64,000 bases of DNA, taken from positions 42,167-106,166 of the forward strand of contig CAZWKR010000010.1 in assembly GCA_964634215.1 (NCBI GenBank). Direction: 5' to 3'. A model generated the notes under the pieces. That model was not told the DNA's origin and did not search any database. It was given only the letters and a program-made list of their open reading frames with translations. The stretch's first letter is position 1. Each line of letters begins with the position of its first letter. Source of the stretch: an uncultured bacterium. Its GTDB lineage: Bacteria > Fidelibacterota > Marinisomatia > Marinisomatales > JAHJCW01. Positions 1 through 64,000 of the stretch are shown here, one piece after another. The position numbers were made by a program, and so were the translations under genes.

Positions 1-2
1 GG

Positions 3-1949
3 GTGTCAATTAGTGCAGTACTTGCTACGCTAGTTTTGTCTATTGCGTTGTTTACCGGAATGTTGTTGGATTATAACCCTGATTTTAAACAAAATTTCTC
101 ATTTACTTGGCTGGAAACTGAGAATTTCAAAATATCAATGGGTTTTTTGGTTGATAATATCACTATAATAATGCTTCTAGTAGTAGCAATCGTTTCATCA
201 GCCAGTCATATCTTCTCATTGAAATATATGGAAGGTGATCCGCGTTACTCACGTTTTTATGCTTATTTATCCCTGTTTACATTCAGTATGAACGGAATAG
301 TTTTGGCAAATAGCTTAATGTTGTTATATATGAGTTGGGAGTTAGTTGGCCTCAGTTCATATTTACTAATTGGATTTTGGTTTGAAAAGGATTCAGCTGC
401 CAATGCAGGGAAAAAAGCATTCCTTACAAATCGTGTTGGTGATATTGGATTTTTCATTGGTATAATGTTATTATTTACTGCAATCGGTTCATTTTCATAC
501 ACCGATGTTTTTGCCGGTGTTGCAGCAGGAAAAATTACCGGTACATTGTTAACATTAGCTGGTATCGGATTATTTATGGGAGCAGTTGGAAAATCAGCTC
601 AGTTCCCGTTACATATATGGTTACCGGATGCTATGGAAGGTCCGACTCCTGTATCAGCCTTAATACATGCGGCAACAATGGTTGCTGCCGGTGTTTTTAT
701 GATGGTAAGAGTTTTTCCAATCTTAACTCCTGATGCATTGATTTTAATTGCATATATAGGAGGGTTTACGGCATTCTTTGCCGCAACAATAGCGATTACT
801 CGCACAGATATTAAGCAAGTGTTGGCGTATTCAACACTTAGTCAATTAGGTTACATGATCATGGCAATTGGTACCGGAGCATATACAGTAGCATTTTTTC
901 ATCTTGTGATTCATGCAATGTTTAAAGCAAATCTGTTTTATGGGGCTGGTAGTGTGATACATGGTATGCATCATGCGCTACACAAATTGGACGATCATAA
1001 GACAGATGCACAAGATATGCGGAATATGGGCGGTTTAAAACCCAAAATGCCGATTACTTATTGGGCAATGGTAATCAGTTCATTGGCAATATCAGGAGTT
1101 CCATTATTCTCCGGCTTTCTATCAAAAGATGCGATCTTAGCCGGAACATTAGCATTAGTTGAAAGAACACACTCGCATCATTTATTATTATTCTTTGGAT
1201 TTGGTGCAGCCCTAATAACTGCTTTTTATATGTTCCGAATGATATTTTTAACATTCCACAACAAACCTAATAAACCAAGGATATTTGCTCATATTAAGGA
1301 ATCACCAACTGCGATGTTAATTCCACTTGTGGTCCTAAGCACTTTGAGTATTTTTATATTTTATACATTACCGAATTTCAATCCATTATCAGGACAGGGG
1401 TGGTTTACACATTTAGTTGAGCAAAAGGAATCGTTGGTACCAGGGCATATCAATCCATCGGTACACGAAATTGAGGAGAGCATCCACCATAGTCATATTC
1501 CGGCAATGATAACATCGCTAATTGTAGCGGGCTTAGGATTGCTATTGGCCTGGCTAATGTATTTTAAAAAGATTGTTTCTCCAGATGTGTGGGCCAAAAG
1601 ATTGCGGCCTCTTTACAATGTATCTTTAAATAATTACTATATCGATATATTATATGACAAAATTTTATATCAGCCGTTTTTAAAATTAGCAGATTGGGTT
1701 GCATATGTAGATTGGGAAATCTACGACAAAAAATTTATTAATGGATTTGGTAGGGTCACTGAATGGTTTGCAAAGGTTGTTGGAATTGCAGATTATGATG
1801 GGCTTGATCAAGGGATCGTAGACGGTGTTGGGAGAAACACTCAGAAATTAGGCAATTCTTTGAAAAAATTACAAACTGGAAAAATTCAAAATTATGTACT
1901 GTATGCAACTTTTGCTATAGTCATCTTATTAATAATACAAATGTTATGA
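3..1949 (+). CDS. nuoL: NADH-quinone oxidoreductase subunit L (5'-truncated by window edge)
   Basis: Polytopic protein with WELVGLSSYLLIGFW, NRVGD, GKSAQFPLHIWLPDAMEGPTPVSALIHAATMV motifs; followed by nuoM/N. Confidence 0.95.
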   Translation: MSISAVLATLVLSIALFTGMLLDYNPDFKQNFSFTWLETENFKISMGFLVDNITIIMLLVVAIVSSASHIFSLKYMEGDPRYSRFYAYLSLFTFSMNGIVLANSLMLLYMSWELVGLSSYLLIGFWFEKDSAANAGKKAFLTNRVGDIGFFIGIMLLFTAIGSFSYTDVFAGVAAGKITGTLLTLAGIGLFMGAVGKSAQFPLHIWLPDAMEGPTPVSALIHAATMVAAGVFMMVRVFPILTPDALILIAYIGGFTAFFAATIAITRTDIKQVLAYSTLSQLGYMIMAIGTGAYTVAFFHLVIHAMFKANLFYGAGSVIHGMHHALHKLDDHKTDAQDMRNMGGLKPKMPITYWAMVISSLAISGVPLFSGFLSKDAILAGTLALVERTHSHHLLLFFGFGAALITAFYMFRMIFLTFHNKPNKPRIFAHIKESPTAMLIPLVVLSTLSIFIFYTLPNFNPLSGQGWFTHLVEQKESLVPGHINPSVHEIEESIHHSHIPAMITSLIVAGLGLLLAWLMYFKKIVSPDVWAKRLRPLYNVSLNNYYIDILYDKILYQPFLKLADWVAYVDWEIYDKKFINGFGRVTEWFAKVVGIADYDGLDQGIVDGVGRNTQKLGNSLKKLQTGKIQNYVLYATFAIVILLIIQML

Positions 1950-1983
1950 TAAGATATAAGATAAAGATTTAAAAGGAATTATT

Positions 1984-3534
1984 ATGGATTTAAATATTTT
2001 AAGTCTACTTGTTTGGTTACCGATAATCGGGATGCTTGCGATTGCATTTATACCCAGAGATAAGGTAGATGTAATTAAGATTATAGCTGCCACAGCTACA
2101 GGATTGCAATTATTCCTTGCAATTCTCCTATGGATGCAATTTGATAAAACCGTTGGTGGTTTTCAATTTATGGAAAGGTATAATTGGATTCCGTCATTCA
2201 ATATCTTTTATACTTTAGGAGTTGATGGTTTGAGTTTACCGATGGTTGTACTTACGCCTTTATTATCATTTTTAGCAGTTTTTGTAAGTTGGAATACAAA
2301 GCGGGCAGTTAAAGGATTCTTTGCTTTATTTTTACTTTTAGATACAGGAATGATGGGTGTTTTTCTTTCCTTGGACTTCTTCCTATTTTACGTGTTTTGG
2401 GAAGTCATGTTATTACCGATGTATTTCTTGATTGGTATGTGGGGTGGACCACAACGTGTTTATGCTGCTATCAAATTTTTCTTATTTACATTATTTGGTT
2501 CGGTTTTCATGTTGATAGCCATTTTAGCACTTTATTTTACTTGCGGACAAACCTTCGATATGATCACTTTAATGCAAACTGCGCCGGAAGCTTTAAATGG
2601 AGTTTTATGGTGGGGTATGAGTGCCATTAAGGTAATTTGGATTTTATTATTTGTCGGATTTGCTATTAAAGTTCCTGTGTTTCCATTCCATACTTGGTTA
2701 CCGCTCGCACATGTAGAAGCGCCAACAGCGATATCAGTTATACTTGCCGGTGTATTATTGAAAATGGGTATTTACGGAATGTTGCGTGTTAATTACGGTA
2801 TGCTACCTGAGGCGGTTTGGTGGTTCGCCGGAGCCTTGGCTGTATTGGGTGTGATTAATGTCATCTGGGGAGGATTAGCAGCTTTAGCTCAAAAAGATTT
2901 GAAGAAGATGGTTGCATATTCAAGTATTAATCACTTAGGATACGCCTTAATGGGCATGGCTGCCGTTGTTGCGGTCGGTGCTGAAAATGGTAATAATTAT
3001 GCTGCAGCCGAAGCGGGAATGAGCGGCGCTGTGTTCCAAATGTTTAATCATGGCACAATATCAGCAATGCTATTTATTATAGCAGGTGTTGTTTATGACC
3101 GTGCACACCACCGTGAGATAGCAGGATTTGGTGGGCTTGCCAAGCAAATGCCTGTTTATGCCGGTGTTGCTGCCGTTGCATTTTTTGCTGGTCTTGGATT
3201 ACCGGCGTTATCAGGATTTATTAGTGAATTTATGTGTTTTGTAGGAGCATTTCCGGTTTACCGAACAATAGTGATAATTGGTACTTTGGGAATCTTGATC
3301 AATGCAGCCTATTTCTTGCGTGCCTATCAAAAAATATTCTTTGGGGAATTAAACAAAAAATATAGTGACATGCCCGAGATCAATGGGCGGGAGTTATTTA
3401 CACTCATTCCTTTAGCAATTATCACATTTATATTTGGCGTATATCCTGCTCCTTTCTTAAATGTTATCAAAGAGACAGTTTCAAATATAGTTGAACATGT
3501 GGCTACTCTTGGTGGCGTACCAGGGGTCTTCTAG
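1984..3534 (+). CDS. nuoM: NADH-quinone oxidoreductase subunit M
   Basis: LGVDGLS, FYVFWE, KVPVFPFHTWLPLAHVEAPT, LKMGIYG motifs; AAGGA RBS upstream. Confidence 0.95.
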   Translation: MDLNILSLLVWLPIIGMLAIAFIPRDKVDVIKIIAATATGLQLFLAILLWMQFDKTVGGFQFMERYNWIPSFNIFYTLGVDGLSLPMVVLTPLLSFLAVFVSWNTKRAVKGFFALFLLLDTGMMGVFLSLDFFLFYVFWEVMLLPMYFLIGMWGGPQRVYAAIKFFLFTLFGSVFMLIAILALYFTCGQTFDMITLMQTAPEALNGVLWWGMSAIKVIWILLFVGFAIKVPVFPFHTWLPLAHVEAPTAISVILAGVLLKMGIYGMLRVNYGMLPEAVWWFAGALAVLGVINVIWGGLAALAQKDLKKMVAYSSINHLGYALMGMAAVVAVGAENGNNYAAAEAGMSGAVFQMFNHGTISAMLFIIAGVVYDRAHHREIAGFGGLAKQMPVYAGVAAVAFFAGLGLPALSGFISEFMCFVGAFPVYRTIVIIGTLGILINAAYFLRAYQKIFFGELNKKYSDMPEINGRELFTLIPLAIITFIFGVYPAPFLNVIKETVSNIVEHVATLGGVPGVF

Positions 3535-3547
3535 TTTTGGGAACACA

Positions 3548-5041
3548 ATGAGTAATCTGCAAAGTATAAAACTTTTTATTCCTGAACTGATAGTCGTAGC
3601 TACAGTTTTAGTTGGAATAATAGCCGATCTATTTTATTCCAAGAAGAAATCATACTTAACCGGTAATTGGATTTTGGGCGGTTTGATTTTATCGCTGATT
3701 GCGATATTATTGCGTAATCCACAAAATGTAACAACATTATTTACTGACATGGTGGCACTTGATCCATTCGCAATATTTTTCAAATTGATCATTTTGGTAG
3801 CAACTATTTTTGTTGTACTAATCAGTAGATATAATAAAGAATTCTTGGATTACCGTCTTGGCGAGTATTATGTAATACTTGCAATTATGGTATTTGGTTT
3901 ATTCTTGATGGTATCTGCTGTTGATCTCATAATGATTTATTTGGCAATTGAAACTGTCTCAATCATGTCGTTTATTTTGGCGGGATATTTAAAATCTGAC
4001 CGGCGTTCAAACGAATCTGCTTTGAAATATGTGATTTATGGCGCATTTTCATCAGGGTTGATGCTATTTGGATTGAGTATATTATTTGGATTAACCGGTA
4101 CTACAAAAATCTGTCTAATCAGTAATAATTTAATGGTATTGGAGGGTAGTGCCAATTTCGCATTGATAATATCTTTTGTTCTTATATTAGCTGGATTTGC
4201 CTATAAAATTTCTGTTGTACCATTTCACTTTTGGACTCCTGATGTGTATGAAGGTGCTCCAACGACAATTACTGCATTTTTATCGGTGGCACCGAAAGCT
4301 GCCGGGTTTGCGGTCGTGATTAGATTTTTTCATATTGTATTTGGCGATGGAGGAGCATTACAAGCCGGAAGTTGGTTAACGCAAACAGAACTACCGTGGA
4401 GTCAAATTCTAGCACTGTTGGCAGTAATTACTATGACTCTAGGGAACGTTGTTGCAATTCAACAAGAAAACTTGAAAAGGATGCTGGCATATTCCAGCAT
4501 CGCTCATGCGGGATATATGTTAATGGTATTGCCTGTTCTATCCAGTGATAGTATTTATGCAATCATGTTATATTTGTTCATTTATATTTTCATGAATTTA
4601 GGGGCATTTTTCACAATAATCGCCGTAAAGAATATAACAGGTGGCGAAACATTTTCAGATTTTAAGGGAATCGGATGGAAAATGCCATTGGTTGGTTTAG
4701 TAATGACAGTTTTTATGTTTTCTCTTACCGGGTTACCACCAACCGCGGGATTTATTGGGAAATTTTATCTGTTTGCTGCTCTGATTGAAGGTGGTTCACA
4801 ATTTTACTGGATCGCTTTTGTTGGGGTATTTAACAGCGTAATCTCTTTGTATTACTATATGCGTGTTGTAAAAGTCATGTATTTTGACGGGGATCCTCAA
4901 AAAACAATAACTAAACCAATTTTACCGATTTTATTGATTTTATTAGCCTTGGCAACACTGACAATTATCTTTGGAATTTATTGGACTCCTTTAGCAGATT
5001 GGGTAAGAAATTCGCTTATATTTTATGTCGGAGGTATGTAA
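3548..5041 (+). CDS. nuoN: NADH-quinone oxidoreductase subunit N
   Basis: ESALKY, PFHFWTPDVYEGAPT, KRMLAYSSIAH, GLPPTAGF motifs; start moved to ATG 3548 to avoid overlap with nuoM. Confidence 0.93.
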   Translation: MSNLQSIKLFIPELIVVATVLVGIIADLFYSKKKSYLTGNWILGGLILSLIAILLRNPQNVTTLFTDMVALDPFAIFFKLIILVATIFVVLISRYNKEFLDYRLGEYYVILAIMVFGLFLMVSAVDLIMIYLAIETVSIMSFILAGYLKSDRRSNESALKYVIYGAFSSGLMLFGLSILFGLTGTTKICLISNNLMVLEGSANFALIISFVLILAGFAYKISVVPFHFWTPDVYEGAPTTITAFLSVAPKAAGFAVVIRFFHIVFGDGGALQAGSWLTQTELPWSQILALLAVITMTLGNVVAIQQENLKRMLAYSSIAHAGYMLMVLPVLSSDSIYAIMLYLFIYIFMNLGAFFTIIAVKNITGGETFSDFKGIGWKMPLVGLVMTVFMFSLTGLPPTAGFIGKFYLFAALIEGGSQFYWIAFVGVFNSVISLYYYMRVVKVMYFDGDPQKTITKPILPILLILLALATLTIIFGIYWTPLADWVRNSLIFYVGGM

Positions 5042-5076
5042 TTTTACCAACGGAAAATTCCTTTTTAATATAGCAT

Positions 5077-6429
5077 ATGACACAAATAAAAATTCGCAAA
5101 GGGCATTCAATTCGAATTGCCGGTATCCCACAAAAAAAAGTACTAACGAATCTATCTACATCAGAAGTAGGACTTTGTCCGAAAGAATACCAATATGTAA
5201 AGCCTAAATTACTCGTAAAAGAAGGTGAGTATGTTGATGTAGGTATGCCTTTGTTCTTTAATAAAGAAAATCCTGATCAAAAATGGAGTGCACCTGGTGC
5301 GGGTACAATTTGTAAGATACAATACGGACCTAGACGAGTTATTGAGAAGATCGTTATCAAACTAGATAAAGATGAAAAAGGATTTTCTCACAAAACTATA
5401 GCATTAAACGATACCAGTAAGTTAAAACGTGAAGAAATTAAATCTGTTTTATCTGATTCAAATTTATGGCATTTAATTAGACAGAGACCATTTAATCATG
5501 TTGCAAATCCTGATGATGAACCACGAGACATTTTTATTTCAGCACTAAATACAGCTCCATTGGCTCCAGATTTAGATTTGGTATTAAAGGGTCAAAAAGA
5601 CGCGTTACAAGCTGGTATTAATGTACTGAATGGATTAACCGATGGTAAAGTAAATATCGGTATTTCAGCGAAGAATCAAATAGAGGAGTTAATCGGAGTA
5701 GATAATTGCTTACTGCATCAAATTAGCGGACCGCATCCGGCAGGAAATGTAGGAATACAAATCCATCATATTGCTCCAATGAAACCGGATGAGGTTGTTT
5801 GGACTGTGAATATTCAGCATGTAATTATTTTAGGTAAATTATTTTTAAATGGGGAAATTGATCCTTCGATAATAGTATCGATTGGAGGTCCTGGTGCCAA
5901 GAATCCAATCCACGTAAAAACAAGGATTGGTGCCAAAATTGAAACTATTATAAAAGATCAGCTTGGGGATGATGAATATCGAATTATTAGCGGTGATGTG
6001 CTAACTGGTAAAAAAGTCGAAAAAGATAATTATCTCGGATTTTATGACACAACAATTTCAATTTTACCGGTTGATTTATCGAGGCCATTTTTAGGCTGGA
6101 TTCAGCTTGGATCATCTAAGAAAACTTATAGTTTGTCAAACTCATTTTTTTCATTTGGTAAGAAATTGTTCAATTTCACAACCAAGCAGAATGGTAGCCA
6201 AAGAGCTTTGGTTCCTATTAATGCTTGGGAAGATGTTTTACCAATGGATATAATGCCAAATCCGTTATATCGCAGCATATTAGCATGTGACATTGAAGAA
6301 ATGACTCAACTCGGTATTATGGAGTGTGATGATGAGGATTTCGCATTATGCAGTTTTGCGTGTCCGAGTAAGATTGATGTTGGTGCAGTGATTCGAAAAG
6401 GTTTAGATATTATGAAAACGGAAGGTTAG
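5077..6429 (+). CDS. nqrA: Na(+)-translocating NADH-quinone reductase subunit A
   Basis: IKIRKG N-terminus, RQRPF, GPHPAGNVG, EDFALCSFACPSK; first gene of nqr operon. Confidence 0.93.
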   Translation: MTQIKIRKGHSIRIAGIPQKKVLTNLSTSEVGLCPKEYQYVKPKLLVKEGEYVDVGMPLFFNKENPDQKWSAPGAGTICKIQYGPRRVIEKIVIKLDKDEKGFSHKTIALNDTSKLKREEIKSVLSDSNLWHLIRQRPFNHVANPDDEPRDIFISALNTAPLAPDLDLVLKGQKDALQAGINVLNGLTDGKVNIGISAKNQIEELIGVDNCLLHQISGPHPAGNVGIQIHHIAPMKPDEVVWTVNIQHVIILGKLFLNGEIDPSIIVSIGGPGAKNPIHVKTRIGAKIETIIKDQLGDDEYRIISGDVLTGKKVEKDNYLGFYDTTISILPVDLSRPFLGWIQLGSSKKTYSLSNSFFSFGKKLFNFTTKQNGSQRALVPINAWEDVLPMDIMPNPLYRSILACDIEEMTQLGIMECDDEDFALCSFACPSKIDVGAVIRKGLDIMKTEG

Positions 6430-6430
6430 G

Positions 6431-7606
6431 ATGAAATTTTTAAGAAATATATATAAAAAAGCTCATCCACATTTTGCCGAAGGCGGAAAGCTAAGTAGAT
6501 TTTTCCCGTTTTATGAAGCAGTTGATACCCTAACATTTTGGACTGATGAACAAACAAAATCAGGACCTCATATTCGAGATAGTATCGACTTAAAACGGAC
6601 AATGATTATTGTACTTGTTGCCTTAATACCAACAACAATATTTGGTATTATCAATACCGGTTATCAACAAGCATTAGCATTGGGAATATCTCAAGGTTGG
6701 ATAACTAATTTTTGGGTAGGGTTGCAATCATATTTACCAATAATGGTAGTTGGTTATGCAACGGGCTTCTTTTGGGAGTTACTGTTCCCAATTATCCGTA
6801 AGCAGGAAGTTGATGAGGGATTTTTTGTGACTGGGTGGTTGATCCCGTTAATTCTTCCTCCGACGATTCCACTTTGGCAAGTTGTAGTGGCAACAAGTTT
6901 TGGTATGGTGATTGGAAAAATGATTTTTGGCGGTACAGGCATGAATATATTCAATCCAGCATTGGTAACAAGAGCGTTTTTATTCTTTGCCTACCCCGGT
7001 AATATATCAGGTGATGGAGTTTGGATAAAAGCCGCTGACGGTTTTTCCGGAGCCACACCGCTCGCAGTACCTGCAGCCCAAACCGGCGCTGATGCTGTTA
7101 CATTATTGAATGGATTTCAACAGTTTGATTACTCTTGGTTAAATATGTTTATAGGATGGATACCTGGTTCTGTTGGAGAAACATCCGCTTTGGCGATATT
7201 AGTTGGTGCAGCCATATTGATTTATACTAAAATTGGTTCATGGCGCATTATTATCGGTTCGATTATTGGATTAATTGTTACAGCCATAATCACAAATCTA
7301 TTAGCAGGTAATTCAACAAATACCATGCTAACCCTGCCTGCTCATTATCATTTAGTTATGGGTGGATTTTTATTTGGAACAGTTTTCATGGCAACTGATC
7401 CAGTTTCTGCTGCATATACGAATCGCGGTCGTTGGATTTATGGATTCATGATTGGCTTTTTAACTGTAATAATTCGATCAATGAACCCTGCATATCCTGA
7501 AGGTACTATGTTAGCAATTTTATTGATGAACGCTTTTGCACCGCTTATTGATTATTTTGTTGTGAAGGGTAATATTAAGAAAAGGATGGCTCGCTATGCG
7601 AAGTAA
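6431..7606 (+). CDS. nqrB: Na(+)-NQR subunit B
   Basis: HIRDSIDLKR, FGGTGMNIFNPAL, FMN attachment site SGAT, MATDPVS, YPEG. Confidence 0.95.
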   Translation: MKFLRNIYKKAHPHFAEGGKLSRFFPFYEAVDTLTFWTDEQTKSGPHIRDSIDLKRTMIIVLVALIPTTIFGIINTGYQQALALGISQGWITNFWVGLQSYLPIMVVGYATGFFWELLFPIIRKQEVDEGFFVTGWLIPLILPPTIPLWQVVVATSFGMVIGKMIFGGTGMNIFNPALVTRAFLFFAYPGNISGDGVWIKAADGFSGATPLAVPAAQTGADAVTLLNGFQQFDYSWLNMFIGWIPGSVGETSALAILVGAAILIYTKIGSWRIIIGSIIGLIVTAIITNLLAGNSTNTMLTLPAHYHLVMGGFLFGTVFMATDPVSAAYTNRGRWIYGFMIGFLTVIIRSMNPAYPEGTMLAILLMNAFAPLIDYFVVKGNIKKRMARYAK

Positions 7607-8282
7607 TTTATACGTACTATCGTTTATGGCGGGAATTACAATAATTTTAGGATTTATGTTATCGTTTGCTGCAGCATCATTAAAAGATAAACAAGAATTC
7701 AATATTGAAATTGATATTAAAAAGAATATTTTAAGCTCGTTGAACATTCCTGCTGATCAATCTCAAACGCTTTCTCAAAGTGATATTCAAAAATTATACG
7801 ACGACGAAATAACAACTTTGAATATCGATGAAAACGGGATGAAATCCGAAGATGGAACTTTAAGTGTTTATGTTGCAACAGATGGAGCGCAACCTAAAGG
7901 ATATTCTATTCCAATATCTGGCAAGGGACTTTGGTCAACGATCTACGGATATATTGCATTGGAACCGGATGGCAAAACTGTAAAGGGGATAACTTTTTAT
8001 AAGCATGGTGAGACACCCGGACTTGGTGGAGAATTAGAAAAGGAATGGTTTACTTCCAACTACAAAGGAAAGCAAATTTATAATGATGAGGGAGAATTGG
8101 TCAGTGTTGAAATTGTAAAAGGGCAGGTAAACCAAAATGATTTAAACGCAATTCATCAAGTGGATGGAATATCCGGCTCCACACTAACCTGCAAAGGAAT
8201 GAATAGGTTCATCGCAAATGATTTAAAAACATATAAGCCGTTCTTGGAAAGGGTTAAAGAAGGCGAGGATGTTGTAGAATGA
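7596..8282 (+). CDS. nqrC: Na(+)-NQR subunit C
   Basis: [29 protein letters not shown] (FMN-Thr). Confidence 0.95.
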
Positions 8283-8905
8283 GTATACTAAGTAAAAAAT
8301 CAAAGCTTGTATTAACTGATCCATTGATCAGCAATAATCCAATTTCCGCTCAGGTTTTAGGTATCTGCTCCGCCTTAGCTGTTACGGTAAAAATGGAAAC
8401 AGCAATTGTTATGACTTTGGCTGTGATATTTGTCCTAACAATGTCTAACACAACAATTGCCGCTTTGCGGAAATTCATTCCTAATCGAGTTAGAATAATT
8501 GTTATGTTAACAGTAATTGCATCTCTGGTAATTTTCACTGATCAGATATTAAAGGCTTATCTTTATGATATAAGCAAACAATTGTCTGTATTCGTTGGAT
8601 TAATTATTACAAATTGTATAGTCATGGGTCGTGCTGAGGCCTTTGCTATGCAAAATAAACCGGGTAAAGCATTTTTAGACGGTTTAGGTAATGCAGCCGG
8701 GTATGGCATGTATTTGATCGCAGTGGCGTTTTTCCGCGAATTGTTTGGTAGTGGTACAATAATGAATTTGCAAATTGTTCCGCAATCATTTTATGATGCA
8801 GGTTATCTAAACGTGGGTTTGTTTGTGTTATCACCGGGGGCATTTGTAATCCTTGGGTTGATTATATGGTTCCAGCGTTCAATAACAAAATACGAAGAGG
8901 CTTAA
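8279..8905 (+). CDS. nqrD: Na(+)-NQR subunit D
   Basis: [39 protein letters not shown]. Confidence 0.95.
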
Positions 8906-8906
8906 A

Positions 8907-9518
8907 GTGTTAGAGCATTATTTATCATTATTAGTTAAATCAATCTTCGTAGAGAATATATTACTTGCATATTTTTTGGGAATGTGTTCATTCCTGGCTA
9001 TTTCAAAAAAAGTTGATACTTCAATTGGATTGGGATTAGCAGTAGTTTTCGTTCTAACGATTACAGCACCGGTTAATTGGGCATTACATCATTACTTTTT
9101 AGAAGAGGGTGCCTTGGCTTGGGCAGGTCTACCCAATATTGATTTGAGCTATTTAAACTTTATCGCATTTATTGCGGTAATTGCAGCAATGGTTCAATTA
9201 GTTGAAATGGTTATGGATAGATTTTTACCGGGTTTATATCTCAGCTTGGGAATATTTCTACCGTTAATTGCTGTTAATTGCGCCATATTGGGTGGATCGC
9301 TCTTTTTAGTAGAGCGACAATATACATTGGGTGAGTCCACAGTTTTTGGAATTGGTTCTGGATTGGGATTCTTTTTAGCAATTACATCAATGGCTGCAAT
9401 TCGCCACAAATTACGTTATGCCAATGTTCCAAAAGGGTTACGAGGATTAGGTATTACTATGCTTCTAACCGGTTTGTTGTCTATGGCCTTTATGGCTTTT
9501 TCCGGAATCGATTTATAG
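8907..9518 (+). CDS. nqrE: Na(+)-NQR subunit E
   Basis: [28 protein letters not shown] start. Confidence 0.95.
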
Positions 9519-9529
9519 GGAATGGATAA

Positions 9530-10753
9530 ATGATGGCGACTGCATTAATCGGAGTAATATTTTTCACGTCACTGATTTTACTATTGGTGATCTTACTAAA
9601 TTTTGCCGGAAGTAAATTATTGCCACAAGGTGATATTCAAATTGAGATTAATGGCGATAAAGAAAAATCTATTACAGTTCGCCCTGGTTCGACTTTATTG
9701 GGTGCATTGTCAGGGAAAGAAATATTTTTACCATCAGCATGCGGTGGACAGGGAACTTGTGCACAGTGTAAATGTCAGGTACTTGATGGTGGTGGTGATA
9801 TATTGCCAACCGAAACGGGTAGCATTGGTCGTAAAGAAGCTGCTGATCATTGGCGTTTGGCATGTCAGGTAAAAGTTAAGCAGGATATGAAAATCAATGT
9901 ACCTGATGAAATATTTAATATTAAGAAATATACCTGTAAGGTTATTTCTAATTATAACGTTGCAACATTCATAAAAGAATTTATTGTTGAGTTGCCACCC
10001 GGTGCGGCAATGGATTATCGAGCCGGTGGTTATATTCAGATAGAGGTTCCTTCATATAAACTAAAATATTCTGATTTTGATGTAGAAAAAGAATATCGTG
10101 AAGATTGGGACAAATACGATTTGTGGCGTTACGTTGCAAATAATGATGAAGAAGTGATTCGAGCATACTCAATGGCCAGTTATCCTGCTGAAGGCAATAA
10201 AATTATGCTGAATGTAAGAATAGCCTCACCACCGCCGTGGGCTCCTGATGTACCGCCGGGAATCGCGTCATCATATATATTTAATTTGAAACCAGGTGAT
10301 ACAGTTGAAGTTTCCGGTCCTTATGGTGAATTCTTCACCAAAGATACTGACAAGGAAATGGTATTTATTGGTGGCGGTGCCGGAATGGCACCGATGCGCA
10401 GCCATTTATATGATTTATTGAAAACCAATAAATCTGACCGGAAAATATCATTTTGGTATGGAGCGCGATCGCTGCGCGAAATGTTTTATGATGATGAATT
10501 TAAAGCATTACAAGAAAAATTCCCCAATTTCTCGTATTCAGTAGGACTTTCTGAACCTCAAGAAGAAGATAATTGGAAAGGTGCTGTGGGTTTTATCCAT
10601 CAAATTTTATATGATAATATGTTAAAGGATCACGATGATCCAACAGAAATTGAATATTATATGTGTGGTCCGCCTCCAATGATTGATGCAGTGGATAAAA
10701 TGCTGTACGATCTTGGTGTGGAACCGGATATGGTTGTTTATGATAAATTCTGA
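9530..10753 (+). CDS. nqrF: Na(+)-NQR subunit F
   Basis: 2Fe-2[13 protein letters not shown]...RLACQ, RAYSMA FAD motif, [18 protein letters not shown]. Confidence 0.96.
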
Positions 10754-10760
10754 TAAACAG

Positions 10761-11801
10761 ATGAATCTTATATTTTTTAAAAAAGCTCAGCTTTGGTTGG
10801 GCTTTTTTGTTCTAATTATAATTTTTATTGGCTGCAAAGGTAATGATCAAGCTATTACCATGACCGGTAATACAATGGGAACAACTTATTCCATTAAAGT
10901 TGTTGATAACTTATCACAACATATTGATATAAATAATGTTAACAGCAAAATTGATTCAATCTTGCAAGTTGTGAATCAGCAGATGTCAACCTATATACCC
11001 AATAGTGAAATAAGCCGTTTTAATCGGTTAGCTAGTATAGACTGGTTTCCTATATCCTCTAATTTTTATGACGTAATCGTAATGGCTCAGGAAGTATCTC
11101 ATTTAACTGATGGAGCTTTTGATATTACCGTTGGGCCGATTATAGAATTATGGGGATTTAGTGAAGAAATTTATCAAAATAATTGGCAACCGCCGAATGA
11201 TCAGGAAATAAAGGAAACAATAAAATCCATTGGATTTAGAAATATTGCCGTCGGAAAAAATTCTATAAAAAAGGTTAATCCTGATACGAAAATTGATTTA
11301 AACGCAATTGCCAAAGGATATGGCGTTGATGTTGTATTTGCATTATTACAAAGTATGAAATTTACTGATATATTGGTCGAAATTGGTGGAGAAGTTCGTT
11401 GTGCCGGATTTAACAAAGATGGTAGTTCTTGGAGGATTGGAATTGATAAGCCAATATTGGATATTATACCCGGTGTAGAATTGCAAACTGCTATATCGTT
11501 AGATAATAAAGCCTTAGCAACTTCCGGGGATTATAGAAATTATTTTGAATATAATGGAGAATTATATTCGCATATGATTAATCCCATAACCGGTTACCCA
11601 ATAGAAAATAATGTGGCATCAGTGTCGGTCACAGCGCCGAATTGTATGACCGCTGATGCAATAGCTACAGCATTGATGGTTATGGGAAAGGACGGTATTG
11701 AACTAATCAATTCGTTGGATGAAGTTGAAGCTATGATAATTATTCGAACAGGTGAAAATAAATTCAAAAGTATAGGAAGTATTGGATGGGTCGAAAATTG
11801 A
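10761..11801 (+). CDS. apbE: FAD:protein FMN transferase (lipoprotein)
   Basis: Lipobox FIGC, GNTMGTTY, DLNAIAKGYGVD, ATSGDYRNYF, ADAIATA; start placed at ATG 10761 just after nqrF stop. Confidence 0.92.
   Translation: MNLIFFKKAQLWLGFFVLIIIFIGCKGNDQAITMTGNTMGTTYSIKVVDNLSQHIDINNVNSKIDSILQVVNQQMSTYIPNSEISRFNRLASIDWFPISSNFYDVIVMAQEVSHLTDGAFDITVGPIIELWGFSEEIYQNNWQPPNDQEIKETIKSIGFRNIAVGKNSIKKVNPDTKIDLNAIAKGYGVDVVFALLQSMKFTDILVEIGGEVRCAGFNKDGSSWRIGIDKPILDIIPGVELQTAISLDNKALATSGDYRNYFEYNGELYSHMINPITGYPIENNVASVSVTAPNCMTADAIATALMVMGKDGIELINSLDEVEAMIIIRTGENKFKSIGSIGWVEN
10779..10808 (+). terminator. Intrinsic terminator-like hairpin after nqrF, overlapping the apbE 5' coding region
   Basis: AAAAAA-GCTCAGC-TTTG-GTTGGGC-TTTTTT: 7-bp stem with two G:U pairs flanked by A6/T6. 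Confidence 0.6.
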
Positions 11802-11818
11802 TACTGATTTGTGGAGAA

Positions 11819-11974
11819 TTAATTGTTCTCGCATTTGTCGGTATCTCCACCACAAACTGAGCAAGATGCTTCACCACTACAAGTAGTGTTCAGTTCTTTA
11901 CCTCCTAGAAATGTGCCAATCCCTAAAATGAAAATGACAACTGCTATAGCAATAATTCCGACTAATAAATTCAT
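11819..11974 (-). CDS. nqrM: NqrM-like (Na+-NQR maturation) small membrane protein
   Basis: 51 aa, single N-terminal TM helix followed by four Cys (TCSGEASCSVCGGDTDKC); adjacent to apbE although on the opposite strand. Confidence 0.65.
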   Translation of the reverse strand: MNLLVGIIAIAVVIFILGIGTFLGGKELNTTCSGEASCSVCGGDTDKCENN

Positions 11975-12109
11975 GAATAAAATTACAAAGTATTTCAGGC
12001 AAAGTTCCACAAAATAGAAATGATTTTTATATAATAATTCTATTAAAAAGTGTAATTTATATCTTATATATTTTAGGAATTAATGATCAAAAATCTAACG
12101 GTATAATTA

Positions 12110-13543
12110 ATGAAAATATTTCGAATTAGCTTAATATCTATTATCATTTTTGCTGCAAATATTCTTTTAGCATCCGGAGGACATGATGCTCATTCTGTAC
12201 CGCATGTTGATGGAACGACTTTATCAATTTGGTGGACAATTCCATTTGCTGGTATTTTATTGTCAATTGCAGTAATGCCACTAGTCTTACCACACTTTTG
12301 GCATAATAACTTTGGTAAAGTATCATTTTTTTGGGCATTAACATTTATTATTCCATTCTTCATTGTGGAGGGTTATTCGATAACTCTTTATGAGTTTCTT
12401 CATATCATATTATTAGACTACGTTCCTTTCATAATACTATTACTTGCCCTATTTACGATTTCCGGTGGAATTCGATTAAAAGGTACATTGGTTGGTACAC
12501 CAATCTTAAATTCTATTATTATATTAACTGGTACAATATTAGCAAGTTGGATGGGGACAACAGGTGCAGCAATGCTTTTAATACGTCCGATAATCAGAGC
12601 TAATCAACACCGTGAACATAAAGTTCATGTAATTGTATTTTTCATTTTCTTGGTAGCTAATATTGGAGGATCTTTAACACCACTTGGTGATCCGCCACTG
12701 TTTCTAGGATTTTTAAAGGGAGTCGATTTCTTTTGGACTACATCTGCTATGTTCATGCCAATGTTATTTATGATTGTCACACTATTACTCATTTTCTTTT
12801 TGATTGATAGTAGGTATTATAATATGGAAGATCATTCCAAAAAACCAATTACCAATGAAAATGAAAAATTAGGAATTGAAGGTTCAATAAATTTTCTATT
12901 TTTACTCGGGGTGATCGCTGCCGTCTTAATGAGCGGAATTTGGAATCCACACACTTCATTCAATATTTATCATGTAGAATTAAAATTACCCAATTTAATG
13001 AGGGACATTTTATTGCTTTCATTAACGGTGTTAAGTTGGCAATTCACTTCTAAAACCCTTAGGAAGGCAAATCAGTTTACATGGTTTCCAATACAGGAAG
13101 TCGCAAAATTATTTGCGGGTATATTTATTACAATTATCCCCGCCATTGCGATATTACGGGCGGGCACCGATGGTGCTTTGTCCGCAATCATTAATTCAGT
13201 GTCATCAAACGGTGAACCGATAAATTATATGTATTTTTGGGCAACAGGAATTTTATCAAGTTTCTTGGATAATGCGCCAACATATTTAGTATTTTTCAAT
13301 ACAGCAGGTGGTAATGCTCAAGAACTGATGGGACCAATGCATAATACATTACTTGCCATTTCGGCGGGAGCTGTTTTTATGGGAGCCAATACTTACATAG
13401 GAAACGCTCCTAATTTTATGGTCAAATCAATTGCTGAAGAACAAAATATATCAATGCCAAGCTTTTTTGGATACATGCTTAAATACTCAATTCCAATTTT
13501 AATTCCACTATTTATCTTAGTAACATATATATTTTTCTTATGA
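12110..13543 (+). CDS. IT-superfamily secondary transporter (putative sodium:proton antiporter / CitMHS-like)
   Basis: Polytopic; GTTGAAMLLIRP, NIGGSLTPLGDPP, SSFLDNAPT, TYIGNAPNF motifs. Confidence 0.75.
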   Translation: MKIFRISLISIIIFAANILLASGGHDAHSVPHVDGTTLSIWWTIPFAGILLSIAVMPLVLPHFWHNNFGKVSFFWALTFIIPFFIVEGYSITLYEFLHIILLDYVPFIILLLALFTISGGIRLKGTLVGTPILNSIIILTGTILASWMGTTGAAMLLIRPIIRANQHREHKVHVIVFFIFLVANIGGSLTPLGDPPLFLGFLKGVDFFWTTSAMFMPMLFMIVTLLLIFFLIDSRYYNMEDHSKKPITNENEKLGIEGSINFLFLLGVIAAVLMSGIWNPHTSFNIYHVELKLPNLMRDILLLSLTVLSWQFTSKTLRKANQFTWFPIQEVAKLFAGIFITIIPAIAILRAGTDGALSAIINSVSSNGEPINYMYFWATGILSSFLDNAPTYLVFFNTAGGNAQELMGPMHNTLLAISAGAVFMGANTYIGNAPNFMVKSIAEEQNISMPSFFGYMLKYSIPILIPLFILVTYIFFL

Positions 13544-14082
13544 GAATTACTAAAGTAACAACTAAAGTTGGAGATAAGGGAACAACATCCATCGGAGATG
13601 GTACTAAAGTATCAAAATCTGATTTAAGGATATGTTGTATTGGTGAAGTTGATGAATTGAATTCATTTATTGGTCACGTAAAAATTATTGCACCTAATAA
13701 AATTTTCGTACAAGAATTGATCGGAATTCAAAATAATTTATTGAATTTGGGTGGTGAGTTATCAATTCCTGATAAAAACATAGAACTATTGAAAGAAGAT
13801 GCGATTTTTAAATTGGAAGCAAGTATCGACAAGATGAATAAAGAATTGCCTCCATTGAATGAATTTATTTTACCCGGAGGAGATGAGTTCTCTGCACGAT
13901 TACATGTTGTTCGTTCAATTTGTCGAAGAGTCGAAAGAAAATTGGTAAAACTTATTGAATCGGAAAATGGTCGCAATGTCTGGATAATATTTCTAAATCG
14001 ATTATCTGATTATTTGTTTGTTTTAGCTCGCTATTATACAATCAAAAATAATATTGATGAAAATCAATGGAGTAAACTTTAA
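13540..14082 (+). CDS. pduO: PduO-type ATP:cob(I)alamin adenosyltransferase
   Basis: TKVGDKGTT, GEVDELNS, FILPGG, RSICRRVER, LNRLSDYLF. Confidence 0.9.
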   Translation: MRITKVTTKVGDKGTTSIGDGTKVSKSDLRICCIGEVDELNSFIGHVKIIAPNKIFVQELIGIQNNLLNLGGELSIPDKNIELLKEDAIFKLEASIDKMNKELPPLNEFILPGGDEFSARLHVVRSICRRVERKLVKLIESENGRNVWIIFLNRLSDYLFVLARYYTIKNNIDENQWSKL

Positions 14083-14146
14083 TTAGGGAAATTCATAGAA
14101 TAATAATGGGTAATACCGTAATTTATACGTTTTGCAAAAGTGATAA

Positions 14147-15154
14147 ATGACTGATTGGAAAAAAATATATCAAGAAATTGAAAAAGCTGATTCGATCATG
14201 CTAACAACACATGAGAATCCAGATGGAGATGGTATCGGTTCTATTGTTGCATTGTATCAACATTTAATGCTAAAAAGTAAAAAATGTAGAATTTTACTTA
14301 CTTCCAAATTGCCTGAGGAGTTTCAATTTTTAGAACATAACGATAAATTTGAAGTCTTTGACGAGATAAAACATACGGAATGGTTAAGCAAAGTAGATCT
14401 ATCAATATTATTAGACATTGGTAACTATACAAGAACAGGCAGAATGTGGAATGTTATTCAGAAAAATGGAACTACTGTAGTGAATATTGATCATCATCCT
14501 TATCCAAACGGACATCCATTTACAATTAATATGTCAGATATAAATGCTTCTGCGACGGGTGAATTAATCTATAGTTATTTAAAAGCAATTGATCCTGATT
14601 CTTTGTCAAAAAAAGTGTATGAGGCAATATACGTAGCTATAATGACGGATACTGGTTCTTTTAGTTATAATAATACAAATGTTATATGTCATGAGATCGC
14701 CGCGAATGCGATAAAAGCTGGTGTGAATACTGCCAAGGTACATCAAAATATATATGGTTCGAGTTCTCGATCTAGAATTAAGTTATTAGCAGCCGTAGCT
14801 GACAAATTGCAATTCACTTATAATGATAAGTTGGTGTGGTTTACAATTACAAAGGAAATGATGACCAATGCTAACGCGGTAAAAGATGACGTAGACGGAT
14901 TTACAGATTTTGCCCGTTCAATAAAGGGCGTTGAAGTATCATTGATGGTTTTTGAAAATGACGACAATTCTTGCAGGATTAATTTCCGATCAAAAGGATA
15001 TTATTCTATTAATAAAATTGCTCAATATTTTGGAGGTGGTGGCCATGCATTTGCTGCGGGAGCTAAAGTTAGTGGAAAAATATCTAATGTAGCTTCCGAA
15101 GTAGTAGAAAAAACTATCAAAATAATTAAAGAACAAGAAGAGGTTACAGGTTGA
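14147..15154 (+). CDS. nrnA: DHH-family oligoribonuclease / pAp phosphatase
   Basis: HENPDGD, IDHH, TDTGSF, GGGGHAFAAG. Confidence 0.88.
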   Translation: MTDWKKIYQEIEKADSIMLTTHENPDGDGIGSIVALYQHLMLKSKKCRILLTSKLPEEFQFLEHNDKFEVFDEIKHTEWLSKVDLSILLDIGNYTRTGRMWNVIQKNGTTVVNIDHHPYPNGHPFTINMSDINASATGELIYSYLKAIDPDSLSKKVYEAIYVAIMTDTGSFSYNNTNVICHEIAANAIKAGVNTAKVHQNIYGSSSRSRIKLLAAVADKLQFTYNDKLVWFTITKEMMTNANAVKDDVDGFTDFARSIKGVEVSLMVFENDDNSCRINFRSKGYYSINKIAQYFGGGGHAFAAGAKVSGKISNVASEVVEKTIKIIKEQEEVTG

Positions 15155-16014
15155 AAATAATCGTTGCAAAAGATGCCGGTTATTGTTTTGGAGTTAGGAA
15201 TGCTGTCGATCAAGCATATAAAACCACCAAGGAGCACGGTGATGTATACATGTTAGGTCATATAGTACATAATGAGAACGTAGTTGAAGATTTGGAAAAA
15301 TCCGGCACCAAAGTAGTTGATTCACTAGATCAGGTACCTTCCAATAAACCACTCTTATTTAGAGCTCATGGTACCGAACCAAATATTTGGAAACAGGCTC
15401 ATAAAAAGAAATTAAATATAATTGATGCAACATGTCCGCTTGTGACAGAGATACATGAAGAAGTTCGCAGATTAGAGAAGGAAGGAAGACAGATAATTAT
15501 AATTGGAGACCATGGACATGATGAAATAGTCGGTATTTCAACTCAAGTAAAAAATCCAATAATAATATCTGATGCTAAAGAAGCCCAAAAATTAAAAAAA
15601 ATGAAACGTGTTGGTGTCGTTAGTCAATCAACACAAATGATAGAAAATATTCAAGATATAATAAGTGAATTGTTAACTAAAGTTAGTGATTTACACTTTG
15701 TAAATACCATTTGTTTTCCAACAAAACGTAATCATGCGCAAATTAAAAAATTAGCACAAACAGCCGATATATTGATTATCATTGGATCATTTACTAGCGC
15801 AAATTCAAAACGATTAACACAATTGGCATTAGAGAGAAACCCACAATCATATCAAGTTACGAATGTAAATGATATTCAAAATGAGTGGTTTACAAACGCA
15901 GGATTAGTTGGCATTTCAGCTGGTGCTTCAACACCTGACAATGTAATACAAGATGTAATTCAACATGTTAAAAAAATTGGTAATGTTATTAATGAGGAAA
16001 TAATTTATGAATAA
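15151..16014 (+). CDS. ispH: 4-hydroxy-3-methylbut-2-enyl diphosphate reductase
   Basis: [32 protein letters not shown] start overlapping the nrnA stop. Confidence 0.95.
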
Positions 16015-16888
16015 GGATTTATATAAAATTAAAGTAGGACTGGCAGAGATGCTTAAGGGCGGCGTGATTATGGATGTTACTAACTCTGAACAAGCCAAAA
16101 TTGCAGAAGATGCTGGAGCAGTTGCTGTTATGGCTTTGGAAAGAATACCAGCAGATATTCGTAAAGATGGTGGTATTGCTCGAATGAGTAATCCCGAAAT
16201 GATTAAGAATATTCAAGAAATAGTATCTATACCAGTTATGGCAAAGTGCAGGATTGGACATTTCGCTGAAGCGCAAATCCTGGAAGCACTTGAAGTAGAT
16301 TTTATTGACGAAAGTGAGGTTTTAACACCAGCTGATGAAAACAATCATATCTGGAAAAAAGATTTCAAAATTCCATTCGTTTGTGGCTGTCGTAATTTGG
16401 GTGAAGCACTGCGTAGAATTGGTGAGGGTGCGGCTATGATCCGAACTAAGGGTGAAGCAGGTAGTGGAAATATTGTTGAGGCTGTAAGGCATATGCGTAC
16501 AATTCAAGCTCAAATGAAAACATTAACTATAATGGATCATTCTGAATTGATGGCAACAGCCAAAGAATTTGGCGCACCATTTTCTCTAATTGAAGTTGTT
16601 GCAAAAACCGGAAAATTACCGGTACCAAATTTTGCTGCAGGTGGTATTGCTACTCCAGCTGATGCATCTTTAATGATGCAACTTGGTGCTGAATCGGTTT
16701 TTGTGGGATCTGGTATATTTATGAGTGACGATCCGGCTGACCGTGCCAAAGCAATTGTAGATGCTGTTACTTATTTTGATGATTCAAAGAAATTGTCAGA
16801 AATTTCAAGTGGATTAAAATCAGCGATGAAAGGGCTTGATATATCTGAAATTCCAGAGGGACAAAAACTTCAAGAACGAGGTTGGTAG
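16007..16888 (+). CDS. pdxS: Pyridoxal 5'-phosphate synthase lyase subunit
   Basis: [35 protein letters not shown]-terminal QERGW. Confidence 0.97.
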
Positions 16889-16889
16889 T

Positions 16890-17468
16890 TTGAAAATTGG
16901 TGTTTTAGCTCTTCAGGGTAATTACAAAATGCATAACCAAATATTGAAAAGTATAGGAATTGAACCTATACCAATTAGATATCCAAATGAATTGGACACC
17001 ATAGAAGGACTTGTAATTCCCGGTGGAGAATCAACAACAATGTCAAAATTAATGAAAAGGGTAGGTTTTTATAAACCGCTTAAATCATTTGCAAACGATT
17101 ATCCTGTTTTAGGGACTTGTGCTGGGTTAATTTTAATGTCTGAAAAGGTTATTGATGCCGAATTAAATTCACTTGGTATTTTAGATGTACAAGTTGAACG
17201 AAATGGGTACGGTAGACAAATACACTCGAATACAATAAATGTCGATATTGAATTGAATAATATTAATTATAGTCTTCCAGCATCGTTTATACGAGCACCA
17301 AAGATAGTTACTTATGGAAAATCTGTGAGTGTTTTAGCTGTAGATGGTGATGTCCCTATAATTGTGAGAAATGATAAACATCTGGGAATCTCATTTCATC
17401 CGGAATTAGATAATATTTCAATTTTACATGAATATGTTTTTATAAGCAGCAAGACGGACAATGAATAA
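16890..17468 (+). CDS. pdxT: PLP synthase glutaminase subunit
   Basis: GVLALQG, PGGESTT, GTCAG, FIRAP, FHPEL; TTG start at 16890 right after pdxS. Confidence 0.94.
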   Translation: MKIGVLALQGNYKMHNQILKSIGIEPIPIRYPNELDTIEGLVIPGGESTTMSKLMKRVGFYKPLKSFANDYPVLGTCAGLILMSEKVIDAELNSLGILDVQVERNGYGRQIHSNTINVDIELNNINYSLPASFIRAPKIVTYGKSVSVLAVDGDVPIIVRNDKHLGISFHPELDNISILHEYVFISSKTDNE

Positions 17469-19350
17469 TATGATGGGTAAAATATTAGAAAGGATAAGTT
17501 CACCAGCAGACCTAAAAGAATTATCAATTGATGATTTAAAAAAACTTGCTAAAGAAATTCGAAAATATACAATTACAACTGTAGAAAAGACCGGTGGTCA
17601 TTTAGCATCAACATTAGGGGCGGTAGAATTAACGATTGCATTGCATTATATATATAATACTCCTAAGGATAAACTAGTGTGGGACGTTGGACATCAGGGT
17701 TATGCACATAAAATTTTAACCGGCCGCAAGGAAAAATTAAATACCATTCGGCAATATGGTGGTTTGTGTGGTTTCCTTGCTCCGAGTGAAAGTGAATATG
17801 ATGCCTTTGGAGCCGGGCACGCGTCAACTTCCATCTCCGCCGCATTCGGAATTGCATCGGCACGAGACCATAATGATGAAAATTATAAAGTGGTCGCAAT
17901 TATTGGTGATGGTGCTATGACCGGAGGATTAGCATTTGAGGGTTTGAATAACGCAGGGAACTCTAAAAAACAATTACTGGTTATTCTTAATGACAATACT
18001 ATGTCAATTAGTCCAAATGTAGGTGCAATGAGGAGTTATCTTACAAAAGTTGTAACTAATCCTCTTTATAATCGAGTAAGAGATGAAATATGGAAAACAA
18101 CTAATTCTGTTCCGATTGGAAGACGAGTTACACGTAAAATGCTAAGAAAAATTGAGGAAAGTTTAAAATCACTAATGGCGCCCGGATTACTATTTGATGA
18201 ATTCGGTTTCCGATATTTTGGACCGATTGATGGTAATAATATGGAATTAATGGTAAGCACATTAGAAAATATTAAAGATATCAATACACCGGTTCTACTT
18301 CATATTGTGACGAAGAAAGGGAAGGGAATGCATTCAGCTGAGTCTGATCCGGTAACTTTTCACGGTGTATCTCCAAATGATAGAAAAAAGAAAAAACCTA
18401 CTGAAGAAAAGATTGAAGTACCATCATTTCAGAATGCATTTGGAGAGATCGCTTGCGAAATTAGTCGTAATCGCGATGATACAGTATGTATTACAGCAGC
18501 GATGAAAGAAGGAACGGGTTTAGTGTCTTTTGCTAAAGAATTTCCAGATCGGTTCTATGATGTTGGTATTGCAGAGGGTCATGCCGTAACATTTTCTGCA
18601 GGTATGGCTGTGCAAGGTGTGAGACCTATTGTAGCAATTTATTCAACGTTTTTACAACGGGCATATGACCACATAATTCATGATGTAGCATTACAAAATT
18701 TACCTGTAATCTTTTGTTTAGATCGTGCAGGGTTAGTTGGTGAAGATGGTGCAACACATCATGGTACACTTGATATTGCTTATTCAAGATGCATACCCAA
18801 TTTAATTGTATCTGCGCCAAAAGATGGTAATGAACTGCGTAATATTATGAATACAGCCCTCAATCAGAATACAAAACCATTTATGATAAGGTATCCTAGA
18901 TCGTCTTCATTTGTATTTGATAAAAATGGTCAATCAGATTTAATCCCAATCGGAAATTGGGAAAAGGTCGTATCAGGTAATGACATTGCAATTCTAGCTG
19001 TTGGATCAATGGTTAAACCATCTTTGGAAGCAGCCATTGATATGGCAAATGAAAATATTTCATGTGAAGTAATTAATTGTCGATTTATACAACCAATGGA
19101 TGAAGAATATTTAAAATCAGTAATTAAGAAATTTAATAAAATCGTTACAGTTGAAGAAGGTGTAATGAATGGTGGATTTGGAAGTGGCGTATCAGCATGG
19201 TTGACTGACAATAATTACACTGGATATATAAAAAGGATAGGTATTCCCAATGAATTTATAACTCATGGGAATAGAGATATTTTATTAAATGAAATCGGGT
19301 TGGATAAATCAGGAATTATTAATAAGGTTAAAGAATTTCTAAATGGTTGA
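17461..19350 (+). CDS. dxs: 1-deoxy-D-xylulose-5-phosphate synthase
   Basis: GGHLAS, WDVGHQ, GDGAMTGG, DVGIAE, DRAGLVGEDG. Confidence 0.96.
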   Translation: MNNMMGKILERISSPADLKELSIDDLKKLAKEIRKYTITTVEKTGGHLASTLGAVELTIALHYIYNTPKDKLVWDVGHQGYAHKILTGRKEKLNTIRQYGGLCGFLAPSESEYDAFGAGHASTSISAAFGIASARDHNDENYKVVAIIGDGAMTGGLAFEGLNNAGNSKKQLLVILNDNTMSISPNVGAMRSYLTKVVTNPLYNRVRDEIWKTTNSVPIGRRVTRKMLRKIEESLKSLMAPGLLFDEFGFRYFGPIDGNNMELMVSTLENIKDINTPVLLHIVTKKGKGMHSAESDPVTFHGVSPNDRKKKKPTEEKIEVPSFQNAFGEIACEISRNRDDTVCITAAMKEGTGLVSFAKEFPDRFYDVGIAEGHAVTFSAGMAVQGVRPIVAIYSTFLQRAYDHIIHDVALQNLPVIFCLDRAGLVGEDGATHHGTLDIAYSRCIPNLIVSAPKDGNELRNIMNTALNQNTKPFMIRYPRSSSFVFDKNGQSDLIPIGNWEKVVSGNDIAILAVGSMVKPSLEAAIDMANENISCEVINCRFIQPMDEEYLKSVIKKFNKIVTVEEGVMNGGFGSGVSAWLTDNNYTGYIKRIGIPNEFITHGNRDILLNEIGLDKSGIINKVKEFLNG

Positions 19351-19368
19351 TGATTGTAGGCAACAAAA

Positions 19369-21015
19369 GTGACTAATTATAAAAAGCAAAAAAACCAATG
19401 GGAATCAGATGTAGATAAGGCAAAAAAACGCAAATATGATTTCCGCACTGTTAGCGGTTTACCTGTTGATCTTTTTTATATGCCGGAGCCAGAATCTGAA
19501 GATTATGTAAATGAACTTGGTTTCCCCGGACAATATCCTTTTACACGTGGCGTTCACGCTAATATGTATAGAGGTAAATTGTGGACCATGCGCCAATTTG
19601 CCGGTTTTGGTACACCACAAGAAACAAATGAACGATACCACTTTTTACTATCTCAGGGGCAAACTGGTCTATCTGTAGCTTTCGACATGCCAACTTTAAT
19701 GGGTTATGATCCAGGTCATGATTTTGCACTGGGTGAAGTAGGTAAATGCGGAGTTAATGTTGCTTCCCTTAAAGATATGGAAATATTGTTTGATAATATT
19801 GATTTAGGTAAGATTTCAGTATCACAAACAATAAATGGCCCAGCTGTAATATTGTTAGCATTCTATATTGCCGTTGCTGACAATCAAAATGTATCTCAAA
19901 AACAATTACGCGGAACATTACAGAATGATATACTGAAAGAATTTATTGCACAAAAAGAATGGATATTTCCACCTGTGCAATCAATGCGAGTTATTACCGA
20001 TATGATGCAATATTGTGCTGAGCATATGCCACAGTACAATACAATTTCGATTTCTGGTTATCATATTCGAGAAGCCGGTTCTACTGCCGCACAAGAATTG
20101 GCATTTACTCTTGCTGACGGATTCGCATACGTTGAGCACGCTGTTGCCGCAGGAATGGATGTAGATAGATTTGCACCACGACTTTCATTCTTCTTTAATG
20201 CACATTTAGACTTTTTTGAGGAAATTGCTAAATACCGCGCAGCAAGACGAATCTGGGCTAAGCGAATGAAAAATAAATATAATGCAAAGAGTGAAAAATC
20301 CTGGAAGCTACGATTTCACACTCAGACCGCGGGTTGCTCATTAACTGCTCAACAACCGGAAATTAATATCGCCCGTACCGCATTTCAGGCACTGTCAGGA
20401 GTACTAGGCGGTACGCAATCTTTACATACAAATTCTATGGATGAAACGCTTGCCTTGCCTTCTGAAAAAGCCGCAGAAATTGCATTGAGAACTCAACAGT
20501 TAATTGCGTACGAAACCGGTGTTGCAAATGTAATTGATCCATTGGGTGGGTCGTGGTATATTGAATCATTAACCAATAAATTGGAAGAAGAAGCTGAATC
20601 GTATTTTGATCAAATAGATGAATTAGGCGGAGTAATTCCAGCAATAGAACTAGGGTTTTTCCAGCGGGAAATCGCCAAATCGGCATCTGAATACCAACAG
20701 TTAGTTGATGATAAAAGACGAATAGTAGTTGGTGTAAATGATTTCATTAAGGAAGATGAAAAAATTGATATACCAATTCTTGAAATCAGCAAAGATGCTG
20801 AGGAAAAACAATTAAAGGCTATTAATGATTTAAGGAAACATCGCAACAATGAAGAAGTGAAATTGGCTCTTGAGGAAGTTAGAAAGGCCTGTAAAGGTGA
20901 AGCAAATATTATGCCGCCAATTATTAATGCCGCTAAAACATATGCAACGCTAGGTGAAATTGTTGCTGCGATGAAAGACATATTTGGAGAATGGCAAGAG
21001 TCATCAATATTTTAA
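19369..21015 (+). CDS. icmA: AdoCbl-dependent acyl-CoA mutase large (substrate-binding) subunit, isobutyryl-CoA mutase type
   Basis: [44 protein letters not shown]; no C-terminal B12-binding domain; Phe/Gln at the specificity positions. Confidence 0.8.
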
Positions 21016-21049
21016 AGGTAATAATAACAATATCTTAAGGAGAAGGTAA

Positions 21050-22114
21050 ATGTCTCGTAAAATAGTACATGTTGTTGGAACAGGAACAATTGGAGAACCG
21101 TTAATTGGATTGTTAGCTGATTATCGTGACCAATTAGGAATTGATGAAGTTACATTTAATAAGAACTCAGCTGTTAAGGGTGATTATTCAAAAATAAATG
21201 GATTGCTTAGAAGAGGTGCTAGATTATCTGTTGATGAAAGTAAAGTAAAAGAATTTAAAGAATTAGGAATGGATGCTGATTTTGAAACTGAAGAAGCTAT
21301 AAAAAGAGCATCGGTCGTAATTGATTGTACACCTAGTGGTATTGGTCATAAAAACAAAGAAAAGTACTATCATAAATTCGCCGATTCAGTCAAAGGATTT
21401 CTGGCGCAAGGAAGTGAGCATGGATTTGGTAAACAGTATGCTCGCGGTATAAACGACAAAGCTCTTAGCTCTGAAGATCAGTTTATTCAAATTGTAAGCT
21501 GTAATACACATAACTTATCATGTATAGTCAATACGTTAGGACTAAATGGTAAAAATGATAATTTAAAGGAAGGTCGATTTGTATGTATTCGTCGTGCAAA
21601 CGATATTAGTCAGCCAAGTAAATTTATACCGGCACCTCAGGTAAATTCGCACTTAACAGACAAATACGGTTCACATCACGCACAAGATGCTGCAGAATTA
21701 TTTCAAACGATGGACGTTGATCTTAATCTATTTTCTTCAGCGATGAAGGTGAATAGTCAGTATATGCATGTTATCTGGTTTAATCTTAAAGTTGAAGAGC
21801 CGACTAAATTGGATGATGTTAAAGATCAATTAAATAAAAATCCGCTTGTGGCGATGACTCAAAAAGATATTACAAGTACGGTCTTTTCATTTGGTAGAGA
21901 TCAAGGACATTATGGAAGAATATTAAATCAGACCGTAGTTGTGGAACAAACTTTAACGGTACGTAATGATCATGAAATTTCCGGATTTTGCTTCACACCA
22001 CAAGATGGTAATTCTATCTTGAGTAGTATAGCCGCAACGGAATGGTTTTTGTATCCTCACTCTTATGAAGATAAAATAATGTGTTTGTCTAATCTATTCT
22101 TCGACTACATTTGA
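21050..22114 (+). CDS. Archaeal type II GAPDH-like NAD(P)-dependent oxidoreductase
   Basis: GTGTIG Rossmann, VIDCTPSGIG, AQGSE, VSCNTH (catalytic Cys), RRAND, SHHAQD, in the motif order of archaeal GAPDH; strong RBS AAGGAGAAGG. Confidence 0.75.
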   Translation: MSRKIVHVVGTGTIGEPLIGLLADYRDQLGIDEVTFNKNSAVKGDYSKINGLLRRGARLSVDESKVKEFKELGMDADFETEEAIKRASVVIDCTPSGIGHKNKEKYYHKFADSVKGFLAQGSEHGFGKQYARGINDKALSSEDQFIQIVSCNTHNLSCIVNTLGLNGKNDNLKEGRFVCIRRANDISQPSKFIPAPQVNSHLTDKYGSHHAQDAAELFQTMDVDLNLFSSAMKVNSQYMHVIWFNLKVEEPTKLDDVKDQLNKNPLVAMTQKDITSTVFSFGRDQGHYGRILNQTVVVEQTLTVRNDHEISGFCFTPQDGNSILSSIAATEWFLYPHSYEDKIMCLSNLFFDYI

Positions 22115-22743
22115 AAATTAATATTCATAAGATAACAGCCGGACCGTTTCAAGAAAACGGTTATATTGTCCACAACGAGAGTAACATGGATTGTATAATT
22201 ATTGATCCGGGTGATAGTCCCGAGCAGTACATAAAGGTAATTGAAAATAATACCTTAAAGCCAATTGGAATTCTGAATACGCATGGACATATTGATCATG
22301 TCCATGCGGTTCAAACGCTTAAAGAGCATTATTCCATTCCATTTTATATTCATAAAGAAGAGAAGATGATCATAGAGCATTACCCGCAAGGATGTTTAAT
22401 GTATGGAATGATTCCAAATGAAACACCTGTGGTTGATCATTGGCTAGTTAAGGAAAATACTATTTCTGTAGGTGGTTATACTTTAAAGTTAATTCATACG
22501 CCCGGACATACTCCTGGCGGTGTTTGTTACCAGTTAAATGGTGACATTTTCACAGGAGATACATTATTTAAAGGATCAATCGGGAGAACCGATCTTCCCG
22601 GGGGTGATTATAATACATTAATGGATTCTCTTAAATCATTAATAAAAAACGTTCCTGTGAATACGAAAGTTCATTCAGGACACGGTTATAGTACCACAAT
22701 TGAAAATGAGATACAATCTAATCCATTTTTGGTAAATTTATGA
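22111..22743 (+). CDS. MBL-fold metallo-hydrolase (glyoxalase II-like)
   Basis: THGHIDH, TPGHTPG, FTGDTLF, GRTDLPGG, HSGHG. Confidence 0.9.
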   Translation: MKINIHKITAGPFQENGYIVHNESNMDCIIIDPGDSPEQYIKVIENNTLKPIGILNTHGHIDHVHAVQTLKEHYSIPFYIHKEEKMIIEHYPQGCLMYGMIPNETPVVDHWLVKENTISVGGYTLKLIHTPGHTPGGVCYQLNGDIFTGDTLFKGSIGRTDLPGGDYNTLMDSLKSLIKNVPVNTKVHSGHGYSTTIENEIQSNPFLVNL

Positions 22744-22753
22744 TGATGGAAAA

Positions 22754-23701
22754 ATGAAAGTAACTGAACATTTTAAAAGATCAAAGAAAACATTATTTAG
22801 TTATGAGATAATTCCACCCAAACGTGGTAGGAGTATTGATAGCGTATTTGAGTTAATTGAACAGTTACTTCCCTATGAGCCACCATTTATTGATCTAACT
22901 AGTAGGTCTGCGGAGGTATATTATGAAGAGCTCGAAGATGGTGCGTTGCGAAGACATGCTAAACGAAAGCGACCTGGTACAATCGGGTTAAGCGCTGCTA
23001 TTAAAAATAGATATGATGTTGAAACAGTGCCCCATATCCTTTGTAAAGGTTTTACAAAGGAGGAAACTGAAGACGCTCTAATAGAATTAAATTTTTTAGG
23101 AATTAACAACATTTTGGCTGTGCAAGGTGATGAATTACGTCTAATGTCTCACAACAAAACGGGTAAGACACACAATTTTTTTGCATCAGATTTGGTAAAG
23201 CAAATTAGAGATATGAATTCTGGACAATATTTAGAGGAATTGACCGGAGCCTCGCCAACTGATTTTTGCATCGGTGTGGCAGGATACCCCGAAAAACATT
23301 TGGAAGCTCCGAATCTTGAAAGTGATTTAAAATATTTAAAACAAAAGGTTGATGCTGGAGCAGATTATATCGTAACGCAAATGGGTTTTGATAATAAAAA
23401 ATATTTTGATTTTGTCGATCATTGTAGAGCTGTCGGAATAAATATTCCGATAATACCTGGTATCAAGATAATTACTCGTGAAAATCACCTAAAAACGATT
23501 CCTAGAATTTTTCATATTGATATTCCCAAGGACCTCTCAGAAAAAATAGAAGGATTCTCGAAAGAAAAAATATACCAAGTTGGTGTAGATTGGTCTATTA
23601 AACAATGTAGAGAATTAATCGATGCTAAAGTTCCATGTATACATTTTTATATTATGAATACTGCACAAGAAGTAGCAGAAGTCGTTTCAACCATAAAATA
23701 A
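22754..23701 (+). CDS. metF: Methylenetetrahydrofolate reductase
   Basis: FSYEIIPPK, VPHILC, GVAGYPEKH, KVDAGADYIVTQ, IHFY. Confidence 0.92.
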   Translation: MKVTEHFKRSKKTLFSYEIIPPKRGRSIDSVFELIEQLLPYEPPFIDLTSRSAEVYYEELEDGALRRHAKRKRPGTIGLSAAIKNRYDVETVPHILCKGFTKEETEDALIELNFLGINNILAVQGDELRLMSHNKTGKTHNFFASDLVKQIRDMNSGQYLEELTGASPTDFCIGVAGYPEKHLEAPNLESDLKYLKQKVDAGADYIVTQMGFDNKKYFDFVDHCRAVGINIPIIPGIKIITRENHLKTIPRIFHIDIPKDLSEKIEGFSKEKIYQVGVDWSIKQCRELIDAKVPCIHFYIMNTAQEVAEVVSTIK

Positions 23702-23714
23702 ATTCCATTTAATT

Positions 23715-25091
23715 GTGACTCAAGACCGAGAATTAAAGTCTCGTATTATTAATCATTTAGTTGAATCAAATTTGATAAAACCAAATGATAAAATAATTGT
23801 AGCCGTGTCTGGTGGTATGGATTCAATGTTCCTACTTTCCATATTAATTGAATTGCAGAAAATATGGGATATTGATCTAGCAATCGGTCATATTAATCAC
23901 AATATACGTTTCAATTCATTAGCTGATGAAAATTTTGTTATTAAACAGGGTGAAAAACTAGATATCACGACAGTAGTAAAACGACTAAACTATAATGAAA
24001 AAAAATCGGGTGAAAGTACCGAAGCATGGGCAAGAAATAATCGTTATGCTCAACTTGAATTAATTAGAAAAGAACTCAATTATGATAAAATTGCTACGGG
24101 GCATCACAGTAATGATCAAATAGAAACCATATTACAGAGAATGAGTGAAAAATCGGGAATTGGTGGATTTAGAGGAATTCATAAGCAGCGCAGTAAAATA
24201 ATTCGTCCTGTATTAACGATATCAAAATCTGATATAGAAAAAGTTGCGAATGAGTTACAAATAAAACATGTGGATGATGAGACAAATAAAAATTTAGAGA
24301 TTCCAAGGAATTATTTTCGCCATCAAGTAATTCCACAATGGGAATCATTTTATCCCAATTTAGGTAATGCAATTCAATCTATTTGCGAGTCTGCAAATGA
24401 TAGCCAATTCGTAACTGACTATTTTACTGAAGAACTAGTGAGTAAAATTGTAACTGATGATAAGGACACATCATCCAATAAAATAATTAAAAGAATTAAG
24501 CTTGACGGTTTTGAAAAATTACCTGAGCTGGTAAAAGTATTGCTGATTAAACATATATTAGGAAAATATCCATGGCGAAAATATCAATGGAATGAGATTG
24601 CGCAAATATTAAAATCTGCTAAAATTGGAAAAGTATATAGTTTTGCTGATTTTGAAATATTAAAAGACAGACAAGAATGGTTAATTCGCCATAAATTAAA
24701 AGTTAACCTGAAGCCAATAAATATTCAATTAAATACAGCAGTACATTGTGGTGAATTTGTATTTAACATTAGAGAAGTAAATAAATATTCAATTATGGAT
24801 ACTCCGAATGTTGAAATTATCGACGGGATATCGATTGTTAACAAAAAATTAAAGCTTAGACTTTGGAGCGAGGGTGATATATTTCAACCGTTAGGTATGA
24901 TGGGGAATAAAAAGATAAGTGATTTTTTAACAGATGAAAAAGTCAATCAATTTGATAAGGAAAATCAGTTGGTTTTAACAGCTGACGACAACATAATTTG
25001 GTTGTGCGGTCGTAGAATAAGTGAAACTGTTAAAATTAATAAAGATACAAAGGATTATTTGGAACTTTCAATAATGACAAAAGTAGGTTGA
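23715..25091 (+). CDS. tilS: tRNA(Ile)-lysidine synthetase
   Basis: AVSGGMDS PP-loop, HINH, TGHHSNDQIET, C-terminal QPLGM..KKISD domain. Confidence 0.93.
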   Translation: MTQDRELKSRIINHLVESNLIKPNDKIIVAVSGGMDSMFLLSILIELQKIWDIDLAIGHINHNIRFNSLADENFVIKQGEKLDITTVVKRLNYNEKKSGESTEAWARNNRYAQLELIRKELNYDKIATGHHSNDQIETILQRMSEKSGIGGFRGIHKQRSKIIRPVLTISKSDIEKVANELQIKHVDDETNKNLEIPRNYFRHQVIPQWESFYPNLGNAIQSICESANDSQFVTDYFTEELVSKIVTDDKDTSSNKIIKRIKLDGFEKLPELVKVLLIKHILGKYPWRKYQWNEIAQILKSAKIGKVYSFADFEILKDRQEWLIRHKLKVNLKPINIQLNTAVHCGEFVFNIREVNKYSIMDTPNVEIIDGISIVNKKLKLRLWSEGDIFQPLGMMGNKKISDFLTDEKVNQFDKENQLVLTADDNIIWLCGRRISETVKINKDTKDYLELSIMTKVG

Positions 25092-25621
25092 ATATGATTA
25101 AATATGGATATAAAATGTCAACTTTAATTTCTGACGATAAAATACAGTCTAGAATTAAAGAAATAGCAGAGAATCTTTCAAATAAATTTGAAGATGAAAT
25201 TCCTATTCTAATTGGAGTGTTGAATGGAAGTTTTATTTTTATGTCTGATCTTATGCGTCAGATGACAATTGATTGTGAAATGGATTTTATTAAGTTGTCC
25301 TCATATGCAGGTAAAGAATCAGTTGGAACTGTCACTTTGCTAAAAGATATTTCAGCGAATATTACCGGAAGACATGTAATTATAGTTGAAGATATTATTG
25401 ATTCAGGCTTGACAATCAAATTTTTACGCGACCGTTTACAGGGCGCAAAACCAAAATCAGTCACTATTGTAACATTATTATTAAAACCGGAGATCGCAAA
25501 TTTAGATTTTAAAGTTGATTATGTTGGATTCGAAATTCCACCGGAATTTGTTGTGGGATATGGATTGGATTATAATCAAAAATTGCGTCATTTGCCGGAA
25601 ATTTATCGAATAGAAGAGTAA
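25088..25621 (+). CDS. hpt: Hypoxanthine phosphoribosyltransferase
   Basis: GVLNGS, IVEDIIDSGLT, FVVGYGLDY; start may be ATG 25094 or later. Confidence 0.95.
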   Translation: MNMIKYGYKMSTLISDDKIQSRIKEIAENLSNKFEDEIPILIGVLNGSFIFMSDLMRQMTIDCEMDFIKLSSYAGKESVGTVTLLKDISANITGRHVIIVEDIIDSGLTIKFLRDRLQGAKPKSVTIVTLLLKPEIANLDFKVDYVGFEIPPEFVVGYGLDYNQKLRHLPEIYRIEE

Positions 25622-25623
25622 TT

Positions 25624-27702
25624 ATGGCAACTAAAAATTCCAATACAAATTTGGACAAACCACAGAATAAAAAACCCGATACTTCTGGGAAGAAACCTAT
25701 TGATCCAAAATCCATTTTTCAATGGAAGAAAGCAGGAAAAACATCCCTAGTATGGCTATTAATCATTGTTGGAGCAATTATAATTTCTGGAATTTTTACA
25801 AACTCAAGTAAAAAAGAAATCGAAGTTGAATATTTTCAATATCAAGAATATTTGAAAAATGGTCAAATAGAAAAAGGAACCATTATTGAAAATATCTTTC
25901 ATGGTGAGTTTAAAATTCCTCAAGATATAAATACAAATTACGGTACGATTGAAAATGCAGAACGATTTTTCGTTTCATTGCCATTATTGGATCGCGAAAC
26001 AATGATAGAATGGGACAATTATAATTTAGAATATAACTTTAAAGAAAAAACTGCTGATTGGTCAAGTTATTTAATTAATATGCTACCATGGATCGTGCTA
26101 ATTGGATTTTGGATATTTATTATGCGTCGTATGCAAGGTGGTTCTGGTGGTGGTATGAAAAATGTATTCAATTTTGGAAAAAGTCGTGCTACAGCGATGA
26201 CTACTAATTTACCTAAAGTAACGTTTTCTGATGTTGCCGGATGTGTAGAAGCCAAAGAAGAATTGAATGAAATAATTGATTTTTTAAAACATCCTAAACG
26301 TCTTCAGAGATTAGGTGCTGAAATTCCAAAAGGGGTATTATTGTTAGGAGCACCCGGTACAGGTAAAACATTATTAGCCAGGGCTGTCGCTGGTGAAGCG
26401 GGAGTTCCATTTTTTAGTTTGAGTGGTGCGGATTTTGTAGAGATGTTTGTTGGTGTTGGAGCATCTCGTGTGAGAGATTTATTTGACCAAGGTAAAAAAC
26501 AGGCTCCCTGTATAATATTTATTGATGAATTGGACGCTGTGGGTCGTCAAAGGGGGGCAGGTTTAGGCGGTGGTCACGACGAAAGAGAGCAAACTCTCAA
26601 TGCATTATTAGTTGAATTAGACGGTTTTGAAAAGAATGCTAACGTAATTGTTATGGCGGCAACTAACCGTCCGGATGTGTTAGATAAAGCATTATTACGA
26701 CCAGGAAGATTTGATCGACAAGTTGTAGTTGACGTTCCTGACTATTTAGGTAGACTTGGGATACTCCGAGTTCACACAAAGAAAATAATTTTAAATAAAC
26801 GTAAAGTTGATTTAAAATCGCTTGCTAAAGGAACACCGGGCTTAGTTGGCGCTGATTTAGCAAATATAGTTAATGAAGCGGCACTATTAGCAGCACGGAA
26901 GAAAAAGAAAGCAGTCGATATGGATGATTTAGAGGACGCCAGAGACAAAGTCATGATGGGAGTCCAACGAAAAAGTGTAATTTTATCTGAAGAAGAGAAA
27001 AAATTAACAGCATATCATGAAGCAGGTCATGCTTTGGTTGCTTCAAAAATTGAGGGAGCCGATCCGGTACACAAAGTAACAATCATTCCACGTGGACAAG
27101 CTTTAGGATTAACAATGCAATTACCGCTTGATGAAAAACATGGATATTCTAAAAAGTATGTAGAAGGCCGCTTAACGATTTTACTAGGTGGCAGAGCTGC
27201 CGAAAGAAAGATTTTCAATGAACTTACTACTGGAGCTGGTAACGATATCGAACAAGCTACCGCAATTGCAAAAAAAATGGTATGTGAGTGGGGCATGAGC
27301 GATTTACTTGGTCCCATGACCTTTGGAAAACAGAATGAAGAAATTTTCCTTGGACGTGAAATTCAATCGCATCGCGATTATAGCGAAGCCACTGCAAGAA
27401 TGATTGATGAAGAATTAGTCAAGATTATTCGAACTGCACAAAAAAGAGCACGTACGATACTTGATGAACACGAGAAAATATTACATTTAATGGCAGAAGA
27501 ATTAATTAAACACGAAACGATTGATGAAGCTGATATGAGACGGATATTATCAGGTAAAAAAGTGTTTCGACGTAAAAATAATGAACAGCAAACAGCAAGC
27601 AAAACAAGTCCGACTGCGAGCAGAAAAATTAAAAAATCGGCGACACCAACAAAAAAACTAATAATAAAAAGTAAACCCAGGGTCAAAACTCCGTCTTCCT
27701 AA
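25624..27702 (+). CDS. ftsH: ATP-dependent zinc metalloprotease FtsH
   Basis: Two TM helices, Walker A GAPGTGKT, Walker B IFIDE, RPGRFDR, HEAGH. Confidence 0.97.
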
Positions 27703-27742
27703 TCTAAATTTAATGTAATTTGTAGGAGTATTATACTACACC

Positions 27743-28582
27743 ATGAAAATTGATAGTTTTAATACTTGGTTAAAGGATGATAACCGAAAAACATTGATTA
27801 TGGGTATTCTGAATGTCACACCTGATTCATTTAGTGATGGCGGACAGTTTAATAATTCTCAAAAAGCAGTTAATTATGCACTGAAGATGGAAGACGAGGG
27901 TGCAGATATTATCGATATTGGTGGAGAATCAACCCGACCGGGGGCAAAACCAGTTGCTATTGAAGAAGAATTAATTCGAGTGATTCCGGTTATAAGAGGT
28001 ATTAGAAAAAAATCAAATATTACTATTTCAATTGATACTTATAAATCAACTGTGGCTGATAAAGCAATTACCGCTGGAGCCAATGTTATTAATGATATAA
28101 GTGGATTGCGATTTGATAAGGACATGATTCAATTGGCGAATAAATTGCAAGTACCAATAATTATAATGCATATGTTAGGTAATCCTCAAAATATGCAGAA
28201 TGAACCTTTATATACTGATCTAATTGAAGAATTAATTTTATTTTTTGAGGAAAGAGTTGAAATAATTACGTCCAATGGAATTTTGAAAAATAAAATAATA
28301 CTAGATCCCGGCATTGGCTTTGGAAAAACGGTTAGTCATAATTTTACAATAATACGTGAGCTCAATCGAATTGCGGAATTAGGGTTTCCTATATTAGTTG
28401 GACCATCGCGTAAATCATTTATTGGGAATATGTTAAATTTACCATCTGAAGAAAGGATTGAGGGAACTGGCGCAGCTGTAACAGCTGCGATAATGAATGG
28501 TTCTCGTATAGTGCGCATCCATGATGTAAAAGAAATGTTGCGTGTCGTTAAGATAACTGAACAAATCTGTGGTATTACATAA
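27743..28582 (+). CDS. folP: Dihydropteroate synthase
   Basis: MGILNVTPDSFSDGG, GGESTRPG, DPGIGFGK, SRKSF. Confidence 0.96.
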   Translation: MKIDSFNTWLKDDNRKTLIMGILNVTPDSFSDGGQFNNSQKAVNYALKMEDEGADIIDIGGESTRPGAKPVAIEEELIRVIPVIRGIRKKSNITISIDTYKSTVADKAITAGANVINDISGLRFDKDMIQLANKLQVPIIIMHMLGNPQNMQNEPLYTDLIEELILFFEERVEIITSNGILKNKIILDPGIGFGKTVSHNFTIIRELNRIAELGFPILVGPSRKSFIGNMLNLPSEERIEGTGAAVTAAIMNGSRIVRIHDVKEMLRVVKITEQICGIT

Positions 28583-28664
28583 TATTTATGAGTTTGGAAT
28601 TACGATAATATTGGTGTAAAATAACAAATTAGAGAATAAATAATAAACTATAAGAATTATACAA

Positions 28665-29441
28665 ATGGAATTATTTAAAATAGGATTTTTAACAGTTACA
28701 ATTGTAGATATAATTGACTTATTGCTGGTAAGTTGGTTGTTCTACAAAGTATACCAATATTTTAAAGGTACTCGCGCCGGTCAAATGTTGGTTGGACTTA
28801 TAATTCTATTGATTGCATCATTTGTTTTTAATTCTTTTGGTTTTTCAGCAACATCCTGGTTAGTGAATCAATTTGAAACAGTTTGGGTTGTCGCATTTGT
28901 AATATTATTTCAACCTGAAATTCGCAGAATGCTTATATACATTGGACAAAACCGATTTTTTCGTTCAATATTTCGGGTTGATTCAGCAAAATCCATTGAA
29001 GCAATAGTTGATGCAACCAATCAAATAATTGATAGAGGATGGGGAGCATTAATCGTATTCCAAAGAGAGACTGGTCTCAGAATGTACAAGGAGGCTGGAA
29101 TGCCTCTAAGAGCTGAAGTAACAGCACCACTCGTCATCTCGATTTTTAATCCAACTTCACCCATGCATGATGGAGCGATAATTGTTCAGAATGAAATTAT
29201 TGAAGCTGCAGCATGCATTTTGCCACTCACCGAAAGTACAATGGTTGATCCAGAGATGGGCACAAGACATCGAGCGGCATTGGGTCTATCAGAAGAAACT
29301 GATGCGTTAATAGTGGTAATATCTGAGGAAACACATCGTATATCTGTCGCCGAAAACGGTCGTCTTATAAATCTAGGTCAAGATGAGATGGCATTACGGC
29401 GTTTCTTAAATGATCGCTTATTTATGTCATCCGGCGATTAA
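28665..29441 (+). CDS. cdaA: Diadenylate cyclase (CdaA/DacA)
   Basis: Three N-terminal TM helices, FQPEIRR, HDGA and RHRAA catalytic motifs. Confidence 0.92.
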   Translation: MELFKIGFLTVTIVDIIDLLLVSWLFYKVYQYFKGTRAGQMLVGLIILLIASFVFNSFGFSATSWLVNQFETVWVVAFVILFQPEIRRMLIYIGQNRFFRSIFRVDSAKSIEAIVDATNQIIDRGWGALIVFQRETGLRMYKEAGMPLRAEVTAPLVISIFNPTSPMHDGAIIVQNEIIEAAACILPLTESTMVDPEMGTRHRAALGLSEETDALIVVISEETHRISVAENGRLINLGQDEMALRRFLNDRLFMSSGD

Positions 29442-29496
29442 GTAAATCTAAAAAGTGAATGATTATTGCTGATGCTGTTTTAATTACAATAACAAA

Positions 29497-30501
29497 GTGA
29501 AAAAGTATCTAACAGTCTTTGTTTTGTTTTTCTCAATTTTGTTAAGTCAAGAAACAAGTTATGGAGATGCATTTTTAAATATTGGTGCTTCTTCTCGTTC
29601 TGTGGCTTTAGGAAGATCAGTTGTAGCTCTACCACAAAATGCTGGAGGATATTTAGTTAACCCTGCCGCAACAGCATTCTTGTCAAACAATACTATTACA
29701 GGTATGTATGTGAATCAATTTGAATTATCTGAGTATTACACTTTGGGTCTTTCTCATCCAACAAAAAATGGTTACCAGTGGGGCATATATGGTTTAAATT
29801 TCTCAGTAAACAATATATTTGAACGACCTGAAGTAATAAATATTGCAGACTTAGAAACCAGAAGAGATTCTATTAGATCTTTAGTGGCGCAAGGGTTTAA
29901 TTCATTTAGCACTCGCGAGTCAGCTTTAATAATTAACTTATCTAAAAATGCAAAATACAATCTTGATATCGGACGGGGATTGACTGAGATTCCGTTAAAA
30001 ATTCCCATTGGGATTAATATTAAATTATTACAGAAGGATTTTTATCAAGTTGATGGAACCGGAATTGGTGTTGATATGGGTGGGATGGTTTTAATAAACT
30101 TAGAACATATATTTATATATGAATGGTTAGACGAGTTTACCTTTGGTATGTCGCTAAACAATATAGTGAATACAAGAATGTATTGGAGCTCAGGGGAAAG
30201 AGAGGATATACCAATGCAATTAATTGCCGGTATAAGTTATACTCAAACATTTGATCATCTTCCAATAAAATATACGCTGTTACTACAGAAGAACTCATTA
30301 TATACTAGTGAGATGCAATATGGTGCTGAGTTAACGTTGTTTAATGTGGTAAATGTGCGAGGTGGTTTTAACTACGGCTATTTGCAAGGTGGAATTGGGT
30401 TGACATTTGGTAATATGAATTACTCCTTTGGTCTCGATTACAGTTTTTCAAATCATGACTTAGGAAATGCACATCGTATTGGTGGTACAATATATCTCTA
30501 A
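29497..30501 (+). CDS. PorV/PorQ-like outer-membrane beta-barrel protein
   Basis: Signal peptide, AFLNIGASSRSVALG...NPAA N-terminal signature, amphipathic strands, C-terminal HRIG. Confidence 0.6.
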   Translation: MKKYLTVFVLFFSILLSQETSYGDAFLNIGASSRSVALGRSVVALPQNAGGYLVNPAATAFLSNNTITGMYVNQFELSEYYTLGLSHPTKNGYQWGIYGLNFSVNNIFERPEVINIADLETRRDSIRSLVAQGFNSFSTRESALIINLSKNAKYNLDIGRGLTEIPLKIPIGINIKLLQKDFYQVDGTGIGVDMGGMVLINLEHIFIYEWLDEFTFGMSLNNIVNTRMYWSSGEREDIPMQLIAGISYTQTFDHLPIKYTLLLQKNSLYTSEMQYGAELTLFNVVNVRGGFNYGYLQGGIGLTFGNMNYSFGLDYSFSNHDLGNAHRIGGTIYL

Positions 30502-30520
30502 ATCTTATTAATTTTGGGTA

Positions 30521-31619
30521 ATGAATATAAACGAATTAAAAGACCGGTTTAGTAAAACAGAGTTAAAATATAATGAATTACGGGGGCATCTTTGACTTTG
30601 AGTCTAAGGAATCAACTTTAGCAAAACTGCGCAATGAATCAATTGCATCCGATTTTTGGAACGATAGTAATAAAGCATCTACCACCCTTAAGAAAATCTC
30701 ACTTATAGAAAAAGAAATAGAGCTTTGGCAAGATTTTGAACGTCGTCATGGTGATTTAGAAGTATTATTTGAATTTGCGGAATCCGATGAAGTATCAGAA
30801 TCAGAAATTGATGTGGAACTAACTAAATATGAAACCGCAATAGGAAATGTTGAATTAAAATTGAAACTTAGCGGTGAACTAGATACATCTAATGCAATAT
30901 TGACTATACATCCCGGGGCAGGTGGAACAGAGAGTCAAGATTGGGCAGATATGTTGTACCGCTTATATTCGCGATGGATCGAAAGAAAAGATTTTGAAAA
31001 AAGAATTATAGACTATCAACCAGGTGATGAAGCAGGTATTAAAGATATCACAATGGAAGTACACGGTGACTATGCATATGGATTATTGAAAGCAGAAGCA
31101 GGCGTACATCGCTTAGTTAGAATTTCGCCGTTCGATGCAAACAGTCGAAGACATACGTCATTTGCATCTGTATTTGTTTATCCATTATCTGACGAAGAAA
31201 TCGAAATTGACATGAATCCGTCAGATTTGCGTATCGATACCTACCGTGCTAGCGGAGCAGGAGGACAGCATGTAAATCGTACAGACTCTGCAGTACGTAT
31301 TACACATGTTCCGACTGGAACCGTTGCGCAATGTCAAAATGAACGCTCTCAGCACAAAAATAAGGCGCAAGCGATGAAAGTATTAAAAGCGCGTTTATTG
31401 CAGTTGGAATTGGAGAAGGAAAAAGAGGCGAACAAAGAACTTGAAGATCAAAAAATGGATATTGGTTGGGGCAGCCAAATTCGGTCTTACGTATTCCATC
31501 CGTATAACATGGTTAAGGATCATCGTACTAAATTTGAAACCGGTAATGTCCAAGCTGTAATGGATGGTGATATTGACCAATTCATCCAAGCGTGGCTGAT
31601 ACAACAAATAAATAATTAA
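30521..31619 (+). CDS. prfB: Peptide chain release factor 2 (programmed +1 frameshift)
   Basis: ORF1 30521-30592 (MNINELKDRFSKTELKYNELRGHL) ends CTT-TGA-C; +1 frame continues DFESKE; SPF and GGQ motifs. Confidence 0.95.
30581..30596 (+). promoter_or_regulatory. RF2 autoregulatory frameshift site
   Basis: CGGGGG-CAT-CTT-TGA-C: internal SD-like element 3 nt before the slippery CTT TGA C. Confidence 0.92.
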
Positions 31620-31638
31620 TGATTTATAAGGAATTCTG

Positions 31639-33129
31639 ATGACAGAAGAACACAGTAGTTTAAAACAAATAATTGATTTTCGTTTAGAAAAATTAGAAAA
31701 ACTTCGTGAGAATGGAGTTAATCCGTATCCATATTCTTATTCTATTTCTCACAAAAGTGAAGACATATTAAAGAATGAAAAGCAACTTGAAGGGGAGACG
31801 GTTACCATTGCAGGCAGATTAATGTCTCTACGAAAAATGGGAAAAGCTTCATTTTGTAATATTCAAGATGAAGCTGGTAGGATACAAATATATGTAAGGA
31901 GAGATGATGTAGGTGTGGATTCGTACACGAATTTTAAATTATTAGATATTGGTGATTTTATTGGAATTGAGGGAGACGTATTTAAAACTAAAATGGGTGA
32001 AACTTCAATCCATGCTAACGTATTGACAATTTTATCAAAAAGTATTCGGCCAATTCCAATTGTTAAGGAAAAAGAGGGTGAGGAATTTGATTCATTTGCT
32101 GACAAGGAACTGCGCTATCGAAATAGACATTTGGATTTAATTGTAAATCATAACGTAAAAGAAACGTTTATTAAGCGAGCAAAAATTATATCATCTATTA
32201 GACAATTTCTTGATAATGATGGATTCATCGAAGTAGAAACACCTGTACTGCAACAGCTTTATGGCGGTGCAAATGCTCGTCCATTTTCAACACACCACAA
32301 TTCTTTGGATCAAGAATTATATTTACGTATTGCGGATGAATTATATCTAAAAAGATTAATTATCGGCGGAATTGACAAAGTATATGAGTTGGCAAAAAAC
32401 TTCCGGAATGAAGGGATTGACCGTAACCACAATCCTGAATTCACAATGCTAGAATTTTATCAAGCATATGTCGACTACGAATATATAATGGATCTTGTTG
32501 AGAAACTCATCCGTAGTGCAGCTGATACCGTTGGAAATCAAAAAGTTGTTTGGGGAGATATGAAAATTGATTTATCTACTGCTTTTGCTCGAAAACCTAT
32601 TTTCGAATTGTTAAGTGATGCGACCGGTGTGGATGTCTCAAATTTAAACGAAAAAGAATTAGTCTCTATTTGTGATAAATTTAAAATAGACACTGCTCCT
32701 AATTTAAATTATGGTCAACTATTAGATTTATTGATGAGTAAACTTGTTGAACCAAACCTTATACAGCCAACATTCGTAATTGATTATCCAAAAGCAATTT
32801 CACCATTAGCAAAAAAACATCGTGGTGGAAATACTGAATTAGTTGAAAGATTTGAATTATTTATAGGTGGAATGGAGTTCGCAAATGCATTTTCAGAGCT
32901 TAACGATCCGATTGATCAAAGAGAAAGATTTGAAAGTCAGGACAAACTTGGAAAAGAAGGGGATGAAGAAGCACACCCTGTAGATGAAGATTTCTTACAA
33001 GCAGTTGAGAGCGGTATGCCCCCAACTGGTGGAGTGGGTGTCGGAATTGACCGATTAGTAATGTTATTGACCGATAATAGATGGATAAAAGACGTAATAT
33101 TATTTCCAACGCTTCGAGAAAATAGTTAG
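31639..33129 (+). CDS. lysS: Lysine--tRNA ligase (class II)
   Basis: MGKASF, EVETP, YLRIADELYLKRL, FRNEG, PPTGGVGVGIDRL. Confidence 0.97.
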   Translation: MTEEHSSLKQIIDFRLEKLEKLRENGVNPYPYSYSISHKSEDILKNEKQLEGETVTIAGRLMSLRKMGKASFCNIQDEAGRIQIYVRRDDVGVDSYTNFKLLDIGDFIGIEGDVFKTKMGETSIHANVLTILSKSIRPIPIVKEKEGEEFDSFADKELRYRNRHLDLIVNHNVKETFIKRAKIISSIRQFLDNDGFIEVETPVLQQLYGGANARPFSTHHNSLDQELYLRIADELYLKRLIIGGIDKVYELAKNFRNEGIDRNHNPEFTMLEFYQAYVDYEYIMDLVEKLIRSAADTVGNQKVVWGDMKIDLSTAFARKPIFELLSDATGVDVSNLNEKELVSICDKFKIDTAPNLNYGQLLDLLMSKLVEPNLIQPTFVIDYPKAISPLAKKHRGGNTELVERFELFIGGMEFANAFSELNDPIDQRERFESQDKLGKEGDEEAHPVDEDFLQAVESGMPPTGGVGVGIDRLVMLLTDNRWIKDVILFPTLRENS

Positions 33130-33141
33130 CAAGTTACTAAT

Positions 33142-34347
33142 TTGAGATTAGTACGACAGATTGCTTTCCGCCATTTAAAGGCTCCTCAAAAAGGCAGTTT
33201 TACTACCTTTGCAGCTATTTTAGCAATCCTTGGTCTGGGGTTGGGTATTGCAGCGTTAGTGTTGACATTTAGCATATTAGAGGGTTTTGAATCCACGATT
33301 TCGGAAAAAATAGCTCAATTTGATGGACATATCAGAGTAGAGCATTTTATGAACCGTACTTTAAAAGAAAGCGATGCAGTATTAGACAGTGCTCTGCAAA
33401 AAAGTCCGGTTAGTTATTCTAAAACTTCTTATATCCAAAGCCCTGCATTACTCCGAAAAGGATCCAATGCAGACGGTGTAATCACAATTGGGTTAAGCGA
33501 GATGGGTAGAGATTCAATATTGTTTTCAATAGTTAATGAAGGGTCAGCTGAACTTAATTTAAAATCCATCATTATAGGTAAACGATTGGCAGATAATCTA
33601 GGAGTGGGAATTGGTGATAGAATTGTATTGTTCGATTTACAATCGATAGGTAGAATATCAGGTAGTCAACGCTTTCGACAATTCACTGTGACCGGTTTGT
33701 TCCATTCAGGATTATTAGAATATGATAAAACTGTAGTTTATGTTGATATCGCAGATGCGCAATATATATTTAATTCCAGCGATAGATTAAGTGGACATAT
33801 GTTATTCACAAATAATTTGGATGATGTCAAACCATTATATCGACATTTAGAATCTGAGTTAGGGTATCCATATTTTGTGCTTTCGTGGATAGATAAACAT
33901 AAAATCTTGTTTGATTGGATTAATCTACAAAAATGGCCGATACTAATAATATTTGGAATGATTTCACTCGTCGGTATTGTAAATATAATATCATCTTTAT
34001 CTATGATAATATTTGAAAAAGTACGTGAAATAGGAACCCTACTATCTCTTGGGTTAAGAAAAAAACATGTTAAATTAATATTCCTGTTCGAAGGATTAAT
34101 TATTGGTATTTTGGGATCATTATTAGGATTAGTAATCGCCAGTGGTTTAGCACTCATTCAAGTAAAGTTTCAAATATTTAGTTTGCCGGAAGATATATAT
34201 TTTATGGATCACATACCGATAAAAATCGATTGGTTAAATACATTACTAATTATTTCAATTGGAATAATTTCAGCATTAGCTGCATCACTTTGGCCAGTGT
34301 ATAGAGCTAGTAAAATTAATCCGGCAGAAGCCTTACGATACGAATGA
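33142..34347 (+). CDS. LolC/E-family ABC transporter permease
   Basis: MacB/FtsX architecture, EKVREIGTL, INPAEALRYE. Confidence 0.85.
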   Translation: MRLVRQIAFRHLKAPQKGSFTTFAAILAILGLGLGIAALVLTFSILEGFESTISEKIAQFDGHIRVEHFMNRTLKESDAVLDSALQKSPVSYSKTSYIQSPALLRKGSNADGVITIGLSEMGRDSILFSIVNEGSAELNLKSIIIGKRLADNLGVGIGDRIVLFDLQSIGRISGSQRFRQFTVTGLFHSGLLEYDKTVVYVDIADAQYIFNSSDRLSGHMLFTNNLDDVKPLYRHLESELGYPYFVLSWIDKHKILFDWINLQKWPILIIFGMISLVGIVNIISSLSMIIFEKVREIGTLLSLGLRKKHVKLIFLFEGLIIGILGSLLGLVIASGLALIQVKFQIFSLPEDIYFMDHIPIKIDWLNTLLIISIGIISALAASLWPVYRASKINPAEALRYE

Positions 34348-35543
34348 AATTCTCTACATATATTGCAAAAAGATTTATGCTTGGTGGTAAAGGAGCCGGT
34401 ACGAGCAGGTTTACCGGTTGGATTGCGATTATCGGAATGGCGATTGGTTGTTTTGCTCTAATTATTTCGATTGCAGTGTTGAACGGTTTCGAATTGCAAG
34501 TTGCTGAAAAAATAATTGGATTTGAAGGTGATTTGAGAATATCAAAGATCAATCAAAGTATAGATAAAGATATTCTAAATTATTTAAAAAATAATGAAGG
34601 GATATCTCAAATTGAACCATTTATGGAACGTAAAGGAGTTGTATTAACAAAAAATAATGATGTAAGGATGGTATCATTTAAGGCAGTATCATTTGATCAA
34701 ATTATTGAATTTTATAATCTTGGTCTTGATTCAGTTACGCTTAGTAGAGATACTCCGCAGTTATTTTTAGGTACATTATTAGCTGAACGACTACAAGTAA
34801 AAGTTGGTGATAATATTAAATTAATGAGTCCGATTGATAGTCCTTTACAAATCGGTTTACCGCGAATATTGAATGCAGAGGTAGTAGGGATATTTCAAAT
34901 TGATGTACTTGATTATGATGATAGAATTGTATTCATTCCCTTAAAATACGGTAAACAATTATTCTTAAGAAAAAAATCTGTAGATGGATATGATACTAGA
35001 CTAGTAGATCGAGAGAACATAGATACAGTTAAAGAAGAATTGCGATCACAATTTGACTCAAGCGCAAGAATTGAAAGTTGGGAAGATATTCACCAAGGAT
35101 TATTTAATGCCATGCGAATGGAACGAATTGGAGCAATATTTGTGTTGAGTTTAATTGTTTTGGTAGCTGCATTCAATTTAACATCAACTTTGGTTTTGGT
35201 CACCTATCAAAAGATCAGAGAAATTGGAATATTAAGGACTTTAGGAGCTTCGGCGAAGGTGATTAAATCAATAATAATTAAACAAGGGATAATAATTGGC
35301 GGAGTTGGTGCCATCGTTGGTATAGTATTAAGTGTAGGAATAGTGATTTTACAGAATTATTATGGATTTCTACCTCTTCCACAAGATATTTACGCTTTTA
35401 ACAAATTACCAATGATTTTATCCATTTGGGACGTTATCCTTGTTCCATTCATAGCATTTTTATTGATAATATTATCATCCTACATTGCCGCTAAAAAGGC
35501 GATGTTAATTGAACCAAAAGAAGCAGTACACTTAGAAAAATGA
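34344..35543 (+). CDS. LolC/E-family ABC transporter permease
   Basis: AVLNGFE, VAAFN, KIREIGILRTLG; tandem with the previous permease. Confidence 0.85.
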   Translation: MKFSTYIAKRFMLGGKGAGTSRFTGWIAIIGMAIGCFALIISIAVLNGFELQVAEKIIGFEGDLRISKINQSIDKDILNYLKNNEGISQIEPFMERKGVVLTKNNDVRMVSFKAVSFDQIIEFYNLGLDSVTLSRDTPQLFLGTLLAERLQVKVGDNIKLMSPIDSPLQIGLPRILNAEVVGIFQIDVLDYDDRIVFIPLKYGKQLFLRKKSVDGYDTRLVDRENIDTVKEELRSQFDSSARIESWEDIHQGLFNAMRMERIGAIFVLSLIVLVAAFNLTSTLVLVTYQKIREIGILRTLGASAKVIKSIIIKQGIIIGGVGAIVGIVLSVGIVILQNYYGFLPLPQDIYAFNKLPMILSIWDVILVPFIAFLLIILSSYIAAKKAMLIEPKEAVHLEK

Positions 35544-36211
35544 TATTAGAAGCTAAAAATATTTACAAATCATTCAGGAATGGTGAAAAGAAATTACCGG
35601 TGCTAACCGATTTAAATATTAGTGTTGATAAGCAGGAAACTTTAACAATCATGGGTCCTTCCGGTTCGGGGAAATCTACACTTTTACATATTTTAGGTAC
35701 CTTAGACAGGCCTGATTCGGGAACTGTTATTATCAACCAAAATGATGTTAGTTCTCTAAAAGAAGAAACATTAGCGCTTTTACGTAGCCGTGAAATTGGT
35801 TTTATATTTCAGTTCCATCATTTATTACCGGAATTTACAGCATTTGAAAATGTGCTTATTCCTACACAAATCCTCGGCAATACTGATGATAAAATCAAAC
35901 ATACTGAGGAATTGTTTGATTATATTGGCTTAAAGGAGCGCAAGGAACACTATCCATCACAATTATCTGGTGGTGAACGGCTTAGAGTTGCCGTCATGCG
36001 AGCATTGATAAATAATCCATCAATAATATTTGCTGACGAACCCACCGGAAATCTTGACGCAGAAAATGCAAAAAAATTGTTAAAATTATTTAATAATATT
36101 AGTAAAGATTTCGAACAATCATTTGTGATTACTACTCACAACGAAGAAGTGGCTGTACTTGGAGACAGGCAATTCATCTTAGATAATGGAGTACTTAATA
36201 GCAGGGGTTAG
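35540..36211 (+). CDS. lolD: Lipoprotein-releasing ABC transporter ATP-binding protein
   Basis: GPSGSGKST, FIFQFHHLLPEF, LSGGE, ADEPTGNLD. Confidence 0.88.
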   Translation: MILEAKNIYKSFRNGEKKLPVLTDLNISVDKQETLTIMGPSGSGKSTLLHILGTLDRPDSGTVIINQNDVSSLKEETLALLRSREIGFIFQFHHLLPEFTAFENVLIPTQILGNTDDKIKHTEELFDYIGLKERKEHYPSQLSGGERLRVAVMRALINNPSIIFADEPTGNLDAENAKKLLKLFNNISKDFEQSFVITTHNEEVAVLGDRQFILDNGVLNSRG

Positions 36212-36290
36212 GGTTCAGGGGTTAATAAAGAATTTTTGAATTTTGTGTATTGAATTACTAATTCGCAAATTTCCACATTCCTGCAATAAT

Positions 36291-36361
36291 CTGCCATTTG
36301 TTGTCGAGATAAGCCAGTCTCTGCCATATTGGTAGATAAATCTTCTTGGCATATTAATTGT
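36291..36361 (+). promoter_or_regulatory. Candidate sigma-54-type promoter with upstream repeated CTGCCA boxes before dnaK
   Basis: CTGCCAT at 36291 and 36321 (second is near-palindromic CTGCCA-TAT-TGGTAG); TGGCATATTAATTGT at 36347-36361 has -24/-12 spacing. Confidence 0.45.
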
Positions 36362-36393
36362 TAATACTATGATGAATTATAAAAATTTATTAG

Positions 36394-38316
<1,923 letters not shown>

Positions 38317-38348
38317 TCGATAAAAATCCTCAAGGTATGAAAAAACAT

Positions 38349-38384
38349 AAACCCTCAAGGTTTACTAAACCTTGAGGGTTTTTT
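38349..38384 (+). terminator. Intrinsic terminator / REP-like hairpin after dnaK
   Basis: AAACCCTCAAGGTTT-ACT-AAACCTTGAGGGTTT perfect 15-bp stem followed by a T run. Confidence 0.85.
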
Positions 38385-38490
38385 ATTTACTGCTTTTAAA
38401 ATCTTTAATAATTATTATCACAGGACGCTTTTTTGTATGTGGAACTACTCTATATGAATGTTGTAAACTTGAATAGTACAATTATTATTA

Positions 38491-41400
38491 ATGAAGAACA
38501 TAATTAAGATAGTTTTATTGATTCTTATCCCAATAGTGGGAGTTTTGGTTCTATCATATCCGGGAGTGTGGAAATATAGAGCTGAGAATATTTTAAACAG
38601 AAAAGTCCTAAGAAATAGTGGATGGGAACTTTCAATCGGTGAATTAAGCGGACATCTTTTTAAACAAGTTGAAAGTAAAAATATTGAAATCACTCACGAA
38701 AACGGTACAAAAATTTACGTACCAAGTTTAAATGCACAGTTTAATGTATTCAAATCATTAACAGGCAATTTGCATTTGAAAGAATTAAATATTAATAATT
38801 TTTATTTTCAACAAGCAACTCAAAAAAGTACTGAAAATAAAGTATTTATACTTCCCGATTTAAATTATGGAAAATTCCCACTAAAGATTGATCAAATCCA
38901 TTTTGATGGAACACTTGCTGTAGCTTTAGTTGATTCGACGCATATGATTGATTTAGATATTCTAAGTGAAATTAGACCAGACGAAAGCGGATTAAACATT
39001 AATTTAGATTCATTATTTTTTAAGCACCATGATATGGATTTTCCGCTTATTTTTAACAAAACTAAGATCAATATAAACAATAGGATAATTAATGCAAATC
39101 CAATTAATGGCTCAATTGCAGACGTATTAATCGATGGGCAATTGACTTTCTCCCAAACAGTCAATCAGCAGTTAGAAGGAAATATAAATGTTAATAATAT
39201 AGTAATTCCAGATAAGTTATTTGAAAAAACACCATTACAAATAAAATTTTCAGAAATTAATTCAAATTTAAGATTTGATACTAATTTCAAAAATTATTCA
39301 GGTATTGTGTCATTAAATAATAATTTGGGACTTAATATGATCGGTGACTTTAATATCACCAAACTGAATAATCGGTGGTTGGCCCAACAAATCGTATTAA
39401 AAAGTGAAGATGCGAGATTGTTAATCCATGGAGATTGGATAGATAATAAAGAATTGAAGGCGAATTTTGATCTTAAACAATTGGATTTGAGTAAATGGCT
39501 TACACAGCAACGATCTACTGATTTATCGGGAATTGCAACTTTTAATACATTTCTTGACAGTGGATATATTAAGTCATTAGCAGTAAGATTGGAGACTCAA
39601 GAAGTGGCATTATTTGAAAAGGACACTATTTCCGTTAACGGAGCTTTCGTTTATGAAGATAATCAAATAAATTTTGCAGAACCATTTACTGTGTCAGTGG
39701 GTCCAAGTTCAATTACTTCTGTAGGTGAAATAGATTTTACGGAGAAAGAAATTGATCTTAATTTGACTTTAACAGACGCGGACGTATTCATTATTAATAA
39801 TTTTTGGAGTGATTCATTAGATAATGGCACAATATCTGGCAATATTAAAGCATCCGGTCAAATTGATAATCCAAAAATTGAGGGTACTTTACTAGGAAAG
39901 AATATCGCATATAAGGAATTTTTCTTAGCTGAAATAGAGTTAGATGGCAAACGTGAGAAAGTTAACGAACTATTAGGTTCTGCTCAGTTGAATTTAGGAA
40001 ACGGTAAGTGGAAAAATATCGAGTTTGAGAAAGGGGAAATTGATATATTATTTAAAAACGAAGAAACACAGTTTACTCATGTAAATATTGTTAATGGGAA
40101 TGAGTATCTTTTTGGAATTGGTGTACTAGATAATAAGAATAATTTACACATTGATGATATCAAGATTTTCTATGATAATCATTATTTTGTGAATACAACT
40201 CCATTTAAAATAAATTATGTGAGAACTAATTTCAATATTAGTCCGTTTATGGCACATTTAGATGACGGTGTGATAGAAGGGGAACTATCTTATAATAAAT
40301 TATTAAATGGGAATATTAAATTTTCCAATATTGATTCTAAATTATTGCATCCATTCATTAAGAATCAAAGATATAGATTCTCAGGACTAATGTTTGGTAA
40401 AATTAATTTTGATAATTATACAGGCGATCAAAATTATTCATTTGATATATCGGTAAAGAACGGAGCTTTCGCAAAAGAACCATTTGAGCAATTAAAAGCG
40501 ACAATGGAATACAACAATCAAATTCTTAATATTGCTGAACTTGTATTGAAAGAAAACGCAAATTCCAATATAAATATTACAGGTAGTATACCTTTTGGTG
40601 AAGCTAGTAAAGCAGGAAAAATACAGCTTCAATCAAAATATCAAAATACAGATATTAAAACTATTACCCAATTTTTACCGGATTGGTTTGATATAACTGG
40701 TAAGGCTAGTGGAGAGCTAAATATAAATGGTACTAGTAAAAGTATGATCAGTGATTTTAATGTAACAATTAATAATTCTACTTTTGATAAAATTTCACTT
40801 GGAACCGTACGTTCTAGAGGTGGTTATGATGGCAGAAATTTAAATTTTTATTCATATTCATCTGATTTAATTGATGATCATTTTACAGGTTATGGGTATT
40901 TGCCTATTGATCTAAATATTAAATCTGATATATTTGGAAAATTTCATACTAATGATTCATTGTATATATTTGTTGAGGGAAAATCATCAAATTTAGACTT
41001 TATTACAAATTATTTTGATGAAACTGATAAAGCGCCCGGTGAATATTTACTTGCCCTAGAGCTTAGTGGTATCTGGAATAATATAATTCGACATGGTAGA
41101 ATAAATATTAGTAAAGCATCAGTATTTACTCCATTATTAGATGATGCAATTGAAGAATTACATGGTTTCATAACGATTGATGATAACAAGTTAATTATTG
41201 AAAATTTACATGGTAAAATGCATCGGAATATAAAGCGTGGTTCAGCAAAAAAATATAATATTTCACTTTCAGGTGGAATGGATATGACAAGTTTTTTCAA
41301 TCCATATCTAAATATCAATGCCATAGGTGAAAATGCCTATTTCCGATCATTAATATATGAGATTGAAGGAGTTACCGACTTTAATATAAATGTTACGGGC

Positions 41401-42252
41401 CAGGATACAATTCAAATTTCAGGAGAAGTCGCTCCAATCGATGTCGAAATGTTTCAACAGTTGACTACAAGTGAGTTGGGTGTGTTACCATCAGAAGTTG
41501 GCAGTACGATTATTCATTATAAGATTGATTTTCCAATTAAGGGAAAATTCACATTAACTAATGATCAGTTTGATGCAATTTTGATAGGTGATGCAAGTAT
41601 TAACCAATTCGGTGGTCGTGAAATGGACTTTGCCGGAGAACTTATCATTGAAGAAGGTAAATTTTACTATTATGGTGACGTGTTCACAATTACTGAGGGA
41701 TATCTAACATTTGATAATCATGGATTTAATCCCTATTTGGATATTTCCGCGAATACAACCATAGATGGAGAACGAATTGAAATTAACATAATTGGGCTGA
41801 TAGATAATTCAGTACTAACATTTACATCTGAAAGTGGATTTTCACAGAGCGATATTTTAGAATTGCTCACATGGCGTAAACGATTTGAAGATCAGAAATT
41901 TTCCTCAACAGAAATAGGTTACCAAGCATCTGATATCGTATTTTCTTGGTTTGGCAGCCAACTGGATAAAAATATATTGAAATTATCAGGACTAAATCGC
42001 TTAAGTATTCTGGAGAATGTTGACATACATGGAACCACCGGACTATTGACTGCCGGCAAAGATTTTTCTATTTCTGCTCCCTTAACAGATAATGTTTCAG
42101 TCAACTATGCATATAGAAGATCTTTTGGTTTATTAGATTCTTATCATTCTTTAGGAATTGAGTTACGTCTTAATCGAAATTTATCATTAGTTGGAAATAT
42201 TGACAGAAGTGGTTATATGCATGTAAAATACCGGCTTCGTTACACATACTGA
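38491..42252 (+). CDS. TamB/AsmA-like translocation and assembly module protein
   Basis: 1253 aa, N-terminal TM anchor, beta-rich repeats, C-terminal NPYLDI...SQSDILELL...YRLRYTY typical of DUF490; adjacent to an Omp85 gene. Confidence 0.75.
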   Translation: MKNIIKIVLLILIPIVGVLVLSYPGVWKYRAENILNRKVLRNSGWELSIGELSGHLFKQVESKNIEITHENGTKIYVPSLNAQFNVFKSLTGNLHLKELNINNFYFQQATQKSTENKVFILPDLNYGKFPLKIDQIHFDGTLAVALVDSTHMIDLDILSEIRPDESGLNINLDSLFFKHHDMDFPLIFNKTKININNRIINANPINGSIADVLIDGQLTFSQTVNQQLEGNINVNNIVIPDKLFEKTPLQIKFSEINSNLRFDTNFKNYSGIVSLNNNLGLNMIGDFNITKLNNRWLAQQIVLKSEDARLLIHGDWIDNKELKANFDLKQLDLSKWLTQQRSTDLSGIATFNTFLDSGYIKSLAVRLETQEVALFEKDTISVNGAFVYEDNQINFAEPFTVSVGPSSITSVGEIDFTEKEIDLNLTLTDADVFIINNFWSDSLDNGTISGNIKASGQIDNPKIEGTLLGKNIAYKEFFLAEIELDGKREKVNELLGSAQLNLGNGKWKNIEFEKGEIDILFKNEETQFTHVNIVNGNEYLFGIGVLDNKNNLHIDDIKIFYDNHYFVNTTPFKINYVRTNFNISPFMAHLDDGVIEGELSYNKLLNGNIKFSNIDSKLLHPFIKNQRYRFSGLMFGKINFDNYTGDQNYSFDISVKNGAFAKEPFEQLKATMEYNNQILNIAELVLKENANSNINITGSIPFGEASKAGKIQLQSKYQNTDIKTITQFLPDWFDITGKASGELNINGTSKSMISDFNVTINNSTFDKISLGTVRSRGGYDGRNLNFYSYSSDLIDDHFTGYGYLPIDLNIKSDIFGKFHTNDSLYIFVEGKSSNLDFITNYFDETDKAPGEYLLALELSGIWNNIIRHGRINISKASVFTPLLDDAIEELHGFITIDDNKLIIENLHGKMHRNIKRGSAKKYNISLSGGMDMTSFFNPYLNINAIGENAYFRSLIYEIEGVTDFNINVTGQDTIQISGEVAPIDVEMFQQLTTSELGVLPSEVGSTIIHYKIDFPIKGKFTLTNDQFDAILIGDASINQFGGREMDFAGELIIEEGKFYYYGDVFTITEGYLTFDNHGFNPYLDISANTTIDGERIEINIIGLIDNSVLTFTSESGFSQSDILELLTWRKRFEDQKFSSTEIGYQASDIVFSWFGSQLDKNILKLSGLNRLSILENVDIHGTTGLLTAGKDFSISAPLTDNVSVNYAYRRSFGLLDSYHSLGIELRLNRNLSLVGNIDRSGYMHVKYRLRYTY

Positions 42253-42258
42253 TGTAAT

Positions 42259-44109
42259 ATGAGTAAACTATCAATAATATTATTTACAATAATTTTCGCA
42301 TGTATTGGATTCTCACAAGAAAATATACAGAGGAAGATAAATGATGTAAATCTTGTTGGTGTTGAAAATTATAGTGAAAATCAAATTCGTAATATGTTAC
42401 GTATTCATGAAGCTGGATTTTTCTCAAAAATGGATTTTGATCGTAGGCTAATCAAATTAGATGCCATAAATATTAAAACATTTTATGTCTCCAAGGGATA
42501 TTTAGGGGTTACCGTTAAAGATTCAGTTTCAATCACAAATAATTTGGTGGATATTTATTTTCTTATAGATGAAGGAAAGCGGTATTTTATCAGATCATTA
42601 GCTATAACTGGGAACGAATCATTAAGCAATAAAACAATTTATAGAATTCTTGGATTAAAAAAATTGAGGGCATTCAATCCAGTTAAAACCAACACAAATT
42701 ATAATTTATTAGAAGATCAGTATAGAGAAATCGGCAAACTTTTTGCTAACATTAATATCTCTGATGCTATTAAAGATTCTGTTGATATTAATATACTGAT
42801 AAATGAAGGTTATGATGTTTATATAAATAATACATTTTTTTCTGGGCTTGGAAATATAGATTCTGCTATAGTTCTTAGGGAATTGTTGTTTAAAAAAGGA
42901 GACAAGTATAACCAATCAGATATCAATAATAGCCAAAGACAGTTACTGCAAACCGGTATTTTCTCAGTAGCAAATATTACACCCGTAAAACTTGCTAAAA
43001 GTGACTCATTAGTAAATATATTGATTGAATTTCGACCATTTAAACCACGAGAATGGTTATCTGAAGGTGGTTATTATCCAATTGAGTATTATGAAGGAAC
43101 TGAACCGGTTCCCGGAGCAGGTGTACTTGTTGAATGGCGCAATAGAAGTCTAATTAATTCAGGAACAAGTTTATCATTAAAGTTAAGCGGTCAATCTTTA
43201 ATTAGTAACAATACTCTTAATCCAAAAATGAGGTTTGATATAAGTCTGGCCAATCCATGGCTTTTTAAATCAAAAATTCCTACTAGAACCCAAATATACT
43301 TAGAATCCTTTAAGGATTATATTTCACTTGGGGCTCCCTATGTCACAAGATATGGAATTGAGCTAATAAATACACTCTTTATTGATAATATTGAACGCAG
43401 ATCATACATTGAAACACGCTTGTATTTAGATAGATTTTCTAGAAAAGACTATCTATATATTGATAATGATGCTCCGCTGAATCTAATTGATAATTCTGAA
43501 AATAGTCAAAATATTAAAATTGAAAAACATTCATTTGAGATTAATTTCAGATTAGATAAATCAGACAATGTATTATATCCAACTGAAGGATTGGTTTACC
43601 TAGTTCAAATGACCAGAACAGGTGGAATATTGGGTGGAAATCGAAGTTTTGGAAAATTTGATATTGGGATTCATGCTTACAAAAAGTTATATAAGGAAAT
43701 TATTTTTGCCAGTCGTTTGAAATACGGGGAGATAATTGGGTGGGATGCAATCTATCATGACTACCTTTACGATAAATTCTATCTTGGAGGAAGTAATAGT
43801 TTAAGAGGTTGGGATATGTTAAGATATAGAACTGATAATAATAACCTCCCAGTAGGAGATATTATACGTATCATGGGTAATTGGGAAATACGTTTCCCTT
43901 TATTTTGGATATTAGGCGGTGAAATATTTATTGATGGGGGGCACATTTATAGCAGTTTCGATGACATATCACTGAATAAGCTTAGTTGGGATAGTGGCTT
44001 TGGAATAACTTTAGCTACACCATTAGGACCGGTGCGTTTAGATGCAGCACATCCATTAGAGAAAAACGCAAATTGGCAAATACAATTAGGAGTTCAATAT
44101 ATATTTTGA
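42259..44109 (+). CDS. Omp85-family (TamA/BamA-like) outer-membrane protein
   Basis: Signal peptide, about three POTRA domains, FYLGGSNSLRGW, TPLGPVRLD, C-terminal Phe. Confidence 0.85.
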   Translation: MSKLSIILFTIIFACIGFSQENIQRKINDVNLVGVENYSENQIRNMLRIHEAGFFSKMDFDRRLIKLDAINIKTFYVSKGYLGVTVKDSVSITNNLVDIYFLIDEGKRYFIRSLAITGNESLSNKTIYRILGLKKLRAFNPVKTNTNYNLLEDQYREIGKLFANINISDAIKDSVDINILINEGYDVYINNTFFSGLGNIDSAIVLRELLFKKGDKYNQSDINNSQRQLLQTGIFSVANITPVKLAKSDSLVNILIEFRPFKPREWLSEGGYYPIEYYEGTEPVPGAGVLVEWRNRSLINSGTSLSLKLSGQSLISNNTLNPKMRFDISLANPWLFKSKIPTRTQIYLESFKDYISLGAPYVTRYGIELINTLFIDNIERRSYIETRLYLDRFSRKDYLYIDNDAPLNLIDNSENSQNIKIEKHSFEINFRLDKSDNVLYPTEGLVYLVQMTRTGGILGGNRSFGKFDIGIHAYKKLYKEIIFASRLKYGEIIGWDAIYHDYLYDKFYLGGSNSLRGWDMLRYRTDNNNLPVGDIIRIMGNWEIRFPLFWILGGEIFIDGGHIYSSFDDISLNKLSWDSGFGITLATPLGPVRLDAAHPLEKNANWQIQLGVQYIF

Positions 44110-44140
44110 TTTTAATGATATATATTCTTTTTAATATTTA

Positions 44141-44170
44141 TTGAAAATTCACATTTCAATCACATAAATT
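44141..44170 (+). promoter_or_regulatory. Candidate sigma-70 promoter
   Basis: TTGAAA-18 bp-TAAATT upstream of the TPR lipoprotein gene. Confidence 0.35.
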
Positions 44171-44201
44171 TTCGGTTATTTATATAGGGATAAATCTAAA
44201 A

Positions 44202-44933
44202 ATGAAAAAATTAAGTATAATAATATTTAGCGTACTATTACTTTATAATTGTGATAATTCGCCCAGTAAAGTTTTAGAAAAAGGTAATAAGTATATTGCA
44301 AATTCTGAATTTGAAAAAGCAATAAAAACATACCAAAATATTATTGATAAATTTCCTGATGATTCGTTAGTTCAAACTGCCCGGTATAATATTGCCTGGA
44401 TTGAGTTAGATGATAAAAATGATTATTCTAAGGGATTTGAATTGCTGAATACAATCGCAGAAAAATATCCTGAAACACTAATTGGAAAATCAGCTAGAGA
44501 AGATATTCAAAATTTTCCTAAATGGCTCATGATAAAATCTTCAGAACTCCGTAGCGATACTACTATAAGTGAAGCGATTAGTACGATTGATTACCTAATT
44601 AGCAAGTTTAATGATAATCCAATAATTCCTGAAGCGTTGTATTTAAAAGGTAATATTTACTTAAATGATAAAAAGGATTTTTATAGAGCACTAAATACAT
44701 ATCAGGAAATTATTCATAAATATAAAGGGTCAAGTTTTGAATCTATGTCACAATTTATGATTGGTTATATTTATGCAAATGTTCAGATCAATATACCGAA
44801 GGCTAAAGTTGCATATCAAACTTTTTTGCAAAATTATCCGGAACATGAATTGGCTCCGTCAGTACAATTTGAATTGGAATATTTAGGAAAAAATATAGAT
44901 AATATTGATGAGCTTACATCAAGGAATAAGTAA
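44202..44933 (+). CDS. Tetratricopeptide-repeat lipoprotein
   Basis: Lipobox LYNC; repeated helical TPR units (YQNIIDKFPD, EALYLKG, FLQNYPEHELAP). Confidence 0.8.
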   Translation: MKKLSIIIFSVLLLYNCDNSPSKVLEKGNKYIANSEFEKAIKTYQNIIDKFPDDSLVQTARYNIAWIELDDKNDYSKGFELLNTIAEKYPETLIGKSAREDIQNFPKWLMIKSSELRSDTTISEAISTIDYLISKFNDNPIIPEALYLKGNIYLNDKKDFYRALNTYQEIIHKYKGSSFESMSQFMIGYIYANVQINIPKAKVAYQTFLQNYPEHELAPSVQFELEYLGKNIDNIDELTSRNK

Positions 44934-44941
44934 TAAGACAT

Positions 44942-45937
44942 ATGACTAATTTTAATCTTGCCGAGATAAACGACAAAATTTTAACAGAATCAGTATTTAT
45001 TGATGATTTACGCAATGCGTTTGCGCAAAAAATTGTAGGTCAGGAAGAAATTGTAAATAAAATATTTATCGGATTGCTCGCAAACGGACATGTTCTATTG
45101 GAAGGTGTCCCAGGTCTTGCTAAAACGCTAATGGCAAACACAATTTCTCAATTAATAGACGTTAAGTTTCAACGTGTACAATTCACACCGGACATGTTAC
45201 CGGCCGATTTACTTGGTACACTAATATATAATCAAAAAATGAGTGAATTTGAGACCAGGAAAGGTCCGATATTTTCTAACTTGATATTAGCAGATGAAAT
45301 TAATCGGGCACCTGCAAAAGTGCAAAGCGCTTTATTGGAAGCGATGCAAGAACGGCAAGTTACTATCGGTGAAAATACATTTTCTCTTGAGCCACCATTT
45401 TTAGTTATAGCAACCCAAAATCCGATTGAGCAAGAAGGCACTTATCCATTACCGGAAGCTCAAGTTGATAGATTCATGTTAAAATTAAAAGTAAATTATC
45501 CCCATAAAGATGATGAACGTTCAATCATTAGGCAAGAAGCAAAAACTGATAATGTACCTGCACCCAAACCGATTATTACAAATCAGGAATTATTTGCAGC
45601 ACAAAAAACAATAAATGATATTTATGTTGATGAAAAAGTCGAGGAGTATATTTTAAATTTAGTATTTGCAACGAGAGACCCAAAAAAATATGGATTGGAG
45701 GATCTTCGCAACTTAGTTGAATATGGTGCTTCACCACGGGCATCAATAAACTTAGTATTAGCTTCAAAAGCACGTGCATTTATAGAGCATCGTGGATATA
45801 TTACACCTGAAGACGTTCGTTACATAGGCGCTGATATATTACGTCATCGAATAATTCTTACTTACGAAGCAGAAGCTGAAGAAATAACATCTGATGATAT
45901 CGTACAAAGACTTTTCGATACAATTGAAGTACCCTAA
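44942..45937 (+). CDS. moxR: MoxR-family AAA+ ATPase
   Basis: GVPGLAKT, QFTPDMLPAD, DEINRAPAKVQSALLEAMQE, YPLPEAQVDRF. Confidence 0.93.
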   Translation: MTNFNLAEINDKILTESVFIDDLRNAFAQKIVGQEEIVNKIFIGLLANGHVLLEGVPGLAKTLMANTISQLIDVKFQRVQFTPDMLPADLLGTLIYNQKMSEFETRKGPIFSNLILADEINRAPAKVQSALLEAMQERQVTIGENTFSLEPPFLVIATQNPIEQEGTYPLPEAQVDRFMLKLKVNYPHKDDERSIIRQEAKTDNVPAPKPIITNQELFAAQKTINDIYVDEKVEEYILNLVFATRDPKKYGLEDLRNLVEYGASPRASINLVLASKARAFIEHRGYITPEDVRYIGADILRHRIILTYEAEAEEITSDDIVQRLFDTIEVP

Positions 45938-45948
45938 AACTATTTAAT

Positions 45949-46824
45949 ATGATTCCAAAAGAAATTCTACGTAAAGTACGACATATTGAAATTCGTACAC
46001 GTGGATTAGTAAATGATTTATTTGGCGGTGAATATCATTCCGTATTTAAAGGAAGAGGAATGACCTTCTCAGAAGTACGAGAATACCAACCTGGAGATGA
46101 TATTCGATTGATTGATTGGAATGTAACCGCGCGTTCTAGCCAACCGCATGTAAAAGTATTTGAAGAAGAGCGAGAACTTACAGTTTATTTAGTAGTTGAT
46201 ATCAGCTCTTCAGGAAGTTTTGGATCAAAAGATAAATTTAAGAAAGATATTGGTACTGAAATAGCTGCAGTCTTAGGTTTTTCAGCTATAAAAAATAAAG
46301 ATAGAGTCGGTGTGATACTATTTTCAAACGAAATTGAAAAATATATCCCGCCCAAAAAAGGTAAATCGCATGTACTGCGTGTAATTAGGGAATTACTATA
46401 TCATAAGCCACAAGAACAGGGTACTAATTTGAAATCAGTATTAGATTTTTTGTTAAAAGTGGCAAAAAGGCGCAGTGTTGTTTTTATTATTTCAGATTTT
46501 TTAGATGAAGATTATTGGAAACAATTACGAATGGTGAACCAAAAACATGATGTGATCGGAATCCGAATATTTGATCCGGCAGAATTAGATTTTCCAAATA
46601 TTGGACATCAAAAAATACATGATCCTGAATCTGGAGAAACATTCTGGATTGATACAAAAAAATCTAAAGAGCGAGATGCTTATAAGCAAGAAGTGTTACA
46701 ACAATTCAAAAATATTAAAAAAGAATGTGACCGTATACAATTCGATTTAATTGACATTGCTACTAATGAAGATTTTGTTGAACCTCTAATGAGATATTTT
46801 AAGTTGCGTGAACATCGTTATTAA
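45949..46824 (+). CDS. DUF58 (vWA-like) protein
   Basis: EVREYQPGDDIRLIDWNVTAR, DISSS MIDAS-like motif, ISDF. Confidence 0.9.
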   Translation: MIPKEILRKVRHIEIRTRGLVNDLFGGEYHSVFKGRGMTFSEVREYQPGDDIRLIDWNVTARSSQPHVKVFEEERELTVYLVVDISSSGSFGSKDKFKKDIGTEIAAVLGFSAIKNKDRVGVILFSNEIEKYIPPKKGKSHVLRVIRELLYHKPQEQGTNLKSVLDFLLKVAKRRSVVFIISDFLDEDYWKQLRMVNQKHDVIGIRIFDPAELDFPNIGHQKIHDPESGETFWIDTKKSKERDAYKQEVLQQFKNIKKECDRIQFDLIDIATNEDFVEPLMRYFKLREHRY

Positions 46825-46827
46825 CAA

Positions 46828-47718
46828 ATGCTTCGGATTTTTTTTATATTTATAATATTATTTATCGGGTGTGAACCTGAAAATGATCCCGCATCTCTAC
46901 AAGTTCAAGTTGATATTGATACAACAATTGCCAGAATTGGTGATATAATAAATCTTGGTGTCACAACACAAAATGCGCGTAGCAGGATTGTGGTATTTCC
47001 TAATATCCTAGAAACAGAATCAATGGAAATCCGTAATAAAGAGATACATACCATTTGGAACAAACCATACAAAGTTAATTTTAAAATCGTATTTTGGGAT
47101 ACAGGCAGTTTTACAATTCCTGAATATCCGGTAGAAATCTTAAAAGCTGATTCTACAAAAGATATTATTATTAATACTGATGCAATCGATATAAAAATCA
47201 TTTCAATGTTGACCGGAGTCGAAGATACCAATCTACGTCCAATAAAGGATCCAATAGCTTTGAAAAAACCAATTAATTGGTATAGATGGACTTTAGCTGT
47301 TATCTTATTCTTTTTATTACTGTCACTAGTAGTTCTTGGGCGAAAAAGAACAAGAAAAAAGTCTTTAAATAAAATAGAAGTTTCAGAATATCAATCTGCA
47401 CAAGACATTGCTCTTGGGAGACTTGATGAATTGAAGTATATGATAAATTCAGATAATAAAATTTTCTATTTACAAACATCATTCATTTTACGGGAATTCA
47501 TCGAAAATCGATATTATGTAAGAGCATTGGAAATGACAACTGCTGAGATAAGAGTGTTTAAATCTGTATACGAGTTACAAAAAAATGATTTCGAGAGTTT
47601 GATCAATTTACTTAATCGTGCTGATCTAGCTAAGTTTGCCAAATTTGAGTTTGCAATTCCTGAGAGGCAAGATGATTATAAGTGGATGCTGGACTTTATT
47701 TCAAATATTAATGATTAG
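46828..47718 (+). CDS. Bat-operon-associated membrane/lipoprotein
   Basis: Lipobox-like FIGC, Ig-like domain, TM helix, ALEMTT and ADLAKFAK motifs; position after moxR-DUF58. Confidence 0.65.
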   Translation: MLRIFFIFIILFIGCEPENDPASLQVQVDIDTTIARIGDIINLGVTTQNARSRIVVFPNILETESMEIRNKEIHTIWNKPYKVNFKIVFWDTGSFTIPEYPVEILKADSTKDIIINTDAIDIKIISMLTGVEDTNLRPIKDPIALKKPINWYRWTLAVILFFLLLSLVVLGRKRTRKKSLNKIEVSEYQSAQDIALGRLDELKYMINSDNKIFYLQTSFILREFIENRYYVRALEMTTAEIRVFKSVYELQKNDFESLINLLNRADLAKFAKFEFAIPERQDDYKWMLDFISNIND

Positions 47719-47858
47719 TAAATGCGGTGTATTTTATTACCTCTTTAAATCGTCATCAATCTAGGTTCTCGACAAATATCTTAATATATAATATTATTCA
47801 AAAATTTGAACTATGACTACATTATGTTAAATTTTATGCTCTAAAATAAGGATTATAT

Positions 47859-48422
47859 ATGGCGACAACCGCAGATATTAAAAACGGTGTAGTAATATTA
47901 CATAAAGACAAACGGATGAAGGTAATCGAATTTCAACATGTGAAACCAGGTAAGGGTGGGGCATTTGTACGTACTAAACTAAAAGATTTACTTACAGGTA
48001 AAATCATTGATCATACTTTTAACGCCGGAGCTCGCATTGTCTACGTGCGTATTGAGGCAAAAAAGATGCAATACTTATACGAAGATGGAGATTCGTTTTA
48101 CTTTATGGATAACGATACTTATGAACAAATTACAGTCAGTGAATCTGTTGTTTCGGAATCAAAAAATTTTATGATAGCAGGTATGAATGTAGAATTACTT
48201 TTTGACGGTTCTGAGGTATTAGATGTTCGCATTCCCTTACATGTAAATTTGAAGGTGACTGAAACTGAGCCGGGTTTTAAGGGAAATACTGCAACCGGTG
48301 CAACAAAGCCGGCAACAGTAGAAACGGGATATACTCTCCAAGTCCCACTTTTTATTGATACTGATGATATTTTAAGAATAGATACTCGATCAGGCGAGTA
48401 TATTGAAAGAGCAAAATCGTAA
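47859..48422 (+). CDS. efp: Elongation factor P
   Basis: HVKPGKGGAFVRTKLK, PGFKGNTA, VPLFI, DTRSGEYIER. Confidence 0.97.
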   Translation: MATTADIKNGVVILHKDKRMKVIEFQHVKPGKGGAFVRTKLKDLLTGKIIDHTFNAGARIVYVRIEAKKMQYLYEDGDSFYFMDNDTYEQITVSESVVSESKNFMIAGMNVELLFDGSEVLDVRIPLHVNLKVTETEPGFKGNTATGATKPATVETGYTLQVPLFIDTDDILRIDTRSGEYIERAKS

Positions 48423-48439
48423 TTTTATTGAGGTCTTTT

Positions 48440-48892
48440 ATGTGGCAAGATAAACTTAAAGAAATTATATACTTATTAGAAAATAGTGAAGTTAACGAAA
48501 TAGAGGCATCTTTTTGGGGACGTAAATATCGAGTTGTAAAAAGTCCAGCGATAATAGCGGGAGGTAGTTTTACTAAAAACGCTGATTATGAAAGTACTGT
48601 AGATGAATCAACGCCGGTCAAGATTGTACATACTAAACCAGTTATAGATTCAAATGATCACGAAAGGATTTTATCTCCTATGCCAGGAACATTCTATACT
48701 GCATCATCACCGGAAAGTCCAAATTATGTGAAAATTGGTGACAAGGTTTCAAAAGGCGATACCCTTTGTATTATTGAGGCAATGAAAATAATGAATGAGA
48801 TTGAAGCAGAAAAAGATGGAACTATACAATCAATTTTAGTAAACAGTGGACAACCTGTTGAATACAACCAACCTCTGTTTGAGATAGAATAA
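48440..48892 (+). CDS. accB: Acetyl-CoA carboxylase biotin carboxyl carrier protein
   Basis: SPMPGTFY, EAMKIMNEI biotinylation motif; ATG 48440 preferred as start. Confidence 0.93.
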   Translation: MWQDKLKEIIYLLENSEVNEIEASFWGRKYRVVKSPAIIAGGSFTKNADYESTVDESTPVKIVHTKPVIDSNDHERILSPMPGTFYTASSPESPNYVKIGDKVSKGDTLCIIEAMKIMNEIEAEKDGTIQSILVNSGQPVEYNQPLFEIE

Positions 48893-48902
48893 ATAATACA
48901 AA

Positions 48903-50261
48903 ATGTTCAAGAAAATTCTAATTGCTAATCGTGGTGAGATTGCTTTAAGGATTATCCGTGCCTGTCATGAATTAGGGATTAAAGTAGTAGCAGTTTATTC
49001 GACAGCTGATGAGTATTCTTTACATGTCAAATTTGCCGATGAAGCAGTCTGCATTGGTCCTGGACCAAGCAGTGAAAGTTATTTAAATATACCAAGAATC
49101 ATAGCGGCCGGTGAAATAACTAACGCCGATGCAATTCATCCAGGTTACGGATTTTTAGCAGAAGATGCCAATTTCTCTCATGTTTGTTCCCAAAATAATT
49201 TTGCGTATATCGGACCTACTGCTGAAATAATCAATGCTATGGGCAATAAATCAGCAGCAAAATCTACGATGGAAGCAGCAAATGTTCCGGTGATACCCGG
49301 AAGTAATGATATAATTGCCAATTCTCAAGAAGCAAAAAAAACAGCTTTGAAGATTGGACTTCCGGTAATGTTTAAAGCATCAGCGGGCGGTGGAGGAAAA
49401 GGAATGCGCTTTGTTAGTACTATTGATGAAGCTGAAAATGCTTTTAAAACAGCTCAAGCTGAATCCCTGGCTGCGTTTGGAAATGGCGATATTTATGTAG
49501 AAAAATTTATCGAAAATCCTCGACATATTGAATTACAAATATTAGCTGATAGTTATGGAAACGCAGTCCATCTCGGTGAACGTGAATGTTCAGTACAAAG
49601 ACGTCATCAAAAATTGATTGAAGAATCTCCGTCAGCTGTAGTTGATAAAAAATTACGGAAAAAATTAGGTCGAGCAGCTGTGACCGCTGTAAAATCAGTT
49701 GGCTATGTCGGGGTAGGAACCGTAGAATTTTTATTAGACAAAAATAAAGATTTCTATTTTATGGAAATGAACACTAGAATTCAAGTTGAGCATCCGATTA
49801 CAGAAATGGTAACTGGTGCTGATTTAATAAAACAACAGATAAAAATGCATGCTGGAGAAAAAGTCCCTGACCACTTAAAACGAATTGAATTGAACGGTCA
49901 CTCAATTGAATGTCGAATTAATGCCGAGGACCCGGAAAAGAATTTTTCTCCATCTCCAATGCCAATCACTAGTTTTCATATGCCGGGTGGAAAGGGTGTC
50001 CGGATAGATACACATGCGTACGCTGGATATGAAATTCCGACTTATTATGATTCTATGATCGGGAAATTAATTGTCCATGCTTCAACAAGAGATAGGGCAA
50101 TAACTAGGATGCGACAAGCTTTATCGGAATGCGTAATTGAAGGACCAAAGACAACAATTCCATATCATAAGCAAATATTAGATGATGAACGATTTATAAG
50201 CGGTGAATATGACACAAGTTTTTTAGAAACATTTGAATTTAAAATGGATAAAAATAATTAG
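48903..50261 (+). CDS. accC: Biotin carboxylase
   Basis: [32 protein letters not shown]. Confidence 0.96.
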
Positions 50262-50280
50262 TAATTAAAGGAAAATATTA

Positions 50281-50658
50281 ATGAATGTACCAAAAGATTT
50301 GATGTATACAAATGATCATGAATGGGCAAAATTTGACAATAATATTGTAACTATTGGCATAACCGATTTTGCGCAAGGTGAGCTTGGGGATATTATTTTC
50401 GTTGAATTACCGGAAGTAGGTAAAGAAATAGAGAAAGATGAAGCATTTGGTACAATAGAAGCTGTTAAAACAGTTTCTGACCTTGTATCTCCCGTCACAG
50501 GTAAAGTAGTAGAAATAAATAATGAAATTGAAGATTCACCTGAGTTTGTGAATGAAGATTGCTATGGTAAAGGGTGGTTTGTAAAAATTGAACTTAACGA
50601 ACTAAGCGCAAAAGACGAGATGTTAAGTGCCGGAGATTATCAAGACATAATTGGATAA
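50281..50658 (+). CDS. gcvH: Glycine cleavage system H protein
   Basis: HEW, GITDFAQGELGDI, EAVKTVSD lipoyl-Lys. Confidence 0.96.
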   Translation: MNVPKDLMYTNDHEWAKFDNNIVTIGITDFAQGELGDIIFVELPEVGKEIEKDEAFGTIEAVKTVSDLVSPVTGKVVEINNEIEDSPEFVNEDCYGKGWFVKIELNELSAKDEMLSAGDYQDIIG

Positions 50659-50666
50659 TTATTTTT

Positions 50667-51416
50667 ATGAAAACTAAAATCTATCATTATCTACTTGATA
50701 TAGTTGAGAAAAAAGGTGCGGGATATTTTGTATTAATTGATCCAGATCAAAAAAATCATTCAAATATCGAGGAGCTTGTCCAAGCTGCAAATGAGTCAGA
50801 AGTTGATGCATTGCTAGTAGGCGGCAGTTTAATGATGGATGCCGGAAATCATGATAGAGTTGGTAAGATTAAAAAGAATGCTAAAATGCCGATTATCTTC
50901 TTCCCCGGAGGTGTAACCCAATTAAATGGTCACTATGACGCAATGTTTTTCATGTCGCTTTTATCAGGTAGAAATCCACATTATTTAATCGGGGAACAGG
51001 CAATCGCGGCTCCTGTTGTAAAAGATATCGGAATAGAAACAATTCCGATGGGATATTTACTTTTGGACGGTGGAACTACTACAACAGTTGAATTCATGAG
51101 CAGTACAAAACCTATCCCGATGGATCGACCTGATATTACCGTCGCCCACGCATTAGCAGCTCAGTATTTGGGAAAGAAATTAGTTTATTTAGAATCCGGA
51201 AGTGGTGCAAAGATTCCTATATCATCAAAAACTATAGAAGCAGTTAATAGACAAGTTGAAATACCTGTAATTGTTGGCGGTGGGATAAAAACCCCGGAAG
51301 AGGCAGAAAAAAGAGTAAAAGCGGGTGCAAGTTTTATTGTAACAGGGACTGTTACCGAGAAATTGGGAAATTTATCAATTATGAAAGATTTTTCCGAAGC
51401 AATTCATCAGAAATAA
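50667..51416 (+). CDS. Geranylgeranylglyceryl phosphate synthase family protein (group II)
   Basis: LIDPD, VGGS, FPG, LLSGRNPHYLIGEQ, YLESGSGA, VGGGI. Confidence 0.88.
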   Translation: MKTKIYHYLLDIVEKKGAGYFVLIDPDQKNHSNIEELVQAANESEVDALLVGGSLMMDAGNHDRVGKIKKNAKMPIIFFPGGVTQLNGHYDAMFFMSLLSGRNPHYLIGEQAIAAPVVKDIGIETIPMGYLLLDGGTTTTVEFMSSTKPIPMDRPDITVAHALAAQYLGKKLVYLESGSGAKIPISSKTIEAVNRQVEIPVIVGGGIKTPEEAEKRVKAGASFIVTGTVTEKLGNLSIMKDFSEAIHQK

Positions 51417-51444
51417 ATTTCTATTAAATAATTAATAATTTATT

Positions 51445-52338
51445 TTGAATAAACTTCTCAAAGATTACATTATTTTTCTGCGAATTGAGAAAAACCTTTC
51501 TCAGAATACTATCGAAGCATACCAAAGAGATTTAAAAAGGTATTTGCATTTTCTAGAGACGGATGAAGGTATTACAGACTTAAATAAAATTAAACAGAAA
51601 CATATTCGGAAATATATTCGAATATTAAATGATGTTCACTTATCTATAACAAGTATTAACCGTGCCTTTTCTTCGATTCGGTCATTTCACAATTATTTAT
51701 CCGGTGAGGATATTGTAAAATCGAATCCGGTATTGTTATTAGATACACCGAAGGCTCCAAGAAAATTACCTATTGTTCTTACACCGCAGGAGATTGAAGC
51801 AATATTAGATGCTATTGATGTTTCCAAAGAATTGGGAATCCGTGATTTAGCTGTGTTGGAAATATTATATTCAGGTGGATTGCGAGTATCTGAACTCTGC
51901 AATTTAAAGTTAACAGATATACTGCTTGATGCTGAGATGCTGCGTGTTACAGGGAAGGGGAATAAGCAAAGATTAGTACCTTTAGGTCCACGGGCTATAA
52001 GATGTCTTGATAAATATTTTAAACGCGTACGACCATCGTTTGCGAGGAAAAATCAAAATCAAGGTAGAATATTTCTAAGCCGAAACGGCAAGCCTCTAAC
52101 CCGTATGATGGTATGGATAATAATTAAAAAGTGGGTTAACTTCACCGATATTAAGAAAGATATCAGTCCACATACGTTAAGACATTCTTTTGCTACACAT
52201 TTATTAGAAGGTGGTGCAGATTTGCGAGCTGTTCAGGAAATGCTCGGTCATACCGATATATCTACAACACAAATTTATACTCATTTAGATAAAGAATATC
52301 TAAAAGAAGTTCACAGAACATTTCATCCAAGGTGGTAA
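51445..52338 (+). CDS. xerD: Site-specific tyrosine recombinase XerD
   Basis: LSQNTIEAYQRDL, GLRVSEL, GKGNKQRLVP, SPHTLRHSFATHLL, LGH, TTQIYTH, HPR. Confidence 0.9.
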   Translation: MNKLLKDYIIFLRIEKNLSQNTIEAYQRDLKRYLHFLETDEGITDLNKIKQKHIRKYIRILNDVHLSITSINRAFSSIRSFHNYLSGEDIVKSNPVLLLDTPKAPRKLPIVLTPQEIEAILDAIDVSKELGIRDLAVLEILYSGGLRVSELCNLKLTDILLDAEMLRVTGKGNKQRLVPLGPRAIRCLDKYFKRVRPSFARKNQNQGRIFLSRNGKPLTRMMVWIIIKKWVNFTDIKKDISPHTLRHSFATHLLEGGADLRAVQEMLGHTDISTTQIYTHLDKEYLKEVHRTFHPRW

Positions 52339-52339
52339 T

Positions 52340-52984
52340 ATGGGAATTTATGCATTAGATCCTGCTGTACAAGTAATATTGATTCCGATAATAGTATTTG
52401 CTCTATCATTCCATGAATTTTCACATGGTTGGATGGCGCACAGATATGGTGATCCAACCGCCAAACTAGCAGGTAGACTTACGTTAAATCCAATGGCTCA
52501 TCTGGATGTATTTGGCTCATTAGCACTTTATTTAATGGGCTTTGGATGGGCAAAACCCGTGCCGGTCAATCCACAATATTTGGCTAATCCCAAAAAGGAC
52601 ATGATGTGGATTGCTCTTGCTGGTCCAGTGTCAAATTTAATAGTAGCACTGATTAGCGGTATCTTACTCAGTATATTACTTAGATTAGGACTTATTGGCA
52701 ATCAATCACCTTTAATAGTTGTTCTGATCATGAGCCTGCAAATTAATCTTGTTTTAGCGATATTTAATTTTATCCCAATCCCTCCACTAGACGGTTCACG
52801 GATACTAGAAGGTCTCATACCTAATAAATACCATAATGAATTGGCTAAATTTGAATATTATGGTCCACGAGTTCTTATGGGATTAATAATTCTAAGTATG
52901 TTCACAAGATTTAATATTTTCTCAATAATAATTTCTCCAATCATGACTATATTCCTAAAGCTATTTACATTTGGTATTTATTAG
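52340..52984 (+). CDS. Site-2 protease (M50) family protein
   Basis: HEFSH, GRLTLNP, AGPVSN, FNFIPIPPLDG. Confidence 0.92.
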   Translation: MGIYALDPAVQVILIPIIVFALSFHEFSHGWMAHRYGDPTAKLAGRLTLNPMAHLDVFGSLALYLMGFGWAKPVPVNPQYLANPKKDMMWIALAGPVSNLIVALISGILLSILLRLGLIGNQSPLIVVLIMSLQINLVLAIFNFIPIPPLDGSRILEGLIPNKYHNELAKFEYYGPRVLMGLIILSMFTRFNIFSIIISPIMTIFLKLFTFGIY

Positions 52985-53112
52985 TGGATAGAGAAACATA
53001 TTTTAGAAGATTAATTCCGCGTCGTCAACCAAAGCGATCATTTATATGGTTAATTGTGATGTTAATTGCTATTGTATTGTTAATAATGTATTTACAGCGT
53101 GTAATAACTTGA
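52984..53112 (+). CDS. Small 42-aa single-pass membrane protein (not in ORF track)
   Basis: GTG overlapping the upstream TAG; MDRETYFRRLIPRRQPKRSFIWLIVMLIAIVLLIMYLQRVIT; fills the gap before ftcD. Confidence 0.65.
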   Translation: MDRETYFRRLIPRRQPKRSFIWLIVMLIAIVLLIMYLQRVIT

Positions 53113-53128
53113 AAATTAAGGTAAACAA

Positions 53129-54967
53129 ATGCAAAAATTAATTGAATGCGTTCCTAATTTTAGTGATGGACGAGATTTAAATAAAATCAATCAAATTTCT
53201 GAGTCGATTAAAAAAGTAGAAGGAATAACACTTCTTGATGTAGATCCCGGGCAAGATACAAATCGTACTGTTGTAACATTTGTCGGAGCTCCCGAAGCTA
53301 TTGCGGAAGCTGCTTTTCAAGCGATTAAGACAGCTAGTGAAGTAATAGATATGAGACAACAAAAAGGTACGCACCCACGAATGGGTGCTACTGACGTTTG
53401 TCCGTTTGTCCCAGTTAGTGGAGTGACAATGGATGATTGTGTCGAGTTGTCTAAACAAGTTGGTAAACGAGTTGGAGAAGAACTTGATATACCTGTTTAT
53501 CTTTATGAATATTCTGCACAAAAACCTGACAGGACCAATTTGCCAATAATTCGGGCTGGAGAATATGAGGGTTTGGCAGATAAGTTAAAAGATCCTCATT
53601 GGAAACCTGATTTTGGGAAAGCAAAGTTCAACCCACAAGCCGGTGCAACTGTTATGGGTGGACGTGAATTTCTAATAGCATATAATATAAATTTGAATAC
53701 GCACGATACTCGTCTAGCAAATGATATTGCTTTTGAATTGCGTGAGAAAGGGCGGTCAGCTCGTATACCAAATCCATTATCAAAAAATCTTTTAGATGGT
53801 AAAATATTACGGTATGCCAAAGATAACTATCCTTGCGGTGATTGTGAAGAAACATTTACTTCAATCGAAGAATTAAGAATACACTGCTCAGATAAACACT
53901 CAATTAATATTGATGAGCTTTTAAAATCTAATGGATATTCTGAAGAAAATCTAATCGGCAAAGCAGTAAAAAAGCCGGGATATTTCAAAGATGTTAAAGC
54001 AATCGGATGGTATGTTGATACATTCAAGAGAGCACAAATTTCAATCAATTTTAACAATTTCAAAGTCTCATCAATTCATGATGTATTCGACAAAGCATGT
54101 GCGTTAGCAACAGAGCGCGGTGTACGTGTTACTGGCAGTGAATTAGTAGGGCTTATCCCATTAGATGCAATTTTGATGGCGGGTGCGCATTATTTAAAAA
54201 AACAAGGTCGCACTACCGGAATTCCTGAAGAAATGCTGATAGAATCAGCTGTACAGTCTTTAGGATTGAACGATGTTACCCCATTCATTGTCGAAGAAAA
54301 AATTATCGATTTTGCAGTTAAAAGAAAAGAAAGCAAGTTAATTGATTTATCTGTAAAAGGATTTACTGATGAATTGTCATCCAATAGTCCAGCACCGGGA
54401 GGTGGCAGTGTTGCTGCATTAGTAGGAAGTCTTGGGGCAGCCTTGACTTCTATGGTAGCGGCTTTGTCGCATGAAAAGAAAGGATATTTAAAAAAACGTG
54501 AAATGATGGAAAATGTTGGTAAAAAGACACAAAAAATTAAAGACAGATTATCTTTCTTAATTGATGAAGATACTAATGCATTCAATAAGGTTATGGCTGC
54601 CAATCGCATTTCTGCGACAACTCCTGAGGAAATTGTAGACAAAGAAAAATTAGTACTAAATGCGAATAAGTATGCTATTGAAATACCCTTAGAAGTTGCA
54701 GAAACATCATTTAAAATATTTGAAATGGCTGAGCTGATGGTGAATGAAGGAAATCCGAATTCTGTTAGTGATGTTGGAGTAGCAGGTGAAGCTGCTTTTA
54801 CTGCTGTACGTGGTGCTTGTTTAAATGTATTTATAAATTTAGATGGAGTGAGCTCAGATCAAAAGTTTGTCGATGATATGAAGAAACGAGTCGAAATATT
54901 ATTAACTGAATCAGAGCAATATCATCAAAATATTTTTGCCAAGACAAGGGAAATAATTGGTAAATAA
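53129..54967 (+). CDS. ftcD: Glutamate formiminotransferase / formiminotetrahydrofolate cyclodeaminase with inserted C2H2 zinc finger
   Basis: IECVPNFSDGR, HPRMGATDVCPFVP, GSELVGLIP, SPAPGGGSVAA, GNPNSVSD. Confidence 0.93.
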   Translation: MQKLIECVPNFSDGRDLNKINQISESIKKVEGITLLDVDPGQDTNRTVVTFVGAPEAIAEAAFQAIKTASEVIDMRQQKGTHPRMGATDVCPFVPVSGVTMDDCVELSKQVGKRVGEELDIPVYLYEYSAQKPDRTNLPIIRAGEYEGLADKLKDPHWKPDFGKAKFNPQAGATVMGGREFLIAYNINLNTHDTRLANDIAFELREKGRSARIPNPLSKNLLDGKILRYAKDNYPCGDCEETFTSIEELRIHCSDKHSINIDELLKSNGYSEENLIGKAVKKPGYFKDVKAIGWYVDTFKRAQISINFNNFKVSSIHDVFDKACALATERGVRVTGSELVGLIPLDAILMAGAHYLKKQGRTTGIPEEMLIESAVQSLGLNDVTPFIVEEKIIDFAVKRKESKLIDLSVKGFTDELSSNSPAPGGGSVAALVGSLGAALTSMVAALSHEKKGYLKKREMMENVGKKTQKIKDRLSFLIDEDTNAFNKVMAANRISATTPEEIVDKEKLVLNANKYAIEIPLEVAETSFKIFEMAELMVNEGNPNSVSDVGVAGEAAFTAVRGACLNVFINLDGVSSDQKFVDDMKKRVEILLTESEQYHQNIFAKTREIIGK

Positions 54968-56727
54968 TGCAACCAAAAATCCATCAATTATCGGAGGATT
55001 TGCGGAATAAAATATCGGCAGGCGAGGTTGTGGAAAGACCTGCGTCTGTAATTAAAGAATTGTTAGAAAACAGTATTGATGCGGGTGCGACTAAAATTGA
55101 TATTGTTGTTGAGAGCGCTGGTCAGCAAACAGTACAAATAACAGATAACGGCCACGGAATTCCTATTGAAGAATTGTCAAAAGCGTGTGAACGTTACAGT
55201 ACAAGTAAAATTACCACAGTTGCTGATTTGTTTAAAATACATACACTTGGTTTTAGGGGTGAGGCGTTAGCAAGTATTGCATCAGTTGCTGAAGTTGAAA
55301 TTGAATCCGCAACATATGATAAAGAAGGTGGAAAAATCAAATATATTGACGGAATCCCGTCAAAGATCAGTCCGGCACCAGGAATAGTTGGCACTCAAAT
55401 CACAGTTAGGAATTTATTTTACAATACACCGGCGCGTAGGAAGTTCCTAAAATCACAACGAGTGGAAATGCGACATATCGTTCAAATGGCTCGCAGATTT
55501 GCTTTAGCGTTCCCAATGATTGGATTCTCTCTTAAATCCGATGATAAATCAATATTGATTCTTCAACCTGAGCAATTAATAGAAAGAATCGCAGCTACAT
55601 TCGACCCAACTTATGGCAATAATTTATTACCGGTTAAATTTGAAAAAGGTGACTATAGAATTACTGGATTTGTTGGAAATTTAAATTTGGTTCGATCACG
55701 CCCCGGTGAACAATATTTATTTCTTAATAATCGATTTATACAAGATAGACTTCTAAATTCAGCAGCTTACGGTGCCTATCAATCTTTAGTGAATAGAGGG
55801 GAATATCCATTTTTTGTATTAAATTTGGAAGTACCAACTGATCAAGTAGATGTTAATGTTCATCCGATGAAAATACAAGTCAGATTTAAAGATGAATGGC
55901 GTATCCATCATGTATTGAAATCAAGTGTAAGCGAGGCATTAAGTTCCATGCTTGATACTATTCCTGACTTTGAAAAACCATCTTATGATAATAATTATCG
56001 GTTTAGTAATAGTAGTAATCCACAGTATAATCCGAATCAGGATACTATAAATTTTAGAGCACAAAGCCAAAGTCATGATCAATCATTTGGTTCGGATGGA
56101 TTGGAACGAGCGAAAACATATGTATCGCAATTAGCGGATACACAGGTCGATAAAAAAGTAATTGATACAGATAATTTTTGGCAGATCCATTCAAAATTTA
56201 TTTTAGCACAGATTAGCAGCGGGTTGGTCATAATTGATCAGCATGTAGCACATGAACGAATATTATTTGAAGAAGCAATTACCGCTTTTAGTAAAAATCC
56301 GATGGCTTCACAGACTTTATTATTTCCTGAAGAGATGCAATTTGCCCCTGATGAATATTCCGTTTTATTAGAAATACTTCCATATCTTGAAAAGATTGGA
56401 TTTAGAATGAAGCAATCCAACAAAGATACAGTACTTATTGAATCCATTCCTTCAGAAATGACATGGGGTCGAGAGAAAGAAGTTATAAAGGATATTATCG
56501 ATAATTTCGAAACATCACACAAAGAGTACAGTTCCTTGCAAGAAACTATCGCTGCTTCGTTTGCTTGTCACGCTGCTATTAAGGCTGGCGATAAATTATC
56601 TACCGAAGAGATGCGAGAATTAGTTGATCGACTTTTCGGAACTAAACATCCTTACTATTGTCCGCATGGACGTCCGATTATCGTTCAATTATCCTTAGAA
56701 GAATTGGATAAAAGATTTGAAAGATAA
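54967..56727 (+). CDS. mutL: DNA mismatch repair endonuclease MutL
   Basis: AGEVVERPASVIKELLENSIDAG, GFRGEALAS, DQHVAHERILFE, ACHAA, CPHGRP. Confidence 0.97.
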   Translation: MQPKIHQLSEDLRNKISAGEVVERPASVIKELLENSIDAGATKIDIVVESAGQQTVQITDNGHGIPIEELSKACERYSTSKITTVADLFKIHTLGFRGEALASIASVAEVEIESATYDKEGGKIKYIDGIPSKISPAPGIVGTQITVRNLFYNTPARRKFLKSQRVEMRHIVQMARRFALAFPMIGFSLKSDDKSILILQPEQLIERIAATFDPTYGNNLLPVKFEKGDYRITGFVGNLNLVRSRPGEQYLFLNNRFIQDRLLNSAAYGAYQSLVNRGEYPFFVLNLEVPTDQVDVNVHPMKIQVRFKDEWRIHHVLKSSVSEALSSMLDTIPDFEKPSYDNNYRFSNSSNPQYNPNQDTINFRAQSQSHDQSFGSDGLERAKTYVSQLADTQVDKKVIDTDNFWQIHSKFILAQISSGLVIIDQHVAHERILFEEAITAFSKNPMASQTLLFPEEMQFAPDEYSVLLEILPYLEKIGFRMKQSNKDTVLIESIPSEMTWGREKEVIKDIIDNFETSHKEYSSLQETIAASFACHAAIKAGDKLSTEEMRELVDRLFGTKHPYYCPHGRPIIVQLSLEELDKRFER

Positions 56728-56788
56728 CGGTTGGTGTATGTGGCGTAGCTGCGTTTAGCAGCAATGAACATCATACACATTGTTAGCA
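56722..56788 (-). mobile_element. attC-like recombination site (67 bp)
   Basis: Minus strand: TGCTAAC-aat-GTGTATG-a-TG...GCTGC-taaac-GCAGC...CA-CATACAC-caacc-GTTATCT; long imperfect hairpin with an extrahelical base, starting 5 nt after the cassette gene stop. Confidence 0.8.
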
Positions 56789-57769
56789 ATTGGTTATTTT
56801 CTTTTAAGATTAAAAATACCACTAGCATTTACCCAATACACTTCTCCTTTGGTTACCCCTTTCCACCCACTCTCTGGTGGATCACTGTATCTTTTTGAAA
56901 AGAAAAAATACTTACGATCTGGCGACATGTAAGGACAGAAATATATCCAATCTTTGGTTAGCGGTTCTCCGAGGTCAAAATAAATTGGTGTTTGCCATTT
57001 GTCATTTTTTTTAAATGATACAGCAAATCCCTTTTCTTCAGTATAAGTGTTTGCGGTAATCAAAAAACTCTCATCGGGTGAAATGTAGGTGCTTCGTTCA
57101 CTTTTTTTTGAATTCACTTCTGAACCAATATTTACAGGTGTGTCAAATTTTCCATCTCCCAAATATTGAGCCCTATAAATATCCCGTTTACCAAAACCAC
57201 CTGGACGGTCAGATGTAAAGTATAGACTTCCGTCAGCAACTACTATTGGGTATGACTCTGCGTATTCTTCAGTTGATATTGGGTGTTCAACCTTTGAAGC
57301 TATTTGCCATTTACCTTGAAAATTTTGACTTTTGTAGATATCTGGTTTAGCATTTTTTGAACGGTCTGCAGGGCTAATACCAAGAAAATACATTATATTT
57401 CCTTCTTGATTAATTGATGGGTCAATAGCAACGGATTCACCATCCTGGTCAGAATACATTTGAATTGGTTCTGGCACAGTCCAATTACCATCAATTAATT
57501 CAGAATAATGTATAACAAAGCTTTCATCAATAATTCTCGTAAAAAACAATTCAGTAAAAGTAGAGTTAAACACCGTATTAATTTCTATACTATCTGTATT
57601 AACTATTGCCGGGGCAAATAACTCAGGCGTGATACCAGGTAGTTTTTGGTCTAAATAGGAATTATATAAATTTTTCGGTTTACAGCTATGCAAAATAAAA
57701 GATAGTCCAAATACTGCTAAAAAATAATACTTTCTATTCATTTTGTGTCTGATTTAAAATAATTGCTAA
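56728..57769 (-). mobile_element. Solitary integron-type gene cassette (one ORF + attC) inserted at the mutL stop codon
   Basis: Begins G|TTAGCAATT at 57770 and ends in attC; 11-bp perfect inverted repeat TGTTAGCAATT (56781-56791) / AATTGCTAACA (57761-57771) brackets the ORF. Confidence 0.75.
56794..57741 (-). CDS. PD40/TolB-like beta-propeller lipoprotein (cassette gene)
   Basis: Lipobox LHSC, PELFAP, repeated P..S.DG..YF.S motifs (SLYFTSDRPGGFGKRDIY, PYMSPDRKYFFFS). Confidence 0.8.
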   Translation of the reverse strand: MNRKYYFLAVFGLSFILHSCKPKNLYNSYLDQKLPGITPELFAPAIVNTDSIEINTVFNSTFTELFFTRIIDESFVIHYSELIDGNWTVPEPIQMYSDQDGESVAIDPSINQEGNIMYFLGISPADRSKNAKPDIYKSQNFQGKWQIASKVEHPISTEEYAESYPIVVADGSLYFTSDRPGGFGKRDIYRAQYLGDGKFDTPVNIGSEVNSKKSERSTYISPDESFLITANTYTEEKGFAVSFKKNDKWQTPIYFDLGEPLTKDWIYFCPYMSPDRKYFFFSKRYSDPPESGWKGVTKGEVYWVNASGIFNLKRK

Positions 57770-57816
57770 CATACCAATACACGCATTGGGTTTATTAAGA
57801 AATAGAAGAATAAACT

Positions 57817-58146
57817 CTAAAAGGAAAAACCTCCGGGAATATTCATTGATTTAAAAATAGCATCCATAATCCGTTCGGTAAGTTTTGCGTATCTTTCCTG
57901 TTGCTCTCTATTCCATTTTGTAACATTTCGTAATTCTTTTGCTTCATCTTCCATCTCTTCAATTATTTTATTCATTTCGTCAGAGTCTTCATCTGTGAAT
58001 TCACCATCTGCAATTGATGCTTCCCATTTCTCTACTACTTTCTCATAATCGTCTAAAAAATTATCAACAGATTGTTGATCAGATTTACCACAACTGATCA
58101 TTAGAATTACCATTAGCACAATGGATACTTTTAAGATATTTTTCAT
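57817..58146 (-). CDS. Hypothetical helical lipoprotein
   Basis: Lipobox MISC, acidic amphipathic helices, RBS AGGAG. Confidence 0.75.
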   Translation of the reverse strand: MKNILKVSIVLMVILMISCGKSDQQSVDNFLDDYEKVVEKWEASIADGEFTDEDSDEMNKIIEEMEDEAKELRNVTKWNREQQERYAKLTERIMDAIFKSMNIPGGFSF

Positions 58147-58293
58147 TTTTATTCTCCTACAATATTGTTTTAACTATTATTAATTCTATTAAACTTATGA
58201 AAGTTATTAAGTACAATTATAATTCGACAATGAATTATGGAAGAGTATTTTATATAAAAAACGTTTTTTAGTACGTTAATATTAAAAGATTAT

Positions 58294-58521
58294 TTATATT
58301 GATTCATCAAGGTTTTCTAGTGAAAACCGGGCGTTTTTAAATATATGATGTAGAGTTGATTTCTTAATTGGTCTGTGTGTGGGAATAGTAAGTTTTAATA
58401 CTTCGGTGCTAGTTCGTTTGTGTAATCGGAGTTGGTTTCCTTTCTTCCGAACAATCACCCAACCGTCTTTCCGCAAATTGGATATTACCTGTTCATAGCC
58501 AATGCTCGGTAATTCAATCAA
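58294..58521 (-). CDS. hicA: HicA-family toxin (catalytic His apparently replaced)
   Basis: LRKDGWVIVRKKGNQLRL...TIPTHRPIKKSTL pattern; TTG start overlapping the hicB stop. Confidence 0.8.
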   Translation of the reverse strand: MIELPSIGYEQVISNLRKDGWVIVRKKGNQLRLHKRTSTEVLKLTIPTHRPIKKSTLHHIFKNARFSLENLDESI

Positions 58522-58721
58522 ATTGATACCTCTAATGTTTTCTCATTTGGAGCAAAATCTGAATCGTCTTCAACCGGTTCCAGATATAATTCAACTGATT
58601 CCTGTACATTGGCAAGAGCTTCTTCTTCGGTTTCACCCTCAGTGATGCATCCCGGAAGAGATGGAACGATAATTGTGTATCCTCCTTCAGGACTTGGTTC
58701 TAATATAACTTTTAACTTCAT
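58518..58721 (-). CDS. hicB: HicB-family antitoxin (short, no DNA-binding domain)
   Basis: EGGYTIIVPSLPGCITEGETEEEALANVQE. Confidence 0.9.
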   Translation of the reverse strand: MKLKVILEPSPEGGYTIIVPSLPGCITEGETEEEALANVQESVELYLEPVEDDSDFAPNEKTLEVSI

Positions 58722-58868
58722 ATTAAATAACCATAACGAAGTTTATTGTGATAGAATTATTCAATACTTCCCCATACTAACAAAAATAAGGCTCACCATA
58801 GCCGGTTAAATATAGAAACTGGTTTAGTATTTGTGCAATAGTATTATTAGGATAATAAATTAAAAATA

Positions 58869-59426
58869 TTAGTCAAAATTTATTACAACATCTTGCTTGT
58901 CAGATTCAGCCACTTCAAACATTTCCTCATCGGTATAACCCATCATTCTTGCAACAATCACATCTGGAATTGATTGTATCCGGATATTGTATTGATTAAC
59001 ACTGTCGTTATAAAATTCACGCCGATCTGCAATTTCATTCTCAATACCGCTAATACGACTTTGCAGTTGCATAAAATTTTCATTTGCTTTGAGATTGGGA
59101 TAATTTTCAGCAACTGCAAATAATGATTTTAGTGCACCAGATATCATATTGTCTGCAGCTGCAGACTCAGAGACAGTATTCGCATTAAGAAAATTAGTGC
59201 GTGCCTTAGTAAGATTTTCCAAGACTTCCTTCTCATGTTTCATATATCCTTTAACAGTGGCAATGAGTTTTGGAAGCTCATCAGATCTTTGTTTAAGCAA
59301 GATATCAATATTTGCCCATGATTTTTTTATATTATTCTTCAGCTTAATTAAGCCATTGTAAATCGTTATAATATAACCGGTTATTGCTACTGCAATCAAA
59401 ATTAGTACTAGTATACCCGTTTCCAT
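58869..59426 (-). CDS. lemA: LemA family protein
   Basis: N-terminal TM, YNGL, WANIDILLKQR, AENYPNLKANENF, RREFYN. Confidence 0.93.
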   Translation of the reverse strand: METGILVLILIAVAITGYIITIYNGLIKLKNNIKKSWANIDILLKQRSDELPKLIATVKGYMKHEKEVLENLTKARTNFLNANTVSESAAADNMISGALKSLFAVAENYPNLKANENFMQLQSRISGIENEIADRREFYNDSVNQYNIRIQSIPDVIVARMMGYTDEEMFEVAESDKQDVVINFD

Positions 59427-59488
59427 TATTTACTCCAATTTAAAATTGTCAATTAGTTGTTTTTATATAAAATATACTCATGATGAAA

Positions 59489-60253
59489 TTAGATATTTGA
59501 AAAAATATTTAATAATATATTAAAACAAATAATTATAATGATGCTTCCACCGATAAGACCACCTAAGGCTTTTATCAAATATGTTTTAATAACACCTTTC
59601 TCGGGTTTTTGTGATATATGATATAATTTCCCTTTTCCCCGATATATCATTATGTCTTCTGCACTATGCTGTGCAGTACCGTCGGCTTTGAAAGGATTAT
59701 CTGTTGCACTACCAATGATATATAATTGTTCTCCGGGTACAATCATTGATTCTCGATAGCGCATTCGGTAATTAATTCCGAAAAATCCTTCATATTTTAA
59801 ATTGTTCGAATTGAGAAATTTCAGAATAATGAGTGATGGATCTTGTCCTGTACCAGATGTATAAGTTGTACTCTTAATATCGATGCCAGCTCCAACTGGA
59901 TCAATTAGTACCAATCCTGTATTATCTTGTAATTTAAACGGAAGGGATGTTTTTCCAGAATTGACTACCTGCCAATGATGTTTATCATTCCTTTTTACCC
60001 AACGTTCAACAGTATATTTGTAATAAACACATTTAGTATTAGAAAATGGACTATTCAACAAATTCTTTTCAATAGGTACTACTCTACCAAATATTTCCAC
60101 TAAACCCATTGCAATAGAACGAATTTTAGAAGTTGGAATATTTTCAATTAAACGTTTATAACCGAACCATTTTAAGCCAACAATAAACAATATTATCCCA
60201 AAAATTAGACCACCTATTGGAATTAGTATATCTAAAGCTTCGTATGAAGACAT
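59489..60253 (-). CDS. GIDE-domain membrane protein
   Basis: TM - IENIPTSKIRSIAMGLVEIFG - CVYYKY - LIDPVGA - YRESMI..G..LYIIG - TM; adjacent to lemA. Confidence 0.7.
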   Translation of the reverse strand: MSSYEALDILIPIGGLIFGIILFIVGLKWFGYKRLIENIPTSKIRSIAMGLVEIFGRVVPIEKNLLNSPFSNTKCVYYKYTVERWVKRNDKHHWQVVNSGKTSLPFKLQDNTGLVLIDPVGAGIDIKSTTYTSGTGQDPSLIILKFLNSNNLKYEGFFGINYRMRYRESMIVPGEQLYIIGSATDNPFKADGTAQHSAEDIMIYRGKGKLYHISQKPEKGVIKTYLIKALGGLIGGSIIIIICFNILLNIFSNI

Positions 60254-60290
60254 GGTAATATCAATATTTATTAGGATTAATAAATTTTCA

Positions 60291-60611
60291 TTACTGTTTA
60301 TTTAATTTAACAGCAGTACCGTACGCCAAAAGCTCTGCAGAGCCTGTCATTACTGATGAAGTTGTGTAGCGCAAACATACAATTCCATCAGCACCTAGTT
60401 CTTCTGCCTGAGCTATCATTCTATCGTATGCTTGTTCTCGTGATTCTGCTAACATTTTTGTGTATTCAGTGATTTCACCACCTACAATTGTTCGTAACCC
60501 TGCCATTATATCTTTTCCAACGTGTCTAGCTCTTATTGTATTTCCTCTTACTATTCCCAAGGTTTCAGAAATATTATAATCAGCAAATTGATCTTGAGTT
60601 GTAATTAACAT
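60291..60611 (-). CDS. YbjQ/UPF0145 family protein
   Basis: GIVRG, DIMAGLRTIVGGE, LGADGIV, AYGTAV. Confidence 0.9.
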   Translation of the reverse strand: MLITTQDQFADYNISETLGIVRGNTIRARHVGKDIMAGLRTIVGGEITEYTKMLAESREQAYDRMIAQAEELGADGIVCLRYTTSSVMTGSAELLAYGTAVKLNKQ

Positions 60612-60619
60612 ATCTTCTC

Positions 60620-60823
60620 CTATTTTTCAATTGTATTTGAATAGTGATTATCTTCCTTGTTCACAAGTCGATCCTTAACAACTTTTGCAAATAGAAATCC
60701 AATCCCTAAAATTGCAATAAATCCAATTATTCCTACTGGAAAAGCAGCAATAACTCCAATAATAATCGCAATAATCCAAGAAACTGCGGCAATACTCAAT
60801 AATATGTATCCTATGTTTTCCAT
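60620..60823 (-). CDS. Small hypothetical membrane protein
   Basis: 67 aa, two TM helices, GGAG RBS, operonic spacing. Confidence 0.75.
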   Translation of the reverse strand: MENIGYILLSIAAVSWIIAIIIGVIAAFPVGIIGFIAILGIGFLFAKVVKDRLVNKEDNHYSNTIEK

Positions 60824-60847
60824 TTTATCTCCAATGGTTAGAATTAA

Positions 60848-61462
60848 TTATTTAATTTTTTCTAATACTTTAAGAACCACGCCATTTAGCGCAAAATAAT
60901 GGTTTTCAACTTCCTTCAATGATGAGCCATCTAGTAGTGTATCTAACCCTTCGGAGACAACGTACTCTTTATAATGTTTATAATGGTCATCACCGGCGCG
61001 TGATTCGATAAAACTGATACCCTTGCGTGCTAAGAAAGATGTATTTCCATCAATCGAAAAATCTACAAGTATAACATGACCATTCTTCTTAGTTAATCGA
61101 ATCATTTCGTTTAGTATTGTTTTAGCTGATGAGTGGGATTTTTCATGCAATGCAAAAGTGGTCATGGTCATATCGAATGATTCATCGTTAAAATTAATTT
61201 TTTCAGCGTCTTGCTCAAAACAATTTGCTTTAATTTTACCAGAGTCTGCAATCTCTAGCATTGCCTTTGATAAATCAACGCCCGTTCCTTCAATACCGTG
61301 TTTTTTCAGTAATTTTAATTGATTACCCGTACCGCAACAGACATCTAGTATTTTACCATATTGATTCTTTTTTACAATTTGGAGAACCTTTTTTCTAATC
61401 CGCCAAACAAATAAGTGTAAAAATTTATCATAATATTTTGCTGATTTATATTCGTCTTCCAT
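60848..61462 (-). CDS. Class I SAM-dependent methyltransferase (UbiE-like)
   Basis: ILDVCCGTG, GVDLS, FALHE, ILVDF; start at ATG 61462. Confidence 0.85.
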   Translation of the reverse strand: MEDEYKSAKYYDKFLHLFVWRIRKKVLQIVKKNQYGKILDVCCGTGNQLKLLKKHGIEGTGVDLSKAMLEIADSGKIKANCFEQDAEKINFNDESFDMTMTTFALHEKSHSSAKTILNEMIRLTKKNGHVILVDFSIDGNTSFLARKGISFIESRAGDDHYKHYKEYVVSEGLDTLLDGSSLKEVENHYFALNGVVLKVLEKIK

Positions 61463-61463
61463 A

Positions 61464-62012
61464 TTAGTCAGTTGTGAGTCCTTTTTGAAATAGTAAAGAT
61501 AATAATCCAATAATGATATAAATAATTCCAATAGCTATAATAACAAATTTTATCGATGCAAAATAATATGCGATACTAGAATAAACACTGTTTAGCGAAC
61601 CTAGTAATAATTTGATCAATGCTGCATTCTCAATTGCATCAAATAATGCTGCCACTAATTGCAGCCACGCAAGATAAACACCAAGTGTGTAAAACCAATG
61701 AGTACGATCCTTAAACTTTTTTGCAACAGAAAAACAGGCCACTGCAAAAAAGATTCCATAAACAAATAAAAATAAAAAATCAATCCCAAGACTGAGCCCT
61801 GCATTTATTTTTGTATTAGTATCCCAAGAAGCTAACATCGCTTGCGACTGCTCCAAAGATTTTGCTAACTCAAACGAAATAATTCCGCCGGGTGCTTCTG
61901 ACGTAATAAGTGGTTCACTGACAGATCTCATAGCAAGAAATACAATTGCTGTAAGAATTCCAAAGAATAATAGTAGTTGTTTTTGTGAGTTATTTTGTAA
62001 TCGATCAAGCAT
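61464..62012 (-). CDS. Hypothetical membrane protein
   Basis: Four TM segments; GIISFELA, DFLF, FDAIEN; AGGAG RBS. Confidence 0.75.
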   Translation of the reverse strand: MLDRLQNNSQKQLLLFFGILTAIVFLAMRSVSEPLITSEAPGGIISFELAKSLEQSQAMLASWDTNTKINAGLSLGIDFLFLFVYGIFFAVACFSVAKKFKDRTHWFYTLGVYLAWLQLVAALFDAIENAALIKLLLGSLNSVYSSIAYYFASIKFVIIAIGIIYIIIGLLSLLFQKGLTTD

Positions 62013-62032
62013 TATTTACTCCTGTATCTTAG

Positions 62033-63112
62033 TTACTTTACGGCCGTAACTATATAATTTCCGATTAAATCCAACGCTGATAATTCATTTATGCTAGCTT
62101 CATTCCATCCAATATATGCATTGGAATTTGTAGCTACGATCATGTTTAATTCAGGAAAGTTTACTACAAATTGCCCACCGTGACCTATTGCCATGAATGC
62201 CTCATATCCTTTAATTGTACCAAGCCACCATAAATATCCATATCCACCATTTTCCATCGGTCCCCAAGTCCAACCTTGTTGCTGTTGGGGCATACGATTT
62301 TTTAACGATTCTTCAACCCAATCTCCCGGTACGATCTGTACACCGTTAATTTTACCATCATTTAAATATAAATATCCTAACATAGCCATATCACGCGTTG
62401 TAAAGAACATACTGTTTCCACCAAAATATATACCTTGTGGACTTTGCTGCCAATCTTGAATCGTAATCCCTAACGGATCACATAAGTAATTTTGTCCGAA
62501 TTCCAATGTACTGATATCAGATGAATTTGTAATAATACCGGAAAGCAAGTGGGTCAAAAATGTATTGTAACTATGCCTTTCTCCCGGATTATATAAAAGT
62601 GGTTCTTCAATTGCACTCTGAATCCAATTTGATGTACCATATAACCTGGAATAATTGTTGTGTTCGTGGTCTATTCCACCTTGCATAGTCAATAAATGTT
62701 TAATTGTAATTTCATCTTTTCTTGGATCTAATCCTGAGTGATCATATTCCGGAAAATAATCTAACATTTTATCACTTATGCTATTGATTATACCTTCTTC
62801 TATAGCGATTCCGGTCATTGCTGAAAGATAGCTCTTTGATACCGATCTTATATTAAAACTGGAATCTTCGCTATAACCGCGATAGTATCTTTCAGCAACT
62901 ATATAACCATTTCGGATTACTAAGACACTATAAATAGATGGTCGATTTTCCGCTTCATCTAATGCTGTATTTAAAAGTTCAGTGTCAAATCCTTGCTTAG
63001 CGGGAGTAGATGTTTTCCATTCGAAAATCTCGCCACGTGATTGATTTGGACAAAAATCACAAGAATTAAAAAAGAAAAGGATGACTATTGAAAATATGAT
63101 ATATTTTTTCAT
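62033..63112 (-). CDS. Serine hydrolase, beta-lactamase class C-like lipoprotein
   Basis: Lipobox FNSC, SVSK (SxxK), HLLTM, YNT, YGYLWW, GHGGQ. Confidence 0.85.
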   Translation of the reverse strand: MKKYIIFSIVILFFFNSCDFCPNQSRGEIFEWKTSTPAKQGFDTELLNTALDEAENRPSIYSVLVIRNGYIVAERYYRGYSEDSSFNIRSVSKSYLSAMTGIAIEEGIINSISDKMLDYFPEYDHSGLDPRKDEITIKHLLTMQGGIDHEHNNYSRLYGTSNWIQSAIEEPLLYNPGERHSYNTFLTHLLSGIITNSSDISTLEFGQNYLCDPLGITIQDWQQSPQGIYFGGNSMFFTTRDMAMLGYLYLNDGKINGVQIVPGDWVEESLKNRMPQQQQGWTWGPMENGGYGYLWWLGTIKGYEAFMAIGHGGQFVVNFPELNMIVATNSNAYIGWNEASINELSALDLIGNYIVTAVK

Positions 63113-63136
63113 TAGCAGTTTTCTCGAGTTTGTTAA

Positions 63137-63736
63137 TTATTTTTTACCGAACCTACCGGTAGCATGCCAGTAGGAAGGAATGTTCCCTCTCCATTTTTTC
63201 AAATTTATGGTAATTGCTATATACTCGATCATAATCAATAATTCAATGAATACTGCAAATCTGAATATCCAAGGGAACTGGAAAATAAACCAGATTAGTA
63301 CTGCAAAACTCAGTAGAATTGTATTGATCTTTGCCAATATTGTATGATAGCTCGGCATACGCCCAAATTTTGAAACTGCAAATATTATCGGTATTATGAA
63401 AGCAATCCAAAAAATTAATATTGTTATAATATCTTTATTGACTAAATCCGGCCATAACCAATAACCGCAGATGGGAGCTGTAAAATACATTGCAGTATCT
63501 CCCCAAGTATCGAGCTTTGTACCGAGGTCAGTTATTTGATTTAATTTCCGTGCAAGATAACCATCTAATGCATCAGTTGCGAGTGCAATAGTGAATAATA
63601 TCAAAAACGTAATTGGAAACTGATACCAGGCAAGGATTAACAAAATAGGAACCGATGCAATTCTGAGAAGGCTTATTATGTTCGGGATGGTATACCAATT
63701 GTTATTTTTTGTATAATTTGTCATAACGTTGCTCAA
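63137..63736 (-). CDS. CDP-alcohol phosphatidyltransferase family protein
   Basis: IPNIISLLR, TDALDGYLARKLNQITDLGTKLD signature. Confidence 0.9.
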   Translation of the reverse strand: MSNVMTNYTKNNNWYTIPNIISLLRIASVPILLILAWYQFPITFLILFTIALATDALDGYLARKLNQITDLGTKLDTWGDTAMYFTAPICGYWLWPDLVNKDIITILIFWIAFIIPIIFAVSKFGRMPSYHTILAKINTILLSFAVLIWFIFQFPWIFRFAVFIELLIMIEYIAITINLKKWRGNIPSYWHATGRFGKK

Positions 63737-63749
63737 TTTATAAATTTAA

Positions 63750-64000
63750 TTATTCCAAACTCCCAATCAATTCCTCAACTTCTTCCAATATTTCGCAGGA
63801 TTTTACTAGTTTTTTCATGGCAGTATGGTCTGAATAAAGTGGTCGATCTATATCGAGGAAATCTACGTATTTCCGTATAATTTCTTTAGCTTTAGTGACG
63901 CCTTTGCCAAATGTATAATCACGGAAGTCGAGTGCTTGCGCAGCTGCCATAAATTCAATTCCTAGAATTCCATATGCATTGTCCATTATCTGCATATTTT
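63750..64000 (-). CDS. hutH: Aromatic amino acid (probably histidine) ammonia-lyase, C-terminal part
   Basis: ILGIEFMAAAQALDFR...DRPLY C-terminal HAL/PAL motif; gene runs off the window edge. Confidence 0.7.
   Translation of the reverse strand, partial: NMQIMDNAYGILGIEFMAAAQALDFRDYTFGKGVTKAKEIIRKYVDFLDIDRPLYSDHTAMKKLVKSCEILEEVEELIGSLE

Follow-up and report, generated by a model that had tools for sequence, protein, structure and literature searches.

Which reaction is catalysed by a bacterial protein that carries the motifs of archaeal glyceraldehyde-3-phosphate dehydrogenases (GAPDHs), in an operon devoid of glycolytic genes? The question is raised by an intact open reading frame of the window (the whole stretch of 64,000 nucleotides analysed here, from an uncultured member of the Fidelibacterota, also named Marinimicrobia), whose features are collected in Table 1. 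The initial annotation had described its 354-residue product as a class II (archaeal) GAPDH-like enzyme with an altered active site, belonging to a divergent subfamily and acting on a different aldehyde, acyl-phosphate or acyl-CoA.

Gene and local setting

All the motifs cited for the class II affinity are present in the translation (GTGTIG at residues 10-15, VIDCTPSGIG at 90-99, QGSE at 120-123, VSCNTH at 149-154, RRAND at 181-185 and SHHAQD at 208-213), as is the strong ribosome-binding site noted ahead of the ATG. Pfam and TIGR profile matches confirm the position between an acyl-CoA mutase and an MBL hydrolase: the upstream gene encodes a large subunit of the methylmalonyl-CoA-mutase family (PF01642, TIGR00641) and stops at 21015, leaving a gap of 34 nt, and the downstream MBL-fold gene (PF00753), which overlaps the GAPDH-like frame by 4 nt, is followed by an MTHFR gene. 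The reported absence of pgk and tpi nearby also holds, the host pgk being found on a separate contig, beside a gene that we take to be tpi from its sequence.

Table 1. Features of the GAPDH-like gene and its two neighbours (positions in the window)
Feature	Positions	Strand	Basis
Class II-like GAPDH of the SCNTH clade, 354 aa	21050..22114	+	profile, PDB sequence, model and fold comparisons
Shine-Dalgarno-like AAGGAG, 7 nt 5' of ATG	21037..21042	+	sequence
GTGTIG, Rossmann motif, residues 10-15	21077..21094	+	translation and family alignment
Lys38, aligned to Lys32 of canonical class II (NADP-type position)	21161..21163	+	alignments; role of the Lys from an excerpt of PMC12041015
Catalytic loop S150-C151-N152-T153-H154, equivalent to S139-C140-N141-T142-T143 of 1CF2	21497..21511	+	alignments
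R181-R182-x-x-D185, equivalent to R167/R168, phosphate sites	21590..21604	+	invariant in 93/93 aligned family members
H209-H210, equivalent to H193/H194, phosphate site	21674..21679	+	alignments
H240, equivalent to catalytic base H219	21767..21769	+	invariant in 93/93 aligned family members
Upstream acyl-CoA mutase large subunit; a neighbour, partnership not conserved	19369..21015	+	profile matches, neighbour counts
Downstream MBL-fold hydrolase, glyoxalase II-like, below GloB cut-offs	22111..22743	+	profile matches; frequent neighbour within the phylum

The operon labels ispH, pdxS, pdxT, dxs, tilS, hpt, ftsH, folP, cdaA and ccm used here are presumptive, having been recognised from the sequences. 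On this basis, ispH, pdxS, pdxT and dxs lie upstream in the same gene run (15151-19350), with dxs and pdxS 1.7-5 kb ahead of the GAPDH-like gene. PdxS and DXS both consume glyceraldehyde-3-phosphate (G3P), and their proximity is weakly consistent with a GAPDH function. A promoter and terminator scan over positions 11500-31000 stayed at chance level (86 against 92 expected, and 11 against 8.6 expected, respectively). The gene is found in 105 of the 151 sampled genomes of the phylum, including 42/42 genomes of the same order, among which is the host. Recent transfer into the host genome was considered and rejected, given this presence throughout the order and a base composition (GC 0.346, GC3 0.225) similar to that of the genome (0.343) and of the neighbouring genes.

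Family membership and fold

The class II affinity is far above chance, with E-values of 2.7e-32 for the NF003251 profile and 1.7e-18 for the sequence of PDB entry 1CF2, and the four top PDB sequence matches are all archaeal GAPDHs. The best family profiles are those of type II GAPDH, both matched below their cut-offs (112 against 185 bits for NF003251, 85 against 233 for TIGR01546), as is also the case for four relatives. Among the class I and erythrose-4-phosphate dehydrogenase (E4PDH) profiles, Gp_dh_N gave no match and Gp_dh_C reached 19.9 bits for a cut-off of 24.4, and the ASADH models reached 13 bits for cut-offs of 223-324. The SCTTNC loop and His176-type base that mark class I and E4PDH enzymes are likewise missing from the protein. 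In an AlphaFold2 model built from an alignment of 93 sequences (pLDDT 97), the same affinity is recovered: archaeal GAPDHs occupy the first six Foldseek rows, led by 1CF2, 2YYY, 1B7G and 2CZC (TMq 0.80-0.82), class I and E4PDH structures scoring lower (0.57-0.65), and VIA-align gives a Z of 38.7 with 2CZC (rmsd 2.0, 323 residues aligned), compared with 26.2 for class I GAPDH, 26.2 for an ASADH-like protein and 25.4 for malonyl-CoA reductase. The modelled fold is that of class II (archaeal) GAPDH.

Compared with 32 canonical class II proteins, it nevertheless shows 20-26% identity, against 39-93% among those canonical proteins. In a FastTree phylogeny of 131 rows, a long branch (support 90 and 99) separates 101 family rows from 24 canonical rows, a split also found in an IQ-TREE quick tree of 85 rows; these trees left out 11 near-identical family rows and 13 canonical rows, their canonical sample consists of Thermoplasmatota and five plasmid genes only, and the long branches meet at the root, as a tool warning indicated. 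Judged from sequence, this clade, designated here by its SCNTH loop, is the sister of canonical class II GAPDH, and a member of it neither by HMM cut-offs nor by tree, so that the divergent subfamily initially proposed is well founded. In the ESM Atlas, the three nearest clusters are unnamed or putative, and type II GAPDH clusters come after them; homologues at 72-78% identity are named Marinimicrobia or Fidelibacterota by their sources. A search of titles and abstract openings, with most subscription papers beyond its reach, returned no paper describing the SCNTH clade.

Active site and cofactor position

The residues listed for 1CF2 in the portion of PMC12041015 available are Cys140, the base His219, Ser139, Asn141, Thr142, Arg167, Arg168, His193 and His194, and their positions are occupied in the protein by S150, C151, N152, T153, R181, R182, H209, H210 and H240. 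Every listed catalytic and phosphate-binding residue is therefore kept, which leaves the idea of an altered active site unsupported. The difference between SCNTH and the usual SCNTT is real, but His154 sits at the position of Thr143 (Cys+3), and the conserved Thr142 is retained as Thr153; Thr143 is not among the residues listed for 1CF2, and class I enzymes have Asn at Cys+3. His154 is a signature of the clade, present in 58/60 representatives, 18/21 genome-derived rows, 72/72 viral rows and 19/19 archaeal rows (these last extracted using the motif itself, yet each of the 19 loci yielded one), and replaced by Thr in 37/37 canonical class II rows. Two other near-invariant features of the clade, G-R at 289-290 and TPQDGN at 316-321, are also without canonical class II counterpart. 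Over the family alignment, Cys151 is kept in 171 of 172 rows, and His240, Arg181 and Arg182 in all 172.

By homology with 1CF2, His240 would activate Cys151, on which the thioester would form; the substrate phosphate would be held by Arg181/Arg182, inorganic phosphate by Ser150, Asn152, Arg181, His209 and His210, and the 2'-phosphate of NADP would be contacted by Lys38. A Lys at position 32 is tied to NADP use in class II enzymes (PMC12041015, in the excerpt available), and Lys38 pairs with it in MAFFT and profile-profile alignments. The NADP preference is nevertheless a prediction, because the canonical K-T-R-P loop reads K-N-S-A in the protein, the Lys alone being kept with T-R replaced by N-S, and because a larger alignment is gapped at that stretch. 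One family of orthologues, f23 (L065-L068, L073, L074), has eroded motifs, with no Lys38, an altered QGSE, a SCNA- loop and, in most members, Tyr in place of His209; their cofactor or function has possibly changed, in genomes that retain class I.

Genomes in which no other GAPDH was found

In a streamlined genus with genomes of 0.8-1.1 Mb, the gene is found in 9/9 genomes and class I in 0/9. In all five of those tested further, one of which is a single contig, the gene is the only credible Gp_dh_C match, aside from one match of 37 positions (E 0.049) in G031. The same five genomes encode PGK, TIM, enolase and a class I aldolase, the last of which fills the aldolase step (class II aldolase in 1/5, DeoC-type in 0/5). 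Another example is given by the Thermoplasmatota, where, out of 111 genomes, 65 have a canonical class II gene, 36 a gene of the SCNTH clade, 1 both and 11 neither, with class I in 10 of these 11. The 36 carriers comprise 10 with class I, 1 with canonical class II and 25 with no other GAPDH found, and all have a PGK match, reduced in one case to a 21-residue fragment at a contig end. As the sampled genomes are incomplete MAGs and related genomes are not independent, no statistic is attached to the Thermoplasmatota and streamlined counts.

The situation is different in the Actinomycetota class of G152, tentatively named Acidimicrobiia with Actinomarina, where the gene is found in 26 of 61 genomes and all 26 carriers, including 13 of about 1 Mb, also have class I; without G152, which is unpublished and on which P0122, L042, L075 and L080 depend, these counts become 25 of 60 and 25/25. 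Some occurrences call for caution. The copies on two contigs titled Bacteroidia (L011) and Winogradskyella (L019) resemble those of Marinimicrobia (92% and 74% identity), as do the genes downstream of them, and these contigs are probably mis-binned; the orthologue of G051 (C14:143966-145021) has three in-frame TGA codons, which may reflect assembly error or recoding.

The co-resident class I genes

In the host genome (G000, completeness 92.6%), a class I gap scores above the TIGR01534 cut-off, and the check for such a gene suggested by the initial annotation thus establishes that the class II-like gene is not the sole host GAPDH. Ahead of this class I gene lies a class I paralogue whose catalytic Cys is missing; downstream, one gene further on, come a PPi-dependent PFK and an aldolase. 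In 13/13 pairs examined, which span Marinimicrobia, Actinomycetota and two other bacterial lineages (L007:7544-9561, which is contig C9 of the host, L320-L328, L075, L076 and L078), a Cys-less paralogue immediately precedes a canonical class I gap, and five unpaired class I copies from other families retain the Cys. In the class of G152, the tandem pair is found in 26/26 carriers of the SCNTH gene versus 0/35 non-carriers. The paralogue is a candidate regulatory pseudoenzyme subunit. Three GAPDH-family genes in genomes of 1 Mb imply distinct jobs, which could be those of an NAD-type class I enzyme with its regulatory pseudoenzyme, and of an NADP-type anabolic enzyme.

Glycolytic neighbours and proposed function

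Among the 36 archaeal carriers, 9 have pgk on the same strand, 60-75 nt ahead of the gene, and these 9 all lack class I; tpi is within about 1 kb in 2/19 archaeal loci. In the actinobacterial carriers, ppdk is head-to-head with the gene, 40-75 bp apart, in 12 of the 13 genomes of about 1 Mb and in none of the 13 larger ones. As the carriers that share the pgk arrangement are close kin, and likewise those that share the ppdk arrangement, each of the two may go back to a single ancestral event. The archaeal PGKs encoded upstream of the gene are short (358-384 aa; L116:5898-6971, L117:3730-4881), and several match Pfam in two pieces, which suggests an internal deletion in their sequences. In G067 (C1:10665-13324; L319), ppdk is split, and an aldolase gene contains one in-frame TGA.

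Since members of the clade take the place of an otherwise absent GAPDH in PGK-containing genomes, and adjoin pgk, tpi or ppdk, a GAPDH function is the natural reading. The explanation favoured here, with moderate confidence, is that of a dehydrogenase of class II fold, its GAPDH active site complete, which would interconvert 1,3-bisphosphoglycerate and G3P, likely with NADP(H), and serve gluconeogenesis beside an NAD-type class I enzyme. The parts of this reading are not equally firm: G3P is probably the substrate, any other being distinctly unlikely, and the cofactor and direction are put forward with the same moderate confidence as the whole. In the host, an NADP-linked gluconeogenic isoenzyme is predicted as likely because a class I gap coexists with the gene. 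The PPDK and PPi-dependent PFK of the host, in which no pyruvate kinase was found, also speak for this reading. Several observations weigh against the favoured explanation. No enzyme assay of a clade member was found in the literature searched, and a canonical class II protein from the bacterium Pseudoclostridium was inactive in one assay (PMC6543838, 2019, in the part available). Most carriers keep class I (the host, the 26 actinobacterial carriers and 10/36 archaea, in which class I often adjoins pgk), so that redundancy needs explaining. To these are added the kinship behind the pgk and ppdk neighbourhoods with the separation of ppdk in 13/13 larger carriers, the K-N-S-A cofactor loop, the incompleteness of the MAGs, and the phage copies described below.

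Phage copies and the direction of the reaction

A viral scan with a single query sequence gave no match, and an alignment-based scan of IMG/VR confirmed 84 stretches, of which 80 loci were kept (L237-L316). The 72 full-length copies (58 distinct) keep C151, R181, R182, H209, H210, H240 and K38 without exception. In 38 cluster representatives, the neighbours include PhoH, a trypsin-like protease, a nuclease, ribonucleotide reductase, primase and DNA polymerase III alpha; across the 80 loci, the commonest are the protease, PhoH and the nuclease, with no recurring pathway gene. A conserved block made of a small ORF, an antisense trypsin-like protease, PIN-PhoH and a PD-(D/E)XK nuclease is frequent. 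Of 30 viral records selected, 29 were searched; terminase was found in 9 of these, including all five complete genomes of 177-284 kb (G267, G279, G285, G286 and G289), and PGK in 0/29. In the IQ-TREE quick tree, a single supported clade gathers 21 of the 27 viral rows, and another row is placed within the Marinimicrobia. The phage copies gave no PHROG match, and GenBank phages just one weak match (22%), in an unannotated record of 4 kb.

Ribonucleotide reductase was matched in the five complete phage genomes, and PGK in none of them. Could the enzyme then be a true GAPDH without being an anabolic specialist? It would in that case be bidirectional, NAD-preferring, or oxidative for NADPH, this last being the likely use in phages, as reductant for dNTP. 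Besides these phage genomes, the retention of Lys38 alone in the cofactor loop speaks for such an enzyme, as do the zwf and gnd motifs missing from the host in a crude motif scan, a weak test that did find PEP carboxykinase and PntB. On the other side, pyruvate kinase was not found in 3/3 Marinimicrobia tested; the genomes in which ppdk is head-to-head with the gene contain pyruvate kinase and class I gap as well; and for archaeal class II enzymes a gluconeogenic role is described (PMC12525153, in an excerpt). A non-anabolic GAPDH is thus considered unlikely, though a serious contender, and the phage gene may supply NADPH for dNTP synthesis.

Other substrates and the mutase neighbourhood

If the main substrate were another phosphorylated aldehyde or acyl-phosphate, similar to erythrose-4-phosphate, with a GAPDH side function sufficing in some genomes, the near-invariant His154, G-R and TPQDGN specific to the clade, the retention of the gene beside class I in tiny genomes and its wide carriage by phages could be understood. 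Such a substrate is improbable in view of the near-complete exclusion between the clade and canonical class II in Thermoplasmatota (both in 1/111), of the pgk, tpi and ppdk neighbours, and of the 80 viral loci with their lack of a recurring pathway gene.

The different aldehyde or acyl-CoA substrate proposed by the initial annotation would suit an acyl-CoA reductase or aldehyde dehydrogenase partnering the acyl-CoA mutase and the MBL hydrolase, and enzymes that acylate CoA do occur in the GAPDH superfamily (PMC12041015, same excerpt). Beyond the window, a mutase gene within 350 bp is seen in 8/41 genome loci and 11/80 metagenome loci, and in 0/12 phylum-wide picks, 0/19 archaeal and 0/80 viral loci, i.e., in 19/232 loci overall, the two scanned locus sets being biased towards close relatives. 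The corresponding counts for an MBL gene are 25/41, 38/80, 11/12, 3/19 and 0/80. Other genes often lie between mutase and GAPDH-like gene, such as a cluster that we take from its sequence to be ccmE-F-A-B-C, found there in many relatives (L017, L020-L026, L063, L071) and absent there in the window. These adjacency counts reject a mutase-linked pathway, and the operon position is best explained by an old housekeeping operon, whose stable context in the phylum is gene-(MBL)-(metF)-tilS-hpt-ftsH-folP. With both phosphate sites intact, a Z for malonyl-CoA reductase far below that of 2CZC, and relatives that replace a missing GAPDH, such a mutase-linked reductase or dehydrogenase is very improbable. 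As for the MBL-fold hydrolases, they adjoin the gene downstream in Marinimicrobia and divergently in some archaea (L109:4499-5137, L110:4318-4998, L113:4219-4866), the proteins of the two groups being only 29% identical, and a link to methylglyoxal detoxification is possible. Finally, a non-catalytic or moonlighting protein with a structural or regulatory role, to which the eroded motifs of f23 could point, is scarcely credible given the conservation of Cys151, His240, Arg181 and Arg182 across the family.

Comparison with known systems

The protein shares with archaeal class II phosphorylating GAPDH, which we take to be EC 1.2.1.59 (NF003251, TIGR01546; PDB 1CF2, 1B7G, 2YYY, 2CZC), its modelled fold, catalytic Cys, His219-type base, both phosphate sites and, in the MAFFT and profile-profile alignments, the Lys of the NADP-type loop, which is followed by N-S in place of T-R. 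It differs by its low identity, its scores below both HMM cut-offs, its separate clade, the His at Cys+3, the AQGSExGFG, GRIL and TPQDGN signatures, and a range that is mostly bacterial and viral. Class II enzymes also occur in bacteria as plasmid-borne canonical genes (e.g., WP_027888532.1, annotated as type II GAPDH), one of which adjoins pfkA and another an aldolase; unlike the protein studied here, these belong within the canonical clade, their loop is the usual SCNTT and their cofactor position is taken by Asp, and they are sporadic, whereas the SCNTH gene is a core chromosomal gene. Archaeal malonyl-CoA reductase, ASADH and E4PDH have in common with it the superfamily fold and catalytic Cys, but they are more distant, with 11-17% identity, a Z of 25-26 and, for E4PDH, a TMq of 0.62-0.65, and their active-site residues differ.

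Systems with two GAPDHs are known, such as GapA/GapB in Bacillus, and class I plus class II in Haloferax volcanii. The genomes considered here would follow the same principle, by which a genome combines an NAD-type isoenzyme with a putative NADP-type one (stated in the parts available of PMC6543838 and PMC12525153), with the difference that the second enzyme comes from an unstudied clade and that a Cys-less paralogue stands ahead of the class I gene. A highly expressed GAPDH has been reported in Thermoprofundales, its class not being given in the excerpt available (PMC6461988).

Implications

The chemistry of the SCNTH enzymes is probably ordinary. A broader view, speculative and on the doubtful side, is that they form a third, unnamed GAPDH class, dedicated to NADP-linked gluconeogenesis in Marinimicrobia, streamlined marine actinobacteria and several archaeal lineages, where, in a three-gene system, class I would be throttled by its Cys-less pseudoenzyme subunit, and repeatedly captured by large aquatic phages in order to provide NADPH for nucleotide synthesis. 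That large phage genomes carry intact copies suggests an auxiliary metabolic gene that has been overlooked. In 2019, the authors of PMC6543838 stated, in the part available, that they were aware of no functional evidence for class II GAPDH in bacteria, and a core gene of this kind makes such a function directly testable. As these proteins fall below Pfam and NCBIfam cut-offs, and are often labelled hypothetical, a false gap between PGK and TIM would result in metabolic reconstructions of abundant marine bacteria and of some archaea.
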